Assembly: GCF_006345805.1 (NCBI RefSeq)
Contig: NC_043001.1
Coordinates: 46,996,001-47,060,000, forward strand
Origin: Octopus sinensis
Taxonomy: Eukaryota
DNA length: 64,000 nt
Direction: 5' to 3'
Shown in pieces: positions 1 through 64,000 of this stretch. The notes under the pieces are model-generated. The model saw only the letters and a list, made by a program, of their open reading frames with translations. It had not been told where the DNA came from and made no database searches. A program made the translations under genes and the position numbers. Within the stretch, counting starts at the first letter, position 1; every line of letters starts with the position of its first letter.

Positions 1-59
1 GTCCATCTGCTCCCCAACCATTTTTGATGGTATAGAGTATAGTTTTATGGAAGTGTACT

Positions 60-900
60 GAATATATTTTATGTGATATGTGTACTAATGCTGTTACCTT
101 GTATCCTGCAAAACAAAAGGAGGGTTCTTATTGTTCTACATTGTCTCCATTTGTACTAAGCAATTTCACTAAAGGAATGGGTACAAGACGATTGCGAAAG
201 AACTAGAATGAAAGAGAGAAAAGGAGAAGAGTATGATGGTCTATTTAGGAAATAGAAAAGGGGCAATGAAAGAGGTAGTACTAGTATTTGTAAAATGTAA
301 TGAAACAGTAATTGTAGGGGGTAATGGAAGAGAATGAGTGATGGAGAGCTGTAAAATGATTAGTTGTAAGAGTGTTGTAAAAGTTGAGTGACCTGAAGGA
401 GAGAAAGTGGAAACAAGCAGTATAACATTAGCTGGTAAAGAGAACATGCATAATGAATTGTTTAGATGGCAACTCTAAGAGACTAAGGGAGGGTGCGTGA
501 AGTGGGGTGTATCAGATACGATGTAATTTCTCTCTAACAAGTCATTGGGATCAGGAAGAGACATAGGAGGGAAAGAGATACCAACAGATCTGATGCAATC
601 TCTTGATAGCTAACAATCATGATGAGATGGAGGCATTAGATGCTTGTGATAGAGTGATAAATAGTGAGAAATGAATGATGTACTAAATGTTAGTAGGAGA
701 GATAGTATGTGTTTTGGTGTGATGAGTGTTAGTGAAACCAGGGTAATGTTACCTGGTAAGAGAATGATGAGTGCCAATAAAGTGGTTTGAAGGAGAAAGA
801 GTGTTGGCTAGTAAGGGGTGTATTGGTTATTAATAGGTCTGAAGCAATCTCTTATTACTCAAGCAATATGATGAGAGGAAGAAATGACAAAAGAGAACTA
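60..900 (-). mobile_element. Decayed Penelope-like element (PLE), RT region
   Basis: Broken minus-strand frames resemble the PLE RT C-terminal half (LHFTNTSTTSFIAPFL; SCTHSFSEIAxYKWRQCR, like SHPxSCKxSIPFSQFLRLRRIC). Many stops. Confidence 0.45.
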
Positions 901-1739
901 GTTGGTGGCAGAAATAAGGATTTAGTATAAACAGCTCTAGTGTTTCTCTCATTCCATGGATATTTCGATTGGAGCTTCCAGCTGTATGAAAATTTCCTGA
1001 TGCACCCCACTTGTCAGAAAACAGCTTCAGGAGTTGTGAATAATGAATTTGTGTGTAGTCTGTTTCTGAGAGCTATTCTATTGGACCTCTGTCTAATCAT
1101 TGAAACATTGATTTAATTATGAACATAGAAAGAAATTATACATTAATCCCTATTTTTGTAAGCAATTATATCCCTAAAAATTTTATTTGCAGAGAGCAAA
1201 AATTGAAAGAAGATATATGAAATGGACATGTGTGTGTGTGCATGCATGCTTGCATGTGTGTATGTGGGAGAGAAAGAGGGTGAGAAAGAAAGATTAAGAT
1301 TATTAACCCCACAAAGAGGTAAAAGAAGATAGACAATATAGCGAAAGGTTTGGCTGAATGTCATCCTGTACTCCCCTTCTTGCTAGCGAAATGGTATATG
1401 CCAGCTGTGTGAGAAACTGGTTGTTTTAATGGTGGAACAAACAGGGGAATTCCATTAGAAAAGGTTTTAATCGATTTTCTCAGTAACTATGGGGGCTAAG
1501 AAAAAAATACAAACCGCATTCCAATCTATGCAACCGTCTCCACATGTGTGCCATTTTTCACGCGAATCCACCCAGCTGTTTGGCTATGAACCTCAAGACA
1601 AGAAAGAATACAACAATCACCCATGTCCAATTTATATTATAGATATATACACACACACACACATATATATATATCGGACAGTGCATGTACACACACATAT
1701 TTATATTATACATCTTTTTGCATGCGCAGAAATCTATAA

Positions 1740-2330
1740 TGTACTATGCATAGCACATATTTGCCTTTCTGATATTGTTCACTTTATATTGTATTCTTTG
1801 TCACTGCCTGTTAAACTGCAGATATAACTTGATATGACATTTTGGTATTTCTGAATATAGCAATGTGGTTGGTTTTAGCTCCTTCAATGTGTCTGTCATT
1901 CCAGCTACCATTTGTGGACCTACCTCCAAGTTTTGGAGTGTCCACATAAGTTTTGGAGGTAGGACCTGTGGTAGGTGTTTCTGCTCTCTGTATCACTGTT
2001 TATGCATTGCATGACTAATGTAACGAGCTTATTGCTTGGTTTTTGAAGTTTCATGGGGCCTCAGTGTTGGTTGTCTGGGTTCTTGATAGGTAGTTTTTCC
2101 TTTTGTAAGTTGAGCTATAACCAGTTTTAATGCTATGTTGAATAATTTTCCATGTCTCTGGTTTATGGGGAAATGTCTATCTATTAGTGCTAAAAAGTTG
2201 AGAATTAGGGGTAAAAAATATATTCTTGTGTCTATTTCTGTTCTTGTAGTGTTGTAATTTACTCTTTTGAAATAGCTGGCTTTTTTTATAATAAGGTTCA
2301 ACTTTATTGAATATATTTTCATCTATCCTT
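1740..2330 (-). mobile_element. Penelope-like fragment, RT/GIY-YIG junction
   Basis: FLALIDRHFPINQRHGKLFN (PLE FLxLxDKHFPxxHxLHKIFN), then VIQRAE..KTYVD and SSYICSLTGSDKEYNIK*TI (degenerate GIY-YIG C-terminus). Confidence 0.65.
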
Positions 2331-2804
2331 TCTTATCTATCTTTAACCTTACTTCTCCCTTTTTTTTTTTACTACAACTTTCTCCAACAACCACCACTTC
2401 ACTACTATGAGATTTCTACCTTTCTCACCTTTACATCCCCAGAGTGCACTTAGCTTTGCAAATGTGTGATGTGTTTATATATGTTTGTGCATATATAGAA
2501 GTCTATGTATTTGTAGACACATGAGATTTATAGATGTATGCCTATTCACACCCTTGTGTATACATGCATGCACATTGTATGCATGAATATGCAGTAATAT
2601 CCATGCAGATGTGTGGCACTGAGGGTATTCACATATACTTGTAAACATAGTGATATACAGGTGTAAGAGATATATATGTGTGGACACATTAATATATGAC
2701 AATTTTGGCTCAATATGTACCTGTGGATAAGTGGCGACTTATAAGCACTTACACAGTTTTAAACATATATTCCTTTGTATGCAGTTTAGATGAATAGAGA
2801 TACA

Positions 2805-3480
2805 CCACTAGAGACCTTGGTGTGACTGTTGATAACTTAAGTTGGAGTGTCCACATAAGCACGAAAGTCGACATGGCCCACTGGGCGTGCTTCTGGATCC
2901 TCAGGACTTTCCAGTCTAAAGATACTCCAACCATTATCCTTCTTTTTTCTACATATGCATACCTTCACCTTGAATATTGTTGTCTGCTATGGTCTCCCTA
3001 CACGAGCCAGAATATTAAAAAGCTTGAAGCACCCCAGAGAGCAATTACAAACAAAATTGATGGCATGTCTGGTCTTAATTACTGGGATTGACTAGTGAAT
3101 CTTAAACTGTATTCTCTCCAGTACCACCGAGAGCGCTTTATTATTTGTATGATGTGGAAATTTTTCCAACAGTATTACCCAAATAATATCAGTATCACTT
3201 TTAAAATCCACCCAAGGCTTGGTCCCCATGCCATGCATCCTCTACAGAAATCATGCTCTCAACACATCACAACATTAAGACAGAACTACTTCTACTCAAC
3301 TGGACCTGCTTCTTTTAACATCATTCCGAAACATAAAGGAGGAAAAAGATTTCATAACCTTCAAAAAGTTCCTGGATGAATATCTCCAACAAATTCCAGA
3401 TAAACCACCTACACGCGGGTATACTGCTGCAAACAACAACTCTTTAATCGAATGGGCAATGGTGCCTAAAAATAACTATG
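2805..3480 (+). mobile_element. 5'-truncated CR1/L2-type LINE, RT C-terminus
   Basis: DLGVTVDNLSWSVHI...HLEYCCLLWSPY...IKKLEAPQRAITNKIDGMSGLNYWD*LVNLKLYSLQYHRER matches CR1-group thumb motifs. Confidence 0.85.
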
Positions 3481-4075
3481 CAAAAATACATTACTAAATG
3501 TCTTTTCCAGATGGTACTATTAAGTTAGCTATGGCCTGGGCCAATGTGGCCGAAACCTATCTAAGTATCCATGTCTGCATATATGTATTTCCTTGTATGA
3601 AATGACAACCTCATCTTTGTGTTGTTTGTGTGTATGTGTGTGTGCGTGCAGGTAGATGCTTTCTGTATGCATATGTGATCTATACATGCAGTATATACTG
3701 GTTGTGTTATTCATACAGATGGTAAAACCCATTAGTTATATTAATGTATTAAGGTATGTAGTATAAGCGCAGAATATAACCTATAAAATAATGGGGAGAT
3801 AATTTATCACTATTTCGGATAAAGATTACGTCCCCTGAATTGAAAATATCTCCTTTTCAGTTATGACTAAAATGCTGATGCCTAAGATCAACATCTATAT
3901 TGCGCTACTGTGAAATCGCTAATACACCTTACATGTATATAAAACTAAACGCCTCAGCCTTTGATGGCTCACAGTCCAATTTTTTAAATAAAATGATGTT
4001 AATATGTTATGTACAGTAATTCTCAAAAGTTCTTGCGAATAATTTTATAACCGATAAAATTACCAGTGCTAGAGT

Positions 4076-4132
4076 TGTATGATTTTGGAAAAACCATTTA
4101 ATTGTGAAATTTGTGGGAAACTGTATGATTTT
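4076..4132 (+). other. 35-bp zinc-finger-derived insert between 11-bp direct repeats
   Basis: TGTATGATTTT at 4076-4086 and 4122-4132; 4087-4124 is 36/38 identical to 7812-7849. Confidence 0.8.
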
Positions 4133-6542
4133 TGCTTATAATTTTATCAGTTATAAAATTATTCCTAAGATCACACGTTGCAGTCTCAATAAAAGGAAGG
4201 ACATTTTGAACACACCATCATCACTGATATACAGAAAGAGAAAATGATGAGAACTGGAACCTCTTCTACCAAAGATTTGCTCTATTAGACAGAACCTGAG
4301 TCTGAACAGCAATAAGGGAACTCTGCATGCTAATCAATGACATAATTGATAGCAATAGCAGCCGAATCACCCTCAAATTATGCATCCTTCAATTTTAAAG
4401 AATTGCTGCTATACAAAAAGACAGAATGGTCGTGACTTGAAAGCCTTTTATGATAGGGTTATTTCATTGGATTTAACCTGGGACTAAAGAGTAACAACTA
4501 ATGGAACTACTAATGGAGCTGCTACAAGGTAGATTGGACTGCTAAAAATAGTAGTCAGATCTCCAACAGATCATATTCTACTACCTTGAAAATAAGGAAT
4601 GTTGTACCTGACATACACAAAAATGAATGGAAAGCTTTCAGTGTAGTTCTATGCAAGTTAAAAATAACCAACCAAATTTCCTCAAAATTATATCATCATA
4701 AAAAAGGAAGAACACTACAAAAACTAATGTCAATGCTTGGTATACAGAAAAGCAGTAGTTACTCTATACAGTGTGTCCAATCAAAACTGGATGTCTAAGA
4801 GGAATAGTGAGATCATTAGTAGGTTAACAGCAAAGGTAGCCTTTATATGTGGAAGATGCACAGGTGTTCTGATGAAAAACACCCAGGAAGTTGATTGTCT
4901 CAACTGCTCAGATGAGTCCTTAGTAGTTAGCAGTCAATATCTTTTGTTATGTAGGTGACCTTATTTGTGACAGAGGTGTGTGCTTTGAAAGCATTGTAGC
5001 CAAACTAAGTTGTCATCATCATCTTTTAACGTCCGTTTTTCATGCTGGCATGATTTAGAGAGTTTGACAGGAGCTAGCAAGCCAGAGGACTACACCAAGC
5101 TTTACTGTCTATTTTGGTAGCGTTTTTATAACTGGATGCTCTCTCTAATGCTGAAAAATGTCGAAGAGGATATTACTCTTGACAACATTAGACTCTTCAA
5201 TTCAACTAACCCTATCACTTATCCTTGTCATTTCTCACTAGCCCCTGACACTGCTCTTTCCCTTCCATTACTCCCCTAACATTATTGTCTCTATTATTCT
5301 CTTCACTACCACCCTCATACAATAAATCTGTTCTTCCCATCATACTTTAACTTCCATCAACAACTTACCTAAAGTTATCACTCTCTCTCTTTTTTATTCA
5401 CCTTTCAGTCATAGAGACTCTTTAGTTTTGAGAGTTACAAAGCAACCCCATGAAGTGGTTGGTGTTATGAAGGGCATCTAGCCTTAAAAAGTAGGCCAAA
5501 ACTGAAACATTGGAGCAAACTGTTTGACTTATGACAACATGGAAAATAAGCCTAAAACAGTAATGATGATGATAAAGAGTTGACCATTTCAGCAGATGAA
5601 ATAAGTACAGTGGTAATAAGTACAGTGCTTTTTACTAATTACTTTAGGTGTCTACATAGTTGTGAGCAGACATAGACATCCTGTTGAATCTCCCACTTTT
5701 TGACCCAGTGGCACAGCTGGAGAGAGAAAACTGCACTAATACTCAGCTGGTACTCATTTTCAGCTTAGACTAGATCAACATGAAATGCCTTGCTCAAGGA
5801 TGCAATGCACTGCCCTGTCCAAGAACTAAACTCATGACATTATGATTGTGAGCCAAACATATGAACTCTTAGTGTCAGGAGGCGAATGAATTTGGTGTAC
5901 AAATAACCCAATCTTCAAAAGTTCCTTTTTACTAAAGCATTTTCATTCTGTTGAAGATTTCTTTATTTGATGAGAAGTTGATTATCTTTGTACTAATATT
6001 TCTAAGTTGTTGAGGATATTTGAAGGATTTTAGAAGCTCAGTTTGAGTACTTCAGTATGTTTGTTAAAAGGTTTTTTAAGTTTTCATATCTAAATTGAGT
6101 CTGATGTTTCAAGAAGTTAACCATCTTACAGTTGGTACTTACAGTTATTTTGAGTCCTAGCTGGTCAAAGGTACTTATCAGTTCTTCCTTAAAACCATCT
6201 AGCTGCTTCTAGACATGTTGTGTATCCCTATGTTGTAGTTACTAAATTTACCCTTTAAATTTAATAACTGCTATGTTTATTTAGATCAGCTGTTAATAGT
6301 GCACACTATAGTTTGGCAGTTTTGTTGATTTCAATGTATGGAGATCAGTGGATTAAGAATATCTTAATTGCAAAACAAATAGGTGTTGGTCATAGGAAGG
6401 GTATCCAGCCACAGGAAACTACCTCAATAAATTTTGTCTACTCCTTGCCAGCATGGAAAAAATGAACGTAACAATGATAATGATGAGTATCTTTCTTTTC
6501 ATCTTTTGGGGTAGTTACAAGATCACTATTTCAGTAATTTCA

Positions 6543-6742
6543 CTAACCCTTTAGCATTTAAATCAGCCATATCCTGCCCAAATGTTCTACCTGTTTATTT
6601 TTCATACCAACCTAACCCACAATATCGTTCTAAAATTACACAATGAAATCTCAAAGCTATGAGATAATGCATGATTAATTCAAAACAATATGAATAAATA
6701 AGCATTACATTTGACAGAGTAGTCTGTATGCTAAAAGGTTGA
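6543..6742. mobile_element. MITE with piggyBac-like termini
   Basis: Imperfect terminal inverted repeats TAACCCTTTAGCAT (6544) and ATGCTAAAAGGTTGA (6728), resembling decayed TTAA-CCC...GGG-TTAA ends. Confidence 0.55.
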
Positions 6743-7059
6743 ATAACATGAATCCCAAAACACTTGTTGAAAGTTTTACTAAAATTTGATATCTTAATCT
6801 ATTTTAGGAATTCTTCTCGTACATTAATGAAATATTGAGACTAAAGATGGCATCTGTCCTGAGATTTTGGAAGTTTACTTAGTGGATAAATGGAATGTAC
6901 CAATAATGATGGCCTCTGTTTATAATCAGCTGAATAAACCATCAGATGATAATTTGTGTGACTCATTTACTGAAGATTTCATTTAAAATTAAGACTCACC
7001 ATATTTAATCAAGCAATTTGATTTTGTCAGTGTTTTGTAGTTCCTATTGTGGTATAAAC

Positions 7060-8832
7060 ATGGAGAAGATATATCCTTGTCAAATTTGTGGCAAAATATT
7101 TCCTAGATATATTGAATCATCTGAAGAAAACTTCTCAGATATTAAAGAAGAAATAAAGCTATTTTGTGATAACTGTTGGGATTCAAATTCCCACAACAAC
7201 AATTCATTGAAACACTCAGAAACAGCTAACGAAAATGAAATTAATCATAATACATATTCTTGTAAAGTTCTTGATACCAAACTCTTAAATGGTAAACAAT
7301 CTAACATAGATAATGTATATAAATGTGAAGTTTGTAACAAATTCTTTGTTCAAAGTAGTCATTTAATTAAACATAAAGAGACACACTCAAAAGAAAGACC
7401 TTATGGTTGTGAAATTTGCGGTCAACATTTCACTCAAAAAAGTATCCTGTTTCAACATAAACGGACACATACTGGAGAAAAACCATATCATTGTAAAATT
7501 TGTGGAAATAAATACTCTTCCAAAAACTATCTGAATGTCCATCAACGGATACACACTGGGGAAAAGCCATTTCACTGTGAAATTTGTGGTAGAAAATTCC
7601 CCACAAATAGTTCTTTATCCACTCATATTCGAATTCACACTGGGGAGAAACCTTACCGCTGTGAAATATGCGGGAAAGTATTTTCTAGAAGCACTATCTT
7701 GGTTCAACACAAAGTAATTCACACATTGGAAAGGCGATATCACTGTGAAATTTGCGGTAGGAATTTCTCTCGAAATAGTGATTTGTATTACCACAAGCGG
7801 AAACATACAGGGGAAAAACCGTTTAATTGTGAAATCTGTGGGAAACTGTTTGTTCAAAAAAAGGAGTTAACTTCCCACAAACGTACACACACTGGAGAAA
7901 GACCGTACAAATGTGGAATCTGTGGTAAAACATTCTCTCAGAGCAGCCATCTATCTGGTCATAAACGAGTTCATACTGGTGAAAAGCCTTTTACTTGTCA
8001 AATATGTGGTAGATCATTCTCACGAAATAGTCATTTATCTATACACAAGCAATTACACACAGGAGAAAAACCTCATCGTTGTGACATTTGTGGTAAATCA
8101 TTTTCTATAAAGAGTTATCTGTCTTTTCATAAACAGATTCATACTGGAGAAAAGCCATTCCGCTGTGAGACCTGTGGTAAAACTTTCGCACGAAATAACC
8201 ATTTGTTAAGTCATAAATGGGTACACTCGGAAAAGAAACCTTATGGTTGTGATACTTGTGGTAAAGCATTCCAGGTAAAGAGTTCTTTACGTAACCACAA
8301 GAGGATTCATACTGGGGAAAAACCATACCATTGTGAGATTTGTGGTGAGGCCTTTACCCAGAGTAATATTTTAGCTAGTCATAGACGAACACACACAGGG
8401 GAGAAACCCTATCACTGTGAAATCTGCGGTAAAATGTTTTCCCAGACCAGTATGTTATCTACCCACAGACGAATTCATACAGGAGAGAAACCTTACAGCT
8501 GTGATATTTGTGGTAGAACATTCTCTGTAAAAAGTACTTTATTAAGTCACAAGCGAATCCATACTGGGGAGAGGCCATACCGTTGTAATATTTGTGGTAA
8601 ACAATTTGCCCAAAATAGTCATTTAACCAGTCATAAATGGACACATGCTGAAAAAAAGCCTTTTAGTTGTGATATTTGTGGCAAATCATTTCTACGGAAT
8701 GGTGATTTACCTAGGCATAGGCGTATTCATACAGGAGAGAAACCGTTCAGCTGTGAAATTTGTGGCAAATCATTCACCCGTAACAGCCATTTATCAAGCC
8801 ATAAGAAAGTACACGTTAAAAATTTGTTTTAG
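7060..8832 (+). CDS. C2H2 (Kruppel-type) zinc-finger protein, 590 aa, 18 tandem fingers
   Basis: Intact ORF with first ATG at 7060 (the track's 7018 start is TTG). 18 CxxC-x12-HxxxH fingers, mostly TGEKP linkers. Candidate splice acceptor TATTTTAG ending 6807; AATAAA near 9375 and 9412-9421. Confidence 0.95.
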   Translation: MEKIYPCQICGKIFPRYIESSEENFSDIKEEIKLFCDNCWDSNSHNNNSLKHSETANENEINHNTYSCKVLDTKLLNGKQSNIDNVYKCEVCNKFFVQSSHLIKHKETHSKERPYGCEICGQHFTQKSILFQHKRTHTGEKPYHCKICGNKYSSKNYLNVHQRIHTGEKPFHCEICGRKFPTNSSLSTHIRIHTGEKPYRCEICGKVFSRSTILVQHKVIHTLERRYHCEICGRNFSRNSDLYYHKRKHTGEKPFNCEICGKLFVQKKELTSHKRTHTGERPYKCGICGKTFSQSSHLSGHKRVHTGEKPFTCQICGRSFSRNSHLSIHKQLHTGEKPHRCDICGKSFSIKSYLSFHKQIHTGEKPFRCETCGKTFARNNHLLSHKWVHSEKKPYGCDTCGKAFQVKSSLRNHKRIHTGEKPYHCEICGEAFTQSNILASHRRTHTGEKPYHCEICGKMFSQTSMLSTHRRIHTGEKPYSCDICGRTFSVKSTLLSHKRIHTGERPYRCNICGKQFAQNSHLTSHKWTHAEKKPFSCDICGKSFLRNGDLPRHRRIHTGEKPFSCEICGKSFTRNSHLSSHKKVHVKNLF

Positions 8833-9307
8833 AGTGACAAAGTAGTGTTTCTTTTTATATCAAAGCCTTATTCTGCCAAGCACAATTGTTGAGGAATTTA
8901 CTATTTGTATATCATTTAATATCAAAGATCTTTCAAACGTAGTGCCTTACTACAATTTCAGTGATTATCAAACTAAAAGTTTGTGATTGAACAGCCCTGG
9001 CCTATTCTGATTTAGCAGAGGTATGTCATAAAGGTAGTTGGTTGAACATCTTCATGTGACCTATAAATCTTATACTCCAGACATCCATGGTTTTGTTTTG
9101 TATAGAACTGTGCACATTCAGCATGTTCATCTCTGTGGTCAGTATTGAATCTTCTAAAATCTGACAAGCATTCCAGCCATGGTCATCTCATATTAAGACA
9201 CTGTTACCATTGGTATCATCAACTACTACATGTATTAATGTGAGACCAGATGATGTAAATTATACCCATAAAAAAAATACAACGATCAATTTGGTCATTG
9301 AGTTTCT

Positions 9308-9422
9308 TGTTTTGTGATAAAATTTTCTAAATTTCTTATAAATTAAAATTTTGTGATAAAATTGTTTTTTTATAAATAAAAACTTTGTGATAAAATTTTC
9401 TCAATTTTTTAAATAAATAAAA
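9308..9422. repeat. Three degenerate ~38-bp AT-rich tandem units overlapping candidate polyA signals
   Basis: TTTGTGATAAAATT occurs three times at similar spacing. Confidence 0.7.
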
Positions 9423-9585
9423 TCATGAAGCCCTCAACCAATGCATTTTATATTTAACTCTTGAATTATTTAAAAAAAGGTGTTCTTTAAAACATCTTTA
9501 TTGTCTTGAATGTTTCTTTAAAATGTTTTACATTAAATATCTTACATAAATGTCTTCCAAACTAAACCAGGTATAAAATTATGAT

Positions 9586-9730
9586 CTGGCAGAATCATTA
9601 GACAAATGCTTAGCGGCATTTTGTCTGTCTCTATGATCTTAGTTCAAATTCCGCTGAGGTTGACTTTGCCTTTCATTTTTTTGGAGTTGAGCACTGGGGT
9701 TGATGTACTCGAATTACCCACTCCCCTGAA
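9586..9730 (+). mobile_element. SINE-like family B
   Basis: AGTTCAAATTCCGCTGAGGTTGACTTTGCCTTTCAT core, homologous to 15226-15380 and 40586-40800. Confidence 0.7.
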
Positions 9731-10069
9731 GTTTTAAATATTAAAACAAGTATGAGATGGAAGTAATGCCTAAAAAATAAAAGGTGTGCCTTGTGTAAAG
9801 AGTACAATACTATTTGTAACAATATTTATCAATAGTCTTCAATCAGTTACTTATTTTCAAATTCTTTCCTTTCTGTTGTACATTTTTTACTTTCTTCTCT
9901 CTGTTCTGTCATCACTCAATCTTGTATACCATCTTCCACATAAGTTGATTTGCATATAACCAGTTTTTTTTCCCTTCTTGTCTTTACTATTGTATCTTCT
10001 AGATCTCATTCTAATCTTTCTTAGAATATTCCTCTGTAACTCTGTACATTTTCTGACCTTAGCTCTTTT

Positions 10070-10446
10070 ACTTGTTTCAGTCATTTGACTGTGGCCATGC
10101 TGGAGCACCGCCTTTAGTCAAGCAAATCGATCCCAGGACTTATTCTTTGTAAGCCTAGTACTTATTCTATTGGTTTCTTTTGCTGAACTGCTAAGTTATG
10201 GAGACATAAACACACCAGCATCTGTTGTCAAGCGATGTTGGTGGGGCAAACAGACACACAAACACACACATATATATATATACATATATACGACGGGCTT
10301 CTTTCAGTTTCCGTCTACCAAATCCACTCAAGGCTTTGGTCAGCCCGAGTCTATAGTAGAAAGCACTTTCCCAAGGTGCCATGCAGTGGGAGTGAACCCA
10401 GAACCATGTGGTTGGTAAGCAAGCTACTTATCACACAGCCACTCCT
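10070..10446 (-). mobile_element. tRNA-head SINE family A, complete (head + internal microsatellite + body)
   Basis: A-box-like TGGCTGTGT and B-box-like GGTTCACTCCC on minus strand; near-identical layout to 55353-55688. Confidence 0.85.
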
Positions 10447-10775
10447 ACACCTAGTGAAAACTAAATTTTCCCAACCCTCATCCTTGTCTTGAAAAGCCAT
10501 GGGCAATGACTTTCCTCATCTGATTTAATACTTAATGAAACAAGTCTGAACATAGAATATAGAGGGTCGTAAGATGACAGTATAAGTCATTAACCATCTT
10601 TTTTGTAATCTCTAATTTCTGTATTTTTTGATTTATTAAATATTAATACTAAGTGAGATGTGAATAATGTTGAGACATTAGTTCTTATAGAAGTACACTG
10701 CTGTTTATGAATGTCAGTACTCCATGAAATACGAATATCTTAAAACAGTTCTTTGTTAAGAAATCATTTCTAACA

Positions 10776-11000
10776 TCATCATCATTTAACGTCCGTTTTC
10801 CATGTTGGCATGGGTTGGACAGTTTAACAGGAGCTGGCTAGCTGAAGAGCTGCTCAGGTTCCATGTCTGTTTTGGCATGGTTTCTATGGTTGGTTGGATA
10901 CCCTTCCTAATGCCAATCACTTTACAGAGTGTACTGGGCACTTTTATGCAGCACCTGCACAGGTGCAGTTTTGTGGCACCAGGACCCACGAGCCTGCAAA
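10776..11000 (-). mobile_element. RTE family A 3' tail fragment
   Basis: (CAT)n-TTTAACGTCCGTTTTCCATG..GCATGGGTTGGAC, the same terminus as the RTE copy at 35310; older copies at ~5011 and ~6370. Confidence 0.8.
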
Positions 11001-11181
11001 ATTACGAATGCTCAACCGGAGAGGGATGCAGGGGACAAACCTGTATGCAAGAACAACCAAGCCTTTTTTTGAGGATTTTTTACTGAACCATTAAGTACGT
11101 TAATTATTTTTGTCATCCCAAGATTTATCGTTTTCACTAGATTCAAAGAATTTGATAGGTGGCTATTCTGTTTTAAGTCTT

Positions 11182-11360
11182 TTAAAGATAATTTTGGTGT
11201 TTTTTATTTATTCTATGTGACTCAACGAAATGATTTTTATCACATTTGACATCAATGACACACAGTCTGCAATATAACTGGTTATTGTGAGTCAATACAA
11301 ATTCCTTTGAGAATTGTTTTGTAAATTCAGGGACTTTTGGTTTTGGTATCTGAGTTAAGA
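11182..11360 (-). mobile_element. Transposase-type N-terminal zinc-finger fragment (CGGBP1/BED-like)
   Basis: PKPKVPEFTKQFSKEF..NQLYCRLCVIDVKCDKNHFVESHRINKKH: CxxC...H..H pattern after a PK-start. Confidence 0.55.
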
Positions 11361-11731
11361 ATAAGAAAATCATAATAATCAAAATTACTTGAAACAGGAA
11401 AAAAAACAGCTCAATAAGGCAATGGCAAAAGAACTCCACAGTCAACTTCAGAAAGATCCATCAATGCAACAGCAAAAGAAAATGATTCAATTCAATTAAC
11501 CTCAGATAAAAATTTACATAAGCTGACAAATTTAAACAACACAAAAAATATATATTGAAATATTATTGAGAAACAGCTAACATACTTTACATTTATGCAT
11601 TAACTGTTGAAAAGTTTGCAAGATGCAATGAAAATTTTAGAAAAAAAAAAAGAAATCGGTGGAAATTTTACCGGTGAGTGTGTTAAATTATAAGGCACTA
11701 AAAGAGAATGACTCTCCTTATACACAACAGC

Positions 11732-11764
<33 letters not shown>

Positions 11765-12295
11765 CGAGCAACCCCCCCCCCCCCCCCCCGTTCAATGGAT
11801 GTTGCTGAGTTGTCAAACATTTAAGCCAAATTTTCTCGAAACAACTTGTCCAACTGTCCCATAGGCCTCCCTTTTGAGGTACACTGATTTAACCTAAATT
11901 TGAGACACCAGATTTTTTTCTATTCCAAAGAAAAACGATTTTATTCACACAAATATGCAACCGAAAAGTTTAAAGTACCAGTAATGATAAGGCTGTTGAT
12001 TGGGAGAACACAAACATGGTTTAAACAGTAAGCTTGGCAGGAAAGAAACGTGCCTTTAAGCAGTACAAAAACAACAAAAAATGGAAGGTGCAGTTATGTA
12101 CAGGTTGACGGAAGAAAAGCAGGACAAAAACAGCTTTATCGATCGCATTCTCACCTGGAATCGATTTTTGTAATTTTTTCAAGACTTATACATGCCCTGA
12201 TACCATCGGTATCTACATATCAAATTTGAGCGCAATCGGATGGAGGATGCCCGAGATCCGAGAAGACAGACAGACAGAACGGATTTTATATAAGA
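11765..12295 (-). mobile_element. Non-autonomous Helitron, 531 bp
   Basis: Minus strand starts A|TCTTATATAAAATCCGTT(CTGT)n and ends G-run-TTGCTCG|T; both ends sit in (TA)n. The 3' end is CTCG rather than CTAG. Confidence 0.6.
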
Positions 12296-12739
12296 TTATA
12301 TATATATATATATGTATATATACACATATGTATGTATATATGCCTAAATTTATGTATATGTACATTTTGTTCTCTCTCCATTTTTCCCCCTTTCAATCCA
12401 TTCTGTCAAAGAGCATAGGTTTAAAACATCAAAGACTTTTCCATTCTTCTGAATGTTTTATCAATACACCTGCTTGTTGTTCCTTCAATTGTCTTCATCT
12501 TTTGTCTTTTTTTTATGTGTATTTGAACTACACACACATTATGTGGATGGGATTTTCAATTAAGACTACACCTGTATCTGATTCTTCAAGTGCTTCAATT
12601 CTGTGTATGTACAGTTATTTACTAGATTGCTGACATTTAGCAATGGTTTCTACCCATTGTGTTGATGCACCATTTTCTCTCATTAATAAACTGTCAGCAT
12701 TTTGACAACATAGGTATGCTAGTAATAATAATAATAATA

Positions 12740-14413
12740 GAGGGAGAACAGTACTTCTTATGAAAGACAAATACAAGGGCAATATAGTTAGCAATTATAG
12801 ACCAATCACTTCCTTACCATTAGAGTGGAAGCTGTTAACACGAATGCTCTCAGAAAGCATTTATGAGCATTTAAACAGCCAGAAAAATAGAAAGGTTGCA
12901 GGAAGAAGGCTTGAGGAATATATAATCTATTATACAAAACAGTTCAAAGAAGTGAAATGTAGAAAGAAAAGTTTAACAATAGCATGGATTGGATAGATTA
13001 TAAGAAAGCCTATGACATGATTCCACACTCATGGATAAGTGAATGTTTGAATATATTCCGTAATTAAGACAATATAAGAGGGTTAATTAGCTATAGCATG
13101 AAGAAATGGAAAATATGATAGATCTCTATGCTAGTGACATAGCCTCAGGAAAAGTAAAATATCAAATGAATAGTTTTTGAAGGGGACTCATTACCCTTTT
13201 AATATTTGTCTTATGCTTAACCCTACTCAGTTTAGTTTTAAGAAAGGTAAAGGAAGGGTATCAGTTTAGAGATAATAAAGGAAAAATTAACCATTTGCTT
13301 TAACATAAGAGATAGATTCCTTAATACAAACTGTAAGACTCTTAAGCTAAGATATATGCATGGAATTTGGCATAGATAAGCGCGCAATATTAATCATGAA
13401 AAAGGAACAGGTAGTCAGCTATGAAGGCATCTAATTACCAGATGGCTAAATGTTAAAATCACTGAAAGAAGGAGAGAGCTACAAGTATTTAGTAGTATTA
13501 GAATCTGACAGAATACTAACTATAGAAATGAAAATGAAAATCGAGGAGTACATTAGAAGGGTGAGGAGCTAATGAAGTCAAAACTAAATGATTCAAATCA
13601 AGTGAAGGCTTTAAATTCTTGGGCTGTATCATTACTTAAGTATTCAGCAGCTTTTATAAATTGGACAAAATCTGAACTAGTAAATCTAGACAGAAGAACT
13701 AGGAAAGAATTCAATATGAATGGAGGACTTCATCCAAGAGCAGGAGTATCAAGTTTATATTACTTACCTAGAAAGAAAGGTAGTAGACGGTTAATACCAG
13801 TAGAAGACTGTGTGGAGTTAGCTAGAGTAGACATAGCTTCCTATGGAAGTTTTTTAAGAGCTGCTAGAATAACAGTAGGATATAGGGAAACTGAAAAGCC
13901 AAAGGAAGTTAAAAACAGTGAAAAAGAAGCAAGATTATCTGACTGGCAAGAGAAGGCTTTGCATGGTAGATTCTCAAAGATAGTTGCAGCAAATAGTAAT
14001 GTGAGACATGGTTATGGTTGCAGAAAGGAAGGCTGAAAAGGGAGACAGAAAGTTTGTCAGCAGTAATTGACGACTAATTGGATAAAAACCAAGATAAGCA
14101 AAAACCATGTAGATTTCCAAAGGAAAGAATATAAGAAAAACCATGACAACCTAGGGAGAATAACGAGGGTTATGTAGAAAGCTAGGATATGACCATACTG
14201 GTAAATGGTATGAACATGAACCTAGTAAAGTGCCAGAAAGTTAGAAATATAAAATGTTATGGGATTTTAACATTCAGAATGACAGAGTAATAGAAGCTAG
14301 AAGGCCTGATTTAGTAGTAGTAGATAAAGGGAATAGAAAGTATCACATAATTGACTTTACAATCCCAAATGATGAGAAAGTCAATATGAAAGGTATAGAG
14401 AAAATATCAAAGT
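12740..14413 (+). mobile_element. Decayed R4/Dong-clade non-LTR retrotransposon (RT + restriction-like endonuclease)
   Basis: GRTVLLMKD..SNYRPITSLPL; IDYKKAYDMIPHSW; NSWAVSLLKYS; GGLHPRA..LYYLPRKKG; WQEKALHGRF; LWDFNIQNDRVIEARRPDLVVVDK..IIDFTIP. Confidence 0.85.
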
Positions 14414-14414
14414 G

Positions 14415-15212
14415 CCAATCAATGACGTCTATTGAGGTGAATACAATTTCTCCGGATCTTTGTCAACAACAGTCATTTGCGGTTTCCTATTAATTTTGTC
14501 ACTGTTATTTATGAGAAAAAAGATACCCTGTGGCCATAAACTGAGAGGTCACTTGTAAACAGAGCTGGCTAAAAAAAAAACCACTCCCACTTTAGTGTCC
14601 ACCCATAATTATGACCCTAGTATCAATCTATTGCATTTCAATCTGTTTTAGGGTTAAGGTTAGGGTTAGAGTTAGGGTTAGAGTTAGGGTTAGAGTTAGG
14701 GTTAGGGTTAGGATAGGGTTACGGTTAGGGGTGGGGAGAAGGGTATCTTTTTTTCTTCAGAAATGTAAATAAACCCAATCTGTTTCTTAAACGAATATAT
14801 AATATCTAATGTGTGTATCTGTCCAATAGAGAGGGAAATTAAAACTGCATATGTTGTGAACTTAGAATATGTGTTTATTAATAAAAGTTTAATAACGATA
14901 ATCTTTTATTCATACGAACGTAACTGATATGAAATGTCATAAATAACAGTGATAAATTTATATGACACCGCAAATGATTGTTGTTGACAAAGATCCGGAG
15001 AAATTGAATTCACCTCAACAGACGTCATTGATTGGTTGAAATTGCCGAAATGCAAGAAATTAAACAACAAATAGCTTACAAACTACAGAATTTTCTCAAG
15101 AAAGCCAAGAGAAAAAGATGTTTTATGTAACACACTACCAGTATACGAAGTTTAAAAGTGTTTAGTTACAAAGAAATTATTTTTAAAATGTGCCGGTCAA
15201 AGTGAAAAGATC
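14415..15212. mobile_element. Foldback/MITE-like element with ~98-bp inverted arms and internal TTAGGG array
   Basis: 14415-14513 is the reverse complement of 14938-15035 (outer 69 bp with 3 mismatches). The right-arm extension has a homolog at ~33880-34050. Confidence 0.75.
14648..14730 (+). repeat. Interstitial telomere-like array, 14 units
   Basis: TTAGGG units with variants TTAGAG, TTAAGG, TTAGGA, TTACGG. Confidence 0.95.
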
Positions 15213-15225
15213 CCAAATTTTTGCC

Positions 15226-15380
15226 ACAAGGGTAGCTTGGAGGAGGTGGGGGATGAGTCGATTACATCGACCTCAGTGTTCAAATGGTATTTATTTTATC
15301 GACTCCGAAGGGATGAAAGGCAAAGTCGACCTCGACAGAATTTGAACTCAGAACTTAAAGACGGACGAAATGCTGCAAGA
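15226..15380 (-). mobile_element. SINE-like family B
   Basis: GATGAAAGGCAAAGTCGACCTCGACAGAATTTGAACTCAGAAC, reverse complement of the 9586 core. Confidence 0.75.
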
Positions 15381-15830
15381 AAATTTTTCAGTTAAAGACC
15401 AACTCGCGCTTATGTGCTAGTGTTGAGTGACTATGGTTGTCGAGCTTGTTATTAGTAGTAATGGTAGTAACAGAACATGATGACGAGTCATTTGTGGTGT
15501 TTTGAGAAAATATGAAATATAGCTAGCTGGACTGTGAAGGGACGTTGATTGTGTAATTTAATTGTTTATCAATTGTGCTCGTATTTGTGGAGTAACCATA
15601 AACGCTGGTCATTACTGTTGCAGTTGGACTGAAGCTTCTCAAAATGTAAGAGAAATAAATCTAAACGAGATTTTAATATGTTTGAGTGTTCAGTAACCGC
15701 TTCTCCGATAGATTATTGAAGTGTGAGTATTCTTTTAGTAATATAATTCACACATATATATTTCTTTATTTTTTCTTTTTATATTTACAGACATAACAAG
15801 TTTAGTAAAGACTAAACTGAATTTCTGTGA

Positions 15831-15852
15831 ATGTTGTATCTTTCCTATTGCT
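15831..15852 (+). CDS. Candidate first coding exon (signal-peptide start) of the Ig-like gene
   Basis: ATG TTG TAT CTT TCC TAT TGC T|GTCAGT is a phase-1 donor. Joined to 23952 it gives MLYLSYCYLISRSNS-FEIIPNG. Preceded by a canonical 68-bp GT-AG intron (15723-15790). Confidence 0.4.
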
Positions 15853-18387
15853 GTCAGTTTTCTATATTTGCAAAACGTTGTTTCAATTATTTTCAAATTT
15901 AGTGTTCCGATTTAATTATGAAAATGAAATTCATTTCCCCCCACAAATTAATAAATAAAACATTTATAGCTTTTAAAGTTTTTAAATGTTCGAGTAATTT
16001 TAGCCAATCGAAAGTCGCAGATATTTTGGTGCCTGTTTCCATAGTAACGAGCGTCTGTTGAAAATTGATGAACATCTATTATGAAAAGGGTTCTGTTTGT
16101 ATTGAATTAATGGTAGTAGGGTGGACGAACACCTATGAAAAAAAAAAAAAAGATAAAGAAAAAAACGGATGCATACAGTAACCAAAAGTTTTAGAATCTG
16201 AAATCTTTTACTGTCTACGTGTTGATAAACAAAATCTACCAACAAACTTTAAGTGGTAAGAAACTTTCAAGAGAACTGAACAGTATGTCGGGAAGAAACC
16301 CCTTTCAGACAAGTGTTTCGTTCCTTAATTTCTTTCACTCTAAGTAGGCCGGGCCGCAACTAGATCGTGTCTCCTGGGTGACCTCCTACTCACTTTTTAG
16401 CTACTTGGGTATCGGATATTTGTGCATTTAAACCGCCGGCGGAGTTTCGGATCAGGACGCTCAAATCTCCCTCAAATCGCACACCTTTTCGAACAAAAAG
16501 AGATATCATTAATTTTCGAAAAGTTTTTTCATAAAAAGATGCTGCCTCCCCACCATTTTCAAAGGCCGTACTGAAAAAAAGAAAAAAAAAGGGAAAAATC
16601 CCCGTTAAAAAGTAGGCGTCTTGATTCGAAACTCCGCCAAGAATTTTACAAATATTTTTCAGACGGTGTAGATTACGATTATATCAGAATTTAAGCTTAC
16701 CTAGACAAGGGTCATTCCTGCCCCAACGAATTTGTGTTCTAACGTCCAGAAAAATGGACATTTTTAATGAATTTATTTTACAAATATGCTTCAGATGGTG
16801 CAGATACTGGTTATATCGGAATTTGTTACAAAAATTTTTTTCCGAGGGGAGGGGAGTTTCTGAAAATTCTCAAAATTCGTCTTTGTTTCCTTCTAACTTT
16901 CAGAAAAATGGGTATTTTTTCATGAAATTTTCTGAAAATACCTTTCAGATGGTGCAGATAACGATTATATCGCAATTGAATATGAAAAAGAAAAAAGAAA
17001 GAAAAGAAATTTGATGTGCTCGCACACATACATAGTGACACAAATCACAATTTTTTTCGAAATTTCAAGTTTCATTTCGTGATATGTGTCAGTATGTATG
17101 TGTGCCAGCACACCAGTTTTATTTTTTTTCAAATGAAATTCTGACGCATATTTATTGAAAATTTCATTAAATTTTCTGGAAGTTATGAGGAAACAAAGTT
17201 AGGAGGTGCATACTTGTATAGGTGTGCTAGAATTTAATGGGAAAAAAGTTGGAAAAAGGGGCAGATATTTCATGTATCACGATTTTGTTTCCTCATGTGT
17301 TTTAATGGCATAGACTACAACTATATTGTAAAAAAAAAAAAAAACTTTCGAGGTCTGTTCAACCATTTGCCTTCTGGAATTTGTGGTATGAATATTTTCT
17401 AATAAAATCCTGGTTAGACAAGTAGACAACATTCTGATGGGTGACACTACCAGGAAGATAAGAACCATGACACAAGTGGTATACCAGGTAGGCCAATATG
17501 CCTTTTGTGGGAAGGAAATCAAAAGCAACAAGCAGATCAGTCTTAGTAGGAGGCAGTGTTAGATGGCAGGATTGAGGAAACAGCTAAAAGATAATCCCAA
17601 CGAAATCAACACAATTTTAAAAAAGATTGAAGGTGACCGAAACCAATTTCTTTCAAACTTTGCAAGCTAAATGGCCTTCATATGAAACCTTTAAATATGA
17701 AATATCTTTTATCTGACTCTAATATTTGCTGAGTTATGACCATTTGAAATTTTCAAAAAAGTGAAATTTTTTTGGTTACTCAATTCTTTAAGAAGTCATA
17801 TCTCAGCTACTATTTGAGCTAGAAAGCTCATTTTTTTTTTCATTTTAAAGCATTTATATCTATAACTTTTGATTAGTTAATTTTTCCTTAAAACAAAAAT
17901 AAAAAAGTTTACCTAAAATTTGTCTTTTCATAGATTAAAAGATATGGTCATTGATTTTTTTTTGGAAATTTTGTCCAAATATTACCCTACTTAGTCCCAA
18001 CTCGCATAAAAAAATTCATACTGGGATCTCAAGGGGAATAAATTTAATTAAAGTGACAAGTAGTGACAAATCATTAAAACTCACTTACTAAGCAAGACAA
18101 TTTGAGCTTCAAGGAGAAAACAAAGTGCTGATAATAAAAATAAACATCTTTATTATTTCAATAATAATGTCTACTTTAATTGTAACTGCTTTTCAGCCCT
18201 GCTATGGTCAATGGTGGCAATGCCACTGCCAACACTAAGAATCAAAAACAAATTGTTGGTATCACCATTGCCTAAGGAGCCACTCCTGATAGCTCAGCAG
18301 ATGAAGTCAACGTCCAAACCTCCCACCCTTGCCTTGCCTTAAATGATTACGTACATGTTAGATGAAATTCTGAAATCTTCGTAATTT

Positions 18388-18684
18388 TTATGAAATTAAT
18401 AATTGTGATGCATTTTTCATTTCTTTTTCTGTCAAAGTATATGTTTTACCTGTATCAGTTCTGGGGTTAAATTTACAAAGGATATCTAAATAACTCATTG
18501 TTAAAACATCTGACTTTCTAGGATACTGAAATGATGATGAGAGTCCTTTAGGTTCTAGAAAGGTGCATTTTACTTGCATAGTTTCTGGGTATGTTTCTAG
18601 AGCACAGGCTAACCACCAGTCACCAATGTTTATTCCACCTGTATTCAAAGCATTCCTACACAAATATGTCCCCCACCCTTTCAC
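18388..18684 (-). mobile_element. Probable DNA-transposon-encoded protein C-terminal fragment (family uncertain)
   Basis: WWLACALE..VKCTFLEPKGLSSSFQYPRKSDVL..DILCKFNPRTDTGKTYTL has protein-like composition. I recall a similar motif in uncharacterised transposase-like proteins; not verified. Confidence 0.4.
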
Positions 18685-18861
18685 CAGTTTTGTTTCGTCA
18701 TAAGTTTCAGAAAATGGATTTTTGACTTATACATTTCAGATGATATCAGTTCCAATTATTTTGGAATTTGCTCTGAAACATTTTTCAAAGGTGGATTATT
18801 CACATGAATAAGTCAGTTTGTGTCCACATAACTTTCAGAAAAATGGCTTTTACGAAATTTT

Positions 18862-20116
18862 CTACAGGTGCAGGTGTGGCTGTGTAATAAGTAGCTTGCT
18901 TACCAACCACATGGTTCTGAATTCAGTCCTACTGTGTGGCACTTTGCACAAGTGTCTTCTACTATAGCCTCAGGCCAACCAAAGGCTTGTGAGTGGATTT
19001 GGTAGATAGAAACTCAAAGAAGCACATCATATATATATATATATATATATATAAATTGTTGTTGTTGGCATCCTTTTTGTCTCGGGAGACAATGGAGTTG
19101 CGCATAAAATAGTCCAGTCCGGCTTTTACATTTCATGTCCTGATACATTTCCTGCTGTGGCTGATGCATATATACATACATATATGTACATTCTTACATA
19201 TATATGTATATACATATGCATATATGGGTACAGGATGTCATAAAGCATAAACAACATGAAATACAAAATACAAAAACATGGAATACAAACTTTTTTTTGC
19301 AAACAACGAAAGAAACAAATGGAAAACAAGACAAGTAACATATAGAATGACCTTTCATCAGTTGTCGGCTGTTTATCTAGTCCACCTTTCGAGCAATTAC
19401 GACAAGATGTGTTTTCAAGAAAACAGTTGCTCCTGCAAAGCAAAATAAAATTTGGGATTTGCGGAGGGTCAAAGCTGGTAACAAAAACAGGACAGTGAAA
19501 ACAAACAGTAAGGGCTGCTAAGCTATAATGAGGTAAGGTGGAGAATGCTGGAGGAACAAGCTTTGACAGGAGAAAAGATAGGAGAAGAGACAGACAAGAA
19601 TGTGTCTGATCTGTCTGGCAGAATGAAAGGAAAGAAACTCAAGTTAGGAAAAGAAAGATGGCTGATGGTCATGTGTGAGCAATGAGAGAGTAAAGGAGGA
19701 AGAGTGAGAAAGGGAGAGGGACAGATAGAGAACAGTGAATGGGAGAAGAAAAGAATTAGAGAAAGGATGAGAGAGAAAAAATGAAAGGAGAAGGGGAGAT
19801 AAATAGAATTAGAGAAAGGAAGCGAGAAGAAACAAAAGGGGAGAGGGAAAGGCAGTACAAGATAGAGTCGCATCGGAATTATTAAGATATATATATATAT
19901 GAGTGTATATGTTTGTGTGTCTGTGTTTGTCCCCGCCACCATCGCTTGACTACTGACTTTGATGTATTTACCTCCCCATAACTTAGTGGTTTGGCAAAAG
20001 AGATGATAGAATAAGTACTCGGCTTACAAAGAGTAAGTTGTGGGGTTGATTTGTTTGACTAAAGGCGGTGCTCCAGCATGGCTGCAGTCAAATGACTGAA
20101 ACAAGTAAAAGAATAA
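18862..20116 (+). mobile_element. SINE family A split by ~870 bp inserted at its microsatellite
   Basis: Head 18862-19030, (TA)n, unrelated sequence, then body 19905-20116. Confidence 0.75.
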
Positions 20117-20379
20117 AGATACCTTTCAGATGTTCTAGATTATGATTATATCATAATTTAATATGCAAGCAAAAAAAATAAAAGAAAGAAAATTGTGGGT
20201 GCACACACATACAACTGACACTTATCACTTATATGTACAAAATGAAACTTAAAATTTTGAAAAAATTGCTATGTGTGTCAGTATGTATTTGTGTGTGCCT
20301 ACCAATTTTTTGTAGGTTTAGTTGGACAAATTACCTCCAGGGTTTATTTTAAGTGTGGTACTTCCTCTATCTTCCCTTT

Positions 20380-20632
20380 TACTACACTACTAAGTTAGGG
20401 GGATATCAACAAACCAACACAAGTTGTTATGTGGCAGGGACAAACACACACACACACACACACACACACAATAAACTCCCACATAGTTTCTGTTTACCAA
20501 ATTCACTAACAAGGATTTGCAAGGCTAGGGCTTTAGTAAGGGACGCTTGACCAACATGTTGCATAGTGGGACTGAACTTGTAACCATGTGGCTACAAAGG
20601 AAACTTCTTAACCATTCAACCATGCCTGTGCC
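20380..20632 (-). mobile_element. Old SINE family A copy
   Basis: Degenerate body + (CA)n + head (AGTGGGACTGAACTTGTAACCATGTGG). Confidence 0.6.
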
Positions 20633-20745
20633 TACATGTATAAGTTACACGACACTTCTCGCTGTTCAGTTCTATATTTAAAAGATGAGGAATTATGTAC
20701 ATTATTTACATTTGACGGATATTTGTCCTCATCTTGTTTGTTGTT

Positions 20746-20791
20746 AACACAATATTTCGCCTGATATACCCTCCAGCCTTCATCAGGTGTC
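20746..20791 (-). ncRNA. Minimal type I hammerhead ribozyme of Penelope-like type
   Basis: Minus strand GACAC-CTGATGA-A-GGCTG-GAGGGTATAT-CAGGC-GAAA-TA-TT-GTGTT. Stem I GACAC/GTGTT; stem II with one mismatch; palindromic AATATT in place of stem III. Confidence 0.7.
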
Positions 20792-21048
20792 TTGGGGAAA
20801 TTAACAACAAACAAGATGAGGACAAATATCCATCAAATGTAAATAATGTACTCCTCACTGTTGTTTACATCAACAATTTGATAATCACCAATATAAGAGA
20901 GAGAAAGAAAAGAAATGTCATTATATTTAAACTGAAATATTTTGGTTCTCACTTCTTGAAAATTGTTTGTTTTCCAGATCATGGAGATCATAGAATTCTG
21001 CTTCTTGGCAATGACTTGTAAGTTATCATTAGGATAATTCTCCCCACC

Positions 21049-21350
<302 letters not shown>

Positions 21351-21744
21351 ATCTAAAGTCAATTCAAATAAATAATGTGTATTATATATTTGTGTGTGAG
21401 GGAATGTATGAGGGGTGCGTGTGTATGTATATGTGTGTATATATGAATGTGGGTATGTATATGTATGTGTGTATGTATGTTTGTGCATACGTGTGTGTAT
21501 TATGTGTGTGTGTGGAGGGTTCTATTTGTACATGTCAGGACATGTCAATGTGTATGTGATGTGGTAGGTGTTTGTATACTATGTGGTGGGGTGGGGTGTT
21601 CATGCTATGTATATTGGTGTGTGTGGGATGGGTAGAAATTGAAGAATAACATGAAAACGAAGAATATAATTATTTTTTAATTTAAAAGATAAAACATAAA
21701 AAATAAAATTAAAGTGTCTTTAAAGGTGTGTGTAGGATGTCCCT

Positions 21745-22730
21745 GGATGGACAGTGTTTAGTCCAAATGGAATTTGCTTTCGGAAAGTAAAAATGTAACA
21801 TTTTTCAAGAAGTAAGGCCATGCTGAAGACAGTGAGGTGTGAAGTGGAATGGCTGACAGAGCAAAAATGATGGGCAACAGAGGTATTTTTATGCAGGCGG
21901 ATGTTTCATAGGTGAACTAGTCGGCTACCTGATGGTCAACATATAAACAATTGCATAGATTGCATCAGATACAGTATATGAGGTTAGATGAAGTGCAGGA
22001 TGAGTTCTGAATGGAGAGGGTATGTTGGTTAGATCCAGTGAGGGAGGGGGTGATGAAATGAAAAGTGTGGCATCAGGGTCTGGAGCAGGGGAAGGAACCA
22101 TGGTGGGTTGGAGTGAGGGGGGGAGAGAACTATGGGCCATTAGGTTACATAGGTTGTGGGTGCATTTGAAGGAGGGTATGAGTGGGTTGGGGAAAATAGG
22201 ATGGGTAGTGGGATCTAGTGGAGATGATGGAAGGCCTGTAAGATCTTCCAACGAAGGGTTAGGGTGGGGGTGGAAAAGAAAAGGAAAAGGGATGTGGTTG
22301 GGAGACTAGTGTGGGGAAGGAGAGATGGTTGTGGAGCAACTGACTTGGCGGGCACAAGTAAGGGCAGCTTGGACAAATGTGGAAAGGTATCCACGATGCA
22401 TAAGCAAGAGAGCCAGGAATTTAGATTGGGTCTTGAAATCCTGGTCACAGCCGCACAGATGTCAAAGACAGAGTAACTGGGAGTAGGGGATGGCCCGTTT
22501 GGTGTGGAAAGGGTGGGAGGAGGAAAGGTTGAGGTAGAGGTGGGAGTCCATGAGTTTGAAGAAGATGAAGGTGAGGGGATCGATAAAGAGAGAGATATCA
22601 AGGAAGTTGACAGAAGTGTTAGAGATGACAAAGCTGAATTCAAGAGCAAGATGGAGGTAGGAGATAAAAGAGATAAAGTTGGAGAGTTGCTCATGGGAGA
22701 GGGAGGTAGAGCTAATGCAGTCATATATAT
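21745..22730 (-). mobile_element. Penelope-like element 3' half (RT C-terminus + GIY-YIG)
   Basis: LDPTTHPIFPNPLIPSFKCTHNLCNLMAHSSL, then SCTSSNLIYCI*CNLCNCLYVD, then SVAHHF..LEKCYIF..PFGLN across frameshifts. Confidence 0.75.
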
Positions 22731-23951
22731 AATGATTGTATAGCTCTGGAGTCAGTTCAGAGAACTGTGAGAAGATATGGGCCTCAATGTAACTGACAAA
22801 TAATTTGGCAAAGTTGGGATATATATAAAAGTTTTTGAAATAGCACTTCTATTATGTTACTATCAATACCATTGAGTCATTTTTCTTTTTTTATTTTTGA
22901 GCTTTTTCATTGTGTGTTCTTTAATTGGTTTAGCTACTATGTTTAAGAGTATACTGGAACACTGCTTGTATGTGTATGAAAAATTAAAAATTGATAAAAC
23001 TCAGTCACTAAAAATCTATAACCTATAGGTGCACATTCAAATACACAGCCCTCTCCCTCCTTTTCTGGTCATCAGCCAATCTTATGTTTTACAATGCCAT
23101 TTTACCTGTCCATTCCTTTATGTTACTCACCCACCATAAAGATGCTCTTCTATCACATGTTGGTCCATACATGGCCATATTCACTAGGACAAAACATATC
23201 TGTTATTCTCATGATTTACTGCTGCAGTGATGTTCACCTCACACTGATTTATATTGTGCTTTTGATGCAACATATCTATGACAGTATTTTCTCTCAGACA
23301 AAATACAAAATCATGCTTTTCAATGGTGCAGATACATTTCACATGATGCACAGATGATGATTTAAATTTAATACTATTTTTATTATGTTTCTTGAGTTTT
23401 TGTAGCTCGGCAAGCTTTCAGCCGTGTATTATTCACTCTTACCCATATATCTTAGCAAGTGACAAATAGATGCATAGCATGGAGGACTATGATGAATAGG
23501 GGTGGACTGAAAACCAAACCCTGGTGAATTCCTAAAATTCATTGCTATACTTGGTGCTAGCTCCCACCTTTCTGAAAGCATCCATTTACATGGTCTATGT
23601 GGATCTCAAAGGCTATTCATCTACTCGTAGCTTCTTCAGTGACCACCAGATTAAAGAACAAAGGATCCTATCCAAGACTTTCTCTAATGTTTAGGAATGC
23701 TAGGTACAACAGCTTACTCCTAACCTACTCCTGAAGATGTTTCACAAAGATGGTATCAATTGTATAGAGGGCAAAAAACCGTGGATGTAGTAAGATTTGA
23801 ACTTAAAACCTTGATTCCAGTGGTTCAGTGTCTCTACATATAATGTATAACTATATCTACAAGTGGCAAATATTTTATTACTTTAACAAAAATTGCATTC
23901 TAGTTTATTAAATGTAAAATCTGAAATCAAAACTGTTTCCTTCTTTTACAG

Positions 23952-23993
23952 ATTTAATAAGCAGAAGTAATAGCTTCGAAATAATTCCAAATG
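23952..23993 (+). CDS. Ig-like gene exon (42 bp, phase 1-1): xLISRSNSFEIIPN-G
   Basis: Acceptor TTCCTTCTTTTACAG, donor G|GTAATC; splices in frame to 31709. Confidence 0.65.
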
Positions 23994-24034
23994 GTAATCT
24001 TTTCAAATCTCTCTTCTATTTTTGTCTCATAGCT

Positions 24035-24123
<89 letters not shown>

Positions 24124-24521
24124 TGAGGGAGAGGGAGATGAAAGAGTAGAAATCAATCTCACCAATATTTCAAATATTTCATTTTCTCTATAGCTGTTTC
24201 TGTTACATGTGAATTATAGCAACTGGAAACAGCTGTAGAAAAATGCAATTTGCGAAATATTGGTAAGACCATTTCTTTTTTATTCTTCCAGTTATTTTGC
24301 TCTAAACATTAGTTTTAGCCAATTTAAAAATTTGAAGGAAAAATCAGATCCAGTTCAGTTAAATATGACTTTTTCCCTATACTATAGCTGCAAAAGTGAA
24401 AAAGATGTATACTAAAACCATTTTCTCTACAAAAGACTCAAAACAATATGCAACTCCTGGTTTTTCTTTGTTCCCATATGTTAATATGAAATTATATATG
24501 CCAAACTCACCTTAAAAATAT

Positions 24522-24683
24522 GTCGGAGTGGCTGTGTAGTAAGAAGCTTGCTTCCCAACCACATGGGTCCGGGTTCAGTTCCACTGCATAGCACCTTGGG
24601 TAAGTGTCTTCTACTACTGCCCTGGGCCAACCAAAGCCTTGTGAATGGATCTGGTAGACAGAAACTGAAAGAAGCCCATCATA

Positions 24684-24746
<63 letters not shown>

Positions 24747-25011
24747 ATACATATATAGGCACAGGAGTGGCTGTGTGGTAAGTAGCTTGCTTATGAACCA
24801 CATGGTTCTGGGTCCAGTCCCACTGCGTGGCACCTTGGGCAAGTGTCTTCTACTATAGTCTCGGGCCAGCCAAAGCCTTGTGATTGGAATTAGTAGATGG
24901 AAACTGAAGGAAACCCGTCGTATATATGTATATCATCATTATCATCATTGTTTAACATCCGTTTTCCATGCTAGCATACCATGCACCAGCCCGCATAGCT
25001 CAGTTGGTAGA

Positions 25012-25081
<70 letters not shown>

Positions 25082-25142
25082 TCATATATATATATATACA
25101 TATATGCATATACATATATGCATATATATATATATACATATA

Positions 25143-25173
<31 letters not shown>

Positions 25174-26100
25174 TACATATATGCATATATATATGCATAT
25201 ATATATAAGGATATATATATATGCATATATGTATATATATATGTATATATCAAATAGATGAACATCTTGTGAAGACCTGTTGAGGCAAGTGAAAATCAAA
25301 ATCAAATCAAATCAAATCAAAACATCAAAATAGATGAACATCAATGGAATTTGTATCTTTGTGGGTACCAGTGCCGGTGGCATACAAGAAAACCATCCGA
25401 ATGTGGCCATAGCCAGTACCGCATCGACTGGCCCTTTGCTGTGGGCACGTAACAAACACCATCCGATCGTGGCCGTTCGCCAGCCTCATCTGGCACCTGT
25501 GTCGGTGGCACATAAAACACCATCCGAGCGTGGCCGTCTGCCAGCCTCGTCTGGCACCTGTGTCGGTGGCACATAAAAAAAAAAAACACCATCCGAGCGT
25601 GGCCGTTCGCCAGCCTCGTCTGGCACCTGTGTCGGTGGCACATAAAATCACCCACTACACTCTCGGAGTGGTTGGCGTTAGGAGGGGCATCCATCTGTAG
25701 AAACACTGCCAGATCTGACTGGCCTGGTGCAGCCTTCGGGCTCCCCAGACCCCAGTTGAACCGTCCAACCCATGCTAGCATGGAAAGCGGACGTTAAATG
25801 ATGATGATGATGATATCATCATCATCATCATTTAGCGTCCGTTTTCCATGCTAGCATGGGTTGGACTGCTAGCATGGGTTATATATATATATATATATAT
25901 GTATTTGTGTGTCTGTGTTTGCCCCTCCACCATTGCTTGACAATCAATATTGGTTTAGTTACATCCCTGTAACTTAGCAGTTTGGCAAAAAAAGATAGAC
26001 AGAATAAGTACTACGCTTACAGAGAATAAGTCTTGGGATTGATTTGTTCGACTAAAGGCAGTGCTCCTTCATAGACACAGTCATAGGACTGAAACGAATA
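24522..26100 (+). mobile_element. Tandem SINE A heads; second SINE split by RTE tails inside its microsatellite
   Basis: Heads at 24522 and 24758; RTE tails at 24932 (-), 25255-25813 (+) and 25814 (-); body 25895-26100. Confidence 0.75.
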
Positions 26101-26289
26101 AAAAAATAGAAGAATACTAATATAATTTCAGTTGAGCTATGATATAAAAATATTTATGGTCTAAAAACATTGCTTCTTTTATTTTTCAAACATAATAAGC
26201 ACAGAACAAAACTATTTTTCTCTTTGTTTTACACAATATTATAAAAGGAAATTTTGACACACTTTCAAATTTCTCACTATAACGTGTGG

Positions 26290-26960
26290 GTCCCTCACAA
26301 ACTCTCAAAAAAGAATTGCTTAGACCAGTTCCTGTTTGTGACATGCTTTTGAAATGGTGTGAAAGCATGCCTTTTTTGAAGCAACTTGTGACTGGAGATG
26401 AAAAATTGATTGTGTACGAAAGCATAGTGTGAAAAAGATCCTGGAGTTTGCATGAGGATCCCCCAAAACAACAACCAAAGATGAATATTCATGCCAAAAA
26501 GGCTATGCTTTGTGTTTGGTGGGATCATAAAGGCATTATTTATTTTGAGCTTCTCCCACAAAACCAGACCATTAATTCTGATGTGTGCTGTCTTCAGCTG
26601 ACTAATTTTAACCAACAAATCAAAGAACTGGAGCTGGAGATTGGCAACAGGAAAGGGGTAGTGTTCCAACAAGATAATGCTCAACCACATGTGTCTTTGG
26701 CTATCCAAACAGAGTTACATGAATTTGGCTGGGATCTCTTACCTGATCTGTCATATTTTCCTAATATTGCGCTATCCGACTACCACTTGCTTTTGTCTCT
26801 ACAGAATTCATTGCAAGGACAAACATTTAACTACTTAGATAATTTTTCTTCTTCAAAACTTGTCAAATTTTAAGCTGATCGAATACTTAGATTGCCTGAT
26901 AAATGGCAAAGGTCATTAATAATAATGAAATTGTATCATTGAATAAAGGGTTTAACATAC
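26290..26960 (+). mobile_element. Mariner (DD34D) transposase remnant
   Basis: LVTGDEK; KKAMLCVWWDHKGIIYFELL; FQQDNAQPH-34 aa-SDYHL. Confidence 0.9.
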
Positions 26961-27800
26961 AAATTTAAGTCAGGCCTAACTTTTACCATAAAACATGACT
27001 TCACCTGTGCTTCGAAGAACTTAATCTATGTTCTTAAATGTGGAGGTTGTGGTGGAGACTACATTGGTCAAACAAGCTTAACTTTGAGGGATAGACTTAT
27101 GGTACACAGGCAACAAATCCAGGACCCCTCAACTAGGAAAATTCCCGTTAGCCAGCACCTAGACCAATGTCCCGTAGATAAAATCCCTAATTACCAAATC
27201 TTCCCTCTCTATCAATGAACTGGAAACACTTCAACCCAATTCTGTTTAAATAAGGAAAACATACTGATTAAAAAATATAAACCACAGCTAAATATCCTTT
27301 AGTAAGAAAAAAAAAAGCAGTATAAAGAAGAGAAAAAATACCCAATTTCAACACAAAAGAACAATAAAATTTTAGTAAAAATCTTCCACCCGGGTTTCGA
27401 AACTCAGCTCCAATTCACCACATAAACATAAGAAGCTGACGTCACCCACCTCCAGTCCAATGAAACTCCACAAACACCAGTTGCTGACGTCACATAATTC
27501 CAAACCAATTGAAACTGAACTTCAACAAATACAACAAAAAGATCCTTTAAGAAAACCAACCAACCGGAATGACCTATAACAGTATCTTGCAAAGAAACCA
27601 ACCAAGCAGAACGACAAGCTTGACCACAGAAGAAAAACATCATCAATTTTTCAACAAATCAAAATCAGATCCACTCACAGAAAAAAATTTATAAATACAT
27701 CTTTCCCTAAAACATACCATTACATGCGGAACTGACTGTTTAAAGATCTGAGAAACCGTAATTTCCCCTTTTTTTACTATTTCAATTCTCATAGTTTTTT
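26960..27800 (+). mobile_element. Penelope-like 3' end: GIY-YIG endonuclease + 3' region
   Basis: ATG-less open frame KHDFTCASKNLIYVLKCGGCGGDYIGQTSLTLRDRLMVHRQQI..PVSQHLDQC, missed by the ORF track. Confidence 0.85.
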
Positions 27801-28096
27801 TTCAGTATGACTTGTCGACCACCACTGAAATTAAAGGACTTTGTACATTCTAACAAATTAATATACAGTTTTAATTTCAAACTTACACCTTCTGTTTTGA
27901 ACATGATAATTTATCAACATTGAAATATTTTAATTTAATTTTGATTTGTCCACATTGAAATTTATAACAATGTTTTTACACTTTTACCATTGATAAACAA
28001 AAAATTGTTGAAACTAGTTTGGTACATATGTAAATAAACGTATTTTAAATATTCATGATTTTTTGAAATTTAAGTGCATTTTCAGCAACACATTTT

Positions 28097-28135
<39 letters not shown>

Positions 28136-28156
28136 TATTTATATAAATACAGTATA

Positions 28157-29021
28157 CAGGGTACGGTGAATAAACTGTCGTCTAAATTGCGCAAAAATGA
28201 AAATAACACTGACATCACTTTTTAACATATATTTATCAAAATTACATAAAAATATCTTGAAATGCTAGAGAGAAAAGTTATTCAATAAACTCACCATTGG
28301 CTTCAACCACGACCTCCAGATGACTTTGGAATCGCCTGCAACTCTTCTGGACTGTCTCCTTGTTCAAGTTGGTGAATGCTGCCATTATCCTTGTTTTCAG
28401 TTCATTTTTGGTGTTACAAGGAATTTTGTTTGTCTCTTGCTCAACTGTGCCCCACACATAATAATGAAGGAGGTTGCAGTCTGGGGAGTCAGGTGGCCAG
28501 ATGTTAGGGGTGATGTGGTTGTAGAAATTGTCTGACAGCCATGACTGGGTTCTCTTGCTTGTATGGCATGATGCAGAGTTCTCTTGCCAAACACAGCATC
28601 TTCCAACAGCCATCCTCATGACCCAGGGCAGCATAACCTCTTCCAGGCATTTGATGTAGGCCTCTGTGTTGAGTCTGAAGCTTTGTGGGAAGGTGAATGG
28701 AAACATAATGTCGACATTACTAGTAATCACTTCAAGCATCATGATGTTAACTAGATGTTTGATTTTCATCACTCTCAGTACATGTTCTCAGATTGACACC
28801 CAAAGGCTCTAAAATGTTTGTATTGGAGGTTCTGGTGCAAATGCCAAGCAGTATAGCATGTCATTTCCAAATTTCTGGCAGAGTGAATTGCGTCACGGTG
28901 CTGTTTTTCTCACAGATGGTGTCTAACTGACTCTACTATACTGTTGAGAAAATTAAAAACAAACAATGCACATGCACAAAATTGAAAATATAAAATGGTA
29001 CAATTTACCCCTTGCATCTTG
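28157..29021 (-). mobile_element. Internally deleted maT-like (DD37D spacing) Tc1/mariner element
   Basis: WQENSASCH-37 aa-LLHYYVW (both catalytic Asp mutated); WPPDSPDCN; degenerate TIRs with TA on both sides. Confidence 0.85.
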
Positions 29022-29025
29022 TATA

Positions 29026-29074
<49 letters not shown>

Positions 29075-29284
29075 TATTACATACATACACACATGTACAA
29101 ATCACAAATCCTTTCAAGTAGACGGCCCTGCTTAATCTATAGGAAAGACGTTAGAAACTCCATAAGAGGTACCCAGTGCAAGCTATGGAAACATAAGAGG
29201 TGCAGCAATATCAAAGAAAGGTTATCTTAGAAAATAGTTTTTGTGCGTGTAAGGTGCACAAGTACAATAAACACCAAAGATGTA

Positions 29285-29600
29285 CAGAAAATGGACTCAA
29301 TCAACTGTCAGTGGAATAAGCTGGAGGTAGTTCCATTATCTAGTTCCATTATCTAGGCTGGAGGTAGTTCCATTATCTAGGTTCCATTATCTAGGTGACC
29401 AAGTTAGTAGTGGAGGTGGATGTTCTGAGAGCATAGCTGCAAGAATAAGAATAGGCTGGACAAAGTTCAGAGAGCACCTATAGTAACAAAGGGCCTCTCC
29501 CTCAGAGTGAAAGGCAGACTGTATGATGCCTGTGTGTGCTACACATCAGTGAAACATGGGTTCTGACAGCCAAGAAAATGTGTAAGCTCCAGATGGGGAC
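29285..29600 (+). mobile_element. RTE family A RT fragment
   Basis: GDQVSSGGGCSESIAARIRIGWTKFRE..VTKGLSLRVKGRLYDAC. Confidence 0.8.
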
Positions 29601-30250
29601 GAGGCATTTTTCTACCGCCTTGTTGTTCACAGACATAATTCTTTTTTCCTTCTGGCTATATATTTTATAGACTACTGTTCTGGTAGTTACGTTCTGTAAC
29701 ATATCCTGTGGTGGCAACGGTTTAGTTTCATTTTCACTTTTTTTAATGAGGTTTCTAAACTTAAATAGTTGTTCCTTTGACATCTCCAATTCACAAAAAT
29801 TACCACCAACGGCAGCAGAGAAACTGGGCTTTTCCTTTTCTTCCTGGTTACCAACTTGGTTACTTTCTTTCATTGCCAGGAAATCCTCATTTGAGAACAG
29901 AAATTCAACATTCAAAAGCAAATTTGATTCCATTTTAACAAATGGCCTCCAAACTCCACAAGAAAAAGCGTAAATATTTTTGTCAAAAATGATAAAAATC
30001 AATTTTTATCTTGCAATGGATATCAAACAGTCCAAAATGTTGTGCAAAAAACAATTTTCCACCCTGTAAGGTGAAAATTTTCATCAAAACGATGACAACA
30101 GTTCAATTTCAACTCAAACGCGACAATTTCAACAGATAAATCAACAACAAAAATACATTAACAAAATAAACTCCCTGAGCAACAGCAGCCTAATGTAGAA
30201 GAGTGACAATCCTGGTTATTGATGGGAAGTGGTTTCCAATACAAATATAT
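29600..30250 (-). mobile_element. Possible L1/Tx1-type ORF1 5' fragment
   Basis: EKPSFSAAVGG..RTVVYKIY resembles a LINE ORF1 N-terminus; weak. Confidence 0.3.
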
Positions 30251-30348
30251 ATACTTTTTCCAGTGACGAAAAGTCACTGATCTCGTAAAAGTGGAAACAA
30301 GCAATAATAAATCTCTGACCAAGGTATAAACAGTAGCAGCACGACATC

Positions 30349-30564
30349 GTGAAGTATATTTGCCACCTAAATGTGGCTAACCCTTAAGGTCTATGTGTAT
30401 CACGTCAGGCTGGAGATGGGAACAATGACTTCTCCTTGCAAATACTGATAGGACACAGACAGTGTGTCAATAACCAGCTGGGGGAGATGTCTTCTTGGGG
30501 CTACAAGCTACTGTAGCATCGACCCTTAAGGGTTAGCCACATTTAGGTGGCAAATATACTTCAC
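30349..30564. mobile_element. 216-bp MITE with perfect 41-bp TIRs
   Basis: GTGAAGTATATTTGCCACCTAAATGTGGCTAACCCTTAAGG (30349-30389) equals the reverse complement of 30524-30564. Confidence 0.85.
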
Positions 30565-30634
30565 TATATATATATGTGTGTATGTATGTATATATATATA
30601 TATATGTGTGTGTGTGTATGTATGTATAATACAT

Positions 30635-30945
30635 ATAGTGGCTGTGTAATAAGAAGCTTGCTTCCCAACCACATAGTTCCTGGTTCAGTTCCACTGCATG
30701 ACACCTTGGGCCGACCAAAGCCTTGTGATTAGATTTGTTAGATTTGGCAGACAGAAATTGAGTGAAGCCTGTCATGTGTGTGTGTGTGTGTGTGTGTGTC
30801 TGTCTCTTCACCACTAGATAACTGGTGTTGATGTGTTTATGTCCCCATAACCTAGTGGTTATATAATAAGTACCAAGTTTTAAGAAAAAGGTATAGGGTC
30901 AATTTGTTCAACTAAAACCCCTCAAAGCAGTGGCCCAGCACTTTG
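30635..30945 (+). mobile_element. SINE family A
   Basis: Head, (TG)n and body in order. Confidence 0.75.
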
Positions 30946-31708
30946 GTTAACCTAGAATTGTGTAGTGATGTTGCATACACTCACAGGCTCCAACCAACTC
31001 CAGCTTGGACTGCATCCCTGTGCAGGATGCTGCTGACTCTGAGGATATAGTGCTCATCATTACTAGAGTAGGGTATTGCCATGTGACCTATACTTAGTCA
31101 CTCTTCACCTTGTCTGCTTCATTTCACTGACACCCATGGTGTCATCTAACTTAAATCTTGGTCCATCTGTCCACCATGAAAATGTATGTGGACATTCCAA
31201 GTGCTTACGTTTGTGTTATTTTTGGCATTAAAACACAGCTAATTGGTGTTCAACTTTCATGCAGCTTTGACCTGGTTTCATCCAAAAATGAACCTTCTCC
31301 TCTTTGCTTAACTAGTCCACAATAGCTGCTTTTTGTAATTTCTGTAGTGATAAGTTGGTTTTACAAGGGCAGGTGTAAATAGTTTATGCCAAATTTTGTT
31401 CTAATAGTTTAGGTCACATTCTGTTATTTCTGATTAAATACTGTCTAATTAAGATATGTCTGGTTGAGTTATATTTCAGCACATACTATCTTATTGCTTT
31501 ATATTTCATTAGATCATATCTCATTAAATTAGGTCTAATTAGCTCATATCAGTTTTATTTTGTTCTCCTGTTTTGCTTCTCATTATTTTTATGATTATTA
31601 TTACAAGTTTATTGTCAATTTCCATGATAAAAATAATAAAGCCAAAAAAAAAAACCATAAAACAATGATATAAAGAAGCAATTGGTAATGTTGATTTATT
31701 TATTTCAG

Positions 31709-31957
31709 GAACAGCTTGGTTAGGTGAAAGCATCGCTCTTAGTACTTCAGAAATTCCAGATATGAAAAGACCTATAGTCTGGCGAAGCAAAAATTATAAA
31801 TATGAATGTGATAGGACATGTGCCAGTGGAGAATATACAGTTACTCAGGATGGTAATACTTCAACTCTTACAATCAAAAGCATATCTTGGGAATTCTCAA
31901 AGTGGTCTTTTACGGACGATAACTTAAATGGTGCAAAACTTGAACTGGACATAAAAG
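31709..31957 (+). CDS. Ig-like gene exon (249 bp, phase 1-1): atypical V-type Ig domain
   Basis: TTTATTTCAG|...ATAAAAG|GTAAGG. Open frame GTAWLGESIALSTSEIPDMKRPIVWRSKNYKYECDRTCASGEYTVTQDGNTSTLTIKSISWEFSKWSFTDDNLNGAKLELDIK. Confidence 0.85.
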
Positions 31958-32090
31958 GTAAGGAAATTATTTCTGTTGATAATAATAATCATGGAGCAAG
32001 TATTTTATAATATCAAAGCAAAAATCAAAGTTTCTAATTTATCTATTTCAAGGTTTTCTTTGGTATAGCTAATTTCTTTTCCCCATAATA

Positions 32091-33271
32091 TGAGGTCCAG
32101 CTGAAAAGTTCATAAGCTGACCAAGATACTCTCATGGAACGTGACCAAATGAGATTTTTCAACTTAGCCCCCTTGCAGGCTACACATTTCTTCCATTGGT
32201 GTTGCAGTGCTTGAATCCCATTGGTGAAAAAGCTTTCATCCTATTGGTAAAAAAGTAAAAAGTAAAAAATACTAGATATGACATCATCGTCACTGCAATT
32301 CTAGCTCCCAGCCATGTGGTTTTCATGTTGAGGAACAGATAATTAGTCACATGAGGTTGAATAAGGAGAACAGGGAAGCTGATCAACCTGTTCAAAGCCA
32401 AATACACTCACAGCAGCCATTAAAACCAAAGACTTGTGTGCTGGAGCATTGTCTTGATGAAACGAGACCCTGCATAATACTTTCTATTGATGGTGTAGCT
32501 CTTCTGATGCCTTTTGCATCCCCCATAACTGAGATCATCACCTTCCCTGCAGATGAAACAACCTTGGCCTTCTTTGGTGCAGGCTAGGAGGGAGTGTTTC
32601 CACTACATGGTTTATCCCTTTGTCTCTGGCTCAAAATGTTGAACTTGATACTCATCCTGGGTTGGGAGATTTTCAAGAAAACCAGCTGGATCTGCCCCAA
32701 ACAATGTCAGATTTTCCTGTGATGTAATCAGCATGGTGAATTTTTGATCAGGTGTCAGATGTGGCACTCACCAAGCAGAAACATTCACCATGCCAAGTTC
32801 ATAGTGCAGAATATTCTGAACCCTCTCACAGGATATGGCAATAGCAATGGCTATTTGATTTATACTCAATTACCTGTCATCTATCACCATGAAGTGAACA
32901 TGATCAATGTTTTCCTTGCTGGTGGCAGTTGCAGGGCTTCCAGACATTGGGTCATCTTCAGAACTCTCCCTTCCCCTCCTAAATTCAGCTGCCCTGTTCT
33001 TTTTGTACTGTTGATAAAGTTGGAGTATCATTCCCTAATGTAGCAACCATGTCAGCATGAATGCTCTTGTGGGCTAAACCCTTCTTGATAACACCATGAT
33101 GCAATATTCTGTCCATTTTCAAGAGGAGTTGCTACTAGTCACATTTAAATCTTCTTTGAATAGTTATATTTCAGTTACGTGGAAAGAAACAATGTGGTTA
33201 TTAATAAGAAGTGTTGAAATTAATGCATCACATCTTCATAGTCAACCTATGAACTTTTCAGCCCACCCTTG
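32091..33271 (-). mobile_element. Full-length decayed mariner (1181 bp) with TA TSD
   Basis: TIRs TGAGGTCCAGCTGAAAAGTTCATAAGCTGAC / GTCAACCTATGAACTTTTCAGCCCACCCTTG with TA on both sides; FHQDNAPAHKS on minus strand. Confidence 0.9.
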
Positions 33272-34049
33272 TATCTCTTGTTGGATACTTAACCAAATGA
33301 ATTAGTTTAATTGTTCTATTATCTTTCTAATATCCTGGCCATGTTTCAGTGGTCACCAGTCTAAGTTACTACTTAATTTCTATACAAATGTTTGACAATT
33401 TCTGGTATCATATTTGTGACAAAAAAAAAAAAAAAAAATTTGAATAGTATCAGAAATACCAATGCACCACTGTCTATGTAGCCCAATGAAATCCTCCAGG
33501 TACAAACAAGAATTTAAGACCAGCTGTTCATGTAAACTCCTTTATAATGATGATTTAGTCCTTATAGCAAGTAAGTAGAAGATTTAGAGAATAAATTCCA
33601 GAGATGGAGACAAGAACTAGAATCAAGAGGTGCTAAGTTTACAGTATCACTGTAAACTTAGCTGTTTTTTTTTCTTTCTATTATTAAACTTACAATGTTG
33701 CTTAAGGACTGTAGGTTGCAACCCCTGATAGCCTTGCTCTAGACATTTTAGGCACAGACCCTTATCCAGTATTTACTCTGAAGCCCTCAGGCAATAATAT
33801 CTGACATGGATCCATGAGTGAGTAGGACCTAAGGATTTTGTTCACCGCTGATAGTTGTTGTTGACAAACAACGGCAGTAATTTTAATCAGCTGAATACAC
33901 GTCATTGATTGGTTGAAATTACTGAAATACGACAACTTTAACATGAAATAACTTTGAAAATATAAACTTTTCTCAACAACACTAAGAGTAAAAGATGTTT
34001 TATATGACACATTCTACCAGTGTCCGAAGTTTGAAAGTGTTTAGTTACA

Positions 34050-35106
34050 AAAAATTAATTTCTCGATCAGCTAATCTATCCTTCATGGGTTTGTGGCAGG
34101 CATCCTCTTCTCCTCTGCCATTATATAAGTCTTTCTTGGCATCTTCCAAAAAAGTCCTGTCTCATCACAGTTGAAGACTTGCTTGGGGATATTTCCTTCA
34201 GCTGCTATAATTCCGGCAAAAGTGCCTTCATATCTGCGCTCATTGCCTCACTATGCCTGACAAGGGAGTGAATGCCAGTCCTCTTTTTAAAATTCTCGAA
34301 CCAGCCCTGACTGACTTTAAATGGCTCACCTTATGCCTCATCCAAACCAATGCCTGGGGTCTGCTGCAGCAAATCAGTGTAAATAGCTCGTGCCTTCTCG
34401 CAGATTATAGTCTCCGTCATGGTATCTCCTATCAGCTGTTTCTCTGTCAACCACACCATCAGTAGCTTCTCCATATTTTCATGGATAGGTATCTGCTGTT
34501 TAGAAATTATTTTAATGCCTTTGGTTCCTTCTGCTTCAGTATGGTGCACATTATAGAAGTGCTATGCTCATACTGCTTTGCCAAGTTGACTATACACATC
34601 ATCATGGTCATCTCTTTTGATAATTTCTCTCTTCAATTCAATGCACATCATCCAATTCTTCTTGGCACTGTCCTTTGCATTCACTTTCTTTCGACTTGTG
34701 ATTGGAAAAATGAAGTTTTGCAAAATAACTGCAAGCAAAATTGCAAGCATAACACTGATGCTTCTGTACCCTGCAATGACTAAGTAAGCATTTTATCACC
34801 TGTCCAGCTAACATTCCACTAACAATCTTCACACTTGCTAACACACACGTCTGTCTAGTTATCCATCTACTAATGAGCTTTGTACTTGCTAACATGAATG
34901 TTTGTCCAGCTATCGAGTGAGACACAGAATGCTGAGCAGATGTTAGAGCATTCACTGTGGCATTCGCTATGCCAACTAGCAATGGGGTATCTGAAAATGG
35001 CTCATAACCCGAATTTTAGCTCACAACTCAAAGCAAAAATTCGGCCGAGAGACAGCTTGTATCTCAAAAATCTCATTAGTTAGAACACTTGTAAGTCAAG
35101 GTACCA

Positions 35107-35110
<4 letters not shown>
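34050..35110 (-). mobile_element. Tigger/pogo transposase 5' remnant
   Basis: KKVNAKDSAKK..IELKREII; HENMEKLLMVWLTEKQLIGDTMTETIICEKARAIY (CENP-B-type HTH). Confidence 0.85.
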
Positions 35111-35149
<39 letters not shown>

Positions 35150-35309
35150 CACACACATACATATGATCATACATACACACACACATGCACAGGATACGTC
35201 AGCTTTTTGAAGTTATTTTTTATGCATTGAGAAAAAGGTGCAAAGGTCATCAAAGAAAAGCTACCTTTGGTCTCTAAGTCAAAAGACAAATGTTCTACTA
35301 CATTCAGCA

Positions 35310-38300
35310 TCATCATCATCATCGTTTAACGTCCGTTCTCCATGCTAGCATGGGTTGGACGGTTCGACCGGGGATCTGGGAAGCCAGAAGGCTGCCCCAG
35401 GCTCCGGTCTTATCTGGCAATGTTTCTACAGCTAGATGCCCTTCCTAACGCCAACCACTCCGTGAGTGTAGTGGGTGCTTTTTACGTGCCACCTGCACTG
35501 GAGCCAGGCAAGGCTGGCATCGGCCACGGTCGGATTGGTGCATTTTATGTGCCACCTGCACGGAAGCCAGTCGAGGCGGCACTGGCTTCGGCCACGATTC
35601 GGATGGTGCTTTTTACGTGTCACCGACACGGAAGCCAGTCGAGGCGGTGCTGGTATCAGCCACGATTCCGATAGTGCTTTTTACGTATCTCCAGTCCAGG
35701 GGTCCTGGCATCTGCCAGTTGCCAGTCATAGGATTGGTTCAATTTCGATTCCGATTTCGATTTCACTTGCCCCAACAGGTCTTTGTGTGTCCAAGGGAGG
35801 AAAGGCATGCATAAGGTGCCTGTCGTCGGATGAGGTTCGATATCGACTTCGCTTGCCTCAACAGGTCTTTGTGTGTCCAAGGGAGGAAAGGCATGCATAA
35901 GTGAGCTGGACTCACTTGTCCTGCCTGGTCATTTCACACACAGCATATTTCCAAAGGTCTCGGTCACAGGTCATTTCCTCAGTGAGACCTAAAGTTCGAA
36001 GGTCGTGCTTCACCACCTCGTCCCAAGTTTTCCTGGGTCTACCTCTTCCACGGATTCCCTCCACTGCTAGGGATTGGCACTTTTTCACACACCTATCTTC
36101 ATCCATTCTCGCCACATGACCATACCAGCGCAATCGTCTCTCTTGCACACCACAACTGATGCTCCTTAAGTCCAACATTTCTCTCAGGGTACTAACGCTC
36201 TGTCGAGCATGCACACTGACATTACACATCCATCAGAGCATACTGGCTTCATTTCTCGCAAGCTTACGCATGTCCTCAGCAGTCACGGCCCATGTTTCAC
36301 TGCCATGTAGCATGGCTGTTCGTACACATGCATCATACAGTCTGCCTTTTACTCTGAGCGAGAGGCCTTTAGTCACCAGCAGAGGTAAGAGCTCCCTAAA
36401 CTTTGCCCAGGCTATTCTTACTCTAGCCGTTACACTTTCAGCACACCCACCCCCACTACTGACTTGGTCACCAAGATAACGGAAGCTATCAACTACTTCT
36501 AGTTTTTCCCCCTGGAAAGTGATGAAAGTTGTTTTCTGCAGATTTTCAGAGGTTAATGCTCCCGAGCATCTGCTACATACAAAAACTATCTTCCCAGTTA
36601 GCCTTCCTTTGACATTGCTGCACCTCTTATGTGTCCATAGCTTACACTGGGTACATCTTATAGAGTTTCTACCTACACCTTTTCTACAGATCAAGCAGGG
36701 CCATCTTCCTGAAGACATTTGTGGATTGTCTACCTTCCTACTTATTAGTACTTTGGTTTTAGCTAGGTTAACTCTAAGGCCCCTCGATTCTAGACCCTCC
36801 TTCCACACCTGGAACTTCTCCTCCAGTTCTGATAGTGACTCAGCAATTAGAGCAAGGTCATCAGCATATAGGAGCTCCCAGGGGCAACCTGTCTTGAATT
36901 CCTCCGTAATTGCCTGGAGGACTATGATAAATAGGAGGGGGCTGAGTACTGAACACTGGTGGACCCCAGCCTCTACTTTGAATTCTTCTGTGTACATGTT
37001 GCCAACCCTAACCTTACTTACGGCATCCCTGTACATGGCTTGCACAGCCCTCACCAGCCATTCATCTATCCCTAGTTTCCTCATTAACCACCAGATAAGG
37101 GATCAGGGGACCCTGTCAAAGGCTTTCTCCATGTCAACGAAAGCCAGGTACAGGGGCTTATCTTCGGCTAGGTATTTCTCCTGCAGCTGTCTCACCAGAA
37201 ATATGGCATCAGTGGTGCTTTTCCCTGGCATGAAACCAAACTGCATCTCGTCCAAGTTGACTCTCTCCCTAATCAGTTGGGCTATGACCCTCTCTGTAAC
37301 CTTCATTACCTGATCCAACAGCTTGATACCTCTGTACTTATTTGTATCTAGGGCGTCTCCTTTACCTTTGTAGCAGTTGACTAGTATGCTGCTACACCAG
37401 TCATTGGGTATGACTCCTTCGTGTATCACCTGGTTAACTATACTGGTGACTAGGTTATAGCCAACACTGCCAGATATTTTGAGCATCTCTGTAGTAATTT
37501 CTGATGGACCTGGGGCTTTCCCTATCTTCATGCTTCTAATTGCTTTAACTATCAAAGAATTATCAACTTGGATGGCTGGTCCCTCTGTTGGGTTGACATT
37601 TGGCAGACTCTCTTTATCCCATTCATTTTCTTTATTCAGCAACCTTTCATAGTGGCATTTCCAAACCTCTCTCTTTGCATCCTCATTTAATGCAAGTGAA
37701 CCATCATCCATGCGGACACATTTCTTTCCTACCACATCACGATTCTCTCTCACACTGTCTTGCAACACGAAACACCTCAAGTCTTTCATCCTCACGGCGC
37801 AGAACATTGGCAAATTTTTTCTTATCCGCTTCCCCTCTGGCTAAATACACCTGTCTCCTAGCTTCCCTTCTGGCTGTCTGATACAATTCCCTGCTACCAC
37901 CGTTCTTCCAGTCCCTCCAAGCCTGTTTCTTTTGTCTAATAGCCCTGTCAACCACATTGTTCCACCACCACGTTACTCTGGGTCGAGATGGGACTTTGCT
38001 CCATCCACAGATCTGGTCAGTGGCTGTCAGCAGATTGTCCCGTAGAAATCTCCAGTTGTCTTCCACATTAAGTGAAGCTATATCCCCTTCTATTTCATCA
38101 AAGGCTTCGAGTAGTATGTCTCTAAATCTCTGTCCATTTGCAGGATCTTTAAGCTTCCAGACCCTTCTCCTCCAAGCTGGTCTTCTTCTGGGCAACCATT
38201 TAGCTCTGATCCTGATGTCGCTAACTACTAATCTATGTTGAGGAGTACATTCTTCGCCTGGAAAGGTTTTGGCATTTATAAGCAGCCCTCTTTCCCTCTT

Positions 38301-38720
38301 TCTGGCGAGGATGTAGTCAATCTGACTAGTGTGTCTACCAGAACAGTAGGTGACTAGGTGAGAGGTGGGTTTCCTGAAGTTGGTATTGCAAACCATAAGG
38401 TGATTTGCATCGCAGAAGTCCAGCAGCCTGGTTCCCTCCTCATTTCGAGAGCCAAAACCATAGCCTCCATGAACGCCATGGAAGCCCCCGACATGCCGTC
38501 CAACATGTCCATTGAAATCACCTGCCACAAAGAGAAGGTCACTGTCATTTGTCAACGAGGTAGTCCGCTATAGGGTGTCGTAGAATTGGTCTTTCTGTCC
38601 TTCCAGTAGCCCTGGTTGAGGGGCATATGCCGAGATGATGGTAGCTGACCTATGGTGAAGCACTAATCTAATCTTAAGTACTCTATCACTTACTCTGACT
38701 ACCTCGATTACCTTATCTTC
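35310..38720 (-). mobile_element. RTE-clade LINE family A, 5'-truncated, frameshifted (APE + RT + PHD + 3' UTR + (GAT)n)
   Basis: GDFNGHVG and SQIDYIL (APE); DMEKAFDRVP, GVHQCSVLSPLLF and YADD (RT); RGRGRPRKTW; tandem ~60-bp 3' UTR repeats. Confidence 0.95.
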
Positions 38721-38795
38721 TTATGAAGAAGAATTTATAAGTGTGGGATGGTTGCCTATACTCACATGTAATCATATTTGTGACATATTTTACAG

Positions 38796-38896
38796 TGAAA
38801 CCAAAGTTGGAGATCAAGGTAATAAGAAATTGTATATACAATGTAACAGCACAATGTTCTTTACCTGCGACACGTATAGAATGTTACCTTAGAAAG
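38796..38896 (+). CDS. Ig-like gene exon (101 bp, phase 1-0): VKPKLEIKVIRNCIYNVTAQCSLPATRIECYLRK
   Basis: TTTTACAG|TG...AAG|GTAAGT, a perfect donor; frame continuous with neighbouring exons. Confidence 0.85.
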
Positions 38897-39893
38897 GTAA
38901 GTAAACAGAATTCTTTTTATCTGTGTTTATCTTTGTACCATTAACCTACTCAACTTTGGGGTAAGGAGTGGAATATTTATATTAGACAAACAATTTGGAA
39001 CAAGCATAATTATGTGCCTTGGTCAGGAGCACAGCACAAGGACTTCAGTAAAATTTGAACTGATGGACTATGTGGTCACTTGTCTAGCTACTACTTTACT
39101 ACACAATCATTGTTTTTGATTCTGGATTCCTTTTTAACTATTGTAATCATATTGGATTGCAGTCTTTGGGTGTAATAACATCTATAATTCCATCTGTATT
39201 TCTCTAGGACTTGAGCCTTATATAAGTTTTAGAATTTTTTATTTCTACTCCAATATTTCTTGATCCTTAAAAGGAAACAGTTTTAGTGATGCAGTCTTGG
39301 TTATCTGGTATTTGTAGAAACTACAATGAGAGGTTCTAAGAGACGGTATAACCTAAAATTCATAGAGAATGTGCAAAAGCTTAATTGTGTGTTGTTTAGG
39401 AATGGTAAGGATGTTGTGTGTGTTTCCTTGATTTGTGTCATGTTTTTCAGTATAGTGGAATAAAACTAAAATGTCAAACTCAAATTTCAGAATATCTCCA
39501 AGTCCTTTTAGTTAATGAAAGATATACTTTGACAAAGTCAACAAATTTTGTGTGATAACACTTAGTTGCAGAAGATGGTTTCTGGAATAAAAGTGTTGTA
39601 TATTTAGAACTGTGTTCAATGCTTGTTCTATCAACTTCTCTTATACTATATCAGCGAAGAACTTATTCATAATATCAAGTAAGTCATCCATGTAGGTCTT
39701 TCATGTGCCATAGTTAGTTCTGGTTACTTGTTAGAGTATCCTAATAATATTGTATCAAATAATTATGTTAATAAGTCAAGAAATTTAATTAGAAATGAAT
39801 AGAGAAATGAATGTGATAGAATAAAAGTGTACTTCCTGATGCTTTTTAATTATCTTCTCTCTCGTTCTCTCTAACCATCTCTCTCTCTCTCTG

Positions 39894-39945
<52 letters not shown>

Positions 39946-39967
39946 GCTTTTCTTTTTTTCCTCTCAG

Positions 39968-40130
39968 ATTCCTACTGAATTTATTGCAATCCAAAGAAAT
40001 ACATGTCCTGATGGGAAAACTGTCACCAATGATGTTATACTAAATGTTAGTTCTTCAGCTACTGGAAAAGTGGAATGTATTTTCACTATGAAAGATTTAT
40101 TCAAGGAGAAACGATTTATAGACTTTCAAT
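39968..40130 (+). CDS. Ig-like gene exon (163 bp, phase 0-1): IPTEFIAIQRNTCPDGKTVTNDVILNVSSSATGKVECIFTMKDLFKEKRFIDFQ
   Basis: Long polypyrimidine tract ending CTCTCAG; donor T|GTAAGG; open frame. Confidence 0.85.
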
Positions 40131-40585
40131 GTAAGGGAGTATTTTCATAATGTTTATAAATTATATTGAAAATTGTGTTTAATTTTTTAATGCTTAAATA
40201 TATTGACTGTAAACTTTTTGTATCATTCCCAACTTCCTTAAAATATATTTTGTGTGTTATTTCATAATTAATATATTTATTGTAAATTGGATGATCCTGA
40301 TATTAGTGTCACTCATAATGTGCTTTTATGTCTACTGCTATAAACACTATTAAATCTTCCTTAAAAGAATCATATTAAAATGATCTGCGATCTCATTTAA
40401 ATACTTGTAAGGATCTGTTACTCTCTAAAAATTAAGGGTCTAATACTCTCTGTATATTAAGGAGCTGTTAGTTCTCAAATATTAAGGATCTGTTACTCTT
40501 CAAATATCAAATATATATTACTCTCAAAATATTATGGAACTCTGTTATTCTGTAAATATTAAAGATCTACTAGTCTCTTTATATT

Positions 40586-40800
40586 GGTTTCACATTTTGG
40601 CACAAGGCCAGTAATTTTTGGGCAGGGGTGAATCAATTACATCGCGCCCAGTACTCAGCTGGTTCTTATTTTGCCAACCCTGAGAGAATGAAAGGCAAAG
40701 TTGACCATAGCAGCATTTGAACTCAATATGTAAAGACAGACAAAATGCTGTTAAACATTTTGCCTGGCATGCTAATGATTCTGCCAGTTCACCACCTTTG
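40586..40800 (-). mobile_element. SINE family B with 16-bp TSD
   Basis: CTAGTCTCTTTATATT (40570-40585) / CTACTCTCTTTATATT (40801-40816). Confidence 0.8.
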
Positions 40801-40904
40801 CTACTCTCTTTATATTATGAAATTGTTACTCTCTAAATAATAAGGCTTAATAACTCTCCAAATATTAAGGAACCTTAAATATTTGGGAGCTGTCGTTGCC
40901 GTCA

Positions 40905-41300
40905 TCGTCGTTGTCGTCATCATCATCATCATTTAACATCCGTTTTCCACGCTAGCATGGGTTGGACGGTTTGACCGGGGTCTGGAAGCCATGGAGGCTG
41001 CACCAGGCTCTAGTCTGATTTGGCAGTGTTTCTACAGCTGGATGCCCTTCCTAACACCAACCACTCCGTGAGTGTAGTGGGTGTTTTCTTTGTGCCACTG
41101 GCACAGGGGCCAGAGTAGGCTGGCAAACGGCCATGATCGGTTGGTGCTTTTACGTGTCACCAACACGGATGCCAGCCAGGCGGCGCTGGCATCTGCCATG
41201 TTTGGACGGTGCTTTTTATGTGTCACTGGCACGGGTGTCTTAACTACAATTTCCATTTGAATTTTTATTTTGATGTTGATGTACTTGACTCAATAGGTCT
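40905..41300 (-). mobile_element. RTE family A 3' UTR/tail
   Basis: Same terminus and internal repeats as 35310-35910. Confidence 0.85.
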
Positions 41301-42701
41301 CCTCTTTAAATATTAAAATTTGTGTATCATGAAACTATTACTTCCTAAATATCAAGAAACTGTTAATTCTTAATGATCTATTACTCTCTAAATATTAAGG
41401 AATTGTTAACTCACTAAGTATTAAAGATTCATTAGCTTCTAAATACTTAGGTGATGATAAACTCTATAATTAATGTTACATCAATTCCAAAATTATTTGT
41501 CATTTCCAAGCATGAAAAGCTGAGATAATATTTTTGTTATTTATTGGATCTGGGTTATCACCTTTGGAATGATTTATGTATGTTAGGAGATAAGAAAAAA
41601 GACATTTGTCATCTTTTTGTGCTTATAGGACAGCAATGTACATCATGGTCATTGAAACATATGTAGTAAGGTGCTTTAGATATGACAAGAATTAAAATAG
41701 TAGAAGTGATACTTGTACCATTGGCAATTAAATATGGAATCTAGAGCAGATTTATGTTTCCATGAGCAGTTGTGAATAGAAACTTTGAATGGTAGTAGAA
41801 GTAATTACTATGCTCCATCTACAATAAGAAAGTTAATTGGCTTAAATATCACTTAGTTCTCTATAATATACTTTTAGAGCCAGCAAAGAAGCACCAGTGT
41901 AATCACTGATTAGAAATACCTCCTATCACATCCTGACATCTTAAAAATGAAGGGTGATATCAGATAATATTATCCTAGATATACACTCTTCTGTTATGGT
42001 AATTTACTAGTTGTTTATACCAGCCATTTCCTATAGACCTCTATCACACAGGTACCATAACTTTCTACATCCCTCTATTTCATTTGCTATCTATCAAGTG
42101 TAATCTACCATAGCTAGCCATGATACTTTTCACTATCCTCTACTCATTAACCATGTACCCGCTGTAGTCTACCATAATCTATACTGCAAACCTCTACCTT
42201 GTGACCACCTACTGACTCTACTCTATCATTGCTCCTTACCATGATACTTTTTCATATCCCTCAACCTCATTAGTCTACCAAAATCATCTTCTAATAGGCT
42301 TCTACCATAGGACTTCTAATATCACTACAACAACACCTGTTCATTATAACTTGTAGTCGAAAAGCTACACTTAAATAAACCATTCATTTTATATCTAAAC
42401 ACTATTCTCAACACATTGCCCAATCATTTCTCCCATAAATTCAACAACATGAAACTCCACATTTCTGTATTTTCCACTCAGTCACTAAACTGAGTCAACA
42501 TGATTGTATCCAAAGATCCAAATTAATCTATAACTTCATCCAATTAACCCTATTCCTGAGTCCAGAAGTAAAAATTTTATAAACAGTACGTTTCTTCAGA
42601 CTAAATAAAACTCATTTGGCTAATTCGAACCTCTTAAATTACACAAATATACTTATTTTTAATAAATACTAAGTTATGTATTATATTGATTATCTTTGTA
42701 G

Positions 42702-42820
42702 GTGCTGCTTCACCAGGAGTAAAAACTGATGATGATACTGACTCAGGGTTTTACATATTCAGACCATGCACAAACCTTCTCCTGGGAATCATAATTGCTC
42801 TAATCATATTCAAGAATTAA
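42702..42820 (+). CDS. Ig-like gene last coding exon: CAASPGVKTDDDTDSGFYIFRPCTNLLLGIIIALIIFKN*, GPI-signal-like
   Basis: TATCTTTGTAG acceptor, phase 1; polar spacer then terminal hydrophobic stretch with no cytoplasmic tail. Confidence 0.8.
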
Positions 42821-42862
42821 AAAGTAGCAGGAAGAATCTAATATGCATTGTGAATTTCTTAC

Positions 42863-42936
<74 letters not shown>

Positions 42937-43834
42937 AATATATATAAATATATATAGATCATCATCATTGTTTAATATCCGTTTTCCATGGTGGCATGGG
43001 TTGGACGGTCTGATCAGGGACTGGCAAGCCAGGAGGCCACACCAGGCTCCAATCAGATCTTGCAGTGTTTCTACAGCTGGATGCTCTTCCCATCGCCAAC
43101 CACTCTGAGAGTGTAGCGGATGCTTTATTTATATATAGATATAGATATATATATTGTTAGAAAATATATATTCTGAGATCAATCTCCCTTGTGAACTTCT
43201 GCTGTTTTGTCTTGAATTACCAGTGTTGATTTAGATGTAAACCACTCAGACATGTTAAGAATTATCTAATTCTGGTTAACATAGATATCCAAATTTGAAG
43301 TTATTTCTGAGATGAGATTAGAGGTAAAGGTAGAGTCTGGTGAAAAAAAATTACATTGATGTCCAAATGACAAATGTTTTGCCTTAGGAATAATACCAAG
43401 TAATAAGAAAGGAAGCAAGGTGTCAAGTTCACATAACATGGAGAGTAACTGCACTCAGGAGATTTGCCAATGCTCTGTAATGAGAGGATCAGAATTCTGA
43501 GATGTTCTATAATGTGAAACAGTATATCTCATGGGAGGTGGGGGTGGGGAACTGTATTTGAAATAACAGATGTATACTTATTTTCACTGCCACTAAGAAC
43601 AAAGAGGCTTGGAAATATGAAAAGTTCCTGAATGTCAAAAAATGTGTAGGGCAGGTGGGGAGAGGAACTACAATAAAGCATCCAGCTATATCAAGCAGGT
43701 GGATAAAAAGGCAGTACTTGGATTCGAACACTGCTAAGCAATCACTCTATATAGTAAAATGTTCTGAAAATATCTACTCTCCACAATCACAACACATGTC
43801 AGATTATTGATGATGATCATGATAGTCATGATGA

Positions 43835-45245
43835 TGATCATCATTTAGTATCTGCTTTCCATGCTGGCATGGGTTAGATGGTTTGTTTGAAATTGGTAAG
43901 CTGGAGATTTGGAGAGCTGTACTGGGTTCCAATCTGATTTAGCATGGTTTCTACAGCTGGATGCCCTTCCTAACACTCTTAGAGTGTAATGGGTACTTTT
44001 TATGTGTCACTGGCACAGGTGCCAGTTGTGTGACTTTGGCATTGGCCACAACTATAATTTCACTTGGCTTGATGAGTCTTTTGAAGCATGGCATATCTCT
44101 ATAGGTCTCAGTCACTTGTTATCACCTTTGTGAGGCCCAACATTCGAAGGGTGCTTTTTATGTGCCACTAGCATGTGTACCAGTTATGTGACACCAGCAT
44201 CAACCATGACTACAGTTTCTCTTGGCTTGACACATTTTATCAAGCACAACATATCACTAAAAGTCTCAGTCACTTATCATTGTTTTCATGTAGCCCAATG
44301 TTTGAAGATCATGCTTTACCACCTTATCCTATGTCTTCCTGGGTCTACCTCTATCACAGGTTCCCTCCACAGTTAGAGTGTGACACTTTTTTTACACAGC
44401 TGTCCTCATCCATATGCATCACATGATCATAGCATAGTTGTCTCTCTTTCATACCACATCTGATGTCTCTTATGCCCAACTTTTCTCTCAAGACACTTAC
44501 ACTCTGTTGTACATGCACACTGACATTGCACATCCAGCAAAGCATACTTGCTTTATTTCTTTCAAGCTTATGCATGTACTCGACGTTCACAGCCCATGCT
44601 TCACTGCTGTGTAGCATGGCCATTCATACACAGACATCATACAGTCTGCCTTTCACTCTGAGGGAGAGGCCCTTAGTTACTAATAGAGATAGGTGTTCTC
44701 TGAACTTTGTTCAGCCTATTCTTATTCTAGCAGCTATGCTCTTGGAGCATCCACCTCTACCGCTGACTTGGTCACTTAGATAGCAGAAGCTATCAACTAC
44801 TTCTAGTTTCTCCCCTAGCATTTGATGGAGTCTATTTTCTGTAAATCATTAGTATTCATTGTACTTGCACACCTTCCACACACAAAAATTATTTTCCCTG
44901 TTAACCTTCCTCTGATATTGCTGCACTTCTTATGTGTCCTCTGTTATTGCCTGGCGAACTATGATGAACAAGAGAGGGCTGAGGACTGATCCTTAGTGAA
45001 TCCCTACTTGTACCTTGAATTCATCACTATACTCATTGCCAACCCTCACTTTGTCAGCTTCCCTGTACATGGCTTGTTCAGCTCTAACCAACCACTCATC
45101 TATCCCTAGCTTTTTGCATAAGGGATTGGCAAACCCTGTCAAAGGCTTTCTCAATGTCAACAAAGCTAGGTACAAAGGTTTATTTTTGGTAGGGTACTTC
45201 TCCTGCAGCTGCCTTTGCAAAAATTGTACAGAACTTACTGCCAAA
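43835..45245 (-). mobile_element. Decayed RTE family A copy
   Basis: LQEKY..KPLYLA; KLGIDEWLVRA; LHSSEAWAV; tail at ~43835. Confidence 0.85.
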
Positions 45246-45429
45246 TGCTATACTGGCATTTTTGCTATTGAAAATCGAAATGTACCAACTTCACTGCTAA
45301 CGACTCCTAATTTTATAACATCTGTTGAAATTACAACTACAATGTAGTGATGCCAACTCAAGTGTATATGCAACTATATTTCCCCTAGTCTTGAGTGTGT
45401 TACTTATCTGCTTCTCAATGCAATGAGCT

Positions 45430-46170
45430 CTTTCTGCTATATCATCTTTTACTCCTCTTCTAATTCTACCTTCATAATTGCATTACCCACAAAAAATTTG
45501 AAAATTGCCAGCATTATTCCCTTGTTCAAAAGGAGTGACCACACATCACTTGCCAATTATCAACTAGTCAGTCTCACCAGCCGTATCACTAAACTGATGC
45601 AGTCCCATATCTGGAATACATTCTGGAACTCTCATAAACAAATTCAATCCTCATAATTTGGATTCATCCTTCACTCCAGCTGCTATGAAAGTTCTTGAAG
45701 ACGTCATTCATATTACAAATGGGTGGCTATTACTTATTGCATCTTCATCAAAACCTTTAATTCTGTATCACTCAAGTGACTTAGGCAATTCTCTTTGAAA
45801 TGGGTGTGAGTGTTTATTTTCATAATTTGTTGAAGTTCTTTATTCTTGTATGAAAAGAGGTAGCCATGGTACTAACCACAGTACTGCACTTTATGTGATG
45901 ACGCCTGAAGTCCTTGTTCTTTGTTGCATATATTAACATGCAGACATTAAGCTGTACCTCGAAGTAAAATGCATAGATCTTATACACTAAAGATCTTTCC
46001 TACAATCTAACCTGGACATAAGGATTGTTAACTAGCAACTTAAGTTAGCTGTTGATAAGTGCATCACTATGTATTTTGGGGGCAATGAACCTGGAATGTA
46101 CCTACTGCTCTACAACTCAAACCTTAAGAAGTCTGCTGGTGAACATGACCTTGTCATTATTATCAACAAT
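45430..46170 (+). mobile_element. CR1-type LINE RT fragment
   Basis: KIASIIPLFKRSD..ANYQLVSLTSRITKLM; GEHDLVIII. Confidence 0.65.
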
Positions 46171-46429
46171 ATCAAGCCCTTACATATCAAACCCCATATG
46201 TTTTGGACTATTTCTACATATGCTTCTTTTTGGTGTTTCTTGGCTTTTGAACCTAGCTTTATGTTGATCTATGTTAAGCCTACAGTCAATTTTCTAACTG
46301 CATAGAAATTCCTCTTACATTTATCTTATCTATGAATAAAGCCACAAGAGTCCAGTATTCAGCAGAAAATAAGCCTAAAACATATGTGACTAATATTGTT
46401 GATAAAGTCACATTCACCAGCAGATTTCT

Positions 46430-47090
46430 TAAGGTTTGTGTTGTGGAAGGAGTAGGTACATTCTAGGTTTTTACTTCCCAAAATGTATAGAGTTGCATTT
46501 GACTACAGCCAGCTTAACTTCTTTGATACAGTCATTGTTTTCACTTAATCGTTCCAAGAACAGCATTCAGATCTGCTTCCTCAAAAATGGTAAAATTTAT
46601 GTATTTTGTAAGAAACAGCAATTGAGAAGGAATTACATATCATATCATTCTGATTAAACAATTTTCCAAAGCCACAGAAATTGCAAACATTACCAGAAAT
46701 AACTTTCTTGAAGAGACAGAAAAGTTTAAGTATAAACACTTCTCTGAAATTCCAGATAAAAAATACAATTAACTAGTGAATCAATCAATGTATGATACTG
46801 AAAAAGTTCTACAAGAGTTAAGAGAAGAAATTATTTGCATGAAATCTGATACTTCTTTGAAAATCTTGTTTTTCAAAGCTTTTTGAATGAGTTTGTTCCT
46901 ACTCAGCAGTACACAAATTGTTCAAAGAAAATAATACAAATCCTGCCTCCATTTGGCTCAACATATTGATGTGAAAAAAATCTTTAACTAGTTTAAAAAC
47001 GAAATAGAAATGTTATCTACAGGTAGAAAGTATACGCAAATAATCTTGCAAGCATTTATCCTAGAATTAAGGAGCTTATCAGTGAGCTAG
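46430..47090 (+). mobile_element. hAT (Charlie/ZBED5-like) transposase C-terminal remnant
   Basis: ILPPFGSTY*CEK..SLKTK matches the hAT dimerisation motif ILLPFxSTYLCE. Confidence 0.7.
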
Positions 47091-47099
47091 CTTTATTAT

Positions 47100-47360
47100 A
47101 TTATTGTTATTTCTATGTGTAAATTATGTAGATTGTATTTCCAACTTTTAAATTTTCCAAAATCATGCCAAAAGATGAAGAATTAAGTGAATAAAATCTC
47201 TGTTTTGCATTTCCATTAATAAAAGTAGGGATTGTATATGTCAGCTTCAGAAGCTCTGGCTTTGAATATTTCAAGGGTTTACTTTTGGAAAGCACAAATT
47301 TGAACTCTGTGTATAGATTTGTGTATGATGAAACAGTGTTTATATTCTTTCCCAAGATGG
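47100..47360 (-). mobile_element. Second hAT dimerisation-domain remnant, opposite orientation
   Basis: PELLKLTYTIPTFINGNAKQRFYSL..LENLKVGNTI resembles LLxLxxxIPxSNAxxERxFS..RNxL. Confidence 0.5.
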
Positions 47361-48329
47361 ACTCAGCTCCAATTATGATGAAAATATTGATTACATTGCA
47401 ATTACTAAAGGTGCTTCTAATGTTTGTTTAGGCTTTAGATATAAAGTAGCAAGGAGTATATGTTCAATTCTTCAATTCTTTTCACATAAAAAAGTATGAA
47501 TGATCTGGTGAAGGATTTAAAACTCTGGTTTGAAAAAAAGACACTTGCCTGAAGAAAATATAATAATAAGTGAAATTTTGATTTAACAGTTCATTTCTAG
47601 GTTAAAAGCCCTCTCTTTTGATATGGTCACATTTATGGATGTTTTGCTTGTTTATCTGACAGCCATATTATAAGGAGATGGCTATTTTTTTCTAATTGAT
47701 TCATCACTACAAACATTAAAAGCAGTTATATTGCATCATAAAAATTCCCAACACACATTCACTACATCTAGTAGACATTATGTTGACATGGAATTCTTTT
47801 TTAATGCAATTCAGTTCAGTGATCACTATTGGAGAAATCATAAAGTAATTCCTATGTTAAAAGCATGTAATAGGGCATTCACTAAACCGTGTTGCTTTCT
47901 TTGTCTGTTGGAGAATTGTATATAATAGAAGAGAACAGCCAACTAGATCTTCATGTATTTCTGAAAGGGAAAAAGCACTCAATTTACTCCTTCAGTTGAC
48001 CTGAAAAGGATATTTTAAACATCTTTTTTGCATAAAGCTTGCTTAAAGATAAGGCCATGGGTAAGGGAAAACTTCAAGGAATTTCAATTTCTCTCACCAA
48101 TATTTCTTTTGTTAAGGGCTGCCAAAATTAAAAAAAAGATATTAAAAGGTAAAACTTTTAATGAAACACACAACATTTTAACTAAAAACTTGACACATCT
48201 TCAAATAATTTTGAGCTAAATAAATAATTGCAGTTGAAGGCATTGTTTGTCATTACTGCCTGGTGTGTTTTTCAGCAACTACACTTTTTTCTAGCTGCGA
48301 GCTTTATCTTTTTAAGTTCTCATCTACTT

Positions 48330-48850
48330 CAAGACACTAATAAGAGTGTCACCTCTCAAGGTTCCTGATCGGGGATATATAGCTCTCTTGCAGACATTTT
48401 GAAAACAAAGATAGGAAGGGTTACATTTCTAGGTTTTCACAGGTTACCAACTCCTAACCTTTCAAAGTCATTCCATATGATATGAGTGAATGTGGGTCTC
48501 ACAGTAGAGACATCATTTTGAAAGGTGGGTGAAGAGGCTTGATATCTGGATGCAAACCAGAAGTCATTGTTGGTGATTTAGTCAGTCTACTTTATGATAT
48601 AAAGATGGAAAGTGCTGTGACATTGCTCGTAACTGAAGTAGTGACTTCAATTCTCATTCTTATAATGCAGTATGTTGAGGATGCAATCTCTGTTGACAGC
48701 AATTTTATTGCACATTGTCATCTTGCTATTCTTCCACTCTATCTTTGTCATACCACCTAGAAATGAGGCTACACTTCTCCTCCCTCTCTTGATCTCAAAC
48801 TTTAGGTAGATCAATGAAGATGGAGTCAAGGTATGTAAACTCATATACTA
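48330..48850 (-). mobile_element. Old RTE-like RT C-terminal fragment
   Basis: NKIAVNRDCILNILHYKNE..STFHL resembles TKIxVYRACILSTLLYGSE..FHL. Confidence 0.4.
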
Positions 48851-49980
48851 TCTTCAGCTCACAGTTGTTGATGGGAATACTTTGGACCAATATTTTGCCC
48901 TAGCTAATTGGTTAGTTATAAACTGTGTTATGTGCTTAACAAGGTTCATTCAGATAGACACTTAACAGAAAAATAAAACAGACTGGCAGCAAATTTGTAA
49001 AAATATGATGATTCAAACAATATCAACCATATGCCAATAAACAAATCATTCCTGCTTAGTTTTTATTAAGACTTACGGAAAATGAAGGTTTTAGTAATTA
49101 GGGAAGAAGACAAGAATCAGGTTCGATAAACAGAACAGAAGGTAGGAGATTCATATGGTATACTCAGTGTAAACTACGGGTACACAAGAGGAATATTGTA
49201 ATCACATACAAGCTGACAGAGAAAAAAGATATATGTGGCAGATGTACTAGAGGAGTTTGCAGTTAGAACACTAATAAACTAAATGCTTTCCTAAGCACAG
49301 AAGGGTCCATAAAAGTAGTTGATAACATCTGTTGACTATATGATTTGATCAGCAGTAAAAGAGAGTATACTGAAAGAGCAGTCAAAATAAGTACAGGGTA
49401 GGAAAAGTTTGGGGATCTTTTATCTCTGTTGAAAACAAAAAGAATTCTCTCTTCAAGTAAAAGTTAGATTGTATGATCCTTGTGTACAAAGTACAATGTT
49501 GCATGATAGAAAGATATAGGTATCGAATGGAGAGGTTGTGCAAAGGATAGAGAAAAATGAAGTGAACAAGTTCTGTTGGATGTGTCTTGTTAATTTGTAA
49601 AAAGAACAAGGCACAGATGAATTGAGAAAGAAATTTGGTATAAAAGGAATAAAATGTTGTATGGAAGGGAGGAGACTGCTTTGGAATAGATTTGCAGTGC
49701 ATATGAATGATGATAGTTGAGTAAAGAAGTCCAAACAGAAGGAAATTAGTGAAGTAAGACCAAGAAAGATAGAAAACTGAATTCTAGATGCTGAACCTCC
49801 AAAAGGAGATGACAATGGAATACTCTCTTTGGGAGGACCCAGTCAACCTATACAAACATACAAAAGTGGACAAAAAGGCGATTATTTTGTAGTTTTTTTA
49901 AGGCAACAAGTAAAATATGGTAGAGTGAATGAGATTGCCCCAGTTATGATGAAAAATGTGTCTGTGTATGTATGTATATA

Positions 49981-50011
<31 letters not shown>

Positions 50012-50381
50012 CATGTTATAATTTAGAACAAACAGTAAAAGGTTGTCATTATAGTACTCGGAGTTTCAAATGTCAGAGTGAAGAGCTACAATATATTCTT
50101 GTCAGCTATTAATGGCAAAATACGCTATGAAAAACCGTGAATAAAAAGGGAAGTGACTCTAACATGTAGTAAAAATATATGAAAAATACAAGCAACAATA
50201 TTCTCACAATACATAGATATAAAACCTCCGGTGTCTACATACATATACACTCACGCAAACATATATATTCACATACACACAAGCATATATATATATGTAC
50301 TTGTACATACACATATCCACACACACACACACATGCATATATATGTGTACATGTGTGTACACAACCATATCCTCATATACA

Positions 50382-51145
50382 CATGGTTGGAAAATTCCGG
50401 GGATTCCCCAAATTCCTGGGAAACCGTTCGGAAACTTCCTGGGAAGTTCCGAAGATTTCATGGAAAGTTCCGGGGATTTCCCAACTTCCTGTAAAATTGA
50501 CCGGAAACTTCCTGGAAAGTTCCTAGGATTTCAGGAAAGTTCGGAAGATTTCCTGGAAAATTCCGGGGATTTCCCGACTTCCTGGAAAATTGATCGGAAA
50601 CTTCCTGGAAAATTCCGGGGATTTCCCAACTTCATGGAAAGTTCCAGGATTTCCCAACTCACTGGAAAGTTCCTGGGATTTCCCAACTTCCTGGAAATTT
50701 GGTCTGAAACTTCCTGGAAAGTTCCGAAGATTTAATGGAAAGTTCCGGGGATTTCCAAACTTTCTGCAAAACCGTTTGGAAACTTCATGGAAAGTTCCGA
50801 TGATTTGATGGAAAGTTCCAAATTAAGTCGGAAACTTCATGGAATGTCCCGAGGACTTCATGGAAAGTTCCGGGGGATTTACCAACTTCCTGAAAACCGT
50901 TCGGAATCTTCCTGGAAAGTTCCGGGGATTTCCAACTTCCTGGAAACCCGTTCGGAAACTTCATGGAAATTTCAGGGGATTTCCCATCTTCCTGGAAAAT
51001 TGATTGGAAACTTCTTGGGAAGTTCCGAGGATTTCATGGAAAGTTCCGGGTATTCCCAACTTCCTGGAAAATTATTCGGAAACTTCCTGGAAAGTCCCGT
51101 GGATTTTATGGCAAGTTCTAAGATTTTCCTAATTCCTGGAAAGTC
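50382..51145. repeat. Quasi-palindromic minisatellite, ~73-bp unit built from 29/23/21-bp subunits
   Basis: Consensus TGGAAAGTTCCGGGGATTTCCCAACTTCC-TGGAAAATTGATCGGAAACTTCC-TGGAAAGTTCCGAAGATTTCA; first period 50389 to 50462. Confidence 0.9.
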
Positions 51146-51289
51146 GGTCGAAAACTATACTACATCCTTCAAAATTTCCACGTGTCCTGAAATCTGCCAA
51201 CAGTGCACCTGATGGCCATTTTTTTCTTTTTAGTTGTAGTGCACCTGAGCACTGTATACAACAATTTCCTTCATCCTTATACATATGTG

Positions 51290-51790
51290 TGTGTTGGCTT
51301 TCTGTGCAACATTTTATGGCTGTTAGTCAATGTAATGTCACACACTCACTTCTGTTCCCACTCAGTGGTACCCTACACAGTGTTCAATATTTGGTGCAAG
51401 ACTGTCTCTCTTTCCTATCTATTTCTCTGTCTGGTGGGATGTCTGCCACCAGCAGAAAAGGCTCCGTCAGTGGGAAGTGTGCCACTGACGGAACAGCTTG
51501 AGGCCCCTTTCCGTGAGGAGGAGGAGGTGTTTGTTCTCCTTTATCACGAGGGAGGACCTGTGGGAGAATTTTTGGACGGCCTGGGCGACCGAGACTGTAG
51601 GTACTCAGACTGCATAGGCAGTCCAATATGGCCTCCGCAGGCGGCATAAAATTCTGTCAAGGCTCATGGCGACCTTTGACAAGAAAGAGTTTGCTTTCCT
51701 CTTCACGGGCCCCGACTTGTCGGTGCAGAGTTGTCAACTTGCTTGGGGGCTCCAATGAGGAGAATTGACCTTCACCTTATTGATTTGCAT
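51290..51790 (+). mobile_element. Possible L1/Tx1-type LINE 3' fragment
   Basis: GC-rich island with broken frames (EEEEVFVLL; QYGLRRRHKILSRLM..F); weak similarity only. Confidence 0.3.
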
Positions 51791-51967
51791 TGATATTTTT
51801 TTGAATTTTTGTTTGATATTTTGATTGTAAAGGAAAAATTGTATTCATGTGCTTGTTGGTCGGTGGGCGCCGATATCCCTCTCATCTTTATCATTATGTT
51901 TTCATTTCATCTCATTTTGTCTGCGTCCAGCCCACAAGCTTCTTACTCTTGTGGCAAATTATATGAA

Positions 51968-54505
<2,538 letters not shown>

Positions 54506-54513
54506 GCATAAAA

Positions 54514-54590
<77 letters not shown>

Positions 54591-55352
54591 CATACATACA
54601 TACATACATACATACATACATACATACATACATACATACATACGTATGTATGTATGTATGTATGTATGCTCATCGTTCATTTTGTCGTAGTTATTCGTTT
54701 TTCAGGTCGGACCTACTTAGGCTTGAGAGAGGTGTGCTTGGTATTTTTTTTTCTCACACCTGCAAAATTGTATGGCAATTTGTATAATTTGAACAACTGT
54801 TTTTGTAATTATTACAGCATAAAAAAAAAAGGAAAAGAAGCAAAAAGATTTCAAAAGATTTTTCGGAAACATCTGTGAAAGCTTTTTCTTTGTTAGTATT
54901 CTAAATTTTTTTCTCTCAGCCAACTTATATATATATAGAAATTTTCTCCACTTTTGATGTTTGCATTGTATAGGAGTTTAACGAGATGTTATTATGAGGT
55001 CTTAAATTCGATGACATATTTTATAACTAATTGCGTGTGTGAGTACATGTAAATATATACTTATATTATTTTTAGGAATTTAAATGTTATGGCCGGTCAC
55101 AGTGTGACATTGGTTACTCACCTGTAAAGTGCTTAAAAGTATAGGTGACTTTATAGCTGCTAAACCAATGGTCACTCCATGACAATCCATAACAGCTAAC
55201 TTCCTTAAAAATGTATTACTGTTCTAATGCTTTACAGTGTGTTGGGTAACGCTGCGATGGACTGACGTCCCGTCCAGCTGGGGGGAACACATACGCCACA
55301 GAAACCGGGAAACTGGGCCCATGAGCCTGGCTAGGCTTGAAAAGGGCGGAAG

Positions 55353-55688
55353 AAGCACCGCCTTTAGTCGAGGAAATCGATCCCAGGATTTATTCTTTCT
55401 ATCGGTCTCTTTTGCCGAACCACTAAGTTACGAGACGTAAACACACCAGCATCGGTTGTCAAGCGATGCTGGGGTGGGGGGCACAGACACACAAACACAC
55501 ATACATATATATATATATACATACATACGACGGGCTTCTTTCAGTTTTCGTCTGCCAAATCCACTCACAAGGTTTTGGTCGGCCCGAGGCTATAGTAGAA
55601 GACACTTGCTCAAGGTGCCACGCAGTGGGACTGAACCCGGAACCATGTGGTTGGTAAGTAGGCTATTTACCACACAGCCACTCCTGCG
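55353..55688 (-). mobile_element. SINE family A, complete young copy
   Basis: Head with B-box-like GGTTCAGTCCC, microsatellite and body; CpG-rich. Confidence 0.85.
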
Positions 55689-55744
55689 TCTCTCTCTCTC
55701 TCTCTATATATATATATAGTATTCGATTTGAGATAATATATACT

Positions 55745-56130
55745 TTGACTAGATCTACGGCTTGTGTTGAGTAACTAGACCCCATTCCTATATCGAAAGA
55801 ATCTTCCTTTCTGATCTACTCCAAAGTTTGCCATCGAAATCTACCATAATTCATCGTGCGGCTAATATAATTATATAATTTCTATCTCTGATCTAGATAA
55901 TTCCGAATTCGATATATCAAAAGTTAAGGCCTTATTCAGAAGAATAGGATTGATAGTTGAGTAATTGCTAGTTATATCTAGTTGTGTAAATTTACTATTT
56001 ATATCTCTAGTTCTTTAAACCATTCAAGTGAAAAATTATCTGAAGAGATGCATCTGCATTTATAATTCATGACAATTGTTTGCACATCATTTCACTTAGA
56101 AGGTACTGGTTCATGATGGGTCAAATCATA
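55745..56130 (-). mobile_element. Penelope-like RT core fragment
   Basis: FTQLDITSNYSTINPILLNKALTF../..FDGKLW../DSFDIGMGSSYSTQAVDLVKVY matches PLE RT FxQxDI..Y.SI..LL.KAL and FD..MGS. Confidence 0.8.
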
Positions 56131-56199
56131 GTTATGGTTTAACTTTGAAATGGAAACTACCGTTTTTAAAAGATCCTCATCAGTTCACATTTAAGCAGT

Positions 56200-56830
56200 G
56201 AAAGTGTGCACAACATAGCTTAATATTAAATTTCATTCCTTTAAAATGGATGAACTGAAAGTGTATATTCGGCATATGATGTTGTAGGAGTTTAAGAATG
56301 GAAAAATGCCACAGAAACAACGATAAAACTTGCAGTGTTTTTGACAAAGGCGTTATTACTGACGAGCAAATGCGAAATTGGTTTCCAAAGTTTCGTTCGG
56401 GAGATATGTCATTGAAAGATCAACTCAGACCAGGATCAACTCAAACTTCGATCAAGATGCCTCAAGAGAATTAGTGGGATTCAATTCTCGTAGAAGTAAG
56501 TAGGAATTAACAATTGACCTCAACACATCCCAATCCACCCTTTGCTGTCAAATGGAAAAGTCAGTAAGTTGACTTTTGTAGCCGCTACTTCTTTTAATCA
56601 CTATGTATAGCTGGCTAAAGTTGTAAACATTGCGTCTCTCTTTGATTCTAAAAGGGGATATGTGATCAATCAGCCTAACCTTAAAAGGGTCCTCCATTGC
56701 TCTGACTTATTTCTGCAAATGTGCCGCTCCGTTAGTGTTAATCGACACCACTTCTGCTTTATAGAACATGGCTACTGTGTTGCACTGGCAGTTCACAGGA
56801 CACTTATTGTAAACCTTCGTGGAATATTCT
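56200..56830 (+). mobile_element. Mariner transposase 5' remnant
   Basis: MDELKVYIRHMML*EFKNGK..EQMRNWFPKFRSGDMSLKDQLRPG. Confidence 0.8.
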
Positions 56831-56860
56831 GCCTCTGTCAGTGGCTTTGGGGAGATATCT

Positions 56861-56876
56861 ACATACATACATACAT

Positions 56877-56907
<31 letters not shown>

Positions 56908-57037
56908 TACATACATACATACATACATACATACATACATACATACATACATACATACATACATACATACATGTATGCATGCATGCGTACGTACGTACAT
57001 ACATACATACATACATACATACATACATACATACATA
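56861..57037. repeat. (CATA)n microsatellite
   Basis: Directly visible. Confidence 0.95.
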
Positions 57038-57247
57038 ATACATATACTACATATGTGGGGAATTCTGCTGTGGGTGTGTTTGTGGAGTTGTTGGCTAACT
57101 CCTCTTACATCGTTTTATCGATTTTGATGAAACTTGACACGTGAGTAGAACTCATGTCTGGAAACTTCATAGCATACTCAGATTGTTGAAAAAAAAAAAC
57201 CATATTAGGGCCCCTGGAAGGGATCCTTATACATATATATCTAATAT

Positions 57248-60100
57248 ATGTTTCAGATCCATAGAGGAGTGTGCTGAGAACACATGTTTCATAAATCCTG
57301 ATCTTTGTCTTGATGTCTAATCTCTTGTTCTTCCATACTCGTTTTGATGGCCTTCAAAAAGTTGTTGCTGCCTTCCCTATCCTGACGTTAATCTCACCAT
57401 CAAGTGAAGCAGTAGAGGAAATGGTAGACCCTAGATAGCAGAACCTGTCCATTGTCTCAAGCTCTTTGTCATCAAGCTTGATATAACCTTTCATTGTGCC
57501 CTCCTGAGTGAGGATGACTGTCCTCTTTACACTGATGACCAAACCGAAGGCCTTACATGCTGATGATAGGTGGTCCATCATTATTTGTAGAGTTAATTCA
57601 CTGTGAGCAACAGGTGCTGCATTGTCGGCGAAGAGAAAGTCTTATAGTTGCTCTATTGATCTTGGTCTTGGCCCGAAATCTAGAAAGATCAAAGAGTGAC
57701 CCATCAGTTCTCAAAAAAAAAAAAGGCAGACATCTCTCGGCGACTCTTGAAATGCATACTGCAGTAATACAGTAAAATAAATGCTGAAAAGGATTGGTGC
57801 TAAGACACAACCTTGTTTTACTCTGTTGTTGAAGCTATCTGATATTAAACCGTCAAAATGAATGGTGGCCTTCATGTCATCATGGAACGAAACAATGAGC
57901 TGCAGCAGTATTGGGGAATGGCCACATTTTCCAAGCACCATGTACAGTCCTGATCTGCTGACTGTATCAAATGCCTTTGTCAGATCGACAAATGCTATAT
58001 ATAGTCGTAATTGCTGCTCCCGGCATTTTTCTTGTAGTTGACGAATGGAGAAGATCATATCCATTGTTGAACGGTTAGATCTAAAACCACACTGGCTCTC
58101 TGGGAGTACTCTTTCTGCTAGCTTCTGAAGTCGTTTCAGAATGATCCTCGCAAAAGCTTTTCCAGTGATGCTCAGAAGTGAGATGCCTTTGTAGTTATTG
58201 CAATATCCCTTGTTCCCTTTATTTTTGTAGAGAGTGATGATCTTGGGATCTCTCATACCCTGTGTGAATTTTTACTTCCAATCAACATGTCTTTAATAAC
58301 TTATATAAATGTGGAAGGAGGGCATCTTTGTTCTCTTTCAACACTTCAGCAGGTATATTGTCATTTCCGGGTGCTTTTCCGCCTGCAAGTTCATCGATTG
58401 CAGTGGAGAGTTCTTCTTCCATTGGTGGTATATCAAGTTCTGTCATTTCAGGGAGCTGAGGAATGGCCTCATCAAACTGTCTATCAACATCTCGCTCCTT
58501 TGTGTACAATTGAGAGTAATGTCCCACTCATCTTTCCGTTTGTTTCTTCTTGTCCGTCAGCTGGTCATCTGTTGCTGACTTGAGGGGTGCCACTTTACTC
58601 ACTGTTGGTCTGATAGCAACTCTAATCTTCTCATACATTTTCCTGATGTTACCCAAGTCACTTGCCTGTTGAATTTCTAAGCATAATTTATCCCAGTAGT
58701 GGTTGGCATATTTTCTAGTTTCTTTTTGAAGTTTGGATTTTGCAGCATGTAGCTGTTGCTTTGTACTTTCAGTTGACTTTTTATTGTGCTTTATGAAGAT
58801 CTTGTGCTTTTTCTCAAGTAATGACATTAGTATTGATGCATTGGCTTCGATCCAGTCCTCCTTGGAAAATCGATACGTTCCAAATGCCCTCGACGCAGAA
58901 TCATATATTGCTGATTTCATGCTGTTCCACATGAGCTATCTAAGTTTTGGAGCTGTTCTTCAACATATTCTTGAAATTTGGTTTTCATCGCTAGATCTTG
59001 GGTGTTGTTTGAGTTGATCTTAGGTTTCTTTGGTTATTCGGCTCTTGGTGTTTTCTTTGTGACCTTGGCTATAACCAACAGATGATCTATGTTACAGTCT
59101 GCACTGTGGAAGGATCTTGTTTGCTTCACAGTGTTGACATCATTTTTCCTGACAATGACGAAAACAATCTGGTGCCAATGACCTGATCGTGGATGGCACC
59201 AAGAAACTTTATGCCGGTCTTTGCCATTGTAGGTGTTTGCAATGCACAGGTTGCTATTTGTGCAAAATTGTAAGAGTCTCTGGCCATTCTCATTGATTTT
59301 CCCCAGTCCAAACTATCCAAGGCAGTTGGGCCATGCTTGGTGATGAGCGCCTACTCTTATATTGAAATCGCCCATGAGAAAGAGTTGGTCTTTCCTTGGG
59401 ACACTGTTGATCACATCCTGAAGTTCCTCGTAGAACTGATCTTTCTTATTTTCTGCTGTTAGAATCGGAACACTGGCACTAATGAGATGGACGATTCCAG
59501 TTTTAGTCTCCATTTCCATGATAGTAATGCACTCAGAGGAGTACTGATCTTGTTCAGCAAGTTGTTGTGTGCTGCGAACCCCACACCATAGATTCTCCTC
59601 TCATCTTCCTCAAGACCCTTCCAGAAGAATATATGATTTCTTTCCCTAATGGAACCAGAGTCAGCAAGTCTTGTCTCTTGCAGGGCAGTGATATCTACAT
59701 TCAGCCGTGTGAGCTCCCTGTCAATGATTGCCGTTTTCCTGATGTCCTCTGTTTTATCCAGGTCGGTAATGCCCATTCCGGTTGTCATTGTTCTGCCATT
59801 CCAGGTCCCCAGATTCAATGGGGTCAATTTCAATTTTCTTCCTCTTTTGTTAGGTGCTGGGCTTTACGTCTGCTTTTCTGTTTTTGTCCTAGCTCCATAC
59901 ACCGTTAGCAGCGGACAGACGTGGTGGATCAGCACCTTACTGACTGGGGACTGCCCAGTTTAAGACGGGCGGTAGCTGACCAGTGCGATTGAATAATCAC
60001 TCCCATCGTCGAATATGACCCATGGCGACATACTGCTTCACCAAATAAGGATGCCTTATAGCCCGCAATCTGCCACTACCCTGTTGTTTCCCTTGCCTGT
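57248..60100 (-). mobile_element. RTE (BovB-like) LINE family B with 5' region, 3'-truncated and frameshifted
   Basis: LGTWNGRT..ALQETRL (APE); GDFNIRVG; ESQCGFRSNRSTMDMIF; DLTKAFDTVSR; KQGCVLAP; RTDGSLFDLSRFRAKTK; LSTLLYGSE. Confidence 0.92.
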
Positions 60101-60261
60101 TACAGCAAGGATGAAGTGTCCTCTCCATATGTTCTTTCTCTCTTTTTTTTTTGCAGTGTCCGCCCAGAAATTGCTCGTTTCTACCTCTCTTTCTTATTAC
60201 CATATTTTCATCCTGTCCACAAACAAAACTTTGCTTGTTCGTGGTGCGCCCGTCCTTTCCC

Positions 60262-60371
60262 ATCCCCACCACCAATACCGGATATTTCTATCTTCCCACC
60301 CCCACCACCAATACCGGATATTTCTATCTTCCCACCCCCACCACCAATACCGGATATCTCTATCTTCCCAC
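60262..60371. repeat. 3 x 36-bp tandem repeat
   Basis: ACCAATACCGGATAT recurs at 60271, 60307 and 60343. Confidence 0.9.
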
Positions 60372-60838
60372 GTTCTACACCGGATATCCCTTCCCCCACC
60401 ACCATTACCTGTATCGATTCTCCCATCCTCCTTCTCACTGGGCTGTTCTCCATATATTACTTTCACTTCTCTCTCTCCTAGGACAAATGCAACCTGCCCA
60501 GCAGCTCATCCACCCACTCACTTCACCGACTATCTTACGTTTCGTTCTGTCTAGAAATTTGTCACCACCCCTTCCAGTTATCTCTTCTCCCAATTCCCCC
60601 TCCTCACTGGTGCTGTTCCCTATATCACCTGCACTCTCTCTATCTCCCTCCCTCTCTTTATCTCTCTACTGAGACAAACGCAACCAGGTTATCTGCCCAC
60701 CTACTTAACCGGATATCTTTCGTTCCATTTTCATTCTGTATAGAAATACATCGACAACTACCCAGAAATTTCCATGGCCTTATGAAGTGGTATACTCGTT
60801 CCTGTGTGTGGGTGCGCTTGTGTATATATAAGAATGAG

Positions 60839-60874
<36 letters not shown>

Positions 60875-60999
60875 GAACCCTTCCCCGCTGGTGGTTATCT
60901 GCAATCTCCCTCTACTCGGACAAATACAACCAATTTCAGCTGACTCCCTCCTAACCTAACATTGGAATATTCATATTTTTGCTACTCCGCTTGAATCTA

Positions 61000-62045
61000 C
61001 ATTATTCGAGGACCATAGTGCTTATGCTTTCAACGCTGTTAACACCGACTCCTACCTCAGTAGGTGCAACAATCTTAACATGCCTGAATGCTTGAATGTT
61101 GTCAGGTCGGAAGCGAGAACAGATAAAGCATGCCTAAAAAACGAACACCACAACAACCCTCTTCTTTTCAGGCGCTGAATAACATCCCTCCTCCCCAAAC
61201 CTCACCCCACATTCCCTTCCCAGTTTTCAGAGTTGGTACTGTCAATGTTGGCACACTGAAAGGTAGGTCTAGCGAGATTGTAGAGATGCTTGAAAGGAGA
61301 CAGGTTGATGTATGCTGCATACTAGAGGTAAGATGGAGAGGAGCTTCAGCTAGGGCCTTCACAGGCAAGGCACATATGTATAAAGTCTTCTGGCAAGGTA
61401 ACATGGATGGTGTAGGGGGTGTAGGCATACTCCTCGCAGAGAAATGGGTGGATAAGGTCATAGAGGTTGTTAGGGTAGGTGATTGAGTATGAAGGAATCC
61501 GGGGTAGTGGTAGATCTAGGAAAACATGGGATGAAGTGGTCAAGCATACCTTCAAACGTTGGGCCTCACAGAGGCAATGAGGAAAGACCGAGACCTCTGG
61601 AGATATGCTGTGACTGTGAAGACCCGACAAATTAAATTAGTTCATGGCTCGCAGGACGGCCTGCTGTGCTTACATTGGATCGTAGGGCGACCTGCTGTGC
61701 TTGAGTCAAGTACATCAACATAAAAATAAAAATCAAATGGAAATTGTAGTTGTGATACCCATGCCGGTGGCACATAAAAAACACCATCCGAACGTGGTTG
61801 ATGCCAGCGCTGCCTTGACTGGCGTCCGTTCCGGTGGCACATAAAAAGCACCAACCGATCGTGAACGTTGCCAGCCTCCTCTGGCCCCTGTGCTGGTGAC
61901 ACGTAAAAAGTACCCACTACGTTAGGAAGGGCATCCAGCTGTAGAAACACTGCCAGATCAGATTGGAGCCTGGTGCAGCCTCCCGGCTCCCCAGACCCTC
62001 GTCAAACCGTCCAACTCATGCTAGCATGGAAAACGGACGTTAAAC

Positions 62046-62078
<33 letters not shown>
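61000..62078 (+). mobile_element. Internally deleted RTE family A copy (APE N-terminus fused to ORF C-terminus, 3' UTR and (GAT)n)
   Basis: RVGTVNVGTLKGR..VIEVVRVGD joins at ~61490 to EGIRGSGRSRKTWDEVVKH. Confidence 0.85.
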
Positions 62079-62134
<56 letters not shown>

Positions 62135-62151
62135 CTATATTATATATGTAT

Positions 62152-64000
62152 TATCATCATCATCATCATCATCATCGTTTAGCGTGGGTTGGACGGTTCA
62201 ACTGGGGTCTGGGAAGCCAGAAGGCTGCACCAGGCCCAGTCTGATCTGGCAATGTTTCTATGGCTGGATGCCCTTCTTAATGCCAACCACTCCGTGAGTG
62301 TAGTGGGTGCTTTTTACGTGCCACCGGCACAGGTGCCAGACGAGGCTGGCAAACGGCCACGATCGGATGGTGCTTTTTACGTGCCACTGGCACGAGGCCA
62401 GTTGTGGCGGCGCTGGCAACGGCCACGTTCGGATAGTTCTCTTACGTGCCACCGGCACTGGTATCACAGCTGCAATTTCCATTGATGTTGATCGATTTCG
62501 ATTCTCACTTGCCTCAACAGGTCTTCACAAGTAGAGTTTTGTGTCCCAAGAAGGGAAGGTATGCATAAGTGGACTGGCACATCCCGGGTTATGGTCTCAC
62601 TTGTCCTGCCGGGTCTTCTCATGCACAGCACACTTCCAAAGGTCTCGGTCTCTAGTCATTTCCTCAGTGAGACCTAAAGTTCGAAGGTCGTGCTTCACCA
62701 CCTCGTCCCAGAATTTCCTGGGTCTGCTTCTTCCACAGGTTCCCTCAACCGCGAGGGTATGGCACTTTTTCACACAACTATCTTCATCTATTCTCGCCAC
62801 ATGACCATACCAGCGCAAACGTCTCTCTTGCACACCACAACTGATGCTTCTTAGGTCCAGCTTTTCTCTCAAGGTACTTACACTCTGTTGAGTATAAACA
62901 CTGACATTACACATCCATCGGAGCATACTGGCTTCATTTCTTGCGAGCTTACGCATATCCTTAGCAGTCACGGCCCATGTTTCACTGCCATGTAGCATGG
63001 CTGTTCGAACACACGCGTCATACAGTCTGCCTTTTACTCTGAGCGTGAAGCCTTTTGTCACCAGCAGAGGTAAGAGCTCTCTGAACTTTGCCCAAGCTAT
63101 TCTTATTCTAGCAGTTACACTTTCAGCACACCCACCTACCCCCGCTACTGACTTGGTCACCTAGGTAACAGAAGCTATCAACTATTTCTAGTTTTTCTCC
63201 CTGGAATGTGGCAGAAATTGGTCTCAGAGCATTTTCAGTGTTTATTGCTCCTGAGCATCTGCCACATACAAAAACTATCTTCCTAGTTAGCCTTCCTTTG
63301 ACATTGCTGCACCTCTTATGTGTCCATAGCTTATACTTGGTGCATCTTATAGAGTTTCTACCTACACCTTTTCTACAGATTGGGCAGGGCCATCTACCTG
63401 AAGGCGTTTGTGATTTGTCTACCTTCCTACTTACTTATCAGACTTTGGTTTTAGCTAGATTGATTCTAAGGCCCTTCGATTCTAATCCTCTTCCCACCTG
63501 AAACTTCTCCTCCAGTTCTGATAGTGACTCAGCAATTAGAGCAAGGTCACAGCATCTTGAATTCCTCCGTTATTGCCTGGAGACTATGATAAATAGGAGG
63601 GGGCTGAGGACTGAGCCTTGGTGGACCCCTACCTCTACCCGGAATTCTTCACTGTACTCATTGCCAACCTTCACCTTACTAGCGGCGTCCCTGTACATGG
63701 CTCGCACAGCTCTCACTAACCATTTATCTATCCCTAGTTTCCTCATTGACCACCAGATAAGGGATCGGGCGACCCTGTCGAAGGCTTTCTCCATGTCAAC
63801 GAAAGCCAGGTACAGGGGCTTATCTTTGGCTAGGGATTTCTCCTGCAGCTGCCTTACCAGGAATATAGCATCAGTGGTACTTTTCCCTGGCACGAACCCA
63901 AACTGCATCTCATCTAAATTAACTCTCTCTCTAATTAGTTGGGCTATGACCCTCTTCGTGACCTTCATTACCTGATCCAACAGCTTGATACCTCTGTAAT
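62152..64000 (-). mobile_element. RTE family A copy running off the window
   Basis: DMEKAFDRV, GVHQGSVLSPLLF, LHGSETWAV, TRQDK*, then 3' UTR and tail. Confidence 0.92.

Follow-up and report, generated by a model that had tools for sequence, protein, structure and literature searches.

The vertebrate CD2-SLAM family provides an example of surface proteins with two unlike immunoglobulin (Ig) domains. In CD2, CD48 and CD58 the distal domain is of V type and lacks the core disulphide, and the proximal one, of C2 type, has additional disulphides; CD48 and one isoform of CD58 are GPI-anchored. The Dpr and DIP proteins of Drosophila are small, Ig-only surface proteins, often GPI-anchored, which form lineage-expanded families devoted to cell-cell recognition. 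At the gene level, exons encoding Ig domains are typically symmetric, with phase 1-1. Cephalopod lineages have expanded their own sets of recognition molecules, the protocadherins being a known example, and little is understood of the repertoire that they use for immune recognition. An Ig family of these animals that evolves fast and is tethered to the membrane is therefore a reasonable choice for studies of expression and binding.

The window considered here is the whole stretch of 64,000 nucleotides of Octopus sinensis DNA that was analysed. Five exons within it are the last five coding exons of LOC118763661, an annotated, uncharacterised gene of this species, the product of which is probably a two-Ig surface protein of an octopod family, with a putative GPI anchor and a proposed role in recognition. 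Translation from the ATG at 20981 gives 236 residues, all of which match the C-terminal end of XP_036359298.1 (O. sinensis), and positions 7437-52820 are 100% identical (over 45 kb) to the locus of that protein on CM016863.1 of assembly GCA_006345805.1. The annotated coding range corresponds to window positions 17437-42820, at approximately 47.01-47.04 Mb of CM016863.1. The first-pass annotation had described a hidden gene; because the translation equals the C-terminal part of XP_036359298.1 and the window corresponds to CM016863.1, the gene is real but not hidden, RefSeq already holds the locus, and the gene call itself is not new. That the gene has neither a name nor a characterisation was correctly perceived, since every source labels the product 'uncharacterized' or 'hypothetical' and no mention of the gene or protein identifiers was found in the literature searched. 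What is new is the fold and family assignment of a protein that has no Pfam domain and is uncharacterised in every source. The coding exons, together with an alternative first exon and two transposon-derived features of the introns, are as follows.

13106-13153, plus strand: alternative 5' coding exon (MENMIDLYASDIASGK), located by tblastn and a candidate in O. sinensis
17437-17487, plus strand: coding exon 1 (MGDTTRKIRTMTQVVYQ), the first exon of LOC118763661 in RefSeq
20978-21017, plus strand: coding exon 2, in which the ATG at 20981 opens MEIIEFCFLAMT, the predicted signal peptide's hydrophobic core
23952-23993, plus strand: coding exon 3, (Y)LISRSNS/FEIIPN(G), phase 1-1, where the signal peptide is predicted to end (S-N-S, which places small residues at -3 and -1) and the mature protein to begin
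26448-26873, plus strand: Mariner-type transposase remnant in intron 3 (Pfam Transposase_1, E=1.3e-22)
31709-31957, plus strand: coding exon 4, 249 nt, symmetric phase 1-1, encoding domain 1 in full
36233-38555, minus strand: LINE-type retrotransposon ORFs in intron 4, with reverse transcriptase and PHD finger (Pfam RVT_1, E=1e-13 and 1e-10)
38796-38896, plus strand: coding exon 5, phase 1-0, encoding predicted strands A-C (domain 2, first half), with the sequon NVT and three of the invariant Cys
39968-40130, plus strand: coding exon 6, phase 0-1, encoding predicted strands D-G (domain 2, second half), with two more invariant Cys and the opening base of the codon for the sixth
42702-42820, plus strand: coding exon 7, with the other two bases of that codon, an acidic polar stalk (AASPGVKTDDDTDSG), FYIFRPCTN, a hydrophobic run (LLLGIIIALIIF), KN and the stop

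The five downstream exons had been proposed from their GT-AG sites, their phases (1-1, 1-1, 1-0, 0-1 and 1-stop) and a stop-free joined frame, all of which were reproduced exactly (223 full codons plus a split first codon) and match both XP_036359298.1 and the annotated CDS; splice sites and phases read from raw sequence alone thus gave five annotated exons to the base. Each acceptor AG is preceded by a pyrimidine tract, and the four donors are, in order, G/gtaatc, AAG/gtaagg, AAG/gtaagt and AAT/gtaagg. The motifs quoted from domain 1 (WLGESIAL, IVW and STLTIKSI) are present at 31717, 31774 and 31861, respectively. The length of the open frame is not significant by itself, since the window is AT-rich and transposon-rich and contains 40 ORFs of at least 110 aa. 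As to the extent of the gene, the five exons stand, but the proposed start and range do not. LOC118763661 has a CDS of seven exons, and the five-exon model represents the same locus and protein in a 5'-truncated version that begins at coding exon 3 of 7 and misses the two upstream coding exons, 17437-17487 and 20978-21017, which contain the start codon and the larger part of the predicted signal peptide. The start codon is itself ambiguous between 17437 and 20981, the product having 254 aa in the annotation and 236 aa if the second ATG is used.

The gene is annotated in three Octopus species, at colinear loci and with the same exon structure. The O. vulgaris ortholog (CAI9722445.1) is 99% identical, and that of O. 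bimaculoides (LOC106876057) is 66% identical by BLASTP and 69% in a MAFFT alignment. In O. bimaculoides the same seven-exon GT-AG structure is the sole solution that reproduces XP_014779944.1. Orthologous models differ at the 5' end, that of O. vulgaris starting from the exon at 13106-13153, which is 100% identical in that species, ends in phase 0 and is followed by a gtaaaa donor. Coding exon 1 encodes an N-terminal extension before the signal-peptide core and is kept in isoform X1 of O. bimaculoides, with 1 difference in 51 nt; the stretch of about 1.1 kb of the window that holds it has no aligned counterpart in the O. vulgaris assembly. Coding exon 2 ends in a phase 1 donor (T/gtaagt) and is identical at 40 of 40 nt in O. 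bimaculoides. A transcript contig for the gene was not found, exact-product look-ups having matched genome contigs only.

A HMMER profile search retrieved 35 matches among 1.84 billion representatives, 30 of them at E<=1e-10. The real matches that carry a species name come only from O. sinensis, O. vulgaris, O. bimaculoides and Argonauta hians, and a few further members of the family derive from sequencing-run assemblies; the two weakest long matches are bacterial repeat proteins and were set aside as noise. The suggestion of a lineage-specific family is supported by this restriction of named relatives to Octopus and Argonauta, and the family appears confined to octopods, as far as the library covers squid and cuttlefish proteomes. 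Its members, among them LOC115211991, LOC106876058, LOC106876065 and LOC115225115/6, share the domain-1 module (one to five copies; 34 distinct copies in our alignment), the domain-2 module or both. As in LOC118763661, their signal peptide is split over two exons, and LOC106876065 also has the same last exon. Most of the paralogs differ in carrying two to five tandem domain-1 copies, true transmembrane and cytoplasmic regions, and an extra Cys pair (W-x-C ... E-C-x-T-W) that is lost in LOC118763661. Many lie on other chromosomes, and one has at least 16 annotated isoforms.

Only two hydrophobic segments are present in the product, one at the N-terminus and a 12-residue run that stops two residues before the C-terminus. 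On a heuristic reading, the N-terminus comprises the hydrophobic core FCFLAMTYLI with S-N-S behind it, and the signal peptides of paralogs are typical. Such a signal would allow entry into the secretory pathway, with subsequent glycosylation, for which four N-x-S/T sequons are spread across both domains (NGT and NTS in exon 4). GPI signals consist of small residues, a spacer and a terminal hydrophobic run. The C-terminus of the octopus protein, with a candidate cleavage site at D229-S-G, a 9-residue spacer, the 12-residue run, KN and no cytoplasmic tail, fits this general pattern within about 25 residues in total, and exon 7 is plausibly a GPI-attachment signal. The run, which is 8 residues long and interrupted by D-N in the O. 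bimaculoides ortholog, would be too short for a stable span of the bilayer; the protein would most likely be transferred to a GPI anchor, with removal of the last 25 or so residues. The mature form would then display a membrane-distal V/I Ig-like domain and a membrane-proximal C-type Ig-like domain on a short acidic stalk. The rival account with the best claim, which we judge less probable than anchoring while giving it considerable weight, keeps gene and fold alike and dispenses with the GPI anchor, the run serving as a weak membrane anchor with a two-residue tail, or the protein being secreted or shed. It draws support from the candidate omega site, which is not kept in the O. bimaculoides ortholog (P-S-G at the corresponding place), from the fast evolution of the tail (dN/dS about 2) and from the variety of ends within the family, where GPI-like, transmembrane and soluble forms occur: a true transmembrane segment and a basic tail are seen in Argonauta P0019, isoform X4 of LOC115211991 (P0009) is a soluble form, and P0038 and P0040 have multi-pass regions. 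The shortness of the run and the agreement with the general pattern nevertheless favour the GPI-anchored form.

Comparison with O. bimaculoides revealed an uneven divergence along the gene. Exons 1-3 differ by 3% and the flanking introns by 6.2%, whereas exons 4-7 differ by 13.7-21.4%, so that the exons of the mature protein diverge two to three times faster than the adjoining introns; coding exon 6 is the most diverged, with 21% and a 3-codon indel. Pairwise Nei-Gojobori estimates put dN/dS at 0.40 in domain 1, 2.49 in domain 2 and 1.97 in the tail, with an overall value of about 1; the counts behind these estimates are small (in domain 2, 5.5 synonymous versus 45.5 nonsynonymous changes; Fisher test of N versus S, p=0.06). 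Gene conversion between paralogs was demonstrated in the domain-1 exon, and in exon 5 the sharing of species-specific residues with paralogs suggests that conversion may have occurred there too; because of this exchange, part of the excess divergence may not reflect positive selection. Fast mature exons behind nearly frozen signal-peptide exons point to diversifying selection, gene conversion among paralogs, or both, a pattern that would be expected of a molecule co-evolving with its partner. A bolder proposal would see in the family an octopod-invented, Pfam-invisible set of Ig-like receptors that acts as a diversified recognition system. Variation would arise by three routes, namely a mature protein that changes fast while its signal peptide stays frozen, conversion among paralogous genes, and symmetric phase 1-1 domain-1 exons used as cassettes, and the role would be immune or lie in self or partner recognition in skin, suckers or neurons. 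We consider this extension unlikely as it stands, and retain the more restrained reading of a two-Ig surface protein.

Both domains of that protein are Ig-like in the predicted structure. No Pfam Ig match was obtained for the window protein even at E<=10, and therefore none above the gathering threshold of the Ig clan, and a single-sequence search of the PDB gave no Ig domain, its only match being a chance one to a designed repeat protein; the assignment accordingly rests on the predicted structure. AlphaFold2 gave a poor model from 6 sequences (pLDDT 41.7) and, with a 38-row family alignment, a model with pLDDT 95.1 and pTM 0.79, composed of two beta-sandwich domains of 8 and 7 strands; each is predicted to be a two-sheet Greek-key sandwich within the 7-9 strands of solved Ig domains. 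Foldseek retrieved 1068 PDB matches for this model at E<=1e-3, headed by bovine butyrophilin, CD200R/CD200RLa, BTN3A1/BTN2A1, antibody light chains and NCAM2; among these, the receptors with two domains reached TM-scores of 0.55-0.64. The two Ig-like domains of the first-pass annotation, for which AlphaFold and Foldseek had been named as the check, are thus upheld at the level of predicted structure, with over 1000 matches in the Ig superfamily.

The cysteine patterns noted earlier were also found in the sequence. Domain 1, of V/I type, has the core Trp of IVW in predicted strand C and a conserved CxxxC after strand C', and throughout the family lacks the canonical B-F cysteines, none being present in predicted strand B (IALST) or F (KWSFT). 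This Trp (W30 of the alignment, in IVWRS) is conserved in at least 90% of the copies. Domain 2 has no Trp and carries a conserved Phe (L-x-F-T) after the strand-C Cys. Its six cysteines are all invariant in the closest subfamily and probably form three disulphides, of which the residues in predicted strands B (AQC) and F (VEC) would fit the putative canonical pair.

That the domains might be some other beta-sandwich, such as FN3, cadherin-like or bacterial-Ig-like, outside the Ig superfamily is very improbable. Besides the lack of a significant Pfam Ig match for the window protein, this account can point to the missing B-F disulphide of domain 1 and to the domain-2 profile, which brought up no Ig protein from the PDB by sequence. 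Against it, the best Foldseek matches are all V-C Ig ectodomains, a Trp occupies predicted strand C, and the domain-1 exon is symmetric with phase 1-1, like typical Ig-domain exons. The weak matches of domain 1 also lie in the Ig superfamily: 6 of the 34 copies match I-set and 4 of the 34 Ig_3 in Pfam, all below threshold, paralog P0014 reaches 23.6 bits against an I-set cutoff of 23.7, some multi-repeat paralogs have a precomputed PF07679 match, and the best 9 of the 11 PDB matches of the domain-1 profile are Ig domains (titin, myotilin, CD2, obscurin and CD79b; E 0.05-1).

Scarcely credible is a chain of chance open frames, or a decaying pseudogene propagated between species by annotation pipelines, for although the window has many open frames of comparable length, the look-ups gave no transcript contig, overall dN/dS is near 1 and the O. 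vulgaris annotation may be partly projection-based, the frame is intact with all splice sites GT-AG in O. sinensis and O. bimaculoides, the O. vulgaris coding exons compared show three substitutions only and unchanged splice dinucleotides, the six domain-2 cysteines and CxxxC stay invariant amid changing residues, the signal-peptide exons are far more conserved than introns, relaxed constraint alone cannot raise exon divergence above the intron level, and the predicted fold into two Ig domains is confident.

Among known systems, the Dpr and DIP proteins differ from the octopus protein in having canonical Ig domains, with core disulphides, that Pfam recognises; they are arthropod families, and no sequence homology to them was detected. 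The CD2-SLAM layout resembles that of the octopus protein, with a distal V domain without the core disulphide and a Cys-rich proximal C-type domain, but proteins of the CD2 family have neither a CxxxC loop like that of domain 1 nor the six-Cys pattern seen in domain 2. Homology searches for CD2, CD48, CD58 and SLAM gave only non-significant CD2 profile matches (E 0.46-0.72), and CD2 was not among the top 50 Foldseek matches. The likeness to the CD2 and Dpr/DIP families put forward at first sight is thus sound as an architectural analogy and does not extend to sequence homology. The best structural matches to the whole model are the ectodomains of butyrophilin/B7 and CD200R type (Foldseek E 5.6e-9 to 1e-7, TM 0.52-0.66), at 12-18% identity in the structural alignments and without homology detected by HMMER. 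Unlike domain 1 of the octopus protein, the V domains of butyrophilins and CD200R retain the canonical disulphide, and these proteins span the membrane and carry cytoplasmic domains; common to all is a V-like distal domain followed by a C-like proximal one. By analogy with butyrophilin/B7, CD200R and CD2-family proteins, the octopus protein would be a two-Ig recognition or adhesion molecule of the cell surface and, like them, would engage its partner with the distal domain, domain 1.

The five exons predicted on the plus strand between 23952 and 42820 correspond to coding exons 3-7 of LOC118763661, a gene already annotated, since the locus GCA_006345805.1 CM016863.1:47003437-47048820 corresponds to window positions 7437-52820 at 100% identity and the annotated gene range falls at 17437-42820. 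The gene, described as hidden in the first-pass annotation, thus had a public model already. Its product, XP_036359298.1 (O. sinensis, 254 aa, "uncharacterized protein"), shares a 90% cluster with the O. vulgaris ortholog P0001, and its last 236 residues match the window protein, translated from the ATG at 20981, without a difference. The first-pass model was exact for exons 3-7 and lacked the two 5' coding exons.

Features of the window
7018-8832, plus strand: single-exon C2H2 zinc-finger gene, 604-codon ORF, more than 12 fingers by Pfam
17437-17487, plus strand: coding exon 1, encoding MGDTTRKIRTMTQVVYQ, the RefSeq start
20978-21017, plus strand: coding exon 2, ATG at 20981, encoding MEIIEFCFLAMT, phase-1 donor
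23952-23993, plus strand: coding exon 3, 42 nt
31709-31957, plus strand: coding exon 4, 249 nt
38796-38896, plus strand: coding exon 5, 101 nt
39968-40130, plus strand: coding exon 6, 163 nt
42702-42820, plus strand: coding exon 7, 119 nt
36233-38555 and 62592-64000, both minus strand: LINE copies of the same family, ~87% identical
~25341-25781, 35342-35900, 41032-41260 and 42965-43116: tRNA-like SINE copies

The window is AT-rich (~32-47% GC per 2-kb window), with many microsatellites and transposon ORFs, and open frames alone are unconvincing here because 40 of its ORFs reach 110 aa or more. The predicted splice sites were borne out, with pyrimidine-rich AG acceptors and the donors G|gtaatc, AAG|gtaagg, AAG|gtaagt and AAT|gtaagg; the phases (1-1, 1-1, 1-0, 0-1, 1-stop) agree with the exon lengths, the joined frame is stop-free over 223 codons plus the split first codon, and the motifs and cysteine counts reported for it proved right on re-checking. 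The introns are indeed filled with transposable elements, among them the remnant of a mariner-type transposase and a LINE that encodes reverse transcriptase; the intronic LINE (36233-38555) carries long open RT ORFs and occupies the same site in O. vulgaris at 99% identity. The spliced structure is conserved, as the sole GT-AG chain that reproduces the O. bimaculoides ortholog, XP_014779944.1, is made up of these same seven exons, colinear in position. In O. vulgaris the gene model begins at a different exon, equivalent to window 13106-13153 and 100% conserved, and ~1.1 kb of the window (~17250-18357, against ~14210 of the O. vulgaris locus L001), including the exon at 17437-17487, is without an aligned O. 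vulgaris counterpart. The zinc-finger gene lies ~8.6 kb upstream of the RefSeq first coding exon and is likewise annotated at the loci of O. sinensis (590 aa) and O. vulgaris (589 aa).

A protein search with the full model matched six proteins: P0001 (O. vulgaris "hypothetical predicted protein", 253 aa, 99% identity, 100% coverage), the O. bimaculoides ortholog LOC106876057 (66% identity), the O. sinensis paralog LOC115211991 (59% identity), and, from O. bimaculoides, LOC106876058 and two isoforms of LOC106876065. A word-indexed search with an 83-residue query from domain 1, the distal module encoded by exon 4, returned no candidate, though the database contains XP_036359298.1 with the exact sequence; such searches can give false negatives on short queries, and this empty result is one, because the full model matched a 99% identical protein containing domain 1. 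No paralog was found within the 64-kb window by tblastn with the model and its relatives as queries. Nothing relevant, and no mention of the gene, turned up in the literature under the LOC numbers or accessions or on the topic of octopus IgSF expansions.

At the level of single-sequence comparison the window protein has no Pfam Ig match at E<=10, and the Pfam and PDB matches that did appear (DurB-like, GvpD, a designed kelch protein) were noise only. The immunoglobulin fold emerges from structure prediction. AlphaFold2 with only six close relatives performed poorly (pLDDT 41.7) and that model was set aside; with a 38-row family alignment, mean pLDDT was 95.1 and pTM 0.79, with all segments at or above 50, and the model comprises two all-beta domains of eight and seven strands. 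Foldseek of this model against PDB gave 1068 matches at E<=1e-3, led by two-domain Ig ectodomains: bovine butyrophilin, CD200R/CD200RLa (TM up to 0.64-0.66), BTN3A1, BTN2A1, antibody light chains and NCAM2. The two Ig-like domains proposed from the sequence are now confidently predicted. Weak sequence signals in domain 1 agree with this assignment: the best nine of 11 PDB matches to its profile are Ig domains (titin, myotilin, CD2, obscurin, CD79b; E 0.05-1), single copies hit I-set (6/34) and Ig_3 (4/34) more often than other Pfam families, one four-repeat paralog falls 0.1 bit short of the I-set threshold, and some paralogs carry a precomputed I-set match. Domain 2, the proximal six-cysteine module of exons 5 and 6, gives almost no sequence signal, with one C2-set_3 match among 13 copies and no Ig match of its profile in PDB, where only Pf12 and NXF1 appeared at E ~0.3.

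When DSSP strands are placed on the sequence, the predicted domain 1 has its tryptophan in strand C (IVWRS) and the CxxxC directly after strand C', with no cysteine in strands B or F, in keeping with the earlier observation that the canonical cysteines are replaced by CxxxC. In modelled domain 2 the cysteines lie in strands B (AQC), C (IEC) and F (VEC), and before B, after D and after G. All six are invariant in the closest subfamily; one paralog lacks both the first and the last, a joint loss that suggests pairing between them. At the fold level the LOC118763661 product is thus predicted to be an immunoglobulin superfamily member, and a highly divergent one, since it fails the Pfam Ig thresholds and its domain 1 is without the canonical disulphide.

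A HMMER profile of six relatives, run against 1.84 billion representatives, matched 35 proteins, a few of which come from sequencing-run assemblies without a species name. Bacterial noise aside, the species-named matches are all uncharacterised proteins of octopods (O. sinensis, O. vulgaris, O. bimaculoides and Argonauta hians), as expected of the lineage-specific family that had been suggested. Two long matches, P0043 and P0044, were rejected as relatives, being bacterial Big_13/InlB-B-repeat proteins and repeat-driven noise. The domain-1 module (~90 residues) occurs in one to five copies per protein and the domain-2 module (~88 residues) in none to two; the C-termini are diverse, with a short hydrophobic tail, a true transmembrane segment and cytoplasmic tail, a multi-pass region, or a soluble end. 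Across 34 distinct aligned domain-1 copies (consensus ..VLG...TL.I.IPNMKRPVVW.C.NYKYECDRTC.....YKVTQ.GN.STLWI..VT.EC.TW.F.D.N......I.L.I.) the CxxxC is invariant and the tryptophan almost so. Most paralogs carry an extra cysteine pair (W-x-C, E-C-x-T-W), both members of which are lost in LOC118763661 and its closest relatives.

The O. sinensis paralogs LOC115225115 and LOC115225116, which lie on another contig (21.3 Mb), have two to five tandem domain-1 copies and many annotated isoforms, up to at least X16, a multiplicity that fits cassette splicing of symmetric phase 1-1 domain-1 exons. LOC106876065 of O. bimaculoides (~36155-38724, minus strand, of the ortholog locus L002) lies tail-to-tail directly downstream of the ortholog and consists of domain 2 and the same tail exon, without domain 1; the O. 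sinensis window shows no counterpart over the 21 kb that follow the gene. The intron just 3' of the domain-1 exon (31958-32010) reads through as GKEIISVDNNN..., and the paralog proteins P0024, P0031 and P0042 end in the near-identical GKEITSANNNNNNSF; therefore the domain-1 exon was duplicated along with flanking intron, and some deposited paralog models are intron read-throughs. The predicted protein P0033 (305 aa) joins C2H2 zinc fingers and a domain-1 module in one frame, probably because annotation merged adjacent genes; the Ig-like gene of the window likewise has a zinc-finger gene directly upstream.

Between O. sinensis and O. bimaculoides the mature protein has changed fast. Across ten alignable intron flanks of 240-300 nt, chosen to leave out non-homologous microsatellite or insertion flanks, 170 of 2742 sites (6.2%) differ. 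The figure is 3% for exons 1-3, with one change in 111 nt of the signal-peptide region; exons 4, 5, 6 and 7 differ at 13.7, 17.8, 21.4 and 20.2%, each significantly above the introns (p 7e-5 to 2e-9). Nei-Gojobori dN/dS, with all figures pairwise and from small counts, was 1.06 for the whole protein, 0.40 for domain 1, 2.49 for domain 2 and 1.97 for the tail, and 1.36 for domain 2 in the paralog pair LOC115211991/LOC106876058. In domain 2, nonsynonymous divergence reaches 0.229, a 3.7-fold excess compared with introns (p = 3e-13).

Part of the excess divergence stems from gene conversion between O. bimaculoides paralogs. LOC106876057 and LOC106876058 are separated by 265 kb, and their domain-1 exons differ by one base over the 3' 174 nt (L002:22593-22766 and, at the LOC106876058 locus, L005:14202-14375) and by 15 bases over the 5' 75 nt, where the orthologous pattern is kept; this conversion inflates the domain-1 dS. 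Further concerted evolution is hinted at in exon 5, where paralogs share species-specific residues (...CFIGK in all three O. bimaculoides paralogs, ...CYL(R/G)K in both O. sinensis paralogs). Exon 6, the most diverged, has no such sharing and a synonymous distance near the intron level, and positive selection is more likely to explain its divergence.

Hydrophobic stretches in the 254-aa protein are limited to residues ~18-34 and 241-252, and the sequence contains four N-x-S/T glycosylation sequons. The first stretch precedes S-N-S and resembles a signal peptide; those of paralogs are textbook examples. The C-terminus runs D229-S-G, a nine-residue spacer and LLLGIIIALIIF-KN, a layout that fits the general GPI-attachment signal; the hydrophobic run ends two residues before the terminus and, at 12 residues, is shorter than a membrane helix needs. 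Against this, the O. bimaculoides ortholog has P-S-G at the candidate site and a hydrophobic run of just eight residues. GPI anchoring, unproven, is the most likely reading by a modest preference.

The protein would sit on the cell surface, probably by way of a GPI anchor, where the distal V-like domain may bind a partner, as its structural look-alikes do, and may co-evolve with it; pathogens, gamete proteins and other octopus cell-surface proteins are all conceivable partners. As the gene model was previously public, the new elements are the assignment to a fold and a family and the pattern of divergence. The CD2-family likeness noted at the outset holds for architecture and does not extend to detectable homology with the octopus protein, and the same is true of the butyrophilin and CD200R ectodomains: the resemblance to these, as to CD2, CD48 and CD58, lies in a shared architecture.
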